DNA of 64,000 nucleotides from Gammaproteobacteria bacterium. GTDB lineage: Bacteria > Pseudomonadota > Gammaproteobacteria > SURF-13. Below are positions 1 through 64,000 of the stretch, piece after piece. Position 1 is the stretch's first letter, and each line of letters opens with the position of its first letter. Both the position numbers and the translations under genes were made by a program. The notes below the pieces were generated by a model, which saw only the letters and a list, made by a program, of their open reading frames with translations, was not told where the DNA came from and made no database searches. The DNA lies in the NCBI GenBank assembly GCA_030680605.1, contig JAUXUQ010000012.1, forward strand, positions 22,339 through 86,338. Reading direction: 5' to 3'.

Positions 1-1125
1 GAATTCCATCGGCGATACCAGCCCAAGATCAGGGTTTTGCCAGCGCAGCAGCGCCTCCACGCCGACGATCCTGCCTGTGGCAAGGTCAATCTGCGGCTGG
101 TAGCGCAGAAACAGCTCGTCACGCTCGAGGGCGTGACAGAGCTTGTTTTCCAGTCTCAGGCGGTGCGAGGCACCGTCATTCATCATGGGGGAGTAGAGCT
201 GAAAGCCGCTCCTCAGCTCTTTGGCGCGGCACATGGCGAGATCGGCGTTTTTCAGCAGTGTCTCGGGGTTGTCGGTGTCCTGGGGGAAGATGCTTATGCC
301 GATGCTGGCGGTAACATTGAGGGTGTGGCCCACAATTTCGAAGGGCTCGGCAAAGGCGTCGCCGAGCTTCTGCGCCAACATGGACACATCGGCCGGATCC
401 ACGACATCGTCGACGATCAAGGCAAACTCGTCCCCGACAAAGCGTGCCACCGTATCGCCCTCACGCACCATGATTGACAGGCGTGCCGCCATCGCTATCA
501 GCAATAAATCGCCGACGGTATGTCCCAGGGTGTCATTGACCCGCTTGAAGCGATCCAGATTCATCAGCAGCATGGCCACCATGTTGTCATGCCGCGGCGC
601 ATGTATCAGCGCCTGCGACAGGCGGTCTATGAACAGCATCCGGTTGGGCAGGTTGGTGAGCGCATCATGCGTCACCATATAATTCATGCGCACTTCTGCG
701 CGCTTGCGCTCAATGGCGTAGCGCAGCGAACGCACCAGCAGCTGGGTGTCCACCTGACCCTTGATCAGATAGTCCTGGGCCCGGCACTGCACGGCCTGCA
801 ACGCGAGTCCTTCGTCGTGCAATCGGCTCAACACCACTATCGGCATATGCGGAACCGCCACCTGCACCTGGGTCAGGGTATCGAGCCCTCTGGAGTCTGG
901 CAGCATCAGGTCCAGCAACACGACATCAAAGTGTTGCTGGGCAAGCCGCTTGAGCGCTTCAGTGAACGAATCAATATGGACGAGGATGAATTTACCGGTA
1001 CGCGCGTCGGCCAGCATCTCGGACACCAGCCTGGCGTCACCGGGGTTGTCTTCCACCAATAAGATATGTATTGGTGTATCCATGCCCGGATCACGCGGCG
1101 TACTCAGCTCATGCGGGTCATGCAT
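1..1125 (-). CDS. Response regulator with receiver, GGDEF and EAL domains (partial; 3' end runs off the window start)
   Basis: Minus-strand translation reads MHDPHELSTPRDPGMDTPIHILLVEDNPGDARLV... (REC), then ...GDEFALIV... (GGDEF), then ELFLRYQPQIDLATGRIVGVEALLRW (EAL start). Candidate ATG sits 11 nt downstream of the histidine kinase stop and is preceded by a GGGAAG SD-like motif. Confidence 0.8.
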   Translation of the reverse strand, partial: MHDPHELSTPRDPGMDTPIHILLVEDNPGDARLVSEMLADARTGKFILVHIDSFTEALKRLAQQHFDVVLLDLMLPDSRGLDTLTQVQVAVPHMPIVVLSRLHDEGLALQAVQCRAQDYLIKGQVDTQLLVRSLRYAIERKRAEVRMNYMVTHDALTNLPNRMLFIDRLSQALIHAPRHDNMVAMLLMNLDRFKRVNDTLGHTVGDLLLIAMAARLSIMVREGDTVARFVGDEFALIVDDVVDPADVSMLAQKLGDAFAEPFEIVGHTLNVTASIGISIFPQDTDNPETLLKNADLAMCRAKELRSGFQLYSPMMNDGASHRLRLENKLCHALERDELFLRYQPQIDLATGRIVGVEALLRWQNPDLGLVSPMEF

Positions 1126-1136
1126 TGTTTGCTTCC

Positions 1137-2735
1137 CTATTTATCCGGCAGAGTGAAGTAAAAGGTACTCCCTGCCCCCGGCTCCGATTCCACCCATATC
1201 CTTCCCCCAAGACTTTCCACGATCTTCTTGCAAATTGCAAGGCCTATCCCGGTTCCGGTGTATTTGACCTGGCCGGGCAGCCGCTGAAACAGCATGAAAA
1301 TCTGGCCGGTGAACTGCGGGTCTATGCCAATACCGTTATCCCGCACCGAAAACTGCCAGCAGCCCTCTCTGTGCTCGGCGCGGACCTGGATCTTCGGTGG
1401 TTTTTCGGCGCGGCACTTGATGGCGTTGCCGATCAGGTTCTGCAACAACTGCACCAGCTGGGTGTGGTTGGCGTAGAGCGTAGGCAGTGACTTACCCGTT
1501 ACTGTGGCGTTGCTTTCCTGTATGGCAACCTGCAGGTTGCTCACCACCTCATTGAAGACCTTGTTGCAATCCACCTGCTCCAGACTGGCCGGTGCGGAGC
1601 CGACCTGAGAATAGGCCAGGAGCCCGTCTATCATGCGCTGCATGCGCAGCGTGCCATCCATCACAAACTGAATGAATTCATCGGCAGCCGGGTCGAACCT
1701 GCCCTGATAACGCCGTGCCAGCAGCTGGATATAACTCTCCACCATGCGCAGCGGTTCCTGCAGGTCGTGGGCTGCGACGTGGGCCAATTCACTCAGTTTA
1801 TCGTTGGAACTCAGCAACTCCATGGTGCGCTCCCGCACCAGGCGCTCCAGTTCCTCGCCAATCGCGCGCTGACGTTCCTCGGCACGCTTCTCGTCCTCGA
1901 TGTCGGTCGCGCTCCCCAGCCATTTGATAATGCTGCCGTCCTGGTCCCGGAACGGCGTTGCACGCACCACATGCCAGTGATAGGCGCCGTCACTGGGCCT
2001 TTTGAAGCGGTACTCGGCGCCGTAGGCCTGGCCGCTCTGCACCGCCTGGGCCCAGTGCCGCAAACAGTCTTGCAGGTCATCCGGGTGCAGCACCGTTTGC
2101 CAGTGCTTGCCCTGGCTGTATTCACGCGTCAGGGCGGGGTGGTTGTACCAGTAGTGGTTATAGTAATCCAGCGTACCGTCAGGCAGCGCGGTCCACACGA
2201 TCTGGGGCACGGTGGCAACGACAGACGGCTCCCCGCCACCGGTCTTCATCTCCACCGTGGTGCCGCTGACCTGGCTCACGATCAGCCGGCCCAGCGCATG
2301 CAGGGCCTCTCTCTGTTCCAGGTTGAGCCCGCCCCGGATGTGCTCCGCCACGCACAGCGTGCCTATGGCCTCTCCCTTGGGCGTGGTCCACGCCACACCC
2401 GTGTAAAAACGTATGTTGGGCTCGGAGCTTACAAAGCGGTGAGTGGTATAGCGTTCATCCAGAGGCGCGCCGGTGACGACAAAAACACTGGGGGGGTCCG
2501 ACGAAGTGGCACAGAACGATACATCACGCGGGATTTCCGGGCCAGCAGGGCCAGGCTTGGGCGCCTGGCGGTCGGTATTATCCACCAGGCCGATAAAGGA
2601 AATCGGCGTCCGGCAGATGTGCGAGGCCAGCTGGAGGAAGTCTTCGATGACCGCTTCAGGTGCGGTGTCCAGAATGTTGAAGCGCCGCAAGGCGGCCTGC
2701 TGCTCTGCGTCATGGTCGAGTGGCGGCGTTTTCAT
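1137..2735 (-). CDS. Cytoplasmic sensor histidine kinase with GAF and PAS domains
   Basis: 532-aa ORF. HisKA H-box AHDLQEPLRMV; HATPase_c motifs (NLIGNAIKC, DNGIGID, GTGIGLAICKKIVE). N-terminal GAF-like region then a PAS-like segment. Immediately upstream of the REC-GGDEF-EAL gene. Confidence 0.85.
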   Translation of the reverse strand: MKTPPLDHDAEQQAALRRFNILDTAPEAVIEDFLQLASHICRTPISFIGLVDNTDRQAPKPGPAGPEIPRDVSFCATSSDPPSVFVVTGAPLDERYTTHRFVSSEPNIRFYTGVAWTTPKGEAIGTLCVAEHIRGGLNLEQREALHALGRLIVSQVSGTTVEMKTGGGEPSVVATVPQIVWTALPDGTLDYYNHYWYNHPALTREYSQGKHWQTVLHPDDLQDCLRHWAQAVQSGQAYGAEYRFKRPSDGAYHWHVVRATPFRDQDGSIIKWLGSATDIEDEKRAEERQRAIGEELERLVRERTMELLSSNDKLSELAHVAAHDLQEPLRMVESYIQLLARRYQGRFDPAADEFIQFVMDGTLRMQRMIDGLLAYSQVGSAPASLEQVDCNKVFNEVVSNLQVAIQESNATVTGKSLPTLYANHTQLVQLLQNLIGNAIKCRAEKPPKIQVRAEHREGCWQFSVRDNGIGIDPQFTGQIFMLFQRLPGQVKYTGTGIGLAICKKIVESLGGRIWVESEPGAGSTFYFTLPDK

Positions 2736-3229
2736 TGTGATGTCATATCAACGCCGACAGCCCGGCTTCCGCAGGCGCAACTTCGCACGCCTCTGCTGCC
2801 GTATACGCCCGCGCACAGGGCATATGTGGGAACGAGTGAGACAGTATCCTGTTGCATACATGACTCATTTTGCGTGCATTCATCGGCCTGGATTTCGCTT
2901 ATGAAATACGTATATTTAACAATTATTTAGGAATTAGATATTGTGGAGGCTGCTACTTTAGCGGAGTAACCGGGAAACTCCATTGGACTTTGGTACTAGC
3001 ATTAGTACTAGTAAGATCACAGCGCAACGCCCTGCTCGCGCCAGATTTCTGTAGTGTGCGGTCAGCACCGCCCGCCGTACAGCCAGCCCGCCTGTTCGGC
3101 ACCTTGACCGCAGAGATATGATGTTGTTTTTGCGGGTTTTCAGGGACTTTAGGATTTGCAGGCGCAGCACCCTGCACCTGCTACCGGCCCCACGGCAGCA
3201 TTACCCGGCGCTTGCCCCAAGCCCCTTGC

Positions 3230-4633
3230 TCAACGTTCGCGCAGGGCGTCGTACTTGGCCTTGGTGACGGGCTTCAGCAGATAATTCAGCACCGTCTTGT
3301 TGCCGGTGCGGATGTGAACGGTGGCGACCATCCCGGGCATGATCGGCAAATTTCTCTGGCCATTGCCCAGGTTGTTGGTCTTGGTGCGCACGCGAACCAG
3401 AAAGAAGCTTTCGTCTTTTTCGTCCGTGATGGAGTCGGCGGTAACGTTCTCGACGATGGCATCGAGGCCGCCGTAGATCGAGAAATCGTACGCCGTGAAT
3501 TTGACCGTCGCCTCCTGGCCGGGGTGGATGAAGGCGATGTCCGAGGGCCGGATGCGCGCCTCGATCAGCAGGTTGTCTTCGATCGGGACGATCTCCATCA
3601 CGTCCATGCCCGGCTGGATGATGCCGCCGACCGTGGTAATCTTGATCTGCTTGACGATGCCGTCCATGGGAGAGCGAACGGATGTCCGTTCCAGGCGGTC
3701 AGCCATGGCCACACTGGACGCACGTGTTTGCTCGAACTCGGCCCGCGCCATATTGAGTTCTGCAGAGGAGTCCGATCTGAATTTTGCGATCTGGCCCTCC
3801 ACCTTGGTTCTGGCCTCGGCCAGACTCTGCTCCAGGCGCGGGAGCGCCAGGCGGGTCGCGTCGGTCTCGCCCCTCAGGTCGCTCACCTGCCGCTCCAGCC
3901 GCAGCACTTCCACTTCCGACAGCACGCCCTGCGCAACCAGCGGCTTGCTGATCTCAAGCTCGCGCGAAATCAGCCCCAGGCTTTCCTGCAGCTGTACCAG
4001 GCGCGTGCGTTTCTCCTGCAGCTCCTGACCGCGCTGATTGGCTTGCTGGCGCAGCACGGTGAGCGTGGCTTCCAGCTCACTCTGTCGGTTCAGGTAGAGC
4101 TGCCTTTCCTCTTCGGCGATACCCGGATTGGTAAGAAAAAGCTCTTCAGGCACCTGGAAAGACTTGCCGTCAACCTCTGCGGTAAGCCGGGCGATACGCG
4201 CCAGCAAGGCGTCATACTTGGCCTGGGCCTCACCCATCGACGAAGCGAATCGGGTCTTGTCCAGATTGAGCACGATCTGGCCCTTCTTGACGATGTCACC
4301 CAATCTGACCGGAATACTGGCGACGATGCCCCCCTCGAGATTCTGGATCACCTGCACCTGGGCTGAGGGAATAACCTTGCCTTCGCCGACCGTGATCTCT
4401 TCGAGCCGGGAGAAGCTGGCCCAGATCAGCGCGATCACCAGAAAGACAACAAACCCCCGGATGATCATCGAGGCGTAGCGTGGCGGCCCCTGAAAGACCG
4501 CTGCCGTGCTCTCAGGCATGAGCTCGAGATCGGCCTCCCTGGCCGCCTTTTCCTGCTCATCGGGAAGGATAAAGCGCTTCACCTTTTCCCGCAGTAACGC
4601 ACCCACTGCAGCAAGCCTAGCTCTTGGCGACAT
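3230..4633 (-). CDS. HlyD-family type I secretion membrane fusion protein (periplasmic adaptor)
   Basis: ORF 3230..4711. Start refined to the ATG just after the ABC stop. Single N-terminal TM (IIRGFVVFLVIALIWASF), long coiled-coil region, C-terminal HlyD barrel-like region. Confidence 0.85.
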   Translation of the reverse strand: MSPRARLAAVGALLREKVKRFILPDEQEKAAREADLELMPESTAAVFQGPPRYASMIIRGFVVFLVIALIWASFSRLEEITVGEGKVIPSAQVQVIQNLEGGIVASIPVRLGDIVKKGQIVLNLDKTRFASSMGEAQAKYDALLARIARLTAEVDGKSFQVPEELFLTNPGIAEEERQLYLNRQSELEATLTVLRQQANQRGQELQEKRTRLVQLQESLGLISRELEISKPLVAQGVLSEVEVLRLERQVSDLRGETDATRLALPRLEQSLAEARTKVEGQIAKFRSDSSAELNMARAEFEQTRASSVAMADRLERTSVRSPMDGIVKQIKITTVGGIIQPGMDVMEIVPIEDNLLIEARIRPSDIAFIHPGQEATVKFTAYDFSIYGGLDAIVENVTADSITDEKDESFFLVRVRTKTNNLGNGQRNLPIMPGMVATVHIRTGNKTVLNYLLKPVTKAKYDALRER

Positions 4634-6800
4634 TGAGCTTCCCTCCGGACAATGCCTCAAGCACCTGCTCCTTGGGCCCGTCGGCAACGATTCTGCCGCC
4701 TTCGACCACAATCAGCCGATCGACCAGCGTCAGCATCGAGGCGCGATGCGTTACCAGAATCAGGGTCTTGTCGGCCAGATGCGGCTTGATCCTCGCCTTG
4801 AAGTTTTCCTCCGACCGGTTGTCCAGTGAGTTGGTGGGCTCGTCCAGCAGCAATATCGTCGGATCCAGCAGTAATGCCCGGGCAATGGCGATGGACTGCC
4901 GCTGTCCGCCCGACAAGCCGTCTCCGCGCTCGCCCACCGGCATGCCAAAACCCTGGGGATGGCGGTTCACGAAATCGGTTACCCCGGCAATTTCCGCTGC
5001 CCGCAACATTGCCTTGTCGTCGACGTAGGGGGCTCCGAGCACGATGTTTTCCTTGACGCTGCCGAAGAACAGCAGTGAGTCCTGAGGCACGTAACCGATA
5101 TTCCGCCGCAGATCGGCGGGATCGATCTGCTGCTGATCAACACCGTCTACCCAGATCGACCCGGAGGCCGGCTGATAGAGTCCGAGAATGAGTTTTTCAA
5201 TGGTGGATTTGCCCGAGCCAATGCGGCCGATGATGCCGACCCGCTCCTTGGGTGCGACCTTGAACGATATTTTGCTCAGGGCCTCTACCGGCTGCCCCGG
5301 ATAGGCGAAGCTGACATTCTGGAATTCGATTGCCCCCTCGAAGCCCGGACGATTGACGAACTGCTTGCCCGGCGGGCGCTCGGTGGGCAGGTTCATGATG
5401 CTGTTCAGACCCTGGAGCGCCGATCTGGCATGGTGGAAACGGGTGGACAGGGCCGCCACCTGGGACAGGGGGGCCAGAATCCGCCCCGCCAACAGCGTGC
5501 AGGCGATAAGACCGCCCAATGACAGTGATTTGTCAGAGATCAGGTAGACACCCACGACGACGACGCCCACGGTTGCGAGTTGCTGCACAAAAACTGACGA
5601 ATTGACGGCGGCGGCGGACAGCAGCCGTGCGGTCAGGCCGAGCTTGGCGATCTGGCCGACGAGCTGTTCCCAGCGCCGTTGCACCGGGCTTTCTGCGGCC
5701 AGTGCCTTGATCGTCTCCAGCCCCCCCAGGTTTTCGATGAGGGCTGATTGGCGCTGGGCGGTTGCCCGGAATGTTTCACCTATGACGCGTGACAAGGGCT
5801 TTTGCAGGAGGAGACTCGGTATCAGAATCAGCGGAATTGCAACCAGCGGCACCAGCACGACGAGGCCTCCCACCCACCAGACGACCAGCAGGAAGAGCAG
5901 GACAAAGGGCAGGTCAATTAACGTCACGATGGTGGCGGAGGTGAGGAATTCACGGAACGACTCAAACTCATGCAGGCTGTTGGCAAACGCACCAACGGAT
6001 TTCGGGCGCGCTTCCATGCGTATGGCAAGCACCTTCTCAAGAATGGTCGCGGAAAGAATGATGTCGACTTTTTTCCCGGCGATATCGACAAAATATCCGC
6101 GCAGGCTGCGCATGAGGAAATCGAAAACAAAGACGATTCCCACGCCGATCGCCAGCACCCAGAGGGTTGAAAAGGTCTGGTTCGGCACCACCCGGTCATA
6201 CACATTCATGACGAACAGCGGCGTAACCAGGGCAAATACGTTGATCAGGAAGGACGCTACCAGAACCTCGGCATAAATCGGCCACGACTGCTTCAGCGTA
6301 TCCCAGAACCAGTGGCCGCCCTGCGGCAGCGGTGATGCGTCGGCACGTTCGTCAAACCTGAAGATCGGCCGGACGAAGATGGCATAACCGGTATAACTGC
6401 TCTCGATCGCCTCCGGATCTATCCTGACCTCGCCGTCACCCGACTCCGGCTGGATGATGCGCAATTGCCCGCCCTCCTCCCGCTCCAGCAGGATGCAGGC
6501 GTCACCGTCCTGCAGCAAGAGCACAGCCGGCAGCGTGAGATTCGAGATTTCCGCAAGCGGTCGCTTGATGATCCGGGCAGAAAGGTTGGCGCGCTGCGCC
6601 GCCCGGATGAAAAGCTCAGGTGTCAGGCGGGACTCTTCCAGCGGCAGTCCGGCCGTCAATGACTGTGCCGAGTGCGGCTGGTGCTGGATACGGGTGAGTA
6701 TGGCCAGGCAGTTCGCCAACGGATCATCGGGAAGGAGCGCCTCTTTAGGGACTGCCCATTCCTTGGTTTCTGGTGCCTTATCCGTATCCGTCGGGGACAT
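4617..6800 (-). CDS. Type I secretion ABC transporter ATPase/permease, HlyB-like, with an N-terminal C39-like extension
   Basis: 727 aa. About 150-aa N-terminal extension, six TM segments, Walker A GRIGSGKST, ABC signature LSGGQRQ, Walker B LLLDEPT. Translationally adjacent to the HlyD gene. Confidence 0.85.
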   Translation of the reverse strand: MSPTDTDKAPETKEWAVPKEALLPDDPLANCLAILTRIQHQPHSAQSLTAGLPLEESRLTPELFIRAAQRANLSARIIKRPLAEISNLTLPAVLLLQDGDACILLEREEGGQLRIIQPESGDGEVRIDPEAIESSYTGYAIFVRPIFRFDERADASPLPQGGHWFWDTLKQSWPIYAEVLVASFLINVFALVTPLFVMNVYDRVVPNQTFSTLWVLAIGVGIVFVFDFLMRSLRGYFVDIAGKKVDIILSATILEKVLAIRMEARPKSVGAFANSLHEFESFREFLTSATIVTLIDLPFVLLFLLVVWWVGGLVVLVPLVAIPLILIPSLLLQKPLSRVIGETFRATAQRQSALIENLGGLETIKALAAESPVQRRWEQLVGQIAKLGLTARLLSAAAVNSSVFVQQLATVGVVVVGVYLISDKSLSLGGLIACTLLAGRILAPLSQVAALSTRFHHARSALQGLNSIMNLPTERPPGKQFVNRPGFEGAIEFQNVSFAYPGQPVEALSKISFKVAPKERVGIIGRIGSGKSTIEKLILGLYQPASGSIWVDGVDQQQIDPADLRRNIGYVPQDSLLFFGSVKENIVLGAPYVDDKAMLRAAEIAGVTDFVNRHPQGFGMPVGERGDGLSGGQRQSIAIARALLLDPTILLLDEPTNSLDNRSEENFKARIKPHLADKTLILVTHRASMLTLVDRLIVVEGGRIVADGPKEQVLEALSGGKLNVAKS

Positions 6801-7094
6801 CGCGCGCCTTATTATTTACTGTAAATCACAAAACCGTCAGCGGCCTTTAAGGTCATCCCGTGGCAACCCCGTAACCCGGCGCCCAGCTTCCGGCGATCGC
6901 TTTGACTCTGGCATCAGACTACAGCAGATGTCTGGACACCTAGCATACTGGAGTCCGCCGGAAGATCAAGGTCTGGCGACCTGGGCTGTCCGCTCGTCCT
7001 CACGCCAGCGATGCCCAAGCAGTCTCCAACCGTTGACCTGTATGGGTCGTACTCCTGCCGTGCAGGGATGCGCAGGAGTGGCCTCGCTCAGCCG

Positions 7095-8426
7095 CTATAT
7101 TATTTTTTTTACCAGCACCTTTGAATTCCGCTGATAATTGTACAACTGTTGCCGCGCGACCGGCAGGGCCTTGATGTCCGCCGCCATGAAGCCGCGCTCG
7201 ACAAACCAGTGTGCTGTGCGTGTGGTGAGCACCAGCATGCGCTTTATCTTCCGCTGCTTCGCCGCGCGCTCCATATACTCCAGCAGCGCCTCGCCCCGGC
7301 CCGAGTCCTGGTAGTCCGGATGCACCACCAGGCAGGCCAGTTCGCCGCAGCCCTCTTTAACATAGGGATACAGTGCGGCACAGGCAATGATCGCGTTGTC
7401 ACGCTCCATCACCGTAAAATAACCAATCTCGGTCTCCAGCCGTTCACGCGAGCGACGCACCAGCACGCCCTCATCTTCCAGCGGCGAGATCAACTCCAGA
7501 ATACCGCCAACATCGTCGATGGTCGCCGGGCGCGTATTTTCGTAGCTGTCACCCGCTATCAGCGTGCCGCTGCCATCCCGAGTGAACAACTCCAGCAGCA
7601 AGGCGCCGTCCGTGTGGCGGCTGATGAGGTGCACGCGGCGCACGCCCTTATGGCAGGCCTGCACGGCACCGCTGATCAAACGTTTGATGTCAGGTGTCAG
7701 GACGCCTTTGGCGGAAAGCATTTTTTGCGCCTCGGCGAGCTTCAATTGCCGCACCAGACGCTTTTTCACATCCAGCACACCGGCCCCTTCCACCATGTGC
7801 AGCAGTTTGTCGGCGTGCAGTTCGGCAGCAACCGCCGTGGCAACGTCCCCGGCGGAAAGATTGAACACCTCGCCACTGGGCGAATAACCGAGGGGCGAAA
7901 CCAGCACCACAGCCGCATCAGCCAGCGCCTGCTCGATGCCCTGCACATCCACGCGCCGCACTTCGCCCGTGTGTTCGTGATCGACACCGTCACGCACACC
8001 GAGCGGACGTGCAGTGATGAAGTTACCAGAGGCAACGCGGATACGCGCACCCGCCATGGGTGAGTTGGCCAACCCCATGGAGAGCAGCGCTTCAATCTCC
8101 ACCCGCACGCTCCCGACCGCCTCCTTCACACACGCCAGCGCGGAAGCGTCTGTTACCCGCAGACCGTTGGCATAACGCATCCTGATGCCGCGTTCACGCA
8201 GACGCGCCTCAATTTGCGGCCGCGCACCATGCACCAGCACCACCCGTACGCCCAGCGCATTGAGCAGCGCGACGTCGTGAATAAAGTGCGCGAAACTTGC
8301 ATCTGCTACCGCCTCACCTCCAAACGCGATGACGAACGTGCGGCCCCGATGCGCGTTAATGTAGGGCGAGGAATGGCGGAACCAGCCGACAAAGGCCGTG
8401 TTGCTGTTTTTTTCAGAGACAGGCAT
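7095..8426 (-). CDS. argA: Amino-acid N-acetyltransferase (N-acetylglutamate synthase)
   Basis: 443 aa. N-terminal amino-acid kinase fold (VIAFGGEAV...) plus C-terminal GNAT. Global similarity to ArgA. Confidence 0.9.
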   Translation of the reverse strand: MPVSEKNSNTAFVGWFRHSSPYINAHRGRTFVIAFGGEAVADASFAHFIHDVALLNALGVRVVLVHGARPQIEARLRERGIRMRYANGLRVTDASALACVKEAVGSVRVEIEALLSMGLANSPMAGARIRVASGNFITARPLGVRDGVDHEHTGEVRRVDVQGIEQALADAAVVLVSPLGYSPSGEVFNLSAGDVATAVAAELHADKLLHMVEGAGVLDVKKRLVRQLKLAEAQKMLSAKGVLTPDIKRLISGAVQACHKGVRRVHLISRHTDGALLLELFTRDGSGTLIAGDSYENTRPATIDDVGGILELISPLEDEGVLVRRSRERLETEIGYFTVMERDNAIIACAALYPYVKEGCGELACLVVHPDYQDSGRGEALLEYMERAAKQRKIKRMLVLTTRTAHWFVERGFMAADIKALPVARQQLYNYQRNSKVLVKKII

Positions 8427-8471
8427 GGCTGACGCCTACTGACAAAGTGACGCGTATTATACGCGACCGGC

Positions 8472-8921
8472 TCACTTTTTCGCGGTCAATTTAAGGGCCG
8501 CCGAGTTGATGCAATACCGCTGTCCCGTCGGTTGTGGGCCATCCGGGAACACATGGCCCAGATGTGCGTCACACACGCTGCACAGCACCTCTGCTGGGCA
8601 GGGAGCCCGAATGTCGCGGGCGCATGGATGCGCAGGAGCGACGGTTCTGCGCATGAAAAAGCCGTTATCTTCCTTCTCCAATACGCTGTCCTCCGCAATC
8701 GGTGCCCAGTAACTGGGCCAGCCGGTGCCGGAATCGAATTTTGTTTCCGCAGCGAACAGCGGATTGCCGCAACAAACACAGTGATACACGCCCGCCTCCT
8801 TGCAGGCATGGTATTCACCGCTGAATGCGCGTTCGGTACCGTGCCGACGTGTCACTTCATATTGCTGCTGCGTGAGCAGCTTTTCCCACTCCTCAGCGGA
8901 TTTGGCTATCTTCTCCCTCAC
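8472..8921 (-). CDS. msrB: Peptide methionine-(R)-S-oxide reductase MsrB, carrying a 16-aa in-frame insertion
   Basis: Has GTERAFSGEY, CVCCGNPLF, KFDSGTGWPSY and C..CDAHLGHVFPDGPQPTGQRYCINSAAL. Compared with E. coli MsrB there is an extra APAHPCARDIRAPCPA between RRTV and EVLCSVC. Confidence 0.85.
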   Translation of the reverse strand: MREKIAKSAEEWEKLLTQQQYEVTRRHGTERAFSGEYHACKEAGVYHCVCCGNPLFAAETKFDSGTGWPSYWAPIAEDSVLEKEDNGFFMRRTVAPAHPCARDIRAPCPAEVLCSVCDAHLGHVFPDGPQPTGQRYCINSAALKLTAKK

Positions 8922-8933
8922 ACCACGTTACCT

Positions 8934-10607
<1,674 letters not shown>

Positions 10608-10642
10608 TATTTACTCCATACACATGGGTTGATTGATGACTT

Positions 10643-11344
10643 TCATTTGTTATTCCACAGACACTGGCCGCCACTCGCTGTGGTAATCGCCTGCAGCCGT
10701 TCCTCGTGCGCACTGATCTCCTCGGCCGTGGCACGCAGCACTGGCAACGCGGCACGCTTGCCCGACACGCGCCGCACGGCCTGCGCCTCGGTGCCAAAAT
10801 GGGCCGCATCGCCCAGCAGGCTGGCCTGGCCGCCGGTCATGGCCAGATACACCTCGGCCAGTATCTCCGCATCCAGCAGTGCACCGTGGTGGGTGCGCTG
10901 CGAGTTGTCCACGTTATAGCGTTTGCAGAGGCTGTCGAGATTGTTTTTCTGGCCGGGGTGCAGCGAACGCGCCAGTTGCAGCGTGCAGGCGACGGTGCAG
11001 CAATCCTGTATCTCGCCGTGCTCCGGGCCCAGCAACGACAACTCGCTGTTGAGAAAGCCGACATCAAAGGCCGCATTGTGTATCACCAGCTCAGCATCGC
11101 GCACAAACGCGACAAACTCATCTGCGATATCGCGAAAGCGCGGCTTGCCCGCCAACTGCGCGTCGGTGATGCCGTGTACTTCCATGGCGCCGGGGTCAAT
11201 CGGGCGGTCGGGTTGCAGGTAGTAGTGGAAGGTATTGCCCGTCTTGCGTCGGTTCACCAGTTCCACGCAACCGATCTCGATGATGCGGTGGCCCTGCGCG
11301 TGCTCCAGTCCGGTGGTTTCGGTATCGAGGATGACCTGCCTCAC
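10643..11344 (-). CDS. dnaQ: DNA polymerase III epsilon subunit (3'-5' exonuclease)
   Basis: 233 aa. Exo motifs: DTETTGL, HGIT..., HNAAFD. Confidence 0.9.
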   Translation of the reverse strand: MRQVILDTETTGLEHAQGHRIIEIGCVELVNRRKTGNTFHYYLQPDRPIDPGAMEVHGITDAQLAGKPRFRDIADEFVAFVRDAELVIHNAAFDVGFLNSELSLLGPEHGEIQDCCTVACTLQLARSLHPGQKNNLDSLCKRYNVDNSQRTHHGALLDAEILAEVYLAMTGGQASLLGDAAHFGTEAQAVRRVSGKRAALPVLRATAEEISAHEERLQAITTASGGQCLWNNK

Positions 11345-11381
11345 GGGGCACCTCTAAAAACGTCTCTTTTGCTCCAATACA

Positions 11382-11534
11382 GTGCTGTACAAGGACGTAC
11401 GAATGTCGCGCGCGCAGGACGCGCAGGAGCGACCGTTGCAGCTTGTCTCCGCTGCTCACATGCTGGCGTGTATGCTGTGCTGTACAAGGATGTATGAATG
11501 TCGCGAGCGCAGGATGCGCAGGAGCGACCGCTGC
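11382..11534 (+). repeat. Two tandem copies (about 58 bp each, period 95 bp, about 90 percent identical) of a GTGCTGTACAAGGAYGTAYGAATGTCGCG.GCGCAGGAYGCGCAGGAGCGACCG element
   Basis: Direct comparison of 11382..11440 with 11477..11534. Lies in the rnhA-dnaQ intergenic region (dnaQ promoter side). Confidence 0.65.
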
Positions 11535-11560
11535 TTGACGGCGCTGCGCCTTGTCTTGAA

Positions 11561-12052
11561 TCAAAATCCATCATTTTCAGAGGCACCCTGCTTTGCTTCC
11601 TGTTTCATTTCGTCTATGGCCTGATTCGCCAACTGGTCGGCGATTTCATTTTCCGGGTGACCGTTGTGGCCGCGCACCCAGTGCCACGTTACCTTGTGTG
11701 TCGCGACAACGGCGTCCAGCCGCTGCCACAGATCGACATTCTTGACCGGCTTTTTGTCTGCCGTTTTCCAGCCGCGTCGCTTCCAGCTGTTGATCCACTG
11801 ACTGATGCCCTGATGTACATACTGTGAATCGGTTGTGACTGCTGCCTCACATGACCTTTTGAGTGATTCCAGCGCCTGAATCACGGCCATGAGTTCCATC
11901 CGGTTATTGGTGGTATGCGCCTCCGCGCCGAAGAGGGTCTTCTCCGTGCCCTGATAACGCAGCAACGCACCCCAACCGCCGGGGCCGGGATTGCCGCGGC
12001 AGGCACCATCGGTAAATATTTCCACCACGCTGGTGGAGCCGGCTTCAGTCAT
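11561..12052 (-). CDS. rnhA: Ribonuclease HI
   Basis: ORF 11561..12073. Motifs [21 protein letters not shown], active-site D/E/D pattern. Start likely the internal MTEAG. Confidence 0.9.
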
Positions 12053-12836
12053 GGTGCCGTACCTTGCCCGCACTGGTCTCGGGCATGCGTACCGGCACCA
12101 GTCGCCGCGTCGATTCCCAGCGTGGCTTGATCGGCGTGAGTGTTGCTACACGTTTTTTTGCCAGCAGCAGATAGGCGCCGCCCCAGGCGGGCCAGGTACG
12201 CGCGCCCAGTTTCTCCATAAAATCCAGACGCTGCATGATACCGGGGTGACGCAGCGGCGGACGAAAAAAGAACGGTCGTTGCGCCACCACCTCAAATCCG
12301 AGCAGCGCCAGCCAGTCCTTGATCCGCAGCAGGCTGAGAAAACGGCCACACCACGGCGGACGGCCACTGCGCATCAGCGCCAGTCGCCACAGCCCCCACA
12401 GGCTCCACGGATTAAAACCCAGAATGACCACATGGCCCTCGGGAATCAGCACCCGCTCGGCCTCGCGCAACACGCCATGCGGGTCGGCCTCGAATTCCAG
12501 CGTATGCGCCAGCAGCACGACATCCACCGCGTCGGTCGCCACCGGCAGGGCATCAGGTCGACTATAGACCCCCGGCGCAACTTTTCCCGCCCCTTCCAGA
12601 TCGCTCACCAGGACTACGCGGTGGGTAATACGGCTGCTGGCGAGCAGATCGACATCCGTCAGGCTGCCGATCTGGAGCGCGTGATAGCCAAACAGGTTGG
12701 GCAGAAACTCCGCCAGTTGCGCACGCTCCATATCGAGCAGCCAACGCCCCAGGCTCAGCCGATACCAGGCCCGCTGCAGGCGTCTTGTGCCTGATTGCGG
12801 TGTGGCACCACCCTCATGTCCGTTACTGTGTCTCAT
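12045..12836 (-). CDS. Class I SAM-dependent methyltransferase (YafS-like)
   Basis: 263 aa. Similar to E. coli YafS and conserved in position between rnhA and gloB. Confidence 0.7.
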
Positions 12837-12926
12837 AAGCCTGATTCAGTGCTGCTCTGCCTGTATTGGAGCGGGCCACGCTGCATCCGGATTGACCTCG
12901 CGCTGGCACGGTGTAGCATGTGACGC

Positions 12927-13706
12927 ATGATGCAGGTTCGCCCCGTAGCCGCCTTCAGGGACAATTATATCTGGCTCGCCGGTCATGCCGACAGCCGCCG
13001 CGTGGCGATTGTCGATCCGGGCGACGCCCAGCCGGTACTCAATGCCCTGCGGCGTGACGCCCTCACACCGTGCGCGGTACTGATCACCCATCACCATCAC
13101 GACCACGTTGGTGGCGTCACTGAACTGCTGCGTCATTTCGGCCTGCCGGTGTATGGTCCCGCCCGTGAAGCGATACCCGCGCTCAGCCATCCGTTGCACG
13201 AGGGCGACCAAGTGGTGCTGGAGGAGGCGGGCCTCCGCCTTAACGTACTCGACGTGCCGGGCCACACCCGGGGCGCCATCGCCTATCACGGTAACGGCGG
13301 GCTGTTTTGCGGCGACACGCTGTTCACTGCGGGCTGCGGTTACCTGTTTGAGGGCACGGCAACCCAAATGTACCACGCTTTGAGCAAACTCGCCGGGCTG
13401 CCGCCTGAAACACAGGTATACTGCGGCCATGAATACACGGCCGACAATCTGGCCTTTGCCCGCGTGGTCGAACCCCATAACCCGGACATCCTCAGCCGCA
13501 GCAGCGATGTCGACCGCCTGCGTGAGCAAGGCCTGCCGACGGTTCCCGCCCCCTTAGCACTGGAATTGCGCACCAACCCGTTTTTGCGTTGTCATATCCC
13601 TGCCGTTGCGGCGGCGGCGGAGCGCTATGCTGGCCGCCGTCTGGCCGAGGCGGCCGACGTGTTCGCAGTTGTGCGGGCTTGGAAAGACGATTTAGACAAA
13701 GTATAA
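12927..13706 (+). CDS. gloB: Hydroxyacylglutathione hydrolase (glyoxalase II)
   Basis: 259 aa. Metallo-beta-lactamase motif THHHHDHVGG. Confidence 0.9.
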   Translation: MMQVRPVAAFRDNYIWLAGHADSRRVAIVDPGDAQPVLNALRRDALTPCAVLITHHHHDHVGGVTELLRHFGLPVYGPAREAIPALSHPLHEGDQVVLEEAGLRLNVLDVPGHTRGAIAYHGNGGLFCGDTLFTAGCGYLFEGTATQMYHALSKLAGLPPETQVYCGHEYTADNLAFARVVEPHNPDILSRSSDVDRLREQGLPTVPAPLALELRTNPFLRCHIPAVAAAAERYAGRRLAEAADVFAVVRAWKDDLDKV

Positions 13707-13758
13707 TTTACAGGCTTCTGGTTGACCTCCCTCCCCCTGGCTTCTACCATTTTTCGTT

Positions 13759-15147
13759 ATGGGAAAACTGAAACAACGTTACACCGCAGGAAAATGCTGC
13801 CTCATGCTCACCCTGAGCCTGGGGCTGGTCGCCTGTGCCCAGCAACCCCGTGACACAGCCGCTGCGCCATCCCCAACGATCAGCGATAACCTGTCGAAAG
13901 AAGTAGAAAAACAAGGGGATCCCCCCGCCTCCGACAGCACCGAGGCCTCTGCTTCCACCATACCTGACACCCCTTCTGATTCCGCGCCCGAACACCCCCT
14001 CACCACCACCCGCCCGGGCCTGTGGGACAGCTTGGAGCAGCAGTTAACGCCACCCGATACGCCCACCGCCGAGGCCGACTCGCCCTCAGACTTGTGGCAC
14101 CGGATCCGCGCCGGTTTTGCACTCCCCCATTACGATCACCCCAAGGTGCAGGCCGAGGCCCGCGCATACGCCACCTCGCAGGAGCATGTCGATACCGTCA
14201 CTCAGCGTGCCACGCCTTATATGTACTACGTGGTACAAGAGCTGGAGAAGCGCGGCATGCCCACCGAAATTGCGCTGGTGCCCATTATCGAGAGCGCCTA
14301 CTCGCCGGGGGCAGTATCCGCCAGCGGGGCGGCAGGCATCTGGCAGTTCATCCCCTCCACCGGGCGCCATATGGGCCTGACCCGCAACTTCTGGTACGAC
14401 GGTCGGCGTGATGTCATCGCCTCGACCGCTGCAGCGCTGACCTATCTGCAGCGGCTCAATACCGAGTTCGACGGCGACTGGCTGATCACCCTCGCGGCCT
14501 ATAACGCGGGTGAAGGCAGACTGCGGCGCGCCATACAAAAGAATCAGCGGGCTGGAAGGCCTGCCGACTTCTGGTCACTCGACCTGCCGCAGGAAACAGC
14601 GACCTATGTACCGCGCCTGCTCGGCATCGCCGCCCTCGTGAACCATCCGGAAGAATTCGGCATTACCCTCGCCAGCATTCCCAACGCCCCCTACCTCGCC
14701 AGCGTGGACGTCGACAACCAGATCAACCTCAATGTGGCGGCCCAGATTGCCGGCATGTCACGCGACGAACTCAGACGGCTGAACCCGGGCCTGCTGCGCG
14801 GCATCACCGACCCCAAGGGCACAACCACGCTGTTACTGCCTGCAGACAAGGCCGAAAAGTTCAGCCGGCGCCTCGCCAGCATCGATCCTGGCACACTGCA
14901 GTCACACTCACTGGCAAAACCGCAAGCCAGCAAGCAAAGCGCGCCCAAACAGGCATCCGGCGTGACTGCGCCAGGGCAGCAGAAAAAATATGTTGTACGC
15001 CAGGGCGACACGCTGGGCGCCATTGCCCGCGACTTCAGTATCAGTTTGGCGCAACTGGAACGCTGGAATGCAGACCAGTTAAATGGTAAATATCTGACAC
15101 CCGGCATCACGCTGAAGATTTACCCGCCTGCAAAAGCCGGTTCGTAA
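13759..15147 (+). CDS. mltD: Membrane-bound lytic murein transglycosylase D (SLT domain plus C-terminal LysM)
   Basis: 462 aa. Lipoprotein-type signal (LVAC), SLT catalytic region (ESAYSPGAVSASGAAGIWQF), C-terminal LysM (YVVRQGDTLGAIARDF). Confidence 0.85.
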   Translation: MGKLKQRYTAGKCCLMLTLSLGLVACAQQPRDTAAAPSPTISDNLSKEVEKQGDPPASDSTEASASTIPDTPSDSAPEHPLTTTRPGLWDSLEQQLTPPDTPTAEADSPSDLWHRIRAGFALPHYDHPKVQAEARAYATSQEHVDTVTQRATPYMYYVVQELEKRGMPTEIALVPIIESAYSPGAVSASGAAGIWQFIPSTGRHMGLTRNFWYDGRRDVIASTAAALTYLQRLNTEFDGDWLITLAAYNAGEGRLRRAIQKNQRAGRPADFWSLDLPQETATYVPRLLGIAALVNHPEEFGITLASIPNAPYLASVDVDNQINLNVAAQIAGMSRDELRRLNPGLLRGITDPKGTTTLLLPADKAEKFSRRLASIDPGTLQSHSLAKPQASKQSAPKQASGVTAPGQQKKYVVRQGDTLGAIARDFSISLAQLERWNADQLNGKYLTPGITLKIYPPAKAGS

Positions 15148-15176
15148 ACCACCGTCATCCTGCGAGGAGGCCAGCC

Positions 15177-16109
15177 ATGCGAGCAATCCGCATCCACCAA
15201 TTCGGTGGTGCTGAGGTTTTGCGTTATGAAGACGCCCCGCAACCTGTGCCGGGCGCCGACGAAGTACTGATACGGGTGCATGCCGCCGGGGTCAACCCGG
15301 TGGACGCCAAGATCCGCGCCGGCAAACTACAGGGACGCGTTGACCACAGGCTGCCCCTGATACTGGGCTGGGATGTCGCGGGCACCATTGAACAAACCGG
15401 CGCCGATGTTACCCAATTCAAGCCCGGTGATGCCGTGTACGCACGTCCTGACATCGCACGTGATGGCGCCTACGCCGAATACATCGTCGTGCGCGCGAGC
15501 GAGGTGGCGCTGAAGCCGGAGTCCCTCGACTTCATCCATGCTGCCGCCGTCCCGCTCTCCGCACTCACCGCCTGGCAGTCGCTATTTGTTGCAGGCGATC
15601 TTCAGCCCGGCCAGACCATCCTGATTCATGCTGGCGCGGGCGGTGTCGGTCACTATGCGCTGCAACTCGCGCACTGGAAGGGCGCTCACGTCATCACCAC
15701 CGCCTCGGCGCGTAATGCCGACTTTGTGCGCGCGCTCGGCGCCGACGACGTGATTGATTACACCAGCGCCCGCTTCGAAGACGCCGTGCACGAGGCAGAC
15801 ATGGTGTTTGATACCGTGGGTGGCGACGTGCAGCAGCATTCATGGCAGGTATTAAAGCGAGGCGGCATACTGGTGTCCATCCTCGCACTCACTGTGCCCG
15901 ACGAGGCTGAACAACGTGGCTGGCGCTCCGCCTACGTGTTCGTACAACCCAGCGCACAACAACTTGCACAACTCGCCAGCCTGATTGATGCGGGCAGCAT
16001 CAATCCGCATGTCGATAATGTGATGGCCTTGAGCGATGCCGCCAAGGCCCACATCCTGATTCAGGGCGGCCACGCCCGCGGCAAGATCGTACTCAACGTC
16101 CTGCAGTAA
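15177..16109 (+). CDS. Zinc-type alcohol dehydrogenase / NADPH:quinone oxidoreductase family protein
   Basis: 310 aa. MDR family fold with GAGGVG nucleotide-binding motif. Confidence 0.8.
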   Translation: MRAIRIHQFGGAEVLRYEDAPQPVPGADEVLIRVHAAGVNPVDAKIRAGKLQGRVDHRLPLILGWDVAGTIEQTGADVTQFKPGDAVYARPDIARDGAYAEYIVVRASEVALKPESLDFIHAAAVPLSALTAWQSLFVAGDLQPGQTILIHAGAGGVGHYALQLAHWKGAHVITTASARNADFVRALGADDVIDYTSARFEDAVHEADMVFDTVGGDVQQHSWQVLKRGGILVSILALTVPDEAEQRGWRSAYVFVQPSAQQLAQLASLIDAGSINPHVDNVMALSDAAKAHILIQGGHARGKIVLNVLQ

Positions 16110-16123
16110 GCACGCAGGCCGTA

Positions 16124-17962
16124 CTAGGCGTGCTCGGCGATTTTCGGCACCGCACTCAACAGCGTTTTTGTATACGGGTGCTGCGGATTGCGCAACACCT
16201 CTCCGGCACTGCCGGACTCGACAATCCTGCCTTGATGCATCACGGCCACGTCATCGGCAAGATATTCCACCACCGCGATATTATGGGTGATAAAGAGGTA
16301 GGCAATACCCAGTTCGCGCTGCAATTCTTTCAGCAGATTAAGGGTCTGCGCCTGCACAGACACATCAAGCGCGCTGGTCGGCTCGTCACACACCAGCAGC
16401 TTGGGGCGAACCGCCAGCGCGCGGGCGATGCTGATGCGCTGGCGTTGCCCGCCCGAGAATTCATGCGGATAGCGCAGCCCGGCCTCGGCCGGCAACCCGA
16501 CCTGCTCCAGCACCTGCGCTATACGCGCAGCACGATCGGCCGCTGTTTTGCCCACACCCTGCGCGACCATGCCCTCCTCAATAATGTCTGCCACGATCAT
16601 GCGCGGATTGAGTGATGAATAGGGGTCCTGAAAAATAATCTGAAAATCCGCGCGCCGCGCGCGCAGGCTGGCGCCGCGCAACTGCGTCAATTCGTCACCG
16701 GCAAACCGCACGCTGCCTGCCGTCGGACGTATGAGTTGCAGAATGCCCTTGCCCACCGTGGTCTTGCCGGAACCGGACTCGCCCACCAGGGCCAGCGTGC
16801 GCCCGGCGCGGATGCTGAGTGAAACGCCATCCACTGCGCGCACATGTCCCACCACGCGCTTGAACACCCCCTGCTCTATGGGAAAGTAGACCTTGAGGTC
16901 TTTCACGGTCAGCAGCTCTTCGCCCACCGATGCTGTGTCAGTCTGCACCGCCTGCGCCGCTACCCGTACCGGTTGCGGTGGCGCTGAGGACTGATAACGT
17001 GCATCGTGCAAATGACAACGCACGGCCGCGTGCGCCCCGGCGGCAAGCAAGTCCGGCGTGCGGTCATGGCAGGTCTGCCAGGCAGATTCGCAGCGCGGCG
17101 CAAAGCGGCACCCTGTAAACGTCTGTGTCAGCGGCGGTACCCGGCCCTGTATCACGGCCAGACGCGTGCCGCGCTTGCCCAGCGTGGGCACGGACTCGAA
17201 CAGCTTCCGCGTATACGGATGTCGCGGCACGGCAAACAGCTCCGTCCGTGGCGCCTGCTCTACAATCTGGCCCGCGTACATCACCGCCACCCGTGCGGCC
17301 ATCTCCGACACCACGCCAAGATCATGGGTGATCAGCAGCAGCGCCATGCCCGTATCTTTTTGCAACCGACGCAGCAGCTCCAGTATCTGGGCCTGTATCG
17401 TCACGTCGAGTGCCGTGGTAGGTTCATCGGCAATCAGCAGTTCCGGCTCACCCGCCAGCGCGATGGCAATCATCACACGCTGCTTCATACCGCCGGAAAG
17501 CTGGTGCGGAAAATCATGGTAGCGCCGTTGCGGCTCGGCTATACCTACCGCGTCCAGCAATTCTATCGCTCGCATCTGTGCGGCACCCGCCGTGATGCCA
17601 TGGTGGCAGCGCAATGCCTCGCTGATCTGCATACCAATGGTCAGCACCGCATTCAGGCTGGTCATCGGCTCCTGAAATATCATCGCGATGCGCCCACCAC
17701 GCACACTGCGCATGTCACGCTCGGGCAGCGCCAGCAGGTCCTGGCCTTCCAGCCATACCTCACCCGACACGCCGGCAGTAGCCGGCAGCAGGCGCATGAT
17801 GGAGAGCGCGCTCAGTGATTTGCCACTGCCGGACTCGCCCAGCAGGGCGAAGGTCTCACCACGCGCGATCTCGAAACTTACCTCGTCGACCGCGCACAAC
17901 CTGCCCTGCCCGGACTCAAACCAGGTGCTGAGATTACGTACACAGAGCAGTGTGTTGTTCAT
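16124..17962 (-). CDS. yejF: Peptide ABC transporter, fused double ATP-binding protein (YejF-like)
   Basis: 612 aa with two Walker A (GESGSGKS x2) and two signature motifs. Last gene of a yejABEF-like operon. Confidence 0.85.
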
Positions 17963-19374
17963 TGCTTGCGCAACCTCGGGTCAAAGGCATCACGCACCAC
18001 ATCTGAAAACAGGTTCGCCGCCAGCACCAGCGCAAACATGAAGATAAAGGCCGCACACAGCGACCACCACACCATGGGATCACGCGCCATTTCCAGTCGC
18101 GCGCCGTTAATCATGTTGCCCCAGCTGAGCGTGCTCGGATCCACCCCCACACCCACGTACGACAGCACGGCCTCGGCCAGCACCAACCCGCTGAAATCGA
18201 GCACCACGCTGATCAGCACGATGTGCATGACATTGGGCAGGATATGGCGGCGGATGATCTGGAAGTGGCTGACACCAAAGGCCTGCGCAGCCTGGATGTA
18301 CTCCATCTCGCGCAACTTCAACGCCTCGCCCCGCAGCAAGCGGCACAACCCGGTCCAACTGGTAATGCCCAGTATGATGCACAAAAACAGCAATCGCAGA
18401 TCGGCGCGTTCGGCCAGCGTATCAAACTGCTCCGGGTGATTGGTGATGTAGACCTGCAAGCTCAGTATCGCCGCCGCGATCAACAGCACACCGGGTATCG
18501 AGTTGAGCGTGGTATAGGTGTATTGAATGACATCATCTGCCAGCCCCCGGAAATAGCCGGCCATGATGCCGAGCAAAATGGCGAATGGCAGCATCACCAG
18601 CGTGGTCAAGGTGCCAATCACCAATCCCGTGCGGATACTCTTCAGTGTCTGGTACAGCACGTCCTGTCCCACCTTGTCGGTGCCGAGCACGTGATATTTC
18701 AGACTCAACATGGACGCCCACAGCACCACCATGAGCATAACCAGCAGCGCCAGCCAGACTACCCGCCATGGCGTCTCGGTTTCGCCACGCACAATACGGC
18801 GCAGCATGACGCGCCACGCCACACGCTCGCGCCACGCCAGCAGGCCGGTGAACACTGCGCCTGCGGCCAAACCCAGCAACAGCGACAGCAGCACCGCCTG
18901 CGCGCTGGTCAGCAGAATATCCGCCGCCCGCTCCTGTGCCGGGTGCTGCAAATGCCGCCCGCCGTGCTGCAGGCGCGGAAATTCCCGGCTCTGGGTGCCG
19001 TCGGCATGCTCTACGGTTTCCTTGGTATAGAGATGGGTGGCAAACGGCGCCGAATAGGTCTTCTCGCTGCGCTCCCGCAACGGCGTAGCGACCAGATCAA
19101 ACACACTCAATACCTCGATGGAATACTCACGCTCGGCCTGCGGCTTGCCGCCATCCGGCAACGGCAACCTGAAATGCAGCGAGTCGAGCAGCCCGATCAA
19201 TACATAGGTGAGCAACACCACCAGCGAGACGGCCGCCATCCGGCTGCGCTTCACCTGTCGCCACGGCGCACGCAGGTGCTCCTTGCCGCGCACATGCACG
19301 GCGAACGCAATCACCGTGACCAGCAGCACGAAGATCAGCGCATCGGTAGGCAGAATAACAGGCAGAAATGGCAT
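17959..19374 (-). CDS. yejE: Peptide ABC transporter permease (YejE-like)
   Basis: 471 aa polytopic membrane protein, BPD_transp_1-type. 4-nt overlap with yejF. Confidence 0.8.
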   Translation of the reverse strand: MPFLPVILPTDALIFVLLVTVIAFAVHVRGKEHLRAPWRQVKRSRMAAVSLVVLLTYVLIGLLDSLHFRLPLPDGGKPQAEREYSIEVLSVFDLVATPLRERSEKTYSAPFATHLYTKETVEHADGTQSREFPRLQHGGRHLQHPAQERAADILLTSAQAVLLSLLLGLAAGAVFTGLLAWRERVAWRVMLRRIVRGETETPWRVVWLALLVMLMVVLWASMLSLKYHVLGTDKVGQDVLYQTLKSIRTGLVIGTLTTLVMLPFAILLGIMAGYFRGLADDVIQYTYTTLNSIPGVLLIAAAILSLQVYITNHPEQFDTLAERADLRLLFLCIILGITSWTGLCRLLRGEALKLREMEYIQAAQAFGVSHFQIIRRHILPNVMHIVLISVVLDFSGLVLAEAVLSYVGVGVDPSTLSWGNMINGARLEMARDPMVWWSLCAAFIFMFALVLAANLFSDVVRDAFDPRLRKQ

Positions 19375-20352
19375 CTAGCCCAGCCTCACGCGCGGGTCTA
19401 CCAGGGTGTAGGAGATATCCGTCAGCACCAGCCCCACGATATAGAGCACCGAGCCCAGAAACACCATGGCGCGCACCACGGCGAAATCCTGTGAGTTGAT
19501 GGCGTCAATGGTGTAGCTGCCGAGGCCGGGAATGCCGAAAAACGACTCCAGTATCAGGCTGCCCATGAACAGCAGCGGCAACACCACTACCACTCCGGTC
19601 AGAATCGGAATCATGGCGTTCTTGAGTACGTGGTAAAACAACACCCGCAGTTCGGAGAGCCCCTTGGCGCGTGCCGTGCGCACGTAGTCCTTGCCGATTT
19701 CCTCGAGGAAGATTGTGCGGTACCAGCGGCTGCCGGAACCGATGCCGCTGACAATGCCGATAATCACCGGCAACAGAATAAACTTGAAGGCCTGCACGCC
19801 GGTGTCATAGCCGGACACCGGCACGATATGCAGCAGCTTGCTGATGAGGTACTGGCCGCCGATGATGTAGAACAGCCCCGAGATCGACATCAACACCACA
19901 CACAACACCACGCCTCCGACATCGATATAGGTGGCGCGGAAGAAGGCCATCAACAGCGCAAAGGTGATATTGGTCAGCAGCCCGATCAACAGCACCGGCA
20001 ACGCAATCGCCAGACTGGGCCACATGCGCTCGCGTATCTCCAGGCCGATATCGCGGCCGTCGTCGGAGCGGCCGAAGTCGAACACAAACAAGGCCAATGA
20101 TTTCTTGTAGAAAATGGTATCCGTCAGCTGTGCCGTGCCTTCAGCGCCACTGTTATATAACAGCGGCTTGTCATAGCCGCGCTCCACCTTCCACTTGTCG
20201 ATCGCCTCCTGCGTGACATGCTTTACACCCAGATGCACTCGCGCCATGTCATCCGGCTTGTTTACCACAAAAAACAGTGCGAAGGTCAGCAGGTTGACGC
20301 CAATCAGGATCGGGATCGCATACAACACACGGCGCAGGATATAGGCCATCAT
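19375..20352 (-). CDS. yejB: Peptide ABC transporter permease (YejB-like)
   Basis: ORF 19375..20460. Start refined to MMAYILRR, directly after the upstream stop. Confidence 0.8.
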   Translation of the reverse strand: MMAYILRRVLYAIPILIGVNLLTFALFFVVNKPDDMARVHLGVKHVTQEAIDKWKVERGYDKPLLYNSGAEGTAQLTDTIFYKKSLALFVFDFGRSDDGRDIGLEIRERMWPSLAIALPVLLIGLLTNITFALLMAFFRATYIDVGGVVLCVVLMSISGLFYIIGGQYLISKLLHIVPVSGYDTGVQAFKFILLPVIIGIVSGIGSGSRWYRTIFLEEIGKDYVRTARAKGLSELRVLFYHVLKNAMIPILTGVVVVLPLLFMGSLILESFFGIPGLGSYTIDAINSQDFAVVRAMVFLGSVLYIVGLVLTDISYTLVDPRVRLG

Positions 20353-22514
20353 TTGGCGGCACTCCGCTGTTTGCGCCTGTAACTCACCAGCGCCGGGGCC
20401 GCGCCCAACAGCAGCAGCGCCAGCAATGCCCACAGCGGCCACACCACAGGCTGGTTCCATGCCGCGCGCAGACGGGCACGCTCGTCGGGGTCAATGCGGA
20501 TGTACTTCAGGGTATTGTTCGCCATCTCGTTGGGCTTGGCATTGTGATACCAGCGATGGTACAGCCCGAATTTCTTGCGGTGCATGCCCCACAGCCAGGG
20601 CGCATCGTGGCGCACGATCTCGACCATGCGACTGATCACCGCCTGCCGCTCGGAGCCATTGTCCATGCTCTTCATCTGCTCAAACAGGCTGTCATACTCC
20701 GGGTTGCTGTAGTTCGAGGCGTTTTCGCCATTTTTGCCGGCCTTGGCATTCGGGCCATACAACAGAAACAGGAAATTTTCCGGGTCGGGGTAATCCGCAT
20801 TCCAGCCCCACTGGTAAATCTGTGCGTTGCCCTTGTGCATCTTCTCCTGAAAGCGGTTGAAGTCGGTATTGCGGATATCGAGTTGCAGGTCGAGCTTGAG
20901 AAACTGCTTGCGCAGCCAGTCGAGATACGACTTGTTGTCCGGCCCGCTGGCTGCGATATCAAAATGCAGCAGCAGCGGCTTGCCGGTTTCTGCGTCCCGG
21001 CCATTGGGGTAGCCCGCTTCCGCCAGCAGTTGCCGCGCAACGTCGATGGACTTGCGCTGCGGTTTGCCGTCTATCCAGTCATAGGTATACGGATTAATGC
21101 CCGGCTGCCCGTCTATGTGGCCAAATATGCCGGGCGGAATCGGGCCCTGCGCGGCCACCCCGCGACCATTGCGGAAAATGGAAATCATTTCCTCTTGGTC
21201 GATGGCGATCGCAATCGCCCGCCGCAGCTTGCGCGCACGCTCACCCATGCCGCCGATCACCGGGTCGAGCATGTTGAAGCCGATGTAGGAAATATCGGTG
21301 CCGACGCTGGTGCGCAAATGTATGCCGCGCTCACGCATCGGCTCGCTCACTGCGGCTTCGCCCTGCATGCCCACATTCACAGCCTGATCAAAAGTGTCGG
21401 AGCTGATGCCCGAGGTATCGTAATAGCCCTGCAAAAATTTGTTCCAGTACGGGATGCTTTCCTTCTCCAGACTGTACACCGCCTTGTCGATAAACGGCAG
21501 ACTGCGCCCGGCATCATTCAGCAGGCCGGCCTCATGATCGCCCGGCATGCCCTCGACGGGGTAGCTCTCCGCGTGATAATTGGGATTGCGCTCCAGCACC
21601 ATCTGCCGATTGGGATTATTCAGCGTGAGCATGTACGGCCCGGTGCCGACCGGATACCAGTCCAGCGACAGATTTTTTTCCGCCATGCCGGGCTGGGCAT
21701 AGAAGCGATCCACTTCCGGCGCCACCGGCGCGAAGAACGGCATCGCCAGCCAATACACAAGTTGCGGATATTTGCCATAGACCTTGATGCGGTAGGTATA
21801 GCGGTCTATCACCGTGGCGCCTTCCAGCGCATACCGGTTGAGATCAAGAAAGGCCTCCCGCCCGGCAGCGTCCTGCGCCTGCCGCAAGGTGGCTGCATAG
21901 TCCTTCAGGCCCACGATATGCTCGCTCATCAAGCCAAAAATCGGCGACTCGATACGTGGATGACCAAGCCGCTTGATCTGATAGACATAATCTGCCGCCA
22001 CCAGCTCGCGCGTATCATGTGCGGCAAAATCGTTCAGGCTGGTAACCGGCGCCAGCTCCTCCGGGGCCAGCGCCAGATAGCGCGAACTGTCATCTGCATT
22101 GCGCGCAAAGGCAGGGTGCGGCTGATAGCGGATACCGGGGCGGATGGAAATATCATAGATGCTGTAGGCAATCTCGTCCGTGGCGGCAGTGTCGGCTAAT
22201 TGCCGGCCGTCCTTGTCGAGATACACCGCTCGCGGCACAGCGTCCGCCGCCAGCGGTATCAGCGTATAAGGCCGCTTGAGATAGTGATATTGCAGCGGCG
22301 GCTCGTAGATCTGGGCGATCAGCGCATACTCGTTCTCCACATACGACTGCGCGGGGTCGAGGTGCTTGGGGCGCTGGTCAAACGAGCTGTAGAGGATATT
22401 GCTGTGATCTTCTGCCGCCGGGTAGGGATTGTTCCACGGACGGCCATCGCAGCCCGTCAGCGCGAGCAGCGCGCCGCAGAGCGGCCACAGCAAGGGCAGG
22501 GATAGCCGTTTCAT
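20349..22514 (-). CDS. yejA: Family-5 extracellular solute-binding protein (YejA-like) with lipoprotein signal and an unusual C-terminal hydrophobic tail
   Basis: ORF 20349..22544. Likely start [22 protein letters not shown]. About 720 aa. C-terminal [28 protein letters not shown]. Confidence 0.8.
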
Positions 22515-22631
22515 CAACGTCACAGTTTCGATTGGTGCGTGCAAGCCAAGGTTCTTTATAATACCCTATTCACGATCACACCGATTTCCGTTACCTTAAC
22601 CACAGCATGCCTGACACGAAAGGATAATGAT

Positions 22632-23414
22632 ATGGGATTTCTCGACGGAAAATGCGCACTCATCGTAGGCCTCGCCAGCAATCGCTCCATCGCCTGGGGC
22701 ATTGCCCAGGCCATGCAGCGGGAAGGGGCACAGCTCGCCTTCACCTACCAGAACGAACGCTTGCAGGAGCGGGTGGAGAAAATGGCGGCGGAGTGCGACT
22801 CGGTCATCACCCTGCCCTGCGATGTCAGCAACGACACCGAAATCGACGCAGTGTTCGAGCATCTGGATGACTACTGGGATCACCTCGACATCATCGTCCA
22901 CTCGGTGGCCTATGCGCCCCGCAACGAACTGGAGGGCAGCTACCTCGACGCCGTCACCCGCGAGGGCTTTCTCATCGCCCATGACATCAGCTCCTACAGC
23001 TTCACCGCGCTGGCCAAGGCCGGGCGCAACATGATGCAGGGCCGCAACGGCGCGCTGCTCACGCTCAGCTACCTCGGCGCGGAAAGCGTCGTGCCGAACT
23101 ACAATGTCATGGGGCTGGCCAAGGCCAGCCTTGAGGCTAACGTGCGCTACATGGCCGACAGCCTCGGCCCCGAGGGCATCCGCGTCAACGCGATCTCCGC
23201 CGGGCCGATCAAGACCCTGGCCGCCTCCGGCATCAGCGGTTTCGGCAAGATGCTCGAGCACACGGAAAAAAATGCCCCGCTGCGGCGCAACGTGACCACC
23301 GAAGATGTCGGCAATGCCGCCGCCTTCCTCTGCTCCGACCTCGCCGCCGGCATCACCGGCGAAGTCGTGCATGTCGACAGTGGCTATCACATCATCGGCG
23401 TAGGGACGCTATAA
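22632..23414 (+). CDS. fabI: Enoyl-[acyl-carrier-protein] reductase (NADH)
   Basis: Starts [26 protein letters not shown].... Canonical FabI with Y-x6-K region. Confidence 0.9.
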
Positions 23415-23474
23415 GCGTACACGTCACCACTGGCCCGGGCTGGCCTTATTTTTCACCTGATCTGAGACCGTGAC

Positions 23475-25442
23475 GTGAATAATAAAAACCTCGAATCCAC
23501 CCTGCACGAACTGCGGCAGTTTGCGCCGCCGCCCGCATTCTCTGCCCACGCACGCATTCCCAGCATGCAGGCGCTGCAAACCCTGCATCAGCAAGCTGCG
23601 CAGGATCATGAACAATTCTGGGCCGGGCTGGCGCGCAGTGAAATCAGCTGGCAAAAACCCTTCACCCACATCCTCGACAACAGCACACCACCGCATTACC
23701 GCTGGTTTGACGACGGTCGGCTCAATGTCTCCTATAACTGTCTGGATAAACATCTCAAGAACAAGGCGCAAAAAACCGCCATCCTGTTTGAAGGCGAGCA
23801 AGGCGATATCCGCCGCCTGAGTTACGCCGAACTGCACCGCGACGTCTGCTGTCTCGCCAATGCGCTCAAGGCCAAAGGCATCGAAAAAGGCGACCGCGTG
23901 GTCATCTACATGCCCATGGTGCCCGAGGCCGTCGTCGCCATGCAGGCCTGCGCCCGCATCGGCGCCATCCACTCCGTGGTGTTCGGCGGTTTCTCCTCCC
24001 AATCCCTGAAGGACCGCATCGAAGACGCGGGCGCAAAGCTGCTCATCACCGCCGACGGTGGCACCCGTGGCGGCAAGATCATCGAGCTCAAGGCCGCCGC
24101 CGATCAGGCGCTGGCCAACGGCTGCGCCAGCATTGAAACCGTCATCGTGTTAAAGCGCAGCGGGCAGGAGATCGCCATGCAGCCGGGGCGCGACGTGTGG
24201 TGGGATGATGCCACCGCCAACGTGGCCGACCAGTGCGACCCGGTGTGGGTGGAGAGCGAGCACCCGCTGTTTCTGCTCTACACCTCCGGCTCCACCGGCA
24301 AACCCAAAGGCATTCAGCATTCCAGCGCCGGTTATCTGCTCGGCGCCACCGTCACCATGCAATGGGTGTTCGACATCCGCGACGACGACGTCTTCTGGTG
24401 CACCGCCGATGTCGGCTGGGTCACCGGCCACACTTACGTCGCCTACGGCCCGCTGGCGACTGGCGCCACCATGTTCATGTACGAAGGCGCGCCAACCATC
24501 CCCGACGCGGGCCGCTTCTGGGACATCTGCCAACGCCACGGCGTCACCATTTTTTACACCGCACCCACCGCGATCCGCGGCCTGATGAAGCTGGGCGACG
24601 AGCTACCCGCCAAATATGATTTATCCAAACTGCGTCTGCTCGGCACGGTGGGCGAGCCCATCAACCCCGAGGCATGGATGTGGTATCACCAGCACATCGG
24701 CCATGAGCGCTGCCCCATCACCGACACCTGGTGGCAAACCGAAACCGGCGCGCACATGATCGCGCCCATTCCTGGCGCCGTGCCCACCAAACCCGGCTCC
24801 TGCACCCTGCCGCTGCCCGGCATCGCGATGGACATCGTCGACGAAGAAGGCAACAGCATCAGCGCCGCCCATCAGGGTGGCTATCTCGTCATCACCAAAC
24901 CGTGGCCGTTCATGCTGCGCGGCATCTGGGGTGATGAACAGCGCTACCTCGACACCTACTGGAAGAAATTCAACAACAAGTACTACGTCGCGGGCGACAC
25001 CGCGCACAAAGACGAAGACGGCTACTTCTGGATCATGGGCCGCGCCGACGACGTGCTCAAGGTCTCCGGCCACCGCCTCGGCACCATGGAAATCGAATCG
25101 GCGCTGGTCGCCCACCCGCGCGTCGCCGAAGCCGCCGTGGTCGGCCGACCTGATGACATCAAAGGCGAAGGCGTGTTTGCCTATGTGGTGTTAAAAGGCG
25201 CCCGCCCGGCAGGTGGCATAGACGAAGCCCTCACCAAGGAACTGCGCGCCTGGGTCACGGAACAGATCGGCCCCATCGCCCGCCCCGACGACATCCGCTA
25301 CGCCGACAACCTGCCCAAGACCCGCTCCGGAAAAATCATGCGCCGCCTGCTGCGCTCCATCGCCGCCGGCGAAGCCATCACGCAGGACACCTCGACGCTG
25401 GAAAATGAAGGTATATTGTTGCAGTTGCAGGGGAAGGCGTAG
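23475..25442 (+). CDS. acs: Acetyl-coenzyme A synthetase
   Basis: 655 aa. AMP-binding motif [11 protein letters not shown]. Full-length Acs similarity. Confidence 0.95.
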
Positions 25443-25524
25443 TGATCGATGCAATTAATCACGTCATTTATGACGGCTATTTCTAGCCAGATATCCACCC
25501 AGACCCGCAGCTCATCACACTCAC

Positions 25525-26217
25525 ATGTCATCGTCACCCCAGCCACACGAGCTCTATCTTCAGCAAATGGTCGAAACCAAGCGCCGACTCCGTGCCGTTG
25601 ATCGAATTCTCGGCGCTAAGAAGCCGCTCACGCGGAACGAAGAAGTCGACAACGAGTGTGCGTTTCTCCAAGTTCGGAGAATCATCGAACTCATCACCTT
25701 CTCCGCTATAGTGTCCGACGAGCAGCGCTATCAACGGTCTCGCAAGCTAGACGCTGAAAAAAATCCGAGAGACAAGGGCGACTACACCCTTGACTGGAAT
25801 GCCGCAGACATTCTCGTCCGCCTCTCCAAGATCAGTCCTCACTTTTTACCCCGCCCTCTTGGTCCAATGACAGCGCAACCAGACGGAACCAAGCACTTCA
25901 GCGAAGCCGCAGCTAAGCTCACGCACGACCGACTGATCGGTATCTACCAGACCGCCGGTGGATTTGCTCACACGCCCAACCCGTACAAGCCGAACGGAGC
26001 GGAGCTGGAAAGGAAGAAGAGAGAAACGGCACGAATAGTTCTGAAAAAAGAGCTTGCCTACCTGAAGTCAGTCATATGGGAGCACGCAAAGATTGGGCTC
26101 GCCTGGAAACCTGGTGCTGATCCGACACAACCCGAAGACAGCGAGACTGCCTGGCTGATTTGGTTCGGAAACAAAGACACCGATCACGTTCGCATGTCGC
26201 TGGCAACCGCCATATGA
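25525..26217 (+). CDS. Hypothetical protein, lower-GC orphan gene
   Basis: 230-aa ORF with visibly lower GC (about 54 percent) than flanks. No motif I can assign. Confidence 0.5.
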   Translation: MSSSPQPHELYLQQMVETKRRLRAVDRILGAKKPLTRNEEVDNECAFLQVRRIIELITFSAIVSDEQRYQRSRKLDAEKNPRDKGDYTLDWNAADILVRLSKISPHFLPRPLGPMTAQPDGTKHFSEAAAKLTHDRLIGIYQTAGGFAHTPNPYKPNGAELERKKRETARIVLKKELAYLKSVIWEHAKIGLAWKPGADPTQPEDSETAWLIWFGNKDTDHVRMSLATAI

Positions 26218-26290
26218 GCACGGTAGATCGTAATAGCGCAGCGCATTGGCCGCATATAGCATTAGACGTACATTCAATAGGAGACAACAC

Positions 26291-26725
26291 ATGCTTCATC
26301 GGACAACATTCCTCTGGCTAACCGCAGCATGGCTGCTGATATGCACGCCACTGGCATACGCGGAAAAAATACAGCCCATCGCCAATGAAGAACAGGGCGT
26401 TTTGTTGTCGCCCGGCATGGCGGAGCTGATGGAAGAGGCGAACACCGGTGATGCCGACGCCGCCAGAATCGTGGGCGTGCAATATGAAATGGGCCTCAGC
26501 GTGGTGCAGAACTATGACAAGGCGCTGGAGTGGTATCTCAAGGCGGTGGAACTGGGAGACGTCGAGGCCTTGTACCATATTGGTCTCATGCACGAAGGCG
26601 GCGCGGGGCGCCCCAGAGACAACACCGAAGCGCTGCGCTGGTACAAAAAGGCGGCAGCCAAGGGCCACAGCGGCGCGCAGACGCGCATCAAGATCATCAA
26701 CGAATCCACGGCACCCTCTCCCTAA
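26291..26725 (+). CDS. Secreted Sel1-like repeat protein
   Basis: Signal peptide MLHRTTFLWLTAAWLLICTPLAYA. Sel1 repeats (AARIVGVQYEMG..., ALYHIGLMHEGGAG..., ALRWYKKAAAKGH). Confidence 0.7.
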   Translation: MLHRTTFLWLTAAWLLICTPLAYAEKIQPIANEEQGVLLSPGMAELMEEANTGDADAARIVGVQYEMGLSVVQNYDKALEWYLKAVELGDVEALYHIGLMHEGGAGRPRDNTEALRWYKKAAAKGHSGAQTRIKIINESTAPSP

Positions 26726-26755
26726 ACACCACGTCTTTGCTTGTAGAATGCACCG

Positions 26756-27775
26756 ATGATGAATGATCGGCGCAATTTTGCGGCGGGCGGTTTCAAGCCG
26801 GCCTGGTGGTTACGCAACGCCCATCTGCAGACACTGTGGGCCAGCGTGCTGCGACGCGCACCCCGGCCCGCGCTACGACGCGAACGCCTGGAATTGCCGG
26901 ACGGTGATTTTCTTGACCTCGACTGGACGACTGGTACGTCCGGGCCAATAGTGATTCTTCTGCACGGCCTGCAAGGCTCCAGCAACTCCAATTATGCACG
27001 CGGCCTGTTACAGGCCTTGCACCGGCGCGGCTGGCGCGCCGTGCTGATGCACTTTCGCGGTTGCAGTGGCGAACCAAACCGGCTGGCGCGCTTTTACCAT
27101 GCAGGCGATACGGGCGACTTCACTACGCTGGTCAATCTGTTGCGCGCCCGCGAACCGGAAACCCCGCTGGCTGCTATCGGCTGTTCGCTGGGCGGCAATG
27201 TGCTCCTGAAGTGGCTGGGTGAACAAGGCAGTCAGGCACCGCTGGTTTGTGCGGCGGCGGTGTCGGTGCCGTTTGATCTCGCACGTTCGGTTGACCACAT
27301 CAACCAGGGTTGGTCATGCATCTACCAGTATTGGCTGACACGCTGTTTGCGCATTGCGGCACACCGAAAATTCAGCCGCCTGCCCTCGCCATTGGGCACC
27401 AACCTTGGAAAGCTGCATACGCTGCGCGCCTATGACAGTGCAGTGACCGCGCCGTTACACGGCTTTGCCAGTGTGGAGGCGTATTACGCGCAATCGAGCT
27501 GCCACCCCTATCTCACGCATATCCGCATACCCACACTGCTGGCACAGGCGCAGGACGACCCCTTTCTGCCCGCAACGGCTCTCCCCACGTCGGACGCACT
27601 CTCCGCCAGCATCTGCCTTGAGTTGCACCGCCACGGTGGACACATAGGCTTTATCAGCGGTACTCTGCCTTGGGCGCTGAACTACTGGCTGGAGCAGCGC
27701 ATCCCTGACTATATCGCCGCTGCCCTCGCAACGACCGCAGCGGACAACCACAGGCGGACGACAGCAGGCGTATAA
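26756..27775 (+). CDS. Alpha/beta hydrolase, YheT-type
   Basis: 339 aa. HGLQGSSNSNY..., GCSLGGN nucleophile elbow. Confidence 0.75.
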   Translation: MMNDRRNFAAGGFKPAWWLRNAHLQTLWASVLRRAPRPALRRERLELPDGDFLDLDWTTGTSGPIVILLHGLQGSSNSNYARGLLQALHRRGWRAVLMHFRGCSGEPNRLARFYHAGDTGDFTTLVNLLRAREPETPLAAIGCSLGGNVLLKWLGEQGSQAPLVCAAAVSVPFDLARSVDHINQGWSCIYQYWLTRCLRIAAHRKFSRLPSPLGTNLGKLHTLRAYDSAVTAPLHGFASVEAYYAQSSCHPYLTHIRIPTLLAQAQDDPFLPATALPTSDALSASICLELHRHGGHIGFISGTLPWALNYWLEQRIPDYIAAALATTAADNHRRTTAGV

Positions 27776-27778
27776 CTC

Positions 27779-28411
27779 ATGGATATCGACGGCATACTGC
27801 TCGCCAAACTGTTTGTCTCGCTCATCGTGGTGCTTGCGCCGGTCGATGTCATCCCGCTGTACTTGTCACTCACCCATGAGCTGGATGCGCAACAGCGGCG
27901 GCGCGTGCTGCGGCGCATGATCATTACCGTGGTGATCACGCTGCTGGCCTTCCAGTACACGGGCATGTACCTGTTCAACTTCATCGGCATCAGCCTGCCG
28001 AGTTTTCAGGTGGCCGGTGGCCTGATTCTCGCCTCCATGGCGTGGTCGATGCTGCACGCCCTGCCCTCGCGCATTCAGAGCACGCAGGCAGGGGGGGCGG
28101 ACGCCACCCCGCGCGAGGATGTTTCCGTGGTGCCGCTCGGCATCCCGATGCTTGCCGGGCCCGGCACCATTACCACGGTGATCCTCTATGCCCAGCAACA
28201 GCACGGAAGTATCTCGGGCCACCTGCAGTTGAGCGGCGTCATTCTGCTCACGGCGGCGGCGCTCTATGCCTTGTTCAGCCTGGCACGACCCCTGTTCAAC
28301 GCGCTCGGCCCCACCGGCGTGCGCATCACCACCCGCCTCATGGGCATGCTGCTGCTCGCGGTGGCCATGGAATTTATTCTGCGCGGGGTGACTGCGGTAC
28401 TTGCCCGCTAG
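27779..28411 (+). CDS. MarC-family integral membrane protein (UPF0056)
   Basis: 210 aa, six TM segments, MarC family similarity. Confidence 0.8.
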   Translation: MDIDGILLAKLFVSLIVVLAPVDVIPLYLSLTHELDAQQRRRVLRRMIITVVITLLAFQYTGMYLFNFIGISLPSFQVAGGLILASMAWSMLHALPSRIQSTQAGGADATPREDVSVVPLGIPMLAGPGTITTVILYAQQQHGSISGHLQLSGVILLTAAALYALFSLARPLFNALGPTGVRITTRLMGMLLLAVAMEFILRGVTAVLAR

Positions 28412-29250
28412 GGCGATGACAGGCGGGCGCCAACCTCTTCAACCTTGACCAGCACCCGATGCTGCTCATTGCGCAGCGCGCGCGTCGACGCGACAATTTC
28501 GCTCGCGCTCGAACCCTGCTCCTGTACCGCACCACCGATGTCTATCCACTCGCCCAGCTTGCCCGAGACAGTGGTATGCATCTGCGCGATATCAATGCTG
28601 CCGCCGCCTTGCGCCGAGGGCGTGGCACGTTGCGGAGCAATCTCCAGTGTGACCACGTCGCCGCTCACGCGCGGCAGCACGCTAAAACCTGTGGTCACAT
28701 CCTTGTAGGTGATGCTGCTGTACAACCGCGGGTCTATGCCACTGCCCTCGACGCTGCGCTCGACTACCGGGACAGACTGGCCGATTTCAATAAAGGCGGG
28801 GTTGCCTTCGAGCACCTGTATCTGCTGCGTGTTTTTGTCGTGCACCAGGCTGTCACTGTGAATGATACGAACCTCGGCGCCATCACGCGGTGCCGGTGCA
28901 CGGTGGGTGCTGATGCGCACATCGCCACTTTTTATACTGCCACGCAGTGATGCCTCGCTGTCGGCCTGATCGCTGCGGCCATCCTGCCTGACCGTGATCA
29001 GCAGGCGGCGTTGGGCGACATCGAGGGTCTTCAGCATTTGCCTGATCTGCGCCAGATTCTCCGGCGTGGTGCGCACGATCAACTGATTGTTATGGCCGCT
29101 CAGCGCGCCGTCCTTGTCGATGAACGGCTTGACCAGCGCGACGGCCTGCTCCGCCGTGAGGTGTCGAAGCGGTATAATCTCCAGCGTCGGCTCGGCAGCC
29201 AACACCGGTTGCATCAGCACACACAGGATAATGAATCGGATAATCGTCAT
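28408..29250 (-). CDS. Miniature secretin-like protein (signal peptide, one secretin-N domain, compact secretin C-domain-like region)
   Basis: ORF 28408..29310, start refined to MTIIRFIILCVLMQPVLAA. Secretin_N-like LEIIPLRHLTAEQAVALVKPF...NQLIVRTTPENLAQIRQMLKTLD. C-terminal region resembles the secretin pore domain (QVLEGNPAFIEIGQSVPVV, YKDVTTGFSVLPRVSGDVVTLEIAPQ, TTVSGKLGEWIDIGG). Confidence 0.55.
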   Translation of the reverse strand: MTIIRFIILCVLMQPVLAAEPTLEIIPLRHLTAEQAVALVKPFIDKDGALSGHNNQLIVRTTPENLAQIRQMLKTLDVAQRRLLITVRQDGRSDQADSEASLRGSIKSGDVRISTHRAPAPRDGAEVRIIHSDSLVHDKNTQQIQVLEGNPAFIEIGQSVPVVERSVEGSGIDPRLYSSITYKDVTTGFSVLPRVSGDVVTLEIAPQRATPSAQGGGSIDIAQMHTTVSGKLGEWIDIGGAVQEQGSSASEIVASTRALRNEQHRVLVKVEEVGARLSSP

Positions 29251-29251
29251 A

Positions 29252-29791
29252 TCAGATGTACAGCCTGCGTAATTCGGGATCGGACTCGCTTCTGTCCCAC
29301 ATCTCGTCAAAAATTTTCACCATCGCCACGGCCTCCAATGGGGCATTGAAATTCACTACGCCATCGTAACGCTCACTTGTCTTGCGGTGCAGCAGCCCCA
29401 GCTTATCCACCACGAGAAAGTCCTCGTTCAAGGCCTGATGCTCACGTCCCGGTTTGCGCATCTGCATGGTACTGCTCAACTGCTGCGCAAGCTGCACCAG
29501 ACGGTGACCACTTTTGATAATGCCTTCGGTATTCTGCACCAGAATGCGAATCCGGGAGTAGCGGCTGCGGGTGGCAAGCCCGCGCACAGCCGTTATAAAT
29601 GCGGTGGTGTCATACACCGTGTGGTCGAGATCACGGCTGAAGATATGCAAACAGCGCTTGCCCTGCCGGACCAGTGAAGTGGCTGCCATGCGGTTGTCGG
29701 CGCGGGTGGCAATCTGCACCGGTTCGGAATCCTTGCCGAGCTGCATGTGTTCCAGGGTGTATTCTCCCGTCATCACGCCAACCTCAGTCAT
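29252..29791 (-). CDS. Hypothetical cytoplasmic protein, translationally coupled between purB and the secretin-like gene
   Basis: 179-aa ORF. Start 9 nt after the purB stop. Its stop is 1 nt before the downstream gene start. Confidence 0.5.
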   Translation of the reverse strand: MTEVGVMTGEYTLEHMQLGKDSEPVQIATRADNRMAATSLVRQGKRCLHIFSRDLDHTVYDTTAFITAVRGLATRSRYSRIRILVQNTEGIIKSGHRLVQLAQQLSSTMQMRKPGREHQALNEDFLVVDKLGLLHRKTSERYDGVVNFNAPLEAVAMVKIFDEMWDRSESDPELRRLYI

Positions 29792-29800
29792 CCAGCGTAG

Positions 29801-31195
<1,395 letters not shown>

Positions 31196-31213
31196 TTAAT
31201 CATAGCCTTTCCT

Positions 31214-31843
31214 ATGACCAAGACGGCCCGCACATTGAAAAAACTGCTCACGGAGGTACGCGCCTGCCGCGCCTGCGAGCTGCACCTGCCGCTGGGACCG
31301 AAGCCGGTCATCCGCGCCAGCCACACCGCACGGTTATTGATTGTGGGTCAGGCCCCGGGCACACGGGTGCACGCCAGCGGGCTGTCATGGAACGACCCCA
31401 GCGGCGACCGGCTGCGTGACTGGATGGCGATAGACCGGGATATCTTTTACGACGAGGCCCGCATTGCCATCCTGCCGATGGGATTCTGCTACCCGGGCAA
31501 AGGCGCGCGTGGCGACCTGCCACCCCGCGCGGAGTGTGCTGCGCTTTGGCGCGCCCCGCTGCACGCCGCGCTGCCGCAGATCGAGTTCACGCTGCTGATT
31601 GGCCAGTATGCGCAACGCTATTATCTGGGCAAGCGCAAGAAGGCCACACTGGCCGACACGGTGCATGCCTGGCGTGAGTATCTGCCGCACTACCTCCCGC
31701 TGCCTCACCCCAGCCCGCGCAATATTCTCTGGTTCAGACGCAACCCGTGGTTTGAGCGCGAGGTCGTACCTGCACTGCGCGCACAGGTGCGGGCTCGGCT
31801 TTTCCCCGGTACGGCTGTATCGGCACGTGCGCGAAAGCAGTAA
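31214..31843 (+). CDS. Uracil-DNA glycosylase superfamily protein (family 4-like)
   Basis: Starts MTKTARTLKK. CRAC motif and LLIVGQAPG motif. Embedded in a long artefactual ORF (29909..31843). Confidence 0.75.
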   Translation: MTKTARTLKKLLTEVRACRACELHLPLGPKPVIRASHTARLLIVGQAPGTRVHASGLSWNDPSGDRLRDWMAIDRDIFYDEARIAILPMGFCYPGKGARGDLPPRAECAALWRAPLHAALPQIEFTLLIGQYAQRYYLGKRKKATLADTVHAWREYLPHYLPLPHPSPRNILWFRRNPWFEREVVPALRAQVRARLFPGTAVSARARKQ

Positions 31844-31852
31844 AATAATGGT

Positions 31853-34438
31853 TTGCATCAAGCAATACACAGGAACCCCTACGTGCTGAAAAATTACCGC
31901 CTTCATGTCGCCGAGCGCACCGCGCTCAATCTGCCGCCGCTCCCGCTCAACGCCCGACAGGTCGCGGAACTGGTCGAGCTGCTCAAATCGCCGCCCGCTG
32001 CTGAAGGCGAATTGCTGGTTGAGCTGCTGACGCAGCGCGTGCCGCCGGGTGTAGATCAGGCGGCCTATGTGAAGGCAGGGTTTCTCGCCGCGCTGGCGAA
32101 GGGTGAGGCAAGCTGCCCACTGATCGACCGCACGCAGGCCACAAAATTACTCGGCACCATGCTGGGCGGCTACAACATCCACCCGCTCATTGATCTGCTG
32201 GATGACAAGACGCTGGGCCCTGTCGCGGCAGAGGCGTTGGGGCAGACACTGCTGATTTTCGACGCCCACCACGATGTCGCCACCAAGGCCGAACACAATC
32301 CTCAGGCCAGGCGGGTGTTGCAGGCGTGGGCGGATGCCATCTGGTTTGCCCGACGCACGCCGCTGGCCGATGAAATCACTGTTACCGTTTTCAAGGTGCC
32401 GGGCGAGACCAACACCGATGACCTCTCGCCCGCGGCCGAGGCCTGGAGCCGCCCCGACATCCCGCTGCATGCCCGCAGCATGCTCAGCAGCAAAATGCCG
32501 GATGCACTGGAGACCATCGCCACGCTGAAAAAAAAGGGCCACCCGCTGGCCTATGTCGGCGACGTGGTCGGCACCGGTTCATCGCGCAAGTCCGCCATCA
32601 ACTCCGTGCTCTGGCACATGGGCCACGATATTCCCTGCGTACCGAACAAGCGTCAGGGCGGCGTGATTCTGGGCGGCAAGATCGCGCCCATCTTCTTCAA
32701 CACCGCCGAAGACTCCGGCGCATTGCCGATTGAATGCGATGTCGACGCACTCGACACCGGCGATGTCATCAAGATTTATCCGCGCGCCGGGCGCATCACC
32801 GACGAGCACGGCAAAGAGCTGGCGCGCTTTGAGTTGACGCCTGCCACCCTGCCCGACGAAGTACAGGCCGGCGGACGCATACCGCTCATCATCGGCCGCG
32901 CCCTCACTGACAAAACCCGGGAGCTGCTGGGCTTAAAGCCTTCCGCTGCCTTCATCCGCCCGCAGGCCGAAAAAGACAGCGGCAAGGGTTACACCCTGGC
33001 GCAGAAAATCGTTGGCCGCGCCTGTGGCGTGACGGGCATACGCCCCGGCACCTATTGTGAAGCGCGCATGACCACCGTCGGCTCGCAGGACACCACCGGC
33101 GCCATGACCCGTGACGAACTGAAGGAACTCGCCTGTCTGGGATTCTCCGCCGAACTGGTGATGCAGAGCTTTTGCCACACCGCGGCCTACCCGAAACCGG
33201 TGGACATCGAACTGCAGCACGACCTGCCCGACTTCATCCGCACCCGTGGCGGCGTGGTGCTGCGCCCCGGCGACGGCATCATCCACTCGTGGCTGAACCG
33301 CATGCTGCTGCCCGACACCGTCGGCACCGGCGGTGATTCGCACACCCGCTTCCCCATCGGCATCAGCTTTCCGGCCGGCTCCGGCCTGGTCGCCTTCGCC
33401 GCTGCGCTCGGCGTCATGCCCATCAATATGCCGGAGTCGGTGCTGGTGCGCTTCAAGGGCAAGATGCAGCCCGGCATTACCCTGCGCGATCTGGTGAATG
33501 CCGTGCCGTACGTCGCGCTGGAACAGGGCCTGCTCACGCTCGACAAGAAGGGCAAGAAAAACATCTTCTCCGGGCGCGTGATGGAAATCGAGGGCCTGCC
33601 CGATCTCAAGGTGGAACAGGCGTTTGAATTTGCCGACGCCTCGGCGGAGCGCTCCGCCAACGGCTGCACCGTGCGCCTCAACAAGGAACCGGTGATCGAA
33701 TACCTCTCCTCCAACGTCACCCTGCTGAAGTGGATGATTGCCAGCGGCTACGAAGACCGGCGCACGCTGGAGCGGCGCATTCAGGCCATGGAAGCCTGGC
33801 TCGCCAAGCCCGAGATGCTGGAAGCGGACAAGGACGCCGACTATGCCGCCGTGATCGACATCGACATGAACACCATCACCGAGCCGCTGCTGGCCTGCCC
33901 TAACGACCCGGACAACATCAAGCCGCTGTCAGCCGTGGCCGGTGACCCGGTGCATGAAGTCTTTATCGGCTCGTGCATGACCAACATCGGCCACTACCGC
34001 GCGGCGGGCAAGATTCTGGAAGACGGCGGCGAAGTGCCGGTGCGGCTGTGGGTGGTGCCACCCACGCGCATGGACGCCCACCAACTCACCGAAGAAGGCT
34101 ACTACGCCACCTTTGGCCGTGCCGGTGCGCGCACTGAAGTACCGGGCTGCTCGCTGTGCATGGGCAATCAGGCACGAGTCAAGGACGGCGCAACGGTGAT
34201 GTCCACCTCCACCCGCAACTTCCCCAACCGCATGGGCAAAGAGGCCAACGTCTACCTGGGCTCGGCGGAACTCTCCGCCGTCACCGCCAAGCTCGGACAC
34301 ATCCCGACCATGGAAGAATACATGACCTACACCCAGCGTATCGCGCCGCTGTCAGACAATATTTACCGCTACCTCAATTTCCATGAGATGGCGGAATATG
34401 CGGCGGTGGCGGGGAAAGAGGTGGCGGCTGGGACGTAA
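31853..34438 (+). CDS. acnB: Aconitate hydratase B (bifunctional aconitase / 2-methylisocitrate dehydratase)
   Basis: Near-collinear with E. coli AcnB over the full length. True start may be GTG at 31883 ([14 protein letters not shown]). Confidence 0.95.
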
Positions 34439-34445
34439 TCATAGT

Positions 34446-34471
34446 GTCGGATCCGCTACGCTTGATCCGAC
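34446..34471. repeat. REP-like palindromic element GTCGGATCCGCTACGCTTGATCCGAC (copy 1)
   Basis: 8-bp stem GTCGGATC/GATCCGAC. Near-identical copy at 62033..62058. Confidence 0.6.
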
Positions 34472-34507
34472 CTACTGCGATCATGTCTATCCAGGGAAGC
34501 TCTGAAT

Positions 34508-34647
34508 AAGTCCGTCATGGACTTCTCAGAGCACGAAAAGCAAAAACGTGGTTTTTGCTTTTCTCCATGCTTCAAACACTTGCGTGCTTGAAACAGGGCG
34601 GTGCATCCCTGCACCGCAGGAACCTCTGACTTAATCAGAGGTTCCCT
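34508..34647. terminator. Cluster of four further perfect hairpins in the convergent acnB / hflD intergenic region (probable bidirectional terminators)
   Basis: AAGTCCGTCATGGACTT; GAAAAGCAAAAACGTGGTTTTTGCTTTTC; GCGGTGCATCCCTGCACCGC; AGGAACCTCTGACTTAATCAGAGGTTCCCT. Confidence 0.5.
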
Positions 34648-34662
34648 AGTGTTAACCCAACA

Positions 34663-35304
34663 TCAGTTGGGTGGATTTTCTTCCCGCGACTGCAACAGCG
34701 CCGTTACCTCGCGTGCCATGGCGCCACGTCCAAACACCAACTGCCAGCGTCTGCCGCCGACCTGGTGCCACAGCCACGCCGAGCGGATGGCGGCGAGCAG
34801 CAGCGCGCGCACCTTGTTGGCGGTTTCCGGGTTGGACAGATAGCCCTCTTCGCCCTGCACGATGATGCGGGGCGCGAGGGTGCTGATGGTATCGCTGTAG
34901 ATGGCCGCCAGTTGCGCGATGACTTCCGGATGGGTAATCGCCATCGTCTCGCGCTTTTGCTGCGTGGCCTCAATCGCCACGCCGATACCGCTCAGCATTT
35001 CCGGCTGCCTGGCCAGTTGCCGCTCCAGATGCATCACGCTGACCACATAGCGTGCGAGCTCGAGATCACGCGGCACCGCACCCTTGTCGAGTTGCTCCTG
35101 CAAGGTGCGCAGCCCGAGCCGCAGCGCCTGCGTGCCGCCATACACCGCCGCCGTAGTGTCGGCATTGACGTTGACGATGCTGACCAGACAGGCTTCCAGC
35201 GCCTCATTATCGACCATGTTTTTGCGCGCTGCCTGCTGCACCAGACGGCAGGCCTGAAAAATGCCGGCCAACGCCAGCACACGGTCTTTATAGGTAAATA
35301 TCAT
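34663..35304 (-). CDS. hflD: High-frequency lysogenization protein HflD
   Basis: Start refined to [18 protein letters not shown]. Conserved partner of mnmA. Confidence 0.8.
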
Positions 35305-36398
35305 GCCACGCCCTCTTTCCAAATAGACTCTATCACGCCACCGCCCAGACAGTCTTCACCCTGATAAAACACCACCGACTGGCCGGGCGTGACCGCGCGT
35401 TGCGGCGCGTCAAACCGTACTTCACATGTACCATTTTCTGTGTGCGCAAGCGTACAGGGCTGATCCGCCTGCCGGTAACGGGTCTTGGCCATGCACGAAA
35501 GCGGCGTGGGTGGCGCACTGCCCGCCACCCAGCAGAGATCCTGCGCGGTCAGGCCCTGACTGTACAGCAGGGGATGGTCATGACCCTGCGTCACGATCAG
35601 CGTGTTGCTGGCCATGTCCTTGCTCACCACGTACCACGCCTCGCCGCTCATGGCCTGCTGCCCGCCGATGCCCAGACCCTGCCGCTGCCCCAGCGTGTAA
35701 TACATGAGGCCATCGTGTTTGCCGAGCAGATCGCCATCTGCGCTGCGTATCTCACCCGGCTGGGCGGGCAGATAGCGCGAGAGAAAGTTTTTGAAGTTGC
35801 GCTCGCCGATAAAGCAGATGCCGGTGCTGTCTTTCTTGGCGGCATTCACAAACCCCTGCTCGGCGGCAATGGCGCGCACCTCGGGCTTGGTCAACTCGCC
35901 GAGCGGAAACAGGGTGGCCGCCAACTGCTTCTGGCCCAGGGCATGTAAAAAATAACTCTGGTCCTTGTTGAGGTCGCAGGCCTTCAGTAAATGACTCTGG
36001 CCCCCGCGCCGGACGACACGCGCATAGTGGCCGGTGGCGATCATCTCCGCACCGAGTGCCAGCGCATGCTCGAGAAAACTCTTGAACTTGATCTCCTTGT
36101 TGCACAGCACATCGGGGTTGGGTGTGCGGCCGACGCGGTATTCCTCCAGAAAATAGCTGAACACGCGCTCCCAGTACTCGCCTGCGAAGTTTGCGGCATG
36201 CAGGGGGATGTCGAGCTTGGCGCACACCTCTTTCGCATCCTGAAAATCCTCTGCGGCGCTGCACTGTCCCTCGCTGTCATCGCCCTCCCAGTTTTTCATG
36301 AACAAGCCGTGCACTTCATAGCCCTGCTGCAACAACAGCCATGCGGCGACGGAGGAGTCTACGCCGCCTGAGATACCCACCATAACGCGCTTACTCAT
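35301..36398 (-). CDS. mnmA: tRNA-specific 2-thiouridylase
   Basis: 365 aa. PP-loop SGGVDSSV. Full-length MnmA similarity. Confidence 0.95.
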
Positions 36399-36988
36399 GG
36401 ACGCCCTTCTTGTTCAGGGAAATCCTCTTTGTCGAGCCAGCCTTCAAGGCGCTGGATATACGGCGGCTCGCCGTTATCGAGAAACCACGAGTCAACCGCC
36501 CAGCGCTGCCCGCTGACCGACTCGCGGATCACGGCCGTCCAGTGCACATCCAGCACCCACTTCGAGCGACGCGCACGTTCCTGCAGCTCGTGCCAGCGCA
36601 GCAGTCCGTCTTGCTGCAACAGGCTGAGATAGCTGGTGGTGTTGGTGGATTCATCAATGCAATCCATCTGGCCCGGCAGGCCAGCACCGGCCACGTTGCC
36701 GCCCCGATCAGCCGAGGTACCGGCAAGGACACCGGTGAACTCCTCCAGTTGCGCGATGGCGCGCCGGATCATGGCACGCTCTTCTGCCGCCGAGGTGGCG
36801 GCCGGGGAAAACAGGGCGCGCGTGGACTGCCATTGCTGGTCACTGAGCCAGACAAACTGCCTACGGCTGCACTCGAAGTTATAGCAGACCTGCAGCCCCT
36901 TGAAGGCCGCGGCGTCTGCCTGCGCGCTACACACGGGTATTGCTCCGAGCAGGCAGCCCGTCACCAGCACGTATGGTATGCAGCTCAT
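36395..36988 (-). CDS. Secreted protein of unknown function, paralog 1 of a tandem pair
   Basis: Signal peptide, conserved Cys pair, conserved blocks [16 protein letters not shown] and [15 protein letters not shown] shared with the upstream paralog. Confidence 0.6.
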
Positions 36989-37599
36989 GACGCCGGCGGC
37001 TCCCAGCCGTCCTGCCACACCCGTAACGGCAATATAAACGGCGGTTCCCCATTATCGAGAAACCAGGAATCCACCGCGAACCGTTCTCCGCTCTCGTTGT
37101 CACGTATCACCGCCGTGGTATGCGGCCAGCCGAAGATGAAAAACCCACGCGTCACACGGTCTTGTACGCTGTGGCGAGTGACCAGACCCTCCTGCACCAG
37201 CATCGTGAGATAGCTGGTGGTATTGGTGGACTCATCAATACAATCCATCTGCCCATCTGTGCCTACGCCCTGAAAATTGCGCCCCTTGTCATTCAATGTG
37301 CCTGCCAATGGGCCGACCAGGGTCTCCATAAACGCAATTCCGTGCGCGATATCCCTGCGCTCATCCTCGGCAGTTTCAGCCGGCGATGAAAATCGATCGC
37401 GCACCTGCTGCCACTGCACAGGCGTCAGGGACACCTGCGTCACCTCGCGGCAGGTATGCCCGGAGCAGACTGAAAACCGTTCCGGCGCAGGGTCCGTAAT
37501 GATATCCCCTCGCACGAAGGTATCTGCATAAACAGACCCTATCCCCCACACGCTGACACCCCATGCCAGTGCGAGAACAAAACTGTTAACACAGCGCAT
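36985..37599 (-). CDS. Secreted protein of unknown function, paralog 2 of a tandem pair
   Basis: Signal peptide MRCVNSFVLALAWGVSVWGIGSVYA. Shares [16 protein letters not shown] / [15 protein letters not shown] blocks with paralog 1. Confidence 0.6.
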   Translation of the reverse strand: MRCVNSFVLALAWGVSVWGIGSVYADTFVRGDIITDPAPERFSVCSGHTCREVTQVSLTPVQWQQVRDRFSSPAETAEDERRDIAHGIAFMETLVGPLAGTLNDKGRNFQGVGTDGQMDCIDESTNTTSYLTMLVQEGLVTRHSVQDRVTRGFFIFGWPHTTAVIRDNESGERFAVDSWFLDNGEPPFILPLRVWQDGWEPPAS

Positions 37600-37605
37600 G
37601 GTGGG

Positions 37606-38058
37606 TTATGCCAGCTCAGTAAGCAGGCCGAGTGGATAGGTCTTGCCTGCACGATAATCATCGATACAACGCAGCACCATGGGGCTGCGCAACTGCTCAC
37701 CGAGCGCGCTCAGCTCATCGCGTGACAACCAGAGGGCACGCAGGATTCCACTGTCCAGGCTGCGCCCGGCCTCATGCTGCAGACAGGTGCCGCTGAAGCA
37801 CACACGCACGTAGGTTATGCCATTGGCCGGGCTGCGCCAGCGGTAAATCCCCACAATGGCCTGCGGCGCGAAATGCCAGGCCGTCTCCTCCAGTGTCTCC
37901 CGCACCACCGCTTGCAGCACCGTCTCGCCGTCGTCCAGGTGGCCCGCAGGCTGGTTATACACCACCCGCCCGTCGGCCTCCTCTTCCACCACGAGGAAGC
38001 GCCCCGCACCCTCCACCACCGCAGCCACGGTTATATGCGGTTTGTCGCTCATGGACAA
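37606..38058 (-). CDS. nudJ: Nudix hydrolase (NudJ-like)
   Basis: Nudix box AGHLDDGETVLQAVVRETLEETA. Same position relative to mnmA as in E. coli. Confidence 0.8.
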   Translation of the reverse strand: MSMSDKPHITVAAVVEGAGRFLVVEEEADGRVVYNQPAGHLDDGETVLQAVVRETLEETAWHFAPQAIVGIYRWRSPANGITYVRVCFSGTCLQHEAGRSLDSGILRALWLSRDELSALGEQLRSPMVLRCIDDYRAGKTYPLGLLTELA

Positions 38059-38088
38059 AAAATAGCATAAAACGTAGACTATCGAGCA

Positions 38089-38898
38089 ATGAATATAAGC
38101 ATCGTCGGGATTGTAGCGATTCTGCTCTACCTCGCGACAGGGTTGCTCCTCGCCCTGCGCCTGTCACACGCGACCACGACCCGGCCCAGCAAACTGGGGC
38201 TGATCGCCATGGGCCTGATTGCCACCGGCCTGCACGCCTCGGTGCTGCACTCCGCCATCAGCACCCCAGAAGGCCTCAACCTCGGCTTCTTCAATGCCAC
38301 CTCGCTGGTCGGCTGGTTTATTGCCCTGCTGCTGCTGCTCACCGCACTCGCCAAGCCGGTGGAAAACCTGGGTATCGGGTTATTGCCGCTGGCAGCGCTC
38401 ACCCTGCTGTTAAGCGCCATTTTCCCCAGCCGTCACCTGATGCTGACTGACGGTGTATTCACAGGGCTGGATGCCCATATTCTGATCTCGATTCTGGCCT
38501 ACAGTCTGCTCGGCATCGCCGCCGTACAGGCGCTGCTGCTCGCAATCCAGGACTCCCACCTGCGTGACCGGCATCCCGGTGGTTTCATGCGCGGGCTGCC
38601 GCCGCTGCAAACCATGGAGGATATGCTGTTTCAGATCATCTCGATTGGCTTTGCCCTGCTCAGCCTGGCACTGCTGAGTGGCCTGCTGTTTCTGGACAAC
38701 ATCTTCGCCCAGCACCTCGTACACAAGACCCTGCTGTCGCTGCTGGCCTGGGTGGTCTTCGCCACGCTGCTATGGGGTCGCTGGCGCTTTGGCTGGCGTG
38801 GGCGCACCGCCATACGCTGGACGCTTTCAGGCTTTTTTGTCCTGATGCTCGCCTACACCGGCACCAAGCTGGTGCTGGAAGTCATGCTGGGACGCTGA
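38089..38898 (+). CDS. ypjD: Cytochrome c assembly family inner membrane protein (YpjD-like)
   Basis: 269 aa, eight TM segments. Conserved partner of yfjD. Confidence 0.75.
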   Translation: MNISIVGIVAILLYLATGLLLALRLSHATTTRPSKLGLIAMGLIATGLHASVLHSAISTPEGLNLGFFNATSLVGWFIALLLLLTALAKPVENLGIGLLPLAALTLLLSAIFPSRHLMLTDGVFTGLDAHILISILAYSLLGIAAVQALLLAIQDSHLRDRHPGGFMRGLPPLQTMEDMLFQIISIGFALLSLALLSGLLFLDNIFAQHLVHKTLLSLLAWVVFATLLWGRWRFGWRGRTAIRWTLSGFFVLMLAYTGTKLVLEVMLGR

Positions 38899-39004
38899 CC
38901 ACCGCTCTGCCTGATGTGGCCGTGACAATGAGCTGCACCCACAACGGGTACGGTACACAGGCTATTTCAGCAACCTCTTTTCTCTGCCATACGGCCTACA
39001 CTCT

Positions 39005-40303
39005 ATGAATGATATCCCACTCAGCATTCTATTTAGCGCACTCACAGTGCTACTCTTCCTCTCGGCGTTTTTCTCCAGCGCAGAAACCGGCCTGCTCACA
39101 CTCAATCGTTATCGCCTGCGCCATCTGGTGAAAATCAAGCATCGCGGCGCGATGCGCGCCCATGCGCTGCTTCAGCGCACGGACCGGCTGATCGGCCTGA
39201 TCTTGCTGGGTAACAATCTTGTCAACAACTCCGCTGCAGTGATCGCCGGCCTCATCGGCCTCAAGCTATCTGGCGACGCTGGTGTCGCCATCGCCACCGG
39301 CTTGTTTACCGTCGTCATGCTGATCTTTGCCGAGGTCGCCCCCAAAACGCTCGCGGCACAGCACCCGGAACGCATTGCCTTCCCCGCCGCCTATGTGCTC
39401 GGCCCTCTGCTCAAAATCGCCTACCCGCTGGTGTGGCTGGTCAGCACACTGGCGAACGGGCTGTTGCGCGTGTTCGGCATCACCGCCACCAAGGGCGAAG
39501 AGCAGCATTTGAGTTATGAAGAATTGCGCACCGTCGTCAATGAAGCCGGCGCACTGATTCCGCAACGACACCAGAAAATGCTGCTGGGTATTCTCGATCT
39601 GGAAAAGGTGACGGTAGAAGACGTCATGATTCCACGCAACGAGATCACCGGCATCGACCTCGACGATGACTGGAACGATATCGTCACCCAGATTACCAGT
39701 TGCCCGCACACCCGGCTGGTGGTGCACCGAGGCGGCATTGAAAATGTAATCGGCCTGCTGCACCTGCGCGACGCCCTGCGCCTGCTGGCGCGCGACGGCC
39801 TCGACAAGGGGTCGCTGGTCAGCGTCACCCAGGAACCCTATTTTGTACCCCTGGGCTCGCCCCTCAATACGCAGATGCTGAATTTTCAGCGCCAGAAGGA
39901 GCGCGTCGGGCTGGTGGTGAATGAATACGGCGATATTCAGGGCCTGGTAACGCTGGAAGATATCCTTGAGGAGATCGTGGGCGAGTTCACCACCGGGCCT
40001 TTAACCGGTATCAAGGAGGTGCGACCCCAGGGCGATGGCAGCTATCTGGTGGACGGCAGCGTCACTATCCGCGACCTCAACCGCCTGCTGCACTGGCAGC
40101 TCCCTACCGACGGCCCTAAAACACTGAACGGGCTGATTCTTGATTATCTGGAAGCCATCCCGGAGCCCGGCACCAGCCTGCGTATCGGTAACTACCTGAT
40201 TGAAATCATCCAGATCACGGCCAATGCGGTGAAGACACTGACCATCAGTGTTCTCGCGGAACCCGAAAACAGAGAGGGGCAACCCAACACCACTGAAAAC
40301 TAG
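39005..40303 (+). CDS. CNNM/CorC-family transporter (DUF21, CBS pair, CorC_HlyC) YfjD/CorB-like
   Basis: 432 aa. N-terminal DUF21 TM domain, CBS pair, C-terminal transporter-associated domain. Confidence 0.85.
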   Translation: MNDIPLSILFSALTVLLFLSAFFSSAETGLLTLNRYRLRHLVKIKHRGAMRAHALLQRTDRLIGLILLGNNLVNNSAAVIAGLIGLKLSGDAGVAIATGLFTVVMLIFAEVAPKTLAAQHPERIAFPAAYVLGPLLKIAYPLVWLVSTLANGLLRVFGITATKGEEQHLSYEELRTVVNEAGALIPQRHQKMLLGILDLEKVTVEDVMIPRNEITGIDLDDDWNDIVTQITSCPHTRLVVHRGGIENVIGLLHLRDALRLLARDGLDKGSLVSVTQEPYFVPLGSPLNTQMLNFQRQKERVGLVVNEYGDIQGLVTLEDILEEIVGEFTTGPLTGIKEVRPQGDGSYLVDGSVTIRDLNRLLHWQLPTDGPKTLNGLILDYLEAIPEPGTSLRIGNYLIEIIQITANAVKTLTISVLAEPENREGQPNTTEN

Positions 40304-40352
40304 GCAAGACGGGCACAGCCCGTCTTGCCTAATCCGCCTTATTTTTTCTTTT
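40303..40352. terminator. Bidirectional rho-independent terminator
   Basis: Perfect 12-bp stem GGCAAGACGGGC acag CCCGTCTTGCC followed by a T-run on the plus strand. Sits between convergent yfjD and the small minus-strand ORF. Confidence 0.7.
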
Positions 40353-40422
40353 TAGCCGCGGGCTTTTTGGTTACCTTGGCCTTTGCTTTTGCTTTAGGTG
40401 CTGCTTTCTTTGCTGCTGGCAT
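40339..40422 (-). CDS. 27-aa Lys/Ala-rich peptide MPAAKKAAPKAKAKAKVTKKPAAKKKK
   Basis: ATG preceded by canonical SD AAGGAGG with 6-nt spacer. 50 nt downstream of the nrdB stop. Followed by the hairpin terminator. Confidence 0.4.
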   Translation of the reverse strand: MPAAKKAAPKAKAKAKVTKKPAAKKKK

Positions 40423-40472
40423 ACATACCTCCTTGCTGGATTGAAGTTAAACAACTACTACGGGTACAACAC

Positions 40473-41636
40473 TTAATCCCAACTCAGCGCACCACCGGTC
40501 TGGTATTCGGTGACACGCGTCTCGAAGAAATTCTTCTCCTTGTTGAGGTCCAGTACCTCGCTCATCCAGGGGAAGGGGTTGGTAGCGCCGGGGTACTGTT
40601 CAGGCAGCCCTATCTGGACGCAGCGCCGGTTGGCGATGAATTTCAGATAGTCATTGAACATGGCGGCATTCAGGCCCAGCACGCCACGCGGCATGGTATC
40701 CACCGCATAGCGGTATTCCAGATCCACACCGGCACGGATCAGCGCCGCAATCTCGTTGCGGAATTCCGGCGTCCACAGCTGAGGATTTTCCAGCTTGATC
40801 TGGTTGATGACGTCGATGCCGAAATTCATGTGCATGGACTCGTCACGCAGGATGTACTGGAACTGCTCGGACGCACCCACCATTTTGTTGCGGCGACCGA
40901 AAGACAGCATCTGTACGAAACCGACGTAGAAGAAGATGCCTTCGGTAATGACGTAAAAACCAATCAGGTTGCGCAGCAGGCGCTGATCTGCCTCCAGTGT
41001 GCCGGTCTTGAAGTTGACGTCACACAACTCCTGCGTAAACGGCAGCGTGAATGCGGCCTTGTCATGCACGCTCGGTATCTCGCGGTACATGTTGAACACC
41101 TCGGCCTCGTCCATCCCCAGGCTCTGGATGACGTACTGGTAGGCATGGGTGTGCAGCGCCTCTTCGAAGGCCTGCCGCAGCAGATACTGGCGGCACTCGG
41201 GGTTCGTGATGTGGCGGTATACCGCCAGCACCAGATTGTTTGCCACCAGTGAATCCGCCGTGGAGAAGTAGCCGAGGCTGCGCTTGATGATGGTGCGCTC
41301 ATCGGGTGTGAGCCCGTGCGGGTCCTTCCACAGCGCGATGTCGGCGGACATGTTGATCTCCTGCGGCATCCAGTGGTTGCTGCACGCTGCAAGATACTTG
41401 TCCCACGCCCAGGTGTACTTGAACGGCACCAGCTGGTTGAGGTCGGCGTGACAGTTGATGATCTTCTTGTCATCCACGCGAATCCGAGACGCCCCCATCT
41501 CCAGATTCTCCACACCTACTGCACCCGCATGCGCGGCCACCGGCGGCGAGTCCAGCACTACAGCATCCGCAACAGCAACAGCACCCTTGTGCACGGCAAG
41601 GTTTGCGCCGGAAACTGGTTCATCCCATCTCAACAT
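40473..41636 (-). CDS. nrdB: Ribonucleoside-diphosphate reductase beta subunit
   Basis: ORF 40473..41723, start refined to MLRWDEP.... Class Ia R2 iron-ligand residues and C-terminal tail. Confidence 0.9.
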
Positions 41637-41713
41637 AACTTTTCTCCTGAAAATACAGTTGCGAGTAGCGAGTGGCGAGTAGCGAGGGAAAGCCTTGATA
41701 CTCGCTACTGTTG

Positions 41714-44596
41714 TCACTGACAAGCTTCACACTCCGGGTTGTCTATCGCGCAGGCCCCCACCAGCGCCGTCATGCCCACGGCGTTGAGCACACCCTCCTT
41801 GACGGTGGACTTCTCCACGTGCGTCGCGCCCATGGTGCGCAGGTAATAGGTGGTCTTGAGGCCGGATGTCCAGGCCAGCCGGTAGGTCTCATCCAGCTTC
41901 TTGCCGGAGGGTTCGGCGAGATACAGGTTGAGCGACTGTGCCTGATCAATCCATTTCTGACGCCGACTGCCGGCCTCGATCAGCCATTTCGGCTCGACCT
42001 CAAAGGCGGTCGCATACAAGGCCTTGAGGTCGGCGGGGATGCGTGCGATAGGCTGCACACTACCGTCGAAATACTTGAGGTCGTTCGCCATTACTTCATC
42101 CCACAGGTCACGCTCCTTGAGGTCGCGCACCAGGTAGGGATTGACCACGGTGAACTCGCCCGAGAGGTTCGACTTCACAAACAGGTTCTGGTAAGTAGGC
42201 TCGATCGACTGGCCCACGCCGCAGATGTTGGAAATGGTGGCGGTAGGCGCAATCGCCATGCAGTTGGAGTTGCGCATGCCGGTCGTTTTCACCTGCTCGC
42301 GCAGGCCGTTCCAGTCGAACTTGAGCGCGGCGCTGGGCTGCGTATCCATGGTCAAATGGCCGCCACGCTGCTCGGCCAGCAGGCGGATACTGTCGAGGGG
42401 CAGGATACCCTGGCTCCACAGCGAACCCTGGAAGCTGGGATAGGTGCCGCGCTCGGCAGCAAGCTCGGTGGACGCCAGGATGGCGTAATAGCTCACCGCC
42501 TCCATGGAATTATCGGCAAACGTCACGGCGGACTCTGAGGTATAGGGCAGGCGCAGTTTGTGCAGCGCGTCCTGAAAGCCCATGATGCCAAGACCCACCG
42601 GGCGGTGTTGCAGGTTGGAATGACGCGCCTGCGGTACGCTGTAGTAGTTGATGTCGATCACGTTATCCAGCATGCGCATTGCCGTGCGCACCGTACGCGC
42701 CAGTTTTTCCAGGTCGAGTCCGCGCTCACCGACATGCTGTGGCAGGTTGACGGAGCCCAGGTTACACACCGCGATTTCGTCCTTCGAGGTGTTGAGCGTG
42801 ATCTCGGTGCAGAGGTTGGAACTGTGCACCACGCCCACATGCTGCTGCGGGCTGCGCAGGTTGCAGGCATCCTTGAACGTGACCCACGGATGGCCGGTCT
42901 CAAACACCATGCTGAGCATCTTGCGCCACAGCGTCAGCGCCGGCAGGCACTTGAACACCTTCATTTCGCCACGTGCGGCCTTTTCCTCGTAGCGCACGTA
43001 GGCGGCTTCGAAGGCCTTGCCGCACAGGTCGTGCAGGTCGGGCGTCTCGTTGGGCGAGAACAGTGTCCACTCGGCGTTGTCATGCACGCGCTGCATGAAC
43101 AGATCCGGCACCCAGTTGGCGGTATTCATGTCGTGGGTGCGGCGGCGCTCGTCGCCGGTGTTTTTGCGCAGCTCCAGGAATTCCTCGATGTCGAGGTGCC
43201 AGGTTTCAAGATAGGCGCAGACCGCGCCCTTGCGCTTGCCGCCCTGGTTCACCGCCACGGCGGTGTCGTTGGCCACCTTGAGGAACGGCACCACGCCCTG
43301 CGACTTGCCGTTGGTGCCCTTGATGTGGGCGCCCATGGCGCGCACCGGCGTCCAGTCGTTGCCGAGGCCGCCGGCGTATTTCGACAACAGCGCGTTGTCC
43401 TTGATGGCGCTGTAGATGCCGTCAAGATCGTCCGCCACCGTGGTGAGGTAGCAGCTGGAAAGCTGCGAGCGCAGCGTGCCGGAATTGAACAACGTCGGCG
43501 TGGAACTCATGAAGTCGAACGAGGACAGCAGATTGTAAAATTCAATGGCGCGTGCCTCGCGGTCACTCTCCTTCAGGCTGAGCCCCATGGCCACACGCAT
43601 GAAAAACGCCTGTGGCAATTCGAAGCGGGTACCGTTGGAGTGCAGGAAGTAACGGTCGTAGAGGGTTTGCAGGCCGAGATAGGTAAACTGCATGTCACGC
43701 TCGGGTTTCAGCGCCGCGCCGAGACGCGCGAGATCGAATTCCAGCAGGCGCGGGTCGAGCAGTTCGAGTTTGACGCCGCGCTGCACATAGTGCGCGAGAT
43801 AGTCCGGGTAATGCTGCTGCATCTCGCCCTGGGTGGCAGTGACCAGGCCTTCGCCCAGAAAGCGCAACGCCTCGCGGCGCAACTCGTCCAGCAACAGACG
43901 CGCGGCGGCATAACTGTAGTTCGGCTCACGCTCAATGAGTGCGCGCGCGCTCATCGCCAGCGCGCGGCCGACGTCGGCCTCGGCCACACCGTCGAACAGG
44001 TTGCGCAGCGTGTCCTCGACGATGGCCTGTACCGACACCTCGGCCAGACCTTCGCAGGCCTCCTCCGTCAGGCGCTGCAGACGCTGCATATCGAGCGGCT
44101 GGCGGCTGCCATCGGGCAGGGTGATATGCAACGGCGCGGATGGCACCTCGGCCTGGGCGGCGGCCCCGGCCAGCTTCTCTTCGGCGCGCTCCCGGGCACG
44201 CTCCTCGCGGTACAGCACATAGGCGCGCGCCACCTTGTGGTGGCCCTCGCGCATGAGCGCGAGCTCGACCTGATCCTGAATCTCCTCGATATGCAGCACA
44301 CCGCTGCCCACATGGCGGCGGGTAATAGAGGTCGCCACCTGTGCGGCCAAACCACGCACGATCTGGTGGATACGCGCCGAGGCGGCGCTGTTACCGCCTT
44401 CCACCGCGATAAAGGCCTTGGTCAGGGCGACTTCGATCTTGACCGGGTCAAAGCTCGTAGCCTTGCCGTTGCGACGGATCACACGGAACTGGCCGGGGGC
44501 TGTCCCCGCCACATCGGTGCCGCCAGTCTCAGGGGGGCTCATATGTGCAGGTTCGGTACGGACTGCAGTGGATGGGGTAGTCTCTTTATGCTGCAT
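41714..44596 (-). CDS. nrdA: Ribonucleoside-diphosphate reductase alpha subunit
   Basis: ORF 41714..44674, start refined to MQHKETTPS.... ATP-cone ([18 protein letters not shown]), full R1 similarity. Confidence 0.95.
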
Positions 44597-44736
44597 ATTG
44601 TTTCCCCTTGGTAAAGCGGGCACTGTCGTGACAATGCCACATAAGTCTTTGAATATATTGGATAGTTCATCCAATCACCGCGAACAGCAACCATCGGACC
44701 TGATGGCCTTTTTGCAGGATACGCACTTGGCGCAAA

Positions 44737-44784
44737 CCACTACAAGATGGGCGTCACAGGATGTGATGACACTACATCTTGTAG
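44737..44784 (-). promoter_or_regulatory. Two (A/C)CACTACA half-sites 32 bp apart inside nested palindromes upstream of nrdA; candidate NrdR boxes
   Basis: CCACTACAAGATGGGC and ACACTACATCTTGTAG resemble the left half of the NrdR box consensus ACACTATATATAGTGT. Spacing about 3 helical turns. Confidence 0.35.
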
Positions 44785-44885
44785 TCGATGGCTGTCAAGG
44801 AGATTTGAGGGGAAATATGGCAGCGGCTATTACCGCCGCCCAAAGCCACGCCAGGCTGGCTGAAGTGGCCCCGAACGCTGCGGGC

Positions 44886-47462
44886 TCAGCGCTTCTTAAA
44901 CACCAGCTGCCCGTTCTTCACGTCTACGGCGATGGTGTCACCTGGGGCAAAGTGACCGGCGAGAATCTCCTGTGCCAGCGGGTTCTCGATGCTGTGCTGG
45001 ATGGCGCGCTTCAGCGGCCGCGCACCGTACACCGGGTCGAAGCCCGCCGCCCCAATCTGGTCGAGGGCGGCCTCGCTGAGTTGCAGCCCCATGTCGCGCT
45101 CGCGCAGGCGCTGACGCAAGGTCTCAATCTGGATATTGGCAATGGCATGGATCTGTGCCCGCGCCAGCGGATGGAATACCACCACGTCATCAATACGGTT
45201 GATGAACTCCGGCCGGAAATGGTTGGCCACGATCTCCATCACCCCGCGCTTCATGGCCGCATAATTCTCCTCACCCGCCGTCTCCTGAATGAATTGCGAG
45301 CCGAGATTGGACGTCAGCACCAGCACTGCGTTGCGAAAATCCACGGTCCGCCCCTGGCCGTCGGTGAGGCGCCCGTCATCCAGCACCTGCAGCAACACGT
45401 TGAACACGTCATGGTGTGCCTTCTCGATCTCATCGAACAGGATCACGGAATAGGGTTTGCGCCGCACTGCCTCGGTGAGATAGCCGCCCTCTTCATAGCC
45501 GACATAGCCGGGCGGCGCGCCGATCAGGCGTGCAACAGAGTGCTTTTCCATGAACTCGGACATGTCGATGCGTATCATGGCGTCATCGGTATCGAACAAA
45601 AATCCGGCCAGCGCCTTGGACAGCTCGGTCTTGCCCACCCCCGTCGGGCCGAGAAACAGGAACGAACCGTTGGGCCGGTTGGGGTCGGACAAGCCGGCAC
45701 GTGACCGGCGGATGGCATCGCTCACCGCCTTTACCGCCTCATCCTGCCCCACCACGCGCCCGTGCAGAGCCTCTTCCATGCGCAGCAGTTTTTCGCGTTC
45801 ACCCTCGAGCATCTTGGAGACCGGAATGCCGGTCCACTTGGACACCACCTCGGCAATCTCTTCCTCTGTAACGGCATTGCGCAGCAGCTTTTTCTCCTGC
45901 ATCTCGGCCTGGGTCGCCATGTCGAGCTGCTTCTGCAGCTCCGGGATACGCCCATATTGCAGTTCGGACATACGCGCGAGGTCACCCGCACGACGCGCGG
46001 TTTCCATTTCGATGCGCGCGCGCTCGAGCGCTTCTTTTATGTGCTGGGTACCCTGCAAGGCCGCCTTTTCCGCCTTCCAGATTTCATCGAACTCGGAATA
46101 CTCATGCTCCAGCTTGGTGATTTCGCCCTGGAGATTCTCCAAGCGCTTACGCGAGGCCTCATCGGCCTCCTTTTTCAGCGCCTCACGCTCAATCTTGAAC
46201 TGAATCAGGCGCCGCTCGAGCTTGTCCATCACCTCCGGTTTGGAGTCGATTTCCATGCGGATGCGCGAGGCCGCCTCGTCCACCAGGTCGATAGCCTTGT
46301 CCGGCAACTGGCGATCCGAGATATAGCGGTGCGAGAGCATGGCGGCGGCGACAATCGCGGGGTCGGTGATGTCCACGTTGTGATGCAATTCATATTTTCC
46401 TTTCAGGCCGCGCAGAATGGCGATGGTGTCCTCCACCGTCGGCTCGTCCACCAGCACCTTTTGAAAGCGCCGCTCGAGCGCGGCGTCCTTTTCAATGTAT
46501 TTGCGGTATTCGTCCAGCGTGGTGGCACCCACGCAGTGCAGCTCGCCCCGTGCCAGCGCGGGTTTCAGCATGTTGCCGGCGTCCATCGCGCCCTCGGCCT
46601 TGCCGGCGCCGACCACCGTGTGCAGTTCGTCGATGAACAGGATGATCTGCCCTTCCTGCTTGGCGAGATCATTCAACACCGCCTTCAGCCGCTCCTCAAA
46701 TTCGCCGCGGAATTTCGCCCCCGCGATCAATGAGCCCATGTCCAGCGACAACAGGCGCTTGCCCTTGAGCCCTTCCGGCACCTCGCCATTGACGATGCGC
46801 TGCGCCAAGCCCTCGACGATGGCAGTCTTGCCGACGCCGGGCTCGCCGATCAGCACCGGATTGTTTTTGGTGCGGCGTTGCAGCACCTGGATGGTGCGGC
46901 GGATTTCGTCGTCGCGCCCGATCACCGGGTCCAGCTTGCCCTGCTCGGCACGCTCGGTGAGGTCGATGGTGTATTTCTCCAGCGCCTGCCGCTGCTCTTC
47001 GGCGTTGGGGTCGTCGATTTTCTTGCCGCCGCGCATTTTTTCGATAGCCTGCTCGATACTGCCCCTGGCCGCGCCGCTCTTGCGCAACAGCTCGCCCAGG
47101 ATGCCTTTGTCTTCCAGCAGCGCGAGCACAAACAGCTCGCTCGAAATAAAGTGATCCTTGCGCTGCTGCGCGAGCTTGTCGGTCACATTCAGCAGCCGCG
47201 TCAGATCGTTCGACACGTGCACCTCACCCGCCGCGCCTTCAACGCTGGGCAGCCGATCCAGTATCTCGCCCAGCTGCGAACGCAGGCGGTTGACGTTGAC
47301 ATCCGCCTGGGTCAGCAGGTGGCGCACGCTGCCGCCTTCCTGATCGAGCAGCGCCGTCAGCAGATGTGCAGGCTCAATGAACTGATGGTCGCGGCCCACG
47401 GCGAGGCTTTGCGCCTCGGCGAGCGCGGCCTGAAACTTGGTGGTGAGTTTGTCCATGCGCAT
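44886..47462 (-). CDS. clpB: ATP-dependent chaperone ClpB
   Basis: 858 aa. Two AAA+ modules (GEPGVGKT and GPTGVGKT), middle coiled-coil. Confidence 0.95.
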
Positions 47463-47487
47463 GGCTGATTTCCGTTAAGGGTAGCGT

Positions 47488-47520
47488 TATAGATAGGGGC
47501 GCCTGCTGCCGTTTTAAAGT
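47488..47520 (-). promoter_or_regulatory. Putative sigma-32 heat-shock promoter for clpB
   Basis: Minus-strand reading: TTTAAA - 13 nt - CCCCTATCT. Sigma-32 consensus is TTGAAA N13-15 CCCCATNT. About 25 nt upstream of the clpB start. Confidence 0.35.
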
Positions 47521-47527
47521 GGCCCCG

Positions 47528-48742
47528 TCAAAGTTTTGCGCCGCGCGCAAGCCGCGGCAGATCCCCTGCCACACCCGCTGCGTGGCGCATGATCAGGTTT
47601 TTCAGCGGGCCCAGCGCATCGGCCAGTGTCAACCCTGCGCTGCGGGCCCAGCGCACCGGTGTGCGCGTGCTGCCGAACAACCGGTGCAGGCCCTCCAGTG
47701 CAGCGCCGGTGGCCAGCACATCACCCTTGCGCCAGCGTTCATAACGCCGCAGCACACTCAAAGCGCCGATGTCCTTGTGCCGCACATGCGCGTCGGCAAT
47801 CACCTCGGCCAGCACCGCAACATCCATGATACCCAGGTTAACACCCTGGCCCGCCAGCGGATGCACCGTGTGCGCAGCATCGCCAATCAGGGCCAGACGC
47901 GCCTGTGCGGTGCGCTCGGCCCACAGCAGCCGCAGCGGAAAGCATGCGCGCGGCCCGGCCTGCACGATAGCGCCGAGGCGCGACTCGAACGCGGCCTCCA
48001 GTTCACGGCCAAATGCAGCCTCATCCAGCACGCGCAAACGCTCGGCCCCGGCCGTAGGCAGCGACCACACCACGGCACTGTACCCGTCAGTGAGCGGCAA
48101 AAAGGCCAGCGGGCCGCCGGGCAGAAACCGTTGCCAGGCAGTGTCCTGGTGCGACTGCCCGGTCTTGACGTTGACCACCAGCGCGCTCTGCGCATAGGCC
48201 CAGCCATGCGTGTTGATGCCGGCAAGCTGCCGGATGCCGGAATCCGGGCCGTCAGCACCCACCACCAGACGCGCGTGCAATGTGCTCCCTGCCGCTGTCT
48301 TTAACTGGGCCCGGTCTGCGCCGAACTCGACGCCGCTGACGCTTTCCGGACAGCGCCATTCGATATTCGCATACTGCGCCACACGCTCAAGCAGTGCGCG
48401 CTGCAACACGCGGTTTTCCACGATGCATCCGAGCTGGTCGGTATCGATATCGGCGCTGTCAAAATGAATTGATCCGCCGGCAGCGTCCCACACCCGCATG
48501 GCATAAAACGGCTGTGCCTGTGCCGCGATGGCCGGCCACACGCCCAGCGCATTCAATACCCGCATTGAGCCAACAGTGATTGCGCTCACCCGCAGGTCGC
48601 GGCTGTGTGCGGGCCACGCACGCGCGGGCTGTCTCGCCTCGACCAGTGCGATGCGCAAACCGGTGCCGCCCAGGGCGCAGGCCAGGGCGGCGCCGACGAT
48701 GCCGGCGCCGCCAATAACCACATCGTAGCTGCGCGCACTCAT
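47528..48742 (-). CDS. FAD-dependent ubiquinone-biosynthesis hydroxylase (UbiH/UbiF/VisC family)
   Basis: 404 aa. GGAGIVGAALACAL dinucleotide motif, GDAAH motif. Confidence 0.8.
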   Translation of the reverse strand: MSARSYDVVIGGAGIVGAALACALGGTGLRIALVEARQPARAWPAHSRDLRVSAITVGSMRVLNALGVWPAIAAQAQPFYAMRVWDAAGGSIHFDSADIDTDQLGCIVENRVLQRALLERVAQYANIEWRCPESVSGVEFGADRAQLKTAAGSTLHARLVVGADGPDSGIRQLAGINTHGWAYAQSALVVNVKTGQSHQDTAWQRFLPGGPLAFLPLTDGYSAVVWSLPTAGAERLRVLDEAAFGRELEAAFESRLGAIVQAGPRACFPLRLLWAERTAQARLALIGDAAHTVHPLAGQGVNLGIMDVAVLAEVIADAHVRHKDIGALSVLRRYERWRKGDVLATGAALEGLHRLFGSTRTPVRWARSAGLTLADALGPLKNLIMRHAAGVAGDLPRLARGAKL

Positions 48743-50010
48743 GGTGCGGGTATGACCCCTGCCGCGATACCCAACACTTTATCCAGTGCGCCGCGATTCT
48801 GTTGCACCAGCTGCCTGCCCTTCTCGCCCGTCGCATGACGCAGATTGGCATCCGTGAGATATGACAGCACGGTTGTGGCAAGCTGTTCCACGTTCCTCAC
48901 CTGTTCGGCCGCACCTGCCTCGCGCAGCAGACGGCTCGCCTCCTCAAAATTGAACACATGTGGCCCAAAGATGACCGGCAGCCCGAGTGCGGCGGGTTCG
49001 ATCATGTTGTGGCCGCCCGCAGGCACCAGACTGCCACCGACGAAGGCGACATCCGCCGCCGCATACAGCAACGCCAGTTCGCCCATGCTGTCGCCAATAA
49101 ACACCTCCGTACTCGCGTCGCATGAGCGCGGTTCGCTGCGCAGCACGGTGTTGAATCCGTGCCTGCGGCACAGCGCCGCCACCCTGGCAAAGCGCTCGGG
49201 GTGACGCGGCACCAGCACCAGCAAACTCTGCGGCAGGCTACGCCGCACACTGGCATAGGCCTCCAGAATCATTGTCTCTTCGCCCTCGCGCGTGCTCGCC
49301 GCAATCCACACCGCGCGTTCTGCGCCCAGGCTGCGGCGCAGAACGGCGGCCTCTTCGTGCAGACTGGCTGGCATATTGATATCAAACTTGATGCTGCCGG
49401 TGACCCGCACGCGGGCGGCCTCCGCCCCCAAGGCGATGATGCGCGCGGCGTCCTTCTGCGTTTGCGCGGCAATTGCGCTGACGCACCCCAGCATTTCGGC
49501 CGTCAGACTGCGAACACGCCGGTAACCCGCAGCAGAGCGCGCCGACAGGCGCACGTTGACCAGCAGCAGCGGAATCGCACGCTCATGACAGCCGTGAAAA
49601 ATATTCGGCCACAGTTCGGTCTCCATGATGATGGCGATGCTCGGGCGTACGCGCACCAGAAACCGCCGCACTGCGCCCGGCAGGTCGTAGGGCACGTAAC
49701 AGTGCGTCACACCCTGCCCGAAGCTTGCTCGCACCTGCTCCGCGCCGGTGGGCGTCATGGTCGTCAACACGACGCGGTGTTGCGGATAGCGCGCCATGAG
49801 TGCGCGCACCAGCGGCGCTGCCGCCTGCACCTCACCGACCGAGACCGCATGCAGCCAGATGACGGGGTTAGCGGTCGGCGCCAGCGGGACAAAACCGAAG
49901 CGCTCCGGCCAGCGCCGCCAGTAGGCCGGGGCGCGCAGCCCGCGCCAGACCAGGCGCAACAGCACCAAAGGAAGCAAAAGGTATAACAGCAGGGTGTACG
50001 TATGTCTCAT
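48739..50010 (-). CDS. waaA: 3-deoxy-D-manno-octulosonic acid (Kdo) transferase
   Basis: ORF 48739..50067, start refined to MRHTYTLLLYLLLP. WaaA/KdtA similarity. 4-nt overlap with the upstream ubi-hydroxylase gene. Confidence 0.85.
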   Translation of the reverse strand: MRHTYTLLLYLLLPLVLLRLVWRGLRAPAYWRRWPERFGFVPLAPTANPVIWLHAVSVGEVQAAAPLVRALMARYPQHRVVLTTMTPTGAEQVRASFGQGVTHCYVPYDLPGAVRRFLVRVRPSIAIIMETELWPNIFHGCHERAIPLLLVNVRLSARSAAGYRRVRSLTAEMLGCVSAIAAQTQKDAARIIALGAEAARVRVTGSIKFDINMPASLHEEAAVLRRSLGAERAVWIAASTREGEETMILEAYASVRRSLPQSLLVLVPRHPERFARVAALCRRHGFNTVLRSEPRSCDASTEVFIGDSMGELALLYAAADVAFVGGSLVPAGGHNMIEPAALGLPVIFGPHVFNFEEASRLLREAGAAEQVRNVEQLATTVLSYLTDANLRHATGEKGRQLVQQNRGALDKVLGIAAGVIPAP

Positions 50011-50384
50011 AGAAGCAGATACAAGTGGCAAGTTACAAGATACAAGAAAAGGCCAGCACACCCGCAACTCTTTCGTCGCTTACTTGTACCTTGCACCTTG
50101 TCCTTGTACCTGTTTTTTAGCGCAACGCACTCACATCGGCCTCAGCGAAACTCTGATAGTACCCGCGCACGAGACGGGCACCGGCGCCTCGGACGAAATG
50201 CGCATAGCCTTTCCCTGCCGGTAACGGTACAACAGGGCATCGTCGGCCCCCAACAGGCGTGTCCGGCCAAAGGAATGGCTATGCATTATCATGCGCCCCA
50301 TAATACCACAGGGCCCCGCAACGGCAGGGAGTCAGGGCTGCCTGGATTTGGATTGTGCTGGGGACGCTGCGCGCGTTAAAATCC

Positions 50385-51328
50385 ATCCCGTGGAAGTTCA
50401 GCGCACTGCCCAACCCTCTCTCCTCTGCATACGCTTCCTCGCCCCGCGTTTCTGGCCTACGTGGCTGCTGCTGGGAATAATGTGGCTCATCGCGCAGCTG
50501 CCCTATCGCGCGCAGCTTGCGACCGGGAACATGCTCGGCCGCATGATGTATTACGCCTCGCCGCCGCGCAGGCATATTGCCGCGGTCAACCTGCGCTTGT
50601 GCTTTCCGGAACTCAGTGAACCCGAACGCGCAACCTTGCTGCGCCGCCATTTTGCTTCGCTCGGCATGAGCGCCGTGGAAACGGCCATGAGCTGGTGGAC
50701 GCCGGACAAAAAGTTGCGCCGGCTGGCGCACATCGAGGGCCTGGAGCATCTGGAGCAGGCCGGGAAAATGGGCAGGGGCGTGATTCTGCTCTCCGGCCAT
50801 TTCACCACGCTGGAGATCGGCGCCCGCTTGCTGGTCATGCAGGTGCTGTTCCACGCCATGTACCGCGAACACAAAAATCCGTTGTTCGAGGCCGTGATGC
50901 GGCGCGCGCGCGAACGGCACTGTGAATATGCCATCCCGCGCGGCGACGTGCGCGCCCTGCTCAACAGTTTAAAAATGGGGCTGCCGGTATGGTATGCGCC
51001 GGACCAGAATTACAGCAGCAAGAACACGGTGTTCGTGCCGTTCTTCGGCGTGCCCGCCTCGACCACCACTGCCACCTCACGGCTGGCGCGCATGAGCGGA
51101 GCAGCGGTGGTGCCGTTCTTCCAGCACCGCCTGCCCGGCACGCAGGGTTATGCGCTCACGCTGCTGCCGGCATTGGCCGGGTTCCCCAGCGAAGACGTCG
51201 AGGCCGATACCCTGCGCATCAACCAGCTCATCGAGGCACAGATACGCAAGGCGCCGGAGCAGTACCTGTGGGTGCACCGGCGATTCAAAACGCGCCCAGA
51301 GGGGGTGCGTGATGTGTACACCACCTGA
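50385..51328 (+). CDS. lpxL: Lipid A biosynthesis lauroyl/myristoyl acyltransferase (LpxL/HtrB family)
   Basis: Collinear with E. coli LpxL from FLAPRFWPTWLL to C-terminal YLWVHRRFKTRPEGV. Probable GTG start (track ORF begins 50291). Confidence 0.8.
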
Positions 51329-51524
51329 GCGGACAAGCAATCGGTGTCAAGCGTGGGCAATGACACATCCCCATATACGCGTGTTTTTGTCTGCCCGCGC
51401 GGTTACACCATACCCGCATCCACGCGGGCAGACAAGCCGCCCACCTTACTCGGCTGACCCATTCGGTGAAGGCATTGTGAAGTATAATGCAAAGATCTGC
51501 CCTTACTGATGCTCAGTCCTTGAT

Positions 51525-52927
51525 ATGACCATCCACCCCGTTATCCTATCTGGCGGTGCAGGCAGCCGATTGTGGCCCTTGTCGCGCGAGCATTATCCCA
51601 AACAACTGCTTTGCCTGGTGGGGGAAGGCACCCTGCTACAACAAACCATCACACGACTTGATGGGCTACCCAATATCGCCCCCCCCTTACTCGTCTGCAA
51701 CGAAGAGCATCGTTTTCTCGTGGCGGAGCAAGTGCGACAACTGGGCAAAGAGCCCCTGGATATTATTCTTGAACCGGTGGGGCACAACACCGCGCCCGCG
51801 CTGACCTTGGCGGCTCTTGCATTAACCATGCATGATGCCGATGCCTTGATGCTGGTCATGCCCGCAGACCATGTCATACGACACACAGAGGCATTTCAGC
51901 ACGCCGTGACGGATGCCGCGGGGCTTGCCAAAAACGGACACTTGGTCACCTTTGGCGTGGCCCCAGCCGCTCCCGAAACCGGCTACGGTTATATTAAAAA
52001 AGGGGAAGGTACTGATGTCGCGGCGTTTGTTGAGAAGCCGGATGTGGAAACCGCACAAACCTATCTGGCATCCGGCGACTATCTGTGGAACAGTGGCATG
52101 TTTCTGATGCGTGCCTCGCTCTGGCTGGATGAGTTGGCGCGCTACCGGCCCGATATGTTAAACGCATGCCGCAGCGCTTTTGAGCAGGGAGTCAAGGACG
52201 GAGATTTTTACCGCATCAACAAACAGGCTTTTGTCTCCTGCCCCAGTGATTCGATTGATTACGCAGTGATGGAAAAGACCGAATGCGCCGCTGTTGTGCC
52301 ACTGAATGCGGGTTGGTCGGACATTGGCGCATGGTCAGCGTTGTGGGACGTTTCCGAACAAGATGCCGAGGGGAATGTCACGCAAGGCGATGTTTATATG
52401 CACGCCACGCAGAACGCGCTGCTTATCGCACAGCATCGGTTTCTGGCCGCCGTGGGCCTGGAAGATATCATCGTCATCGAAACATCCGATGCCGTTCTCG
52501 TGGCGCATAAAGATCACGCCCAGAACGTGCGTGAAATCGTCAACCGCCTGAAAGCAGAGGAACGCAGCGAATATCAACAGCATCGCCGCGTGCACCGCCC
52601 TTGGGGATGTTTTGAGGCTATTGACCGTGGAGAGCGGTTTCAAGTCAAGCGGCTCGCCATCAATCCCGGCGCGGCGATCTCGCTGCAAATGCACCAGCAT
52701 CGTGCCGAGCATTGGGTGGTGGTGAAAGGCACTGCGAAGGTTACTTGCGGCGACGAAGAGTATACCTTGACTGAAAATCAATCCACGTACATCCCTATCG
52801 GCGAAAAGCATCGGCTTGAGAATCCAGGTTCTATCCCGCTTGAGATCATCGAGATTCAATCCGGCACCTATCTTGGAGAGGATGACATCATGCGTTTTGA
52901 AGATAACTACAACCGGCACCATCAATA

Positions 52928-52928
<1 letters not shown>
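51525..52928 (+). CDS. manC: Mannose-1-phosphate guanylyltransferase / mannose-6-phosphate isomerase
   Basis: 467 aa. [14 protein letters not shown] nucleotidyltransferase motif plus C-terminal cupin PMI domain. Confidence 0.9.
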
Positions 52929-54026
<1,098 letters not shown>

Positions 54027-54034
<8 letters not shown>

Positions 54035-54980
54035 AGACGCAAAGATTTACGTCGCCGGCCACCGTGGCATGGTCGGCAGTGCGATCGAGCGGCGCCTGCG
54101 CGCGGCCGGCTACGACAACCTGACCACCCGCACCCGCGACAAACTCGACCTCCTCGACCAGCACGCAGTCCACGCGTTTTTGCAGGCCGAGCAGCCAGAC
54201 TACATTTTCATCGCCGCCGCCCGCGTCGGCGGCATCCACGCCAACAACACCTATCGCGCCGAGTTCATCTACCAGAACATGGTGATTGAGACCAACCTGA
54301 TCCATGGCGCACATCTTGCCGACGTCCAGCATCTGATGTTCCTCGGCAGCAGCTGCGTCTACCCGCGCGACTGCCCGCAGCCGATGCGTGAGGAATACCT
54401 GCTCACCGGCCCGCTCGAGTACACCAACGAGCCCTACGCGCTTGCCAAGATCACCGGCATCAAACTATGCGAGGCCTACCGGCACCAGTACGGGCGTGAT
54501 TACATCAGCGTGATGCCGGCCAACCTGTACGGCCCGAACGATAACTACGACCTCGAAACCAGTCATGTGCTACCCGCGCTGATCCGCAAGGCGCACGAAA
54601 CCAAGCTGCGCGACGACCCAGAGATCGTGGTCTGGGGCAGTGGCACACCCAAACGCGAGTTCCTGTTCGTGGAGGACTTGGCCGATGCCTGCGTGCTCCT
54701 GATGGAACACCAGTTCAGGGCGGGGAAGGCCGCGCTGCCCTCACTCATCAACATCGGCTGCGGCGATGACCTCAGCATCCGTGAACTTGCGGAGACCGTC
54801 ATGCAGGTCATCGGATTGACGAGCGCGATTGTTTTCGATGCAACCAAGCCCGACGGCACCCCGCGCAAGCTGCTCGACACCGGCCGCATCAACCAACTCG
54901 GCTGGCGCCCGCGCACCCCGCTTCGGGAAGGCATCCGGCTCAGCTACCAGGACTTCCTGACCACAGGCGCCTCGCGATGA
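54027..54980 (+). CDS. fcl: GDP-L-fucose synthase
   Basis: Starts [20 protein letters not shown]. 8-nt overlap with gmd. Confidence 0.9.
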
Positions 54981-55014
54981 CAATATCCAAATGGCCTCCA
55001 CCCTCTCCAAAATC

Positions 55015-55135
55015 CACCAGTTCATCGAGGCGCAGATACTCAAGGCGCCCAGTACCTGTGGGTGCATCGCCGCTTCAATACCCAGCTGGCCGGTGAGCGT
55101 GACGCGTACACCGCCTGAGTGGGGCAAGCAGCCGG
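55015..55135 (+). pseudogene. Degenerate, frameshifted duplicate of the lpxL 3' terminus plus about 20 bp of its 3' flank
   Basis: About 80 percent identical to 51224..51345 (CAGYTCATCGAGGCRCAGATAC.CAAGGCGCC...AGTACCTGTGGGTGCA...TACACC.CCTGAG), with a 4-nt deletion. Similarity continues past the stop codon. Confidence 0.6.
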
Positions 55136-55323
55136 CGCCTCGCGACATCGTATGCGCTTCCCGGCACGCTACGCCAACCCCAAACGCGCATCCGACCGCG
55201 CCGGGAGGCTGTTGACAATGTCGGCGCACTGCCAGATCATGTGAAAAATCCCTGTGCGCATCCCTCCTTGTTCCGGTCAGACACGAACGTTGCACATGCG
55301 TTGCGCCCAGGCCCACATAACCA

Positions 55324-56394
55324 ATGAACGACATCAGCAGAGAGCCGGTCACGTCACGGGCCATTCGCGTCAAATTCCTAAGCAAGACCGGCGAACGGAT
55401 CTGGCGCAGGCAACTGCCGGGACATGGCGCCCTATGGGGCAACTGCGAATTCATCTTTGACAAAGATGAGCGGGACTATGACTGGCTGGTAGTCTATGAT
55501 GATCTTCCGTCAACGAAAGGCGAGCGCTTCTCCGTCCGAGTGGAGCCGCTGTCCTGCGCTCGGGAAAACACCCTCCTTGTCACCACCGAACCTTCTTCCA
55601 TCAAATCCTACGGCAGCGCCTATACCGCGCAGTTTGGCCATGTGCTGACCAGCCAGGAACCCTGGGCGCTGCCGCACCCCAACCGGATATACTCACAGCC
55701 GGCCTTACGCTGGTTTTATGGTGTGGGCCGCGGACATGAGATTTCATATGACCACTTGGCAAGCGCGCAACCGCCATCCAAATCAAAAACCCTCTCTACC
55801 GTCTGCTCCAGCAAACGGCAGAAGCACACCTTGCACAACAGACGCTATGAATTCACCCTGGCACTGAAAGCGCTGCTCCCCGAACTGGATATCTACGGCC
55901 ATGGCGTGCGTGACATGGATGACAAGGCGGAGGCGCTGGATGACTACCGTTACCACATCGCCATTGAGAATTACGTCGGCGCCCACCACTGTACCGAGAA
56001 GTTGTCGGATGCGTTTCTGGGATTCACATTGCCGTTTTATTACGGCTGCCCCAATGCGGAACAGTACTTCCCGCCCCGGAGTTTCATCCGTATCGATATC
56101 GGCGATATTGAGAAAACCCGCAATATCATTGCGCGCGCCATTGCGGACAATGAATACCAGAAGCGGCTTCCGGACATCGTGGAAGCGCGCCGCAGGGTTC
56201 TGGAGGATTACAATATTTTTTCGGTGTTGGCAAATGTTGTGGGCGCGCATCATGCGGCGGCGGGCGCCCGCAAGGAACCTTTTATCCTGATGTCCCGCCG
56301 CGCCCTGATAACCAGACATCCGCTCGCAGGGCTGAGGCACCTGTTTGAAAAGGCGCGTGTCAGGCTGCTGCATTCAGCCGGGCGCGGACAATGA
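55324..56394 (+). CDS. Putative fucosyltransferase, GT10-like
   Basis: C-terminal motif YRYHIAIENYVGAHHCTEKLSDAFLGFTLPFYYGCPN matches the alpha-1,3-fucosyltransferase signature (Y.F.LAFENS...DY.TEK). Sits next to GDP-fucose synthesis genes. Confidence 0.55.
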   Translation: MNDISREPVTSRAIRVKFLSKTGERIWRRQLPGHGALWGNCEFIFDKDERDYDWLVVYDDLPSTKGERFSVRVEPLSCARENTLLVTTEPSSIKSYGSAYTAQFGHVLTSQEPWALPHPNRIYSQPALRWFYGVGRGHEISYDHLASAQPPSKSKTLSTVCSSKRQKHTLHNRRYEFTLALKALLPELDIYGHGVRDMDDKAEALDDYRYHIAIENYVGAHHCTEKLSDAFLGFTLPFYYGCPNAEQYFPPRSFIRIDIGDIEKTRNIIARAIADNEYQKRLPDIVEARRRVLEDYNIFSVLANVVGAHHAAAGARKEPFILMSRRALITRHPLAGLRHLFEKARVRLLHSAGRGQ

Positions 56395-56548
56395 CACATC
56401 CTCCGCAGCCACTTTGCGGCCACACAGGCGTCTGGCCACGTACCCAGCCCGACGAATTTCCCTGGATGACATTCGACAGATAGCTTTATGCTCGGCGCGT
56501 CCACAGGCGACCCCGCCATTAAAACCTAACACGGCGACAGCAATCCAA

Positions 56549-57094
56549 ATGAACATCGGAAAATCACTGGAAAAATGGTTTCGTGGAGCGCGATATGCGC
56601 CGCGAATATTGATGAGGTACGGGACATTGAATCCCGAGGTCGTCAGCATTCCGCATGCCGCCGGCAGATTCCACATCAACCCCCATGATGAACGCGCCAG
56701 AAAGAAATTGATTTTTGACGCGGTCAGAAACAGGTACTCGATCAACCGCAGGTTCTGGAACGACTTCATAGCCGCAGTCCAGCCAGACCTGGCATTGGAT
56801 ATCGGCACAAACTATGGGGAGTGCATTTTCTCCCCCACGTACCCGGACAACACGAGGGCAATCGCCTTTGAGGCCAACCCTGAACTGGTGGGCTACCTGG
56901 AAAAAACCCGCCACGATCACCCCTCCATGAATCAGATTGAAGTGATCAACGCGCTGGTAGGCAAGGAACCCTCCGGGCAACTGGGAATTGTCCTGATCCG
57001 AGAGCAGGGAACAATGGGCGTCATCCACAAATTCAATGGCAGACCCCTGTGGCTTGCTTGTGGTGTGTGGTGTTCTGCCGGGCTTGCGCCATGA
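56549..57094 (+). CDS. FkbM-family methyltransferase (short)
   Basis: Starts MNIGKSLEKW. ALDIGTNYGECIF resembles the FkbM SAM-binding motif. Confidence 0.55.
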   Translation: MNIGKSLEKWFRGARYAPRILMRYGTLNPEVVSIPHAAGRFHINPHDERARKKLIFDAVRNRYSINRRFWNDFIAAVQPDLALDIGTNYGECIFSPTYPDNTRAIAFEANPELVGYLEKTRHDHPSMNQIEVINALVGKEPSGQLGIVLIREQGTMGVIHKFNGRPLWLACGVWCSAGLAP

Positions 57095-57483
57095 ATGTCA
57101 ACCCTGTCGAGCGCCTGATACTTGCGGGCCTTGAACCTTTTGCCCGCGGCGGGAGCCGGGATTGCTTCGTTCATCCTTACCACCCCGACCGCTGCGTAAA
57201 GGTCGCCCGCGTTGAGCGGGCGCCCGAAATACTGCATCGTCAGTCGCCGTGGTGGAGACGCTGGCGCAAGTCGGTTCATGATTTCGATGATAGCTTCCGC
57301 GACTACCGCACGCTCAAAACCCTCGAATCAGACAACGACCCCGCCATCTGGCGGCACCTGCCTCGTTGCTTTGGCTGGGTGGAGACTGATCGCGGCCGTG
57401 GCCTGGTGATCGAACTGATCCGCGACGCCGAATACCAACGAACTGATGTTAGTCCTGAGTTGCGCCAGCGGTTGCGAACATAA
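57091..57483 (+). pseudogene. YrbL-family (PhoP regulatory network) protein, C-terminally truncated
   Basis: RDCFVHPYHPDRCVKV and LPRCFGWVETDRGRGLVIELI match the E. coli YrbL N-terminal half. Ends at about 131 aa (family about 210 aa) at the junction with AT-rich DNA and an IS fragment. Confidence 0.45.
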
Positions 57484-57614
57484 ACATAGTGTGGGGCTGG
57501 TATAGGAAACAAAATGGGCTGAGGGGTTGTAAGCATAGTCGTAAATTCAATTTTTTTCAGATTTTCGATATTTAACACTACTGACTGCCCCTAGCAACGA
57601 GTCGAGAGGTACAG

Positions 57615-57930
57615 TTAGTTTTCAGTTGAAATTTCGTTGTAGTCCTTCTGGCGTTGCATGACAAATCGGGGTGATACTGGCTTAGACAATAAGGTTTGTG
57701 GTGCAGGTGGGCGATAGCCGAGTGAGCTATGCGGTCGTATCGTGTTGTAATGAACACGCCAGTTCTCGATCACGGTCTGTGCCTCCTTCAGGGTATAGAA
57801 TATCTCACCATTCAATAGATCATCTCTCAGCTTGCCATTAAAGCTCTCGTTACTGGCCGCATTACAGAGAGAGATTATCAGATCCGGATCGCCGCTGTTC
57901 AACTGTGGCCAGTTGGATGAAAACAGGCGA
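57615..57930 (-). mobile_element. IS3-family transposase (OrfB) C-terminal fragment, IS remnant
   Basis: ...ESFNGKLRDDLLNGEIFYTLKEAQTVIENWRVHYNTIRPHSSLGYRPPAP is the characteristic IS3-family integrase C-terminus. No N-terminal catalytic region present. Adjacent AT-rich 57484..57614. Confidence 0.65.
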
Positions 57931-57931
57931 T

Positions 57932-58666
57932 TTACTCGCGCCAGTAGTCGTTGATCCAGACCGCTGGCCGGATATGTTTGTAGAGCCTCTTGTACCACTT
58001 GGCCGGCCATACTCCCACAACCGCCTCATGCGGATCGGGCTTGCCGGTAAAGACAACAATGCGAGCATTTTCGGGCAGGCGTGGGGTCTGAACGAAGTTC
58101 AACGGCCAACGCGGCACAATCGAGTGCTTGAAGCTAATGCACCACTCAGAGGGAAAGAACTCAACCTGCCCCAAAGTGCGGCAGACAAAGGTTTGACTGT
58201 TACGGTATAAACGCATCATCTCCATAGGGTCAGGTCGAAACCTCTCCCATACCTTAGTCAGTGCGCCAACGCGGAAACGGAACACGGACATATTCCCAAT
58301 GCCCTGCCCCGGCTGGGTCCAGTTCTCGGCAACTACAAAGTTTAAGTCAGGTTTATAGTCAAAGAATCCATCAAGTGACCCAGTCACCACCAGATCAAGA
58401 TCGAGATGGAGGACGTCACCTTTAATATCTTCCAGTCGCTCCTGAAAAATGAACATTCGCCGAAACGGATGACGGCGCAAGGATTCGGGCAGGTCGAACG
58501 CGGGCATTGCTTTTATTTCAACCTCCGGACGGATACCATGCCTGTCGTCCGTCAGACAGACGAAACGGAAATCTCCCGAGAGATTCCTGGAAACCATGCC
58601 ATACAGTTTGTTGACGTAGTCGGCTGGGTATTTGTCGCCCCACTTCAGGCAAATGATCTGTTTCAT
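57932..58666 (-). CDS. Putative glycosyltransferase with DXD motif (GT32-like sugar-binding region)
   Basis: N-terminal KQIICLKWGDKYPADYV and HLDLDLV (DXD). Confidence 0.5.
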   Translation of the reverse strand: MKQIICLKWGDKYPADYVNKLYGMVSRNLSGDFRFVCLTDDRHGIRPEVEIKAMPAFDLPESLRRHPFRRMFIFQERLEDIKGDVLHLDLDLVVTGSLDGFFDYKPDLNFVVAENWTQPGQGIGNMSVFRFRVGALTKVWERFRPDPMEMMRLYRNSQTFVCRTLGQVEFFPSEWCISFKHSIVPRWPLNFVQTPRLPENARIVVFTGKPDPHEAVVGVWPAKWYKRLYKHIRPAVWINDYWRE

Positions 58667-58820
58667 GTGCTGGAGATGCTACCACGAAGCTGCGATTTCT
58701 TCCATGTGCTGGAGTCTAGGCGCTTTTCCTGCACAGAGGTGCCGCACGCGCCACCTTGAGCCGGACACGAGGCATGCACACAGACTGACTCGTGTCGGGC
58801 AGACCGCATGGTTTATTGCG

Positions 58821-59943
58821 TCACCCCGCTGCAGCCAGTTTCCGGTAGACATCCAGGGTCGATTCAAGCATGTGCGCCAGGGTAAACGGGTGCTGTCCGG
58901 GAACGCTGGGCGCTTGCGCGTGCCACCCGGCGAGCCGTTGCATCATCGCAGCGTAGTCGCCCACCGGCACGCGCCCCACCGGGAATACCGCGGCAAGCTG
59001 CTCGGCGACACCGCCGTGATTGTAGGCCGCGACCGGCACGCCGAGGCTGAGCGCCTCCAGGGACACGCGCCCGAACGCCTCCGGATCGGTGGACAGCGAC
59101 AACACCACGTCTGATACCGCCATGATCTCCTTGAGATCACTGCGGTGGCCGGTGAAGGTGATGTCGGCCGAAAGCCCGGCCTCCGCAACTTTGGCGCGCA
59201 GCTCAGCGGCGTAATGCTGCTTGCGCGGGTGCGCGTCGCCCACCAGCAGCCCGTGCACCGGCAGGCCTCGCTGCTTCAGGCCGGCGATAACACGAATGAA
59301 ATCCTCCTGCCCCTTCCAGCGCGTCAATCGCCCCGGCAGCGTGATGACGTACTTGCCCTGCAACTGCGGATACTGCGCGCGCCACTGCGCCAGCCACCCG
59401 GGCGACGGCTGATAGCCGTGCGGGAACTCCGCCGGATCGACGCCGCGATGAATGACTTTGATGCGCGCCGGATCGGTCAGCGGGTAATTCGTGAGGATGT
59501 AATCCCGCACGGTGTTGGACACGGCGATGACGCGCTCGCCGCGTGTCATGATGGCGCTGTAGCGGTTCACCGAATAGAGGCCGTGTACGGTGGTGACGAA
59601 GCGCGGGCGGGTTTGCGGGGCCATGCCCTTCCAGGCCAGGTAGCATACCCAGGCCGGCAGGCGCGAGCGCGCATGCAGGATGTCGACCTGGTTTTCGCGC
59701 AGGAAGCGGCGTAAGCGAGGAATGAGGCGCAGCGTCCACAGCGATTTCCTGCCAATGTCCCATTGAATGTGCTCGCTGCCGTCACGCTCCAACTCGGCAA
59801 CCATGCGGCCGCCCGCCGAAATGACCAGCGAGCGGTGGCCGTGCCGCACCAGTTCACGCGCCACCTCCAGCGTGCCGCGCTCGACGCCGCCGCTCTCCAG
59901 GGCGGGCAGCACCTGCAGCACGGTCAGCGGCCGGGGAACCATG
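58821..59943 (-). CDS. Glycosyltransferase family 4 (group 1)
   Basis: ORF 58821..60212, start refined to MVPRPLTVLQVLPALESGGVERG. C-terminal EAFGRVSLEALSLGVPVAAYNHGG GT4 motif. Confidence 0.8.
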
Positions 59944-60844
59944 TTTCCAGTATAAAGCGCGCGCTGCGCGCCGTTTCGTTGAAGGGTTGCGGCGGCGCGC
60001 GCAGCGCCTTGCCAGTGCGCCACTCGGCGAAACTTGTCAACAGGCCCTGTCCGATTAAATGCTGTACACCCCGGCTGACGCGGCTGTCGGCGCGCCTGGG
60101 CACGGCGAGCACGCCCGTCACGGCGCCAGAACTCAAGGCCTCGTAAATCATGGAGGCGCTGTCCTCCGTGACCCACACTTGCGAGGCGTGCGCGAGCTTT
60201 TCCGGCAACCACTCGGCGCCTGTATCTTGCTGGGCAATGACCTCGACATTATCCAAAGTGAGTTCGCGCAGTCCGTCCAGGGTGGCGTCGGGGGTGCGGC
60301 GCGAGGTCGCAATGCACCAGTATATCCCGCGCTCGCATTCGGCGATGGCGCGCACCTGCTCCAGCACGGATTCATCCGACCAGCCATAGTGTTGCGAAGG
60401 GCCGCCCAGCAGAATCAGACCGCACCGCGTATCCTTCTCGCCCGAAGGACGGATGCGGTTTAGCGCTCCGCGCGTGACCCACACCCGCCCGGAAGGCGCA
60501 ACCGCGTCATGCTGCGGGATAATGCACAGATCAAAGAGACTGAGCGGCAGACTGGGTTTCATGAGCACCACTGCGCGCCCGCCGCGCGCGCGACGGGCGG
60601 CGAGCAGGGTCAGATGCGTGGCGTGCCCCGCGCCCAGCAGCAGATCGGGGTCGGGCAGCCCCTTGGCGGGCAGGAAACGCCCCGCCAGCCCGTACGCCAG
60701 GGCACGCAAGGCAGGCAGTGCCGGCAGGGTGTATGTCGCAACGGGGGCGCATTCTTCCAGGGCCTCCGCCAGACCAAGGCTTTGATTGTCATGGCCGCGC
60801 TTGCCGTCGCTGATGCGCCATACAACAAGTTTCGCCGTGGCCAC
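59924..60844 (-). CDS. ELM1/DUF1022-family putative nucleotide-sugar glycosyltransferase
   Basis: 306 aa. Similarity to the mitochondrial-fission-ELM1-like family found in LPS core loci. Overlaps the GT4 start by about 20 nt. Confidence 0.5.
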   Translation of the reverse strand: MATAKLVVWRISDGKRGHDNQSLGLAEALEECAPVATYTLPALPALRALAYGLAGRFLPAKGLPDPDLLLGAGHATHLTLLAARRARGGRAVVLMKPSLPLSLFDLCIIPQHDAVAPSGRVWVTRGALNRIRPSGEKDTRCGLILLGGPSQHYGWSDESVLEQVRAIAECERGIYWCIATSRRTPDATLDGLRELTLDNVEVIAQQDTGAEWLPEKLAHASQVWVTEDSASMIYEALSSGAVTGVLAVPRRADSRVSRGVQHLIGQGLLTSFAEWRTGKALRAPPQPFNETARSARFILETWFPGR

Positions 60845-60853
60845 CCCCCTAAA

Positions 60854-61072
60854 CTAATCCTTCAGCACGTAATCCGCGCCGCAATACGGACACTTTGCCC
60901 TGCCGGTGGCCTCGATGGCCAGATACACGCGCGGGTGCGAGTTCCACAGGCTCATATTGTCCATCGGGCAGTGCAACGGCAAATCGGCGCGCGTCACGTG
61001 ATAAAGGTTCTGCGCATTGGACTCAGTCTGCTGTGCTTGGCTATTGGGCGGTACGGGCTTGGACACGCTCAT
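60854..61072 (-). CDS. Zinc-finger (zf-CHCC) domain protein
   Basis: 72 aa. HCPMDN...HPRVYLAI...AKCPYCGADYVL fits the C-H-C-C zinc-ribbon pattern. Confidence 0.55.
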   Translation of the reverse strand: MSVSKPVPPNSQAQQTESNAQNLYHVTRADLPLHCPMDNMSLWNSHPRVYLAIEATGRAKCPYCGADYVLKD

Positions 61073-61081
61073 CTCCTTGAT

Positions 61082-62008
61082 TCATGCCACCGGCGTCAGC
61101 CATTCGGGATGCTCCTTGCGCCGCCCGTGCACCTGGTCAAAATACAGCGCTTGCAGGCGCGTGGTGATGGGGCCACGGGTACCGCTGCCGATCTTGCGCC
61201 CATCCAGCTCGCGGATCGGTGTGACTTCCGCCGCCGTGCCGGTGAAAAAGGCTTCATCGGCAATATACACCTCGTCGCGCGTGATGCGCTTTTCGCGCAC
61301 CTCGATGCCGAGTTCCGCAGCCAGCTTGAAAATGGTATCGCGGGTAATGCCGTCCAGCGCGGAGGTCAAATCGGGTGTGCAGAGCACACCGTCGCGCACG
61401 ATGAAGATATTCTCGCCGCTGCCTTCGGCCACGTAGCCGTCCACGTCCAGCAGCAACGCCTCGTCCACACCACAGGAAAGCGCCTCGCGCAGCGCCATCA
61501 TCGAGTTCATGTAATTGCCGTTGGCCTTGGCCTTGCACATGGTGATATTGACATGATGGCGCGTGAACGATGAGGTCTTGACGCGAATGCCCTTCTCCAT
61601 GCCCTCGGCGCCGAGGTACGAGCCCCACGACCAGGCGGCAACAATGGCATGCACCTTGAGGTTGTCGGCGCGCAGACCCATGCCCTCCGAACCATAAAAA
61701 CACATGGGCCGGATATAGGCAGACTTGAGACCATTTTCGCCCACTGCCGCGCGGCAGGCGTCGGAAAGCGTTTTTTTGTCATAGGGCATCGGCATGCCCA
61801 GAATGTGCGCCGAGCGCAGCAACCGGTCGACGTGCGCCTCCAGCCGGAAGATCGCCGTGCCCTGCACCGCCTCATAGGCGCGGATACCCTCAAACACACC
61901 CATACCATAGTGCAGGGTGTGCGTCAGCACGTGCACTTTCGCCTCGCGCCACGGCACCAAGGTGCCGTCAAACCAAATGACGCCGTCGCGGTCGTCCATC
62001 GTTGTCAT
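61082..62008 (-). CDS. ilvE: Branched-chain-amino-acid aminotransferase
   Basis: 308 aa, full IlvE similarity (class IV PLP fold). Confidence 0.95.
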   Translation of the reverse strand: MTTMDDRDGVIWFDGTLVPWREAKVHVLTHTLHYGMGVFEGIRAYEAVQGTAIFRLEAHVDRLLRSAHILGMPMPYDKKTLSDACRAAVGENGLKSAYIRPMCFYGSEGMGLRADNLKVHAIVAAWSWGSYLGAEGMEKGIRVKTSSFTRHHVNITMCKAKANGNYMNSMMALREALSCGVDEALLLDVDGYVAEGSGENIFIVRDGVLCTPDLTSALDGITRDTIFKLAAELGIEVREKRITRDEVYIADEAFFTGTAAEVTPIRELDGRKIGSGTRGPITTRLQALYFDQVHGRRKEHPEWLTPVA

Positions 62009-62032
62009 GCGTTCTCCTTCAATAAATAATCA

Positions 62033-62058
62033 GTCGGATCCGTTACGCTTGATCCGAC
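62033..62058. repeat. REP-like palindromic element GTCGGATCCGTTACGCTTGATCCGAC (copy 2), overlapping the glnE stop
   Basis: Matches 34446..34471 at 25 of 26 nt. The last six glnE codons (GRSDQA) and the TAA stop lie inside the element. Confidence 0.6.
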
Positions 62059-64000
62059 CTACCACTTTCTTCAAACCATGCGCGCCAGATTTTTATCACG
62101 CCTTTGCGATGGCGGGTAAATTCTTTTGCAGCCACCTGTGCGGGCGCCTCTTGCAGCGCCAGGCGATGCACAGCGCCGATGTAGGCGCGCCACGCCTGCG
62201 TGAGTGTCTCTGCCTGCGCCGCCGTCACTTTCCCGGCCACTGCCAGGCACGCGAGCAGGTCGGCCATGTGCGTCCGGCGCACCAATTCCGGCACCTCATG
62301 CGCATGCAATAGGGCCGCATATTGAACCATAAATTCGATATCGGTGATACCACCGGCATCCTGCTTGAGGTCGAAACGTCCCGCCTCAGTGCTGGCATGC
62401 GCACTACGCATGCGCGCACGCATGGCCGTCACCTCGGTACGCAGATCGGCGCGCGCGCGTGCACGGCCCAGAACTTCCTCCCGCACCGCCGAGAAATGAG
62501 CCGCAATGGCCCCGCCCTGGGCGGGATGCTGTGCCACCACCCGCGCACGCACCAGGGCCTGATGCTCCCAGGTCCAGGCTTGCTGCCGCTGGTAATCCGC
62601 AAATGCCGTCAGGCTCGCCACCAGCAAACCGGATGCGCCGCTGGGCCGCAGGCGCGTATCCACTTCGTACAACACCCCTGCCTGCGTGCGCGTATTGAGC
62701 AGATGGATGATGCGCTGTCCGAGGCGCGCGAAAAACACGGCGTTGTCGAGCGGCTGCGGGCCTGTAGTGCGGGCCTCATCGTCGCCGCTGTCATGCAGGA
62801 AGACGAGATCAAGGTCTGAGGCATAGCTCAGCTCGCGCCCGCCCAGCTTGCCGTAGGCCACGACCGCAAACCCGGCGTCCTTCAGCAGCCCGTTTTCCCG
62901 GTAACGCGGTATGCCATGTTTTGCCCCGAGCTGCCGCCACGCCAGCGCCAGCACTGCCTGCAAAACGGCTTCCGCAATATCGGACAGGTGTGCGCACACG
63001 GCCAGTGCGTCCGGCGCGCGCATAATCTGGGTCGCGGCCACACGCAACATCTGCGCCTGGCGGAAGTGTCGCAGCGCATCCATTTGCTGCTCCAGATCAT
63101 GTGCGGCGGTGGCCTGCAGGCTGCGCTGCAAGTCCTGCGCGAGTGACGCCTGCGCCAGCGGCGCATACAGCGTACGCGGGTCGAGCAGTTCGTCCAGCAG
63201 CAGGGGTTGGCGTGCAAGCAGGGCCGCAATCCACGGGCTGGCCGCGCACAGTTGCACCACCTGCGAAAGCGCGAGCGGATGCTCGGTGAGCAGGGCCAGA
63301 TAGGCCGTGCGGCGTGTTACGGCCTCGACCAGGGTCAGCACGCGCGCCAAGGTGACCGTTGCCTCGACTGCGGCAGGCTGCTGCGTCTGGGCTGCGATGG
63401 CACCTAGGGCCAGCGGCAGCAGCCGATCCATACGGCCACGCCCCTGCGCGCTGAGTGCGCGGCAGGCGTAGACGTCGCGCAACGCCGTAATGCGGCGCCA
63501 GGCCTCTGCCGCATCCGTAAACCCATGTGCATTTAATATGCGCTCTGCCTCAGCCTCATCCGGCGGCGTGAGCCAGAGGCGCGCCAGCTCGGCATCGGCT
63601 GCCTGCTCGGCCGTGGCCTGCGGCGCTGCAAACACCTGCTCAAAATGGCCCTGCACCTGCACCCGGTGCGCCCTTAGCGTCTGCTCGAACGCCACCCAGT
63701 CACCATACCCCATGGCAAAGGCAAGCCGGGCGCGCTCGAAATCGCTTTCCGGCAGGCGGTGCGTCTGCTCGTCGGCAACCTCCTGCAGCCGGTTCTCCGT
63801 CCGGCGCAGAAATTCATATGAAACCGTCAATTCGCGCACCACCTGCTCCGGTAAATAGCCGTGCCCTGCCAGTTGCTCCAGTACCGCGAGCGTGCCACGG
63901 ATTTGCAGGTCCGGGTTGCGTCCGCCGCGGATCAACTGAAACACCTGCGCGATGAATTCAATCTCGCGTATGCCGCCCGGCCCCAGCTTGATATTGTCTT
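62043..64000 (-). CDS. glnE: Bifunctional glutamine synthetase adenylyltransferase / adenylyl-removing enzyme (partial; 5' end beyond the window)
   Basis: Reading frame open to the window end. Contains GGIREIEFIAQVFQLIRGGR and ...YASDLDLVFLHDSGDD... nucleotidyltransferase motifs. Confidence 0.9.
   Translation of the reverse strand, partial: DNIKLGPGGIREIEFIAQVFQLIRGGRNPDLQIRGTLAVLEQLAGHGYLPEQVVRELTVSYEFLRRTENRLQEVADEQTHRLPESDFERARLAFAMGYGDWVAFEQTLRAHRVQVQGHFEQVFAAPQATAEQAADAELARLWLTPPDEAEAERILNAHGFTDAAEAWRRITALRDVYACRALSAQGRGRMDRLLPLALGAIAAQTQQPAAVEATVTLARVLTLVEAVTRRTAYLALLTEHPLALSQVVQLCAASPWIAALLARQPLLLDELLDPRTLYAPLAQASLAQDLQRSLQATAAHDLEQQMDALRHFRQAQMLRVAATQIMRAPDALAVCAHLSDIAEAVLQAVLALAWRQLGAKHGIPRYRENGLLKDAGFAVVAYGKLGGRELSYASDLDLVFLHDSGDDEARTTGPQPLDNAVFFARLGQRIIHLLNTRTQAGVLYEVDTRLRPSGASGLLVASLTAFADYQRQQAWTWEHQALVRARVVAQHPAQGGAIAAHFSAVREEVLGRARARADLRTEVTAMRARMRSAHASTEAGRFDLKQDAGGITDIEFMVQYAALLHAHEVPELVRRTHMADLLACLAVAGKVTAAQAETLTQAWRAYIGAVHRLALQEAPAQVAAKEFTRHRKGVIKIWRAWFEESGRSDQA

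Follow-up and report, generated by a model that had tools for sequence, protein, structure and literature searches.

We propose that the last gene of a short purB string in this gammaproteobacterial DNA (gene B) encodes a full-length minimal secretin, which would form a gated ring without a partner machine, that the gene in front of it (gene A) probably encodes a binding or regulatory protein, and that purB, A and B probably belong to one transcript; we hold this proposal as a whole with moderate confidence. In the current view, secretins serve large trans-envelope machines as portals in the outer membrane; the N0 domain, the AHL/lip module and, often, a pilotin-binding S domain are seen as the parts that couple them to the machine and place them in the membrane. 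B is an intact, full-length member of a large and discrete family of minimal secretins, found in housekeeping surroundings in at least 551 species, in which the gate and barrel are kept and the coupling and insertion parts have been dropped. The genes and the parts of B on which this proposal is based lie as follows in the window, by which we mean the whole 64-kb stretch of DNA that was analysed.

31168-29801, minus strand: purB, which opens the string and encodes adenylosuccinate lyase of 455 aa (NCBIfam NF006764, E=2.8e-227).
29252-29791, minus strand: gene A, a DUF7931 protein (Pfam PF25559), with coordinates given from the first ATG; the likely start is 29773.
29250-28408, minus strand: gene B, the minimal secretin, a 280-aa precursor (Pfam Secretin_N and Secretin).
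29194-29250, minus strand: predicted Sec signal peptide of B, residues 1-19, MTIIRFIILCVLMQPVLAA/EP (by inspection).
29008-29187, minus strand: single N3-type (Secretin_N, PF03958) ring-building domain, B residues 22-81.
28834-28977, minus strand: lip-equivalent segment, B residues 92-139, variable in length, charged and aromatic-poor (by alignment).
28531-28806, minus strand: gate region, the most conserved part of the B family, where the invariant and near-invariant columns cluster.
28462-28530, minus strand: 23-residue segment that replaces the AHL, B residues 241-263 (the canonical counterpart has 37 residues).
28432-28461, minus strand: last outer-barrel strand, RVLVKVEEV, B residues 264-273, the counterpart in the alignment of the strand that ends the barrel in pIV and GspD.
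27779-28411, plus strand: MarC/NAAT-family membrane protein gene, convergent to B (Pfam MarC, E=7.9e-48).

The first-pass annotation had described B as an exported and unusually short secretin-like protein, and Pfam, PDB profile, Foldseek and PHROG pIV searches agree that it is a genuine member of the secretin family. Pfam Secretin_N (PF03958) matched residues 24-81 with 42.3 bits against a cut-off of 28.2 (E=9e-11), and Pfam Secretin (PF00263) matched residues 139-250 with 40.1 bits against a cut-off of 27.5, spanning profile positions 11-131 of 169. Both domains are therefore significant, which disposes of the objection that profile searches might show no significant secretin domain. The pore region, which had been described as merely resembling the secretin pore domain, is indeed secretin domain, but a nearly complete one rather than a fragment with a loose likeness. 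When the B-family profile was searched against the PDB, it matched solved chains of GspD, pIV and PilQ at E-values of 7e-10 to 1e-6, with 5wln (P. aeruginosa XcpQ) as the top match (E=7e-10). The AF2 model of the B monomer is of moderate quality (mean pLDDT 64.6), and its best 33 matches in a Foldseek search of the PDB were all secretins (PilQ, InvG, GspD and pIV; E of 3e-9 to 7e-4, with a TM of about 0.4-0.46 for the best 31). The best single profile match was to phrog_1012, which represents M13 pIV (E=4e-19, B residues 22-253); this match is confined to profile positions 108-366 of 403, indicating that N0 is missing from B. Neither A nor B matched any defence system in PADLOC.

The N-terminus of B shows, on inspection, an AxA-type cleavage site and no lipobox, the AF2 model places a helix at residues 2-12, and in the family alignment the signal segments of the relatives also end with AxA-type sites. 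Anchoring as a lipoprotein or in the manner of a pilotin was considered and rejected, as the family alignment holds no lipobox. Residues 22-81 align with N3 of both M13 pIV and E. coli GspD and are modelled with a pLDDT of about 80. Judged from its sequence, the mature protein of about 261 residues consists of one N3-type domain joined directly to the secretin beta-domain; the latter retains its inner barrel, its two gate loops and, of the outer barrel, the first and the last strand, whereas N0, additional N domains, the S domain and the AHL motif are missing. Alignment to pIV and GspD gave no counterpart of N0, the mature protein opening with the N3-type domain, and the relatives of B begin no more than about 20 residues away from where the profile does. 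At the other end, B stops 7 residues past the last strand, leaving no S domain, and its relatives likewise end with the profile. Within the gate region, using the landmark residues of pIV from PMC8563730, the invariant G157 aligns with the pIV hinge residue G267, Gate 1 spans 31 residues in B versus 30 in pIV, and residues 206-222 form a loop of Gate 2 length. The second conserved glycine of B (G188) sits 2 residues past the position of pIV G297, a displacement of the gate hinge that we counted against the main proposal.

The AHL has been reported to be the most conserved sequence of secretins and to be central to membrane association (PMC6155069). In a three-way alignment of B with pIV and GspD, a 12-residue gap in B falls exactly on this motif (VPxLxxIPxxGxLF), and a loose version of the pattern was matched by both pIV and GspD and by none of 111 B-family members; the segment that replaces it in B has an AF2 pLDDT below 50. 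The lip-equivalent segment, also modelled with a pLDDT below 50, measures 37-66 residues across the B family and is 31% charged (rich in Arg/Asp/Glu) and 0.6% aromatic with a mean hydrophobicity of -0.24, compared to 10-12% charged, 8-14% aromatic and +0.18 in pIV and GspD, the only two references compared. Together, the absent AHL and this lip composition argue against a canonical outer-membrane span. However, alternating hydrophobic and polar columns are conserved at B residues 100/102/106, 111/113/115 and 125/127/129, and on the strength of these three stretches a short amphipathic beta-lip could still form.

A word-index search with B returned 1499 matches, the best 120 of which are nearly all 271-337 aa long (the exceptions being three shorter, partial entries). 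At E<=1e-30 the family comprises 1168 representatives (clusters at 50% identity); the best 150 of these measure 231-372 aa, with matches that cover the profile from end to end in nearly every case, and the typical family length is about 285 aa. B is thus full length for its own family, and the suggestion that it might be a truncated pseudogene of a full-length secretin present in relatives fails. A diagnostic peptide pattern of the family was found in 551 GTDB species, and at least this many species therefore carry it; cultured carriers include Nitrosospira, Sideroxydans, Gallionella and Uliginosibacterium. Our literature search found no description of a minimal-secretin family, which is apparently undescribed so far. 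Some relatives are entered in databases as 'nodulation protein NolW', and the labels 'NolW' and 'GspD/PulD' on minimal-secretin genes are misleading.

To describe the surroundings of these genes, neighbours within about 6 kb were counted at 82 B-related loci by tblastn against a defined set of neighbour proteins. No T2SS, T3SS, T4P, Tad or phage gene was found at these loci, nor was any among the scanned ORFs of the window (most of those of at least 100 aa), which are either housekeeping genes or without a Pfam match, the one exception being a type I secretion pair that is unrelated and lies 22 kb off. The neighbours at the 82 loci are only housekeeping or envelope genes, namely NlpC/P60, patatin, SLT_2, DinG, purB, purL, MarC, an ABC transporter and PgpA. 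At 42 of them the B gene is divergent from one that encodes a secreted peptidoglycan endopeptidase of the NlpC/P60 type, and an SLT_2 lytic transglycosylase is often found close to the pair.

In the window itself purB, A and B all lie on the minus strand, and the purB product is also matched by Pfam Lyase_1 and ASL_C. The MarC/NAAT gene converges on B with a 4-nt overlap of the two stop codons, and the purB-A-B string thus ends at B. The first ATG of A, at 29791, would give a protein of 179 aa and lies exactly 9 nt past the purB stop, as the first-pass annotation had noted; however, a second ATG at 29773 is the likelier start. It is preceded 8 nt upstream by GAGG and gives a product of 173 aa, homologues of A are mostly 167-173 aa long, and an independent gene call on an identical contig also has A at 173 aa, and for these reasons we place the true start at 29773, which would leave a gap of 27 nt after purB. 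The stop codon of A does abut the B start as had been described, with a spacer of 1 nt between the TGA at 29254-29252 and the ATG at 29250. Both A and B show a coding-type bias (GC3>GC2) and each has hundreds of full-length homologues, indicating that they are not chance ORFs. Consensus scans of positions 27600-31900, which are weak evidence, found no terminator-like and no minus-strand promoter-like sites, and the whole window contains no Rfam family and no tRNA. With all three genes on one strand, only 27 (or 9) nt and 1 nt apart, and with neither a terminator-like nor a promoter-like site in between, the co-transcription proposed earlier is plausible: purB-A-B probably forms a single transcript in which translation of B is coupled to that of A.

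Gene A had been called unannotatable, which is wrong: it matches Pfam DUF7931 (PF25559) with 150.6 bits against a cut-off of 27 (E=3.3e-44) over profile positions 3-149 of 149. The protein is cytoplasmic, with no signal peptide, and a literature search did not find 'DUF7931' in any paper. Its AF2 model (pLDDT 90.5) has a PLD-like fold, with Foldseek matches to Nuc, NucT, TrmBL2 and FAM83 at E of 5e-7 to 6e-6 (Nuc 1byr 1.6e-6, NucT 6ehi 2.2e-6, TrmBL2 4.7e-7) and also to PLDs; the query-normalised TM of the PLD-fold matches is 0.58-0.63. No Pfam PLD family matches A, and the HKD motif (HxKxxxxD) occurs in none of 32 aligned DUF7931 sequences: the conserved residues are R82, H96, S107, D129 and E163, and the position 7 residues ahead of the invariant D129 is variable. 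The nucleases Nuc and NucT share the fold but carry HxKxxxxD, whereas the C-terminal domain of TrmBL2/TrmB and FAM83/BJ-TSA-9 are PLD-like without a catalytic HKD, as A is. Because A has this fold without the catalytic motif, we consider that its role probably lies in binding or regulation and not in catalysis.

The two genes had also been read as partners, which is only partly supported, as A is not an obligate partner of B. Of the 59 DUF7931 loci whose downstream sequence was long enough, only 9 carry B. Upstream of DUF7931 (56 loci), GNAT was found 42 times, JmjC 40 and purB 35; DUF7931 normally closes a purB-JmjC-GNAT-DUF7931 string that has no secretin, and A mostly belongs with purB and not with the pore gene. 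The source lineage has neither the JmjC nor the GNAT gene, and A is followed directly by B. Seen from the secretin, 69 of the 82 loci have no adjoining DUF7931, and in the B tree no gene (0/64) of the clade that holds the NlpC/P60-linked genes has A beside it. In the gamma-type branch of the B tree, however, B directly follows DUF7931 in 22 of 26 cases, down to about 30-40% identity and with both flanks varying, and this keeps a functional A-B link in play. A and B might accordingly form a functional two-gene module in which A regulates B or is needed for its production or use and the pair is expressed with purB, a reading that we regard as somewhat unlikely. The 1-nt spacer here, the overlapping or near-abutting genes in relatives and the adjacency that is kept across purB-A-B-MarC, purB-A-B-purL, GNAT-A-B-methyltransferase and purB-JmjC-GNAT-A-B arrangements all favour it, but, besides the locus counts that tie A to purB and the many B genes without A, stable vertical inheritance of gene order would account for the adjacency equally well. 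Furthermore, since A has no signal peptide and B is exported, direct contact between them could occur only before export of B.

Returning to the minimal-secretin proposal, B most likely forms a gated ring that works autonomously at the outer membrane. The protein would be exported via Sec and its signal peptide removed to give the mature form. By homology to known secretins, 12-15 subunits would then assemble into a double-walled barrel whose lumen would be closed by the conserved gate loops, and the ring would lie at or under the outer membrane with no dedicated T2SS, T3SS, T4P, Tad or phage machine. The first-pass annotation had suggested an outer-membrane channel; however, as B has no AHL and its lip-equivalent segment is not hydrophobic, a channel is something that we can only infer. 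The same features could instead point to a ring of secretin fold that does not span the outer membrane, a periplasmic or peripheral gated cage or scaffold with a possible role in cell-wall remodelling, which we consider possible but doubtful. The deletion of the AHL motif in all 111 members examined and the hydrophilic, charged and aromatic-poor lip-equivalent segment would fit such a ring, as would the missing lipobox and the divergent NlpC/P60 genes with SLT_2 often close by. Yet the lip composition was set against two reference secretins only, the three alternating stretches leave room for an amphipathic lip, the NlpC/P60 neighbourhood is a mere association, and the strong conservation of the gate loops suggests a passage that is kept closed.

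Two further explanations concern the origin of B. That it is a degenerate remnant, either a truncated T2SS/T4P secretin pseudogene or a split half similar to RhcC1/NolW, might be read from its length of less than half that of GspD, from the NolW label on some relatives and from the NCBIfam matches, which are partial and far under their cut-offs: GspD TIGR02517, the best of them, scored 60.2 bits against 351 (E=1.4e-16), PilQ TIGR02515 37.9 bits against 284 and SctC TIGR02516 13.6 bits against 238 (E=0.018). We find this highly improbable. Length and end-to-end profile coverage are conserved throughout the 1168 clusters, which led us to reject a truncated pseudogene, and B has the codon bias of a coding gene. 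A NolW-type split secretin was rejected as well: a single reading frame holds the signal peptide, the N domain and the barrel strands of both ends, and neither a second secretin fragment nor a T3SS gene adjoins B at any of the 82 loci. A domesticated or prophage-borne export channel of the pIV type from a filamentous phage would explain why the best single profile match is that of M13 pIV, and pIV, the most compact solved secretin, resembles B in having no S domain (PMC8563730). However, tblastn with B found no match among 50,697 phage records and none among 72,556 plasmids, and a prophage or plasmid origin was rejected on these grounds; moreover there are no phage genes in the window or at related loci, the gene holds a stable chromosomal place among housekeeping genes in hundreds of species, and N0 and the IPLIGLLF sequence of pIV are both missing from B. 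We therefore regard a pIV origin as very unlikely.

If B does form a gated pore, it would define the minimal, self-sufficient secretin and would hint at an unknown route of export or uptake, whereas a ring that stops short of spanning the membrane would represent a new use of the secretin fold; in either case so small a protein is attractive as a model of how secretins assemble and gate. More speculatively, the mini-secretins might be a distinct, self-working class, gated rings that function as a housekeeping envelope component without platform, pilotin or AHL/lip module. This would be the first role of a secretin outside T2SS, T3SS, type IV filaments and phage export, kept in hundreds of beta- and gammaproteobacterial species and possibly concerned, given the divergent NlpC/P60 genes, with cell-wall remodelling.

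In canonical secretins N0 docks the protein to the inner-membrane platform, and in pIV it couples the secretin to the phage assembly machinery. The closest likeness to B is with pIV of f1/M13 (PDB 7OFH), which aligns with B from the N3 domain to the C-terminus, including the first strand, the gates and the last strand. In contrast to B, pIV has an N0 domain and linker (mature residues 1-107; PMC8563730), an intact AHL (IPLIGLLF) where B has its 12-residue deletion, and a longer and more hydrophobic lip region, and it is a phage secretin whereas B is chromosomal and without phage context. GspD (E. coli K-12; P. aeruginosa XcpQ, 5WLN) has the N3-type domain, the VGQxVP gate motif and the terminal strand in common with B. 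However, the E. coli protein, at 650 aa, carries N0-N1-N2-N3, a lip-aligned segment of about 70 residues, the AHL IPLVGQLF and an S domain, and is encoded within a gsp operon, whereas B has no gsp neighbours. RhcC1/NolW of rhizobia is a short, split T3SS secretin that works with a second fragment encoded in the T3SS cluster. In B, by contrast, a single protein contains the two ends of the barrel, and the surroundings hold no T3SS.

Secretins without N0 are also known from other systems. KilC of the Tad-like Kil system of Myxococcus xanthus has been described as 'uniquely short' and lacks N0 (PMC8460266), which makes it a precedent for a functional N0-less secretin. Its gene lies in a Tad-like cluster that also encodes an ATPase, platform proteins and pilins, and KilC is required for that machine, whereas B has no such neighbours, and the two are likened here by description only. 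Mitochondrial GspD, which belongs to a T2SS-derived system of eukaryotes and has the secretin C-domain and no N0, is nonetheless able to oligomerise and to form pores (PMC8134430). Other Gsp homologues co-occur with it (PMC8134430), whereas B has no Gsp partners; in this eukaryotic system the N domains are carried on separate polypeptides, whereas B keeps one N domain in cis.

Gene B, which encodes the 280-aa mini-secretin, matches Pfam Secretin_N over residues 24-81 and Secretin over residues 139-250, both above the curated thresholds. A profile built from 111 relatives of B matches the solved GspD, pIV and PilQ chains (E 7e-10 to 1e-6), B is matched at E=4e-19 by the PHROG family to which M13 pIV belongs, and the 33 best PDB matches of the AlphaFold2 model are all secretins, this monomer model being moderate overall and poor in its two most informative segments (mean pLDDT 64.6; N domain about 80; barrel core 58-89). 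The secretin-like assignment of the first-pass annotation is thus borne out by significant Pfam matches, with which the other searches concur. A word-index search returned 1499 relatives; among the best 120, lengths almost always fall within 271-337 aa, and three partial entries are shorter. When 1.84 billion representatives were searched exhaustively with the profile, 1168 clusters reached E<=1e-30; the top 150 are 231-372 aa long, with an end-to-end profile match in nearly all. Since length and end-to-end coverage are conserved in this way, a truncated pseudogene is largely excluded; so is a split secretin, both barrel ends being present in one protein. B belongs to the secretin family as an intact, exported and conserved protein that has one N domain and conserved gate loops. 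A single diagnostic peptide pattern of the family occurs in 551 GTDB species, chiefly Betaproteobacteria (MAG labels Nitrosospira, Nitrosovibrio, Gallionella, Sideroxydans, Uliginosibacterium, Burkholderiales and Rhodocyclales) and also unclassified Gammaproteobacteria; the window's own protein has the same sequence as MDP1708699.1, which comes from a Gammaproteobacteria MAG.

We aligned the B family with the products of M13 gene IV (pIV) and E. coli K-12 gspD, taking the landmark residues of pIV from PMC8563730. B retains a single domain of the N3 type, and its barrel keeps both the first outer strand (RRLLITVRQD) and the last strand (RVLVKVEEV). Gate 1 is entered through VGQxVP, where the invariant G157 of B corresponds to hinge residue G267 of pIV, and it spans 31 residues (30 in pIV); a loop the size of Gate 2 and the TTVxxxxGxxxxxGG strand are kept too. 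Another conserved glycine, G188, sits two residues past the position of pIV G297, and the invariant or near-invariant columns of the family concentrate at residues 149-240, the gate region. N0 and its linker have no counterpart in B, nor do N1 and N2 of GspD, and the S domain is absent. Furthermore, a 12-residue deletion takes out the VPxLxxIPxxGxLF motif, which is present in both references (IPLIGLLF in pIV, IPLVGQLF in GspD) and which, even in a loose version, none of the 111 family members matches. We take this motif to be the amphipathic helical loop (AHL). Such a reading is consistent with PMC6155069, according to which the AHL is conserved more strongly than any other secretin sequence and has a central part in membrane association. 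The lip-equivalent segment (residues 92-139) is 37-66 residues long in the family, with 31% charged and 0.6% aromatic residues and a mean hydrophobicity of -0.24, compared with 10-12% charged, 8-14% aromatic and about +0.18 for the lips of just two reference secretins, pIV and GspD (50 and 73 residues). Because hydrophobic and polar columns alternate in three conserved stretches of the segment, B may still form a short amphipathic beta-lip. The pore region had earlier been said to resemble that of secretins; it does belong to a secretin domain, but the likeness is more than a vague one, and B is a nearly complete secretin domain minus the coupling and membrane-insertion accessories.

The genes around B are arranged as follows.
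31168..29801, minus strand: purB, adenylosuccinate lyase, 455 aa (NCBIfam model, E=2.8e-227)
29791 (first ATG) or 29773 (second ATG) to the TGA stop at 29254..29252, minus strand: gene A, encoding a DUF7931 protein
29250..28408, minus strand: gene B, 280 aa, ATG start at 29250
27779..28411, plus strand: MarC-family gene, convergent with B
31199-31843, plus strand: UDG-family gene, between hflD (DUF489) and purB
31853-34438 (plus) and 34663-36398 (minus): stretches of the interrupted mnmA-hflD-purB neighbourhood, which includes a large gene read as a putative aconitase B

A single base separates the stop of A from the ATG of B, so that the two abut as first described. The reported 9 nt between purB and A holds for the first ATG, but the true start of A is probably 29773, 27 nt past purB, given that most homologues are 167-173 aa, that the public gene call on the identical contig is 173 aa, and that a GAGG lies 8 nt 5' of the second ATG. 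No terminator-like or minus-strand promoter-like sites were found between purB, A and B, and the proposed common transcript is plausible from the sequence. The stop codons of B and the MarC-family gene share 4 nt (28408-28411), leaving no room for a terminator between the converging units. The usual gammaproteobacterial mnmA-hflD-purB neighbourhood is broken here, between hflD and purB, by the putative aconitase B and UDG-family genes.

B is an orphan secretin amid housekeeping genes. Its neighbours in the window are the mnmA-hflD region, the putative acnB, the UDG-family gene, purB, MarC, an alpha/beta hydrolase and a Sel1 protein, with ABC transporters, ribonucleotide reductase, clpB and LPS genes farther away. 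We call it an orphan because no T2SS, T3SS, T4P, Tad or phage genes occur among the ORFs scanned (most of those >=100 aa), and because tblastn against phage and plasmid collections and PADLOC gave no match; a prophage protein is largely excluded. Among these ORFs, secretion genes are limited to a type I pair, 22 kb from B and unrelated to secretins. This pair and six ORFs with coding-type GC3 bias and no Pfam match at E<=1e-5 are:
3230-6800, minus strand: C39-peptidase ABC exporter and HlyD-family adaptor
520-1062, plus strand: ORF without Pfam match
11991-12794, plus strand: ORF without Pfam match
25525-26217, plus strand: ORF without Pfam match
36395-37018, minus strand: ORF without Pfam match
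36985-37599, minus strand: ORF without Pfam match
56345-57094, plus strand: ORF without Pfam match
Two of the six are adjacent, between mnmA and a NUDIX gene. No Rfam family at gathering score and no tRNA gene was found in the window (1-64000).

Among 82 B loci, counted by tblastn on fragmentary MAG and metagenome contigs, a divergent, secreted NlpC/P60 endopeptidase gene occurs at 42 (50-420 nt upstream in nearly all), an upstream SLT_2 lytic transglycosylase at 31, DinG downstream at 28, patatin upstream at 20, DUF7931 directly upstream at 13, purB upstream at 8 and purL downstream at 4. The divergent NlpC/P60 arrangement characterizes betaproteobacterial-type loci (L081, 7324-8846, and 41 others among L009-L081), often with patatin-like and SLT_2 genes beyond it and DinG downstream of the mini-secretin. 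In one gamma-type group (L032, L058, L068 and L080; for example L058, 4059-10778) the order is purB, DUF7931, mini-secretin, purL, Smr, and two purine-biosynthesis genes flank the secretin pair.

By analogy with the secretin family, B would most likely assemble as a 12-15-mer double-walled barrel whose lumen is shut by its two gates, Gate 1 and Gate 2; the ring would sit at the outer membrane or beneath it and work without an inner-membrane platform. The NlpC/P60 pairing may point to a role connected with the cell wall. A periplasmic ring that does not span the outer membrane, perhaps tied to wall remodelling, is a tentative alternative that we consider somewhat unlikely; the missing AHL motif and the charged lip-equivalent segment speak for it, the possible beta-lip and the strongly conserved gate loops against it.

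Gene A matches Pfam DUF7931 (E=3.3e-44), and its confident AlphaFold2 model (pLDDT 90.5) resembles the PLD-like folds of TrmBL2, the pseudo-PLD domain of FAM83/BJ-TSA-9, Nuc and NucT (E 5e-7 to 6e-6); true phospholipases D rank after these. As the catalytic HxKxxxxD is missing from all 32 aligned DUF7931 members, a binding or regulatory role appears more likely than catalysis. That A is the partner of B holds only in part: within one lineage their adjacency is long-standing and stable, but most members of either family occur without the other. In a neighbour-joining tree of B, the 41 genes linked to NlpC/P60 all fall in one clade, which has no gene linked to DUF7931, whereas 22 of the 26 genes outside it directly follow DUF7931, an adjacency kept while the flanks vary (MarC, purL or methyltransferase downstream; purB, GNAT or JmjC upstream). 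From the DUF7931 side, in 80 metagenomic loci, likewise scored by tblastn on fragmentary contigs (56 with enough upstream and 59 with enough downstream sequence), GNAT, JmjC and purB lie upstream in 42, 40 and 35 of 56, but the mini-secretin comes next in only 9 of 59; three long contigs carry purB-JmjC_2-GNAT-DUF7931 and then convergent genes, with no secretin. A functional link between A and B is therefore doubtful, and no better supported than inherited gene order. Uncultured Gammaproteobacteria repeatedly carry the string purB, JmjC_2 (cupin/ribosomal-oxygenase-like), GNAT acetyltransferase, DUF7931 (L083, 2939-6540; L084, 2948-6549; L085, 2749-6507; and many of L086-L165), often with a convergent pyrD next; the JmjC and GNAT genes are missing from this string in the window's lineage.

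The domain matches of the B family are already visible in databases. There is no NCBIfam model for it, B falls widely short of the GspD, PilQ and SctC equivalogs, and a literature search that did not cover every journal turned up no publication about either the family or DUF7931. In architecture, the nearest solved relative is phage pIV, and B is roughly pIV minus N0 and the AHL motif, with a shorter lip-equivalent segment. Secretins without N0 have precedents in KilC of the Myxococcus Kil system (PMC8460266) and in mitochondrial GspD (PMC8134430), but these, unlike B, belong to multi-gene machines. What seems to be unrecognised is a widespread orphan distribution together with a gate that is retained while every known coupling and insertion element is lost.

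Follow-up and report, generated by a model that had tools for sequence, protein, structure and literature searches.

Organization of the Locus

The genes described here are located on the minus strand of a 64,000-nt stretch of contig JAUXUQ010000012.1 from a Gammaproteobacteria bacterium. This stretch is referred to as the window, and all coordinates are those of the window. Two open reading frames, geneB (36985..37599) and geneA (36395..36988), lie tightly spaced between nudJ and mnmA, on the same strand as these genes. geneB, the first or B-type copy, encodes a protein of 204 aa, predicted to be exported, that exactly matches NCBI record MDP1708707.1, annotated as 'hypothetical protein'. geneA, the second or A-type copy, encodes a paralogue of 197 aa (MDP1708706.1) that is also predicted to be exported.

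Upstream of geneB lies a gene for a nudJ-like Nudix hydrolase (37606..38058, minus strand; PF00293), which ends 6 nt before the geneB ATG and whose product shares 38% identity with E. coli NudJ (E 1e-33). Downstream of geneA, mnmA (35301..36398, minus strand; PF03054, PF20258, PF20259), encoding tRNA 2-thiouridylase, is followed by hflD (34663..35304, minus strand; DUF489, PF04356). An earlier note on this DNA had described the pair as an insertion into the nudJ–mnmA–hflD block, at a position that is empty in E. coli. The Pfam assignments of the neighbors agree with this description, and in E. coli K-12 the interval from nudJ to mnmA indeed measures just 53 nt and holds no gene.

The junctions read in the window show three ATGA overlaps in series. 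The stop codon of geneB overlaps the start of geneA, that of geneA overlaps the start of mnmA, and that of mnmA overlaps the likely ATG of hflD at 35304. Such an arrangement would couple geneB and geneA translationally into the housekeeping nudJ–mnmA–hflD operon, in which case their expression is probably constitutive. A mobile-element origin of the pair was considered and rejected, as there is no plasmid homologue, the GC content is unremarkable and neither tRNAs nor Rfam elements were found in the window.

Paralogy and Export Signals of the Two Proteins

The products of geneB and geneA are 51% identical over 156 aa (BLASTP, E 6e-50). They have two sequence blocks in common, the second of which ends in (F/Y)I, as well as an N-terminal C-x4-C pair formed by C45 and C50 in geneB and by C35 and C40 in geneA. 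All residues that are invariant in the wider family are kept in both proteins. The identification of the two open reading frames as tandem paralogs of about 200 aa with shared blocks and an N-terminal Cys pair, first made from the sequence alone, therefore stands.

The same applies to the claim that both proteins are secreted, as both N-termini resemble Sec-type signal peptides. In geneB the signal-like segment reads MRCVNSFVLALAWGVSVWGIGSVYA and is followed by DTF, residues 1–25 being the predicted signal peptide; in geneA it comprises 22 residues and is followed by QAD. Translation of geneA most likely begins with the ATG at 36988 that forms the overlap with the stop codon of geneB, because the NCBI record also has 197 aa and the corresponding ATG is used by the second-copy orthologs. 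A GTG at 37018, which would make geneA a lipoprotein gene, was rejected in view of the NCBI length of 197 aa and of the nature of the extension, which is an out-of-frame shadow of the conserved C-terminus of geneB.

A Large Family of Hypothetical Proteins

A homology search with geneB returned 1,523 matches at 90% clustering. The family comprises 1,318 clusters at 50% identity and is present in 508 species genomes, and both Beta- and Gammaproteobacteria are represented among the 80 closest loci. Named carriers include Sulfuriflexus, Sulfuricellaceae, Gallionellaceae, Sedimenticola and Sulfuritalea, with oxidizers of sulfur or iron and respirers of selenate or nitrate among them, and denitrifiers are found among the carriers as well. 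Sedimenticola selenatireducens DSM 17993 is a cultured carrier.

Members typically consist of approximately 180 residues and are 'hypothetical' in every source. In a survey of export signals in 138 full-length representatives, a hydrophobic, signal-like N-terminal segment was present in 131 and lipobox-like motifs were found in 59. The family is thus predicted to be exported by the Sec route, some relatives being periplasmic proteins and others lipoproteins.

Scans of both proteins, of 30 + 150 relatives and of consensus sequences against Pfam, NCBIfam and PHROG gave no family match, and sequence searches of the PDB with one protein and two profiles yielded nothing relevant. No family could be assigned from the sequence at the outset, and with respect to these four resources that statement holds. 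The only recurrent sub-threshold match, to PF20271 (CATASP), occurred in 16 of 150 relatives with a best E of 0.0023, and was discarded as noise since the matching region could not be located in ten members scanned singly. A large family, with some 1,300 clusters at 50% identity in 508 species genomes, is thus absent from Pfam, NCBIfam and the PDB.

Conserved Residues

Conservation was counted over 152 diverse members of the family and is given in geneB numbering. Cys120 (codon TGT, 37240..37242, minus strand) is invariant (152/152). It lies in the motif D119-C-I-D-E123 as the first residue of the predicted helix 120–136, and is the proposed nucleophile. Its counterpart in geneA is Cys110 (codon TGC, 36659..36661, minus strand), the invariant C88 in mature numbering. 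His160 (37120..37122, minus strand; His149 in geneA, 36542..36544, minus strand) is conserved in 149 of the 152 members, opens the predicted strand 160–167 and is the proposed general base. Asp177 (37069..37071, minus strand; Asp166 in geneA, 36491..36493, minus strand), the proposed third residue of a triad, ends the predicted strand 173–177 and is present in all 152 representatives. Outside this set two variants were seen at this position, one Glu (P0020) and one Asn (L199).

In addition to these Cys, His and Asp residues, the family has a conserved acidic cluster. Glu80 and Glu92 are present in 152 of 152 members each, and D119 and E123 in 150 of 152 each; further conserved positions are H143 (149/152) and R151 (148/152). 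The N-terminal Cys pair (Cys45-x4-Cys50; 37450..37467, minus strand) is retained in 148/148 of those representatives, out of the 152, that cover these columns. It is located in a predicted β-hairpin with strands 41–46 and 52–56, which it probably staples by a disulfide. Where an exported protein conserves one free Cys, that residue usually has a function.

Gene Neighborhoods across the Family

In 26 of 81 loci mnmA is located directly downstream of the family gene; 28 of the 81 loci contain hflD and 19 contain nudJ. Two contexts can be distinguished. In one, the neighbors are rluE, nudJ, mnmA, hflD and MoxR/DUF58 genes; in the other, they are an ABC permease and ATPase, accA and tilS, with tilS two genes downstream of the family gene in approximately 12 loci. 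In one locus (L002) the family gene adjoins selU, and it is also found in unrelated contexts. Genes for a TupB-like oxyanion ABC permease and ATPase precede the family gene in about 12 betaproteobacterial loci, and where the junction was read the family gene overlaps the ATPase open reading frame by a few nucleotides (ATGA in L199). No binding-protein gene was found upstream of the permease in the two loci read, L199 and L142. A TgpA-type transglutaminase was not found beside the MoxR/DUF58 genes in related loci, where the operon is Bat-like. The neighborhoods examined gave no clue to the substrate.

The recurrence of mnmA and tilS, together with the single selU neighbor, could be read as pointing to a partner of tRNA wobble modification. 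This reading is highly implausible. Contact with cytoplasmic tRNA is unlikely because nearly all members carry a signal peptide or lipobox and a likely disulfide. Moreover, the housekeeping pairs mnmA–hflD and accA–tilS are conserved and do not require the family gene, which is missing from them, e.g., in E. coli, and which is itself also found in unrelated surroundings. As the family proteins are exported, the idea that they work together with mnmA, tilS or selU was rejected.

The hosts and the three conserved Cys residues could alternatively suggest a periplasmic thiol-redox protein or sulfur carrier, in which Cys120, perhaps together with C45 and C50, would pass through a persulfide or mixed-disulfide state in a cycle. 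Such a function would suit organisms that oxidize sulfur, selenium or iron, and carriers do include sulfur and iron oxidizers and respirers of selenate or nitrate; some neighbors (mnmA, and selU in L002) handle sulfur or selenium as well. However, MnmA and SelU act on tRNA in the cytoplasm while the family protein is exported, no match to thioredoxin, rhodanese, DsrE or Sox-like proteins was obtained, and no sox or dsr genes lie nearby in the loci examined. A carrier function would also leave the conserved His and Asp at triad positions unexplained, and we regard it as very improbable.

Predicted Fold

The AF2 models of geneB (pLDDT 85.2, pTM 0.81) and of the mature part of geneA (pLDDT 88.5, pTM 0.86) have a common topology, consisting of a hairpin, two helices, a helix headed by the conserved Cys and four antiparallel strands. 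According to DSSP, the helix starts at this Cys in both models. His160 is predicted at the start of the second strand after the Cys helix, and Asp177 closes the strand after that, with a spacing in geneB of 40 residues from Cys to His and 17 from His to Asp. Both values agree with those of transglutaminase/papain-like cysteine enzymes, in which a His on a β-strand comes about 35–60 residues after the Cys, and an Asp, Asn or Glu on the next strand about 15–23 residues further on. From this placement we infer a transglutaminase/papain-like layout. The packing of one helix on a four-stranded sheet is widespread among proteins.

Foldseek searches of the PDB and BFVD gave no significant match for either model, the best E being 0.2–0.4 with probabilities ≤0.41, and the best matches had an rmsd of 6–11 Å and a TMq ≤0.37. 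Enzymes of the papain/transglutaminase-like superfamily account for approximately 21 and 23 of the top 50 matches of the two models, none of them significant. The highest TM-scores, 0.33–0.37 and likewise without significance, were those of TglA (9crn), a putative Cys protease (3isr), VASH1 and an arylamine N-acetyltransferase (NAT; 3d9w). The top BFVD match, also not significant, is a viral NAT (probability 0.41, TMq 0.34). With hmmscan, neither the two proteins nor any of 180 relatives nor the consensus matched a clan family of the transglutaminase/papain superfamily.

PepSY-like proteins and periplasmic proteins of no assigned function are found among the weak Foldseek matches as well, including the YpeB PepSY domain (5boi) and the periplasmic protein 4poi. 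Together with the lack of a significant enzyme match, this would be consistent with an inactive scaffold or a protease-inhibitor-like module, with a cystatin- or PepSY-like helix-on-sheet architecture and residues conserved for folding or protein contacts. We consider this improbable, as the PepSY-type matches span only 67–69 columns with a TMq of 0.17–0.23, and as such conservation of Cys, His and Asp across approximately 1,300 clusters at 50% identity would be atypical of a scaffold.

The unusually dense set of invariant acidic, His and Cys residues could also belong to a non-catalytic periplasmic binder, i.e., a chaperone, sensor or accessory protein in which C120, H143, H160, D119, D122, E123, D177, E80 and E92 would bind Cu, Zn, Ca or a small molecule. 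The TupB-like ABC linkage in about 12 betaproteobacterial loci, two of which were read and have no binding-protein gene upstream, fits this idea, as does the lack of a significant enzyme-family match. However, the linkage is missing from the gammaproteobacterial loci, the window included, and the searches gave no match to established metal-binding families or to the folds of periplasmic binding proteins. In addition, H143 would lie, as judged from strand topology, at the end of the sheet opposite H160, which misfits a single metal site, and the modeled placement of Cys, His and Asp appears to fit a triad exactly. We regard a binder of this kind as unlikely.

A thiol-dependent enzyme, suggested with reservation in the earlier note, is thus favored by the invariance of Cys120 and Asp177, the near-invariance of His160 and their triad-like placement in the AF2 models, structural matches being below significance throughout. 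According to that note, an unambiguous hit to an established binding or structural family would speak against such an enzyme; searches by sequence and by Foldseek did not find one.

Comparison with Known Transglutaminase-Like Proteins

A close parallel in general design is offered by the BTLCP/LapG proteins (PF06035, Peptidase_C93), calcium-dependent periplasmic transglutaminase-like cysteine proteases. They are likewise small and exported, have an N-terminal lobe before the catalytic core as predicted for geneB and geneA, and show the same order of Cys, His and Asp. In both cases the Cys is the first residue of a helix, and two consecutive strands carry the His and the Asp. LapG and DvhG have a D-C-E motif at the nucleophile, in which D316 and E318 bind calcium (PMC13090378). 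Acidic residues thus flank the Cys in both families, although in a different register. In geneB (D119-C120-I-D122-E123) the D119-C120 step is conserved, but position +1 is Ile and the acidic residues follow at +2 and +3. The Cys-to-His and His-to-Asp spacings also differ, being 40/17 in geneB and 34/15 in the BTLCPs measured here. Genes for a LapD-type receptor, a T1SS and a large adhesin, which mark LapG loci, were not found near the family loci examined.

PF06035 was not matched at E up to 10 by the proteins, their relatives or the consensus, while phage BTLCPs used as a control gave an E of 1e-18 to 1e-44, and no structure of LapG, a solved periplasmic BTLCP, is included in the 50 Foldseek matches listed for the two models. 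Profile–profile comparison was carried out for two member families of the superfamily, BTLCP and NAT. For the BTLCPs, represented by 26 phage-encoded proteins collected via the motif GDCEDYA and verified as PF06035, hhalign aligned only the DCxD motif with a probability <1%, and 7 of 60 column shuffles scored as high; membership was rejected.

Proteins with a transglutaminase core (PF01841), such as 3isr from Cytophaga hutchinsonii and TglA from S. pyogenes (9crn), share the triad order with the family. Both match the geneA model with a TMq of 0.35 and a probability of 0.21–0.30, but with an E of 0.4–1.1 and an rmsd of 7–11 Å; TglA ranks second for the geneB model. No similarity to geneB and geneA was detected by sequence or HMM.

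Vasohibins, transglutaminase-like Cys-His-Ser tubulin carboxypeptidases, are recurrent weak matches of both models (TMq ≤0.33; rmsd 6.0 for 6lpg). The VASH1 triad C169/H204/S221 has a spacing of 35 and 17 (PMC4866520), so that the distance from His to the third residue is the same as in geneB. Calcium-dependent activation has been proposed for these enzymes. They differ in being eukaryotic, cytosolic and dependent on SVBP and in having Ser as third residue, and sequence similarity was not detected.

The NATs (PF00797) include the match with the highest TMq for the geneA model (0.37 for 3d9w). Their helical N-terminal domain bears the Cys and is followed by a β domain with the His and Asp, the triad spacing being approximately 39/15. 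NATs are cytoplasmic and depend on acetyl-CoA, whereas the family studied here carries export signals. NAT membership was not supported, as PF00797 was not matched and hhalign against 110 NhoA-like sequences scored at shuffle level with a probability <1%, a weak test because of the low diversity of that set (Neff ~2).

Proposed Function

We propose, with moderate confidence, that geneB and geneA encode novel, highly divergent exported thiol enzymes with a core of the transglutaminase/papain type. In these, Cys120, at the N-terminus of its helix, would act as the nucleophile and His160, on the second strand after the helix, as the base, oriented by Asp177, the last residue of the next strand. 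The lobe ahead of the core would consist of the β-hairpin, with its probable Cys45–Cys50 disulfide, and two helices bearing the invariant Glu80, Arg81 and Glu92. By analogy with LapG, this lobe may form a cation or substrate site beside the nucleophile together with Asp104, Asp119, Asp122 and Glu123. Such enzymes would probably act on a protein or peptide of the envelope, either hydrolyzing a peptide or amide bond in it or catalyzing a transfer at that bond. If they are indeed periplasmic thiol proteases, amidases or transglutaminases, these proteins would constitute a new branch beside the envelope enzymes of the LapG/BTLCP type. If the enzyme reading is wrong, the family still merits a DUF entry, since its invariant residues are unusually sharp.

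A broader and rather unlikely version holds that the scaffold of this exported Cys-His-Asp family either converged on the transglutaminase/papain clan or diverged from it past detection, and that the genes are translationally coupled into housekeeping operons linked to growth rate. The contexts concerned would, equally tentatively, be nudJ–mnmA–hflD in Gammaproteobacteria and, in Betaproteobacteria, a position directly behind an rRNA operon with accA–tilS. A new envelope-processing activity, which might for instance mature or trim some protein of the periplasm or outer membrane, would then be linked to ribosome and tRNA biogenesis.

With respect to the thiol-enzyme reading, the pair in the window is proposed to go back to an ancient tandem duplication whose order is fixed, the B-type gene preceding the A-type gene. 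Different specificities of the two copies are suggested by their divergence in the C-terminal tail and in the loop ahead of the proposed catalytic His.

A putatively coupled five-gene unit

Between 34.6 and 38.1 kb, five tightly packed genes lie on the minus strand. The first encodes a NudJ-like Nudix hydrolase (37606-38058; 38% identity to E. coli NudJ, E 1e-33) and is followed, after a gap of 6 nt, by geneB (36985-37599, 204 aa), geneA (36395-36988, 197 aa), mnmA (35301-36398) and hflD (34663-35304). At the last three junctions of the unit, i.e., geneB/geneA, geneA/mnmA and mnmA/hflD, start and stop codons overlap as ATGA, a classic signature of translational coupling. As read from the sequence, positions 34663-38058 are an unusually tight, putatively translationally coupled unit of five genes. 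For geneA, the ATG at 36988 is taken as the start: it forms the ATGA with the stop codon of geneB, second copies that are orthologous begin likewise, and the NCBI record is also 197 aa long. For hflD, the listed TTG start (35322) is probably wrong; the ATG at 35304 fits E. coli HflD. Both paralogs are recorded at NCBI as "hypothetical protein" (geneA, MDP1708706.1; geneB, MDP1708707.1).

The order in E. coli K-12 is rluE-nudJ-mnmA-hflD-purB, with 53 gene-free nucleotides from nudJ to mnmA. GeneB and geneA are therefore additional to an otherwise conserved gene order, as the earlier note had proposed. GC content does not deviate, the window contains no tRNAs or Rfam elements, and no plasmid-borne homologs were found. 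The tandem paralogy and the signal peptides claimed in the same note hold as well. Aligned over 156 residues, the products are 51% identical (E 6e-50), and both contain the quoted sequence blocks and an N-terminal C-x4-C pair. Each opens with a typical Sec signal, which is predicted to be cleaved between VYA and D in geneB and between CSA and Q in geneA.

An unnamed family of exported proteins

Among 5.8 billion proteins searched, 1,523 relatives were found. None of them carries a Pfam domain, and all named ones are called "hypothetical". With an HMM run without filters against 1.84 billion representatives at 50% identity, 1,318 clusters were recovered at E ≤1e-3 and 950 at ≤1e-10. The family is present in 508 of 185,579 species when one genome per GTDB species is scanned. 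The 80 closest loci belong without exception to Gamma- or Betaproteobacteria or to unclassified Pseudomonadota (among them Sedimenticolaceae, Sulfuriflexus, Chromatiales, Granulosicoccaceae, Rhodocyclaceae, Sulfuricellaceae, Gallionellaceae and Burkholderiales). One of the carriers, Sedimenticola selenatireducens DSM 17993, is in culture, and another, Ca. Desulfobacillus denitrificans, has a complete genome. Nearly all members are stand-alone proteins of ~200 aa. A hydrophobic N-terminus resembling a signal peptide is found in 131 of the 138 full-length representatives and a lipobox-like motif in 59 of them, so the family is exported, in part as lipoproteins. It is unnamed and uncharacterized, in keeping with the earlier view that no family could be assigned, and has a solid claim to be described as a new domain family, though as a biological anomaly it is not startling.

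Conserved residues and predicted fold

Conservation was determined over 152 sequences, i.e., 150 representatives at ≤50% identity, geneB and geneA; residues are numbered as in geneB. E80, E92, C120, D177 and W195 are invariant, as are C45 and C50 wherever these columns are covered; R81, D119, E123, N126, H143, R151, H160 and G184 are ≥97% conserved, and D104, W179 and N183 ≥96%. All are kept by both geneB and geneA. Elsewhere, D177 is rarely replaced, by Glu in protein P0020 and by Asn in the member at locus L199. Both Glu and Asn are acceptable as third residue of a thiol-protease triad. The latter member (L199:5950-6585) reads RLWAVNSWF, a papain-type Cys-His-Asn variant.

The AlphaFold2 models of geneB (pLDDT 85.2, pTM 0.81) and, from a deeper alignment, of mature geneA (pLDDT 88.5, pTM 0.86) are confident and have the same topology. 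In both, the Cys pair lies on a β-hairpin, followed by two helices, the longer of which bears E80, R81 and E92, and by a loop of lower confidence. Cys120 is the first residue of the helix 120-136 after this loop. The fold ends in four antiparallel strands, with His160 starting the second and Asp177 ending the third. Transglutaminase-like/papain-like thiol enzymes are defined by such an arrangement, in which the Cys begins a helix, a strand 35-60 residues further on carries the His, and the Asp follows after another 15-23 residues; LapG/BTLCP, NAT, vasohibins and transglutaminase-core proteins are among the members of this superfamily (PMC4866520). The spacings in the family are 40 (Cys-His) and 17 (His-Asp), compared to 35 and 17 in VASH1 (PMC4866520) and a measured 34 and 15 in phage BTLCPs.

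LapG and DvhG require calcium for activity, which is bound by the two acidic residues on either side of their nucleophile (D-C-E; PMC13090378; PMC4359373). The corresponding context in the family is D119-C120-I-D122-E123, and E80 and E92 (invariant) and D104 (≥96%) are further highly conserved acids. By analogy, a cation site next to the active center is plausible.

A proposed enzyme assignment

Foldseek found no match below E 0.3 in the PDB for either model, and no significant match in BFVD, where the top hit is an arylamine N-acetyltransferase. The weak matches are nevertheless coherent: papain/transglutaminase-like thiol enzymes make up ~21 of the top 50 for geneB and ~23 of the top 50 for geneA (NEDD8 protease, USPs, vasohibins, MOA, papain-like toxin, SseI, TglA, 3isr, NAT). 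Transglutaminase-like proteins account for every one of the highest TM-scores (0.33-0.37), about the level expected if only a core of ~90 of 175 residues superposes. Hmmscan of 180 members and consensus sequences matched no family of the clan. Hhalign against 26 verified BTLCPs and 110 NAT sequences performed no better than column-shuffled controls; BTLCP membership was rejected, while the NAT set was low in diversity (Neff ~2), which makes that comparison a weak one.

Since the structural matches are non-significant and the sequence methods blank, the thiol-enzyme model is rated slightly better than even, and no assignment to BTLCP, NAT or a Pfam entry is made for the family. The main alternative is a metal- or ligand-binding role. 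The cautious reading in the earlier note, a possible thiol-dependent enzyme, is the best-supported one; in mechanism, the family is most likely a group of exported transglutaminase/papain-like Cys-His-Asp enzymes that forms a new and very divergent branch.

Sub-threshold matches to PF20271 (CATASP), the CATRA-associated small protein of caspase-linked defense systems, occur in 16 of 150 representatives (P0121-P0270; best E 0.0023); no matching region was found in ten members scanned singly, and the matches may be compositional.

A GDCEDYA motif search of IMG/VR retrieved at least 120 viral contigs (L003-L122, e.g., L009, L012, L101, L108), of which at least 26 encode BTLCPs of ~125-220 aa in which the C-H-D pattern is complete (PF06035, best E 6.5e-44). 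No obvious signal peptide is present in the four that were scanned against Pfam. Phage-encoded BTLCPs thus appear common.

Gene neighborhoods

Neighbors were clustered over 81 loci, i.e., the 80 related ones and the window. In Gammaproteobacteria the gene order is (rluE)-nudJ-family-mnmA-hflD, and a MoxR/DUF58 operon frequently comes next. The gene immediately downstream of the family gene is mnmA in 26 loci, and hflD and nudJ are present in 28 and 19. The Bat-like operon (MoxR (AAA_3), DUF58 and two more genes) follows hflD in ~10 loci (e.g., L170:8626-12327) and is absent from the window.

In ~12 betaproteobacterial loci, the order is TupB-like ABC permease, ABC ATPase, family gene, accA, tilS. 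The permease-ATPase-family order is seen in L199:1-7588, L142, L161, L163, L177 and L196 (Rhodocyclaceae and related Betaproteobacteria). The permease matches NF038017 and scores 184 bits against the TupB model, under that model's cut-off of 320, and no gene for a substrate-binding protein precedes it in L199 and L142, where this was read. In L199, the start codon of the family gene and the stop codon of the ATPase gene share an ATGA, and the block starts directly after a complete 16S-tRNA-tRNA-23S-5S rRNA operon.

The remaining members occupy unrelated places. At L002:6001-7738, P0109 follows ratA/rnfH-like genes and is convergent to selU (tRNA 2-selenouridine synthase), a third tRNA wobble-modification neighbor besides mnmA and tilS, a recurrence judged to be coincidental. 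The genes that recur beside the family are housekeeping genes for RNA modification, which cannot be direct partners of an exported protein. We read the family genes as piggy-backing on constitutive operons and reject a functional link. The neighbors in the 81 loci include no candidate substrate, receptor or secretion system.

An old tandem duplication

Adjacent copies occur in nine of the 80 related loci, two in 8 and three in 1, and the B-type copy always precedes the A-type. B-type copies have a WPHTT motif ahead of the His strand and end in ...W.DGW.PP. A-type copies have a one-residue deletion, a (V/I)HWT motif and the C-terminus ...W.DK.DF, and are devoid of the N-terminal segment DTFVR.DIITDP. 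Where there is a single copy (71 loci), it is always B-like. The A-type orthologs at L123-L128 share 58-68% identity with geneA. The duplication is therefore old and both copies are maintained, which argues for sub-functionalization or a heteromer.

Compared with copies 1 and 2 of L124, the 222-aa protein P0027 (MAG HY028_00920) combines a B-type N-terminus and body with an A-type C-terminal tail (...PPYIQKLEDWRDKKDFDE); it looks like a tandem pair collapsed by recombination into a chimeric gene, or an assembly artifact.
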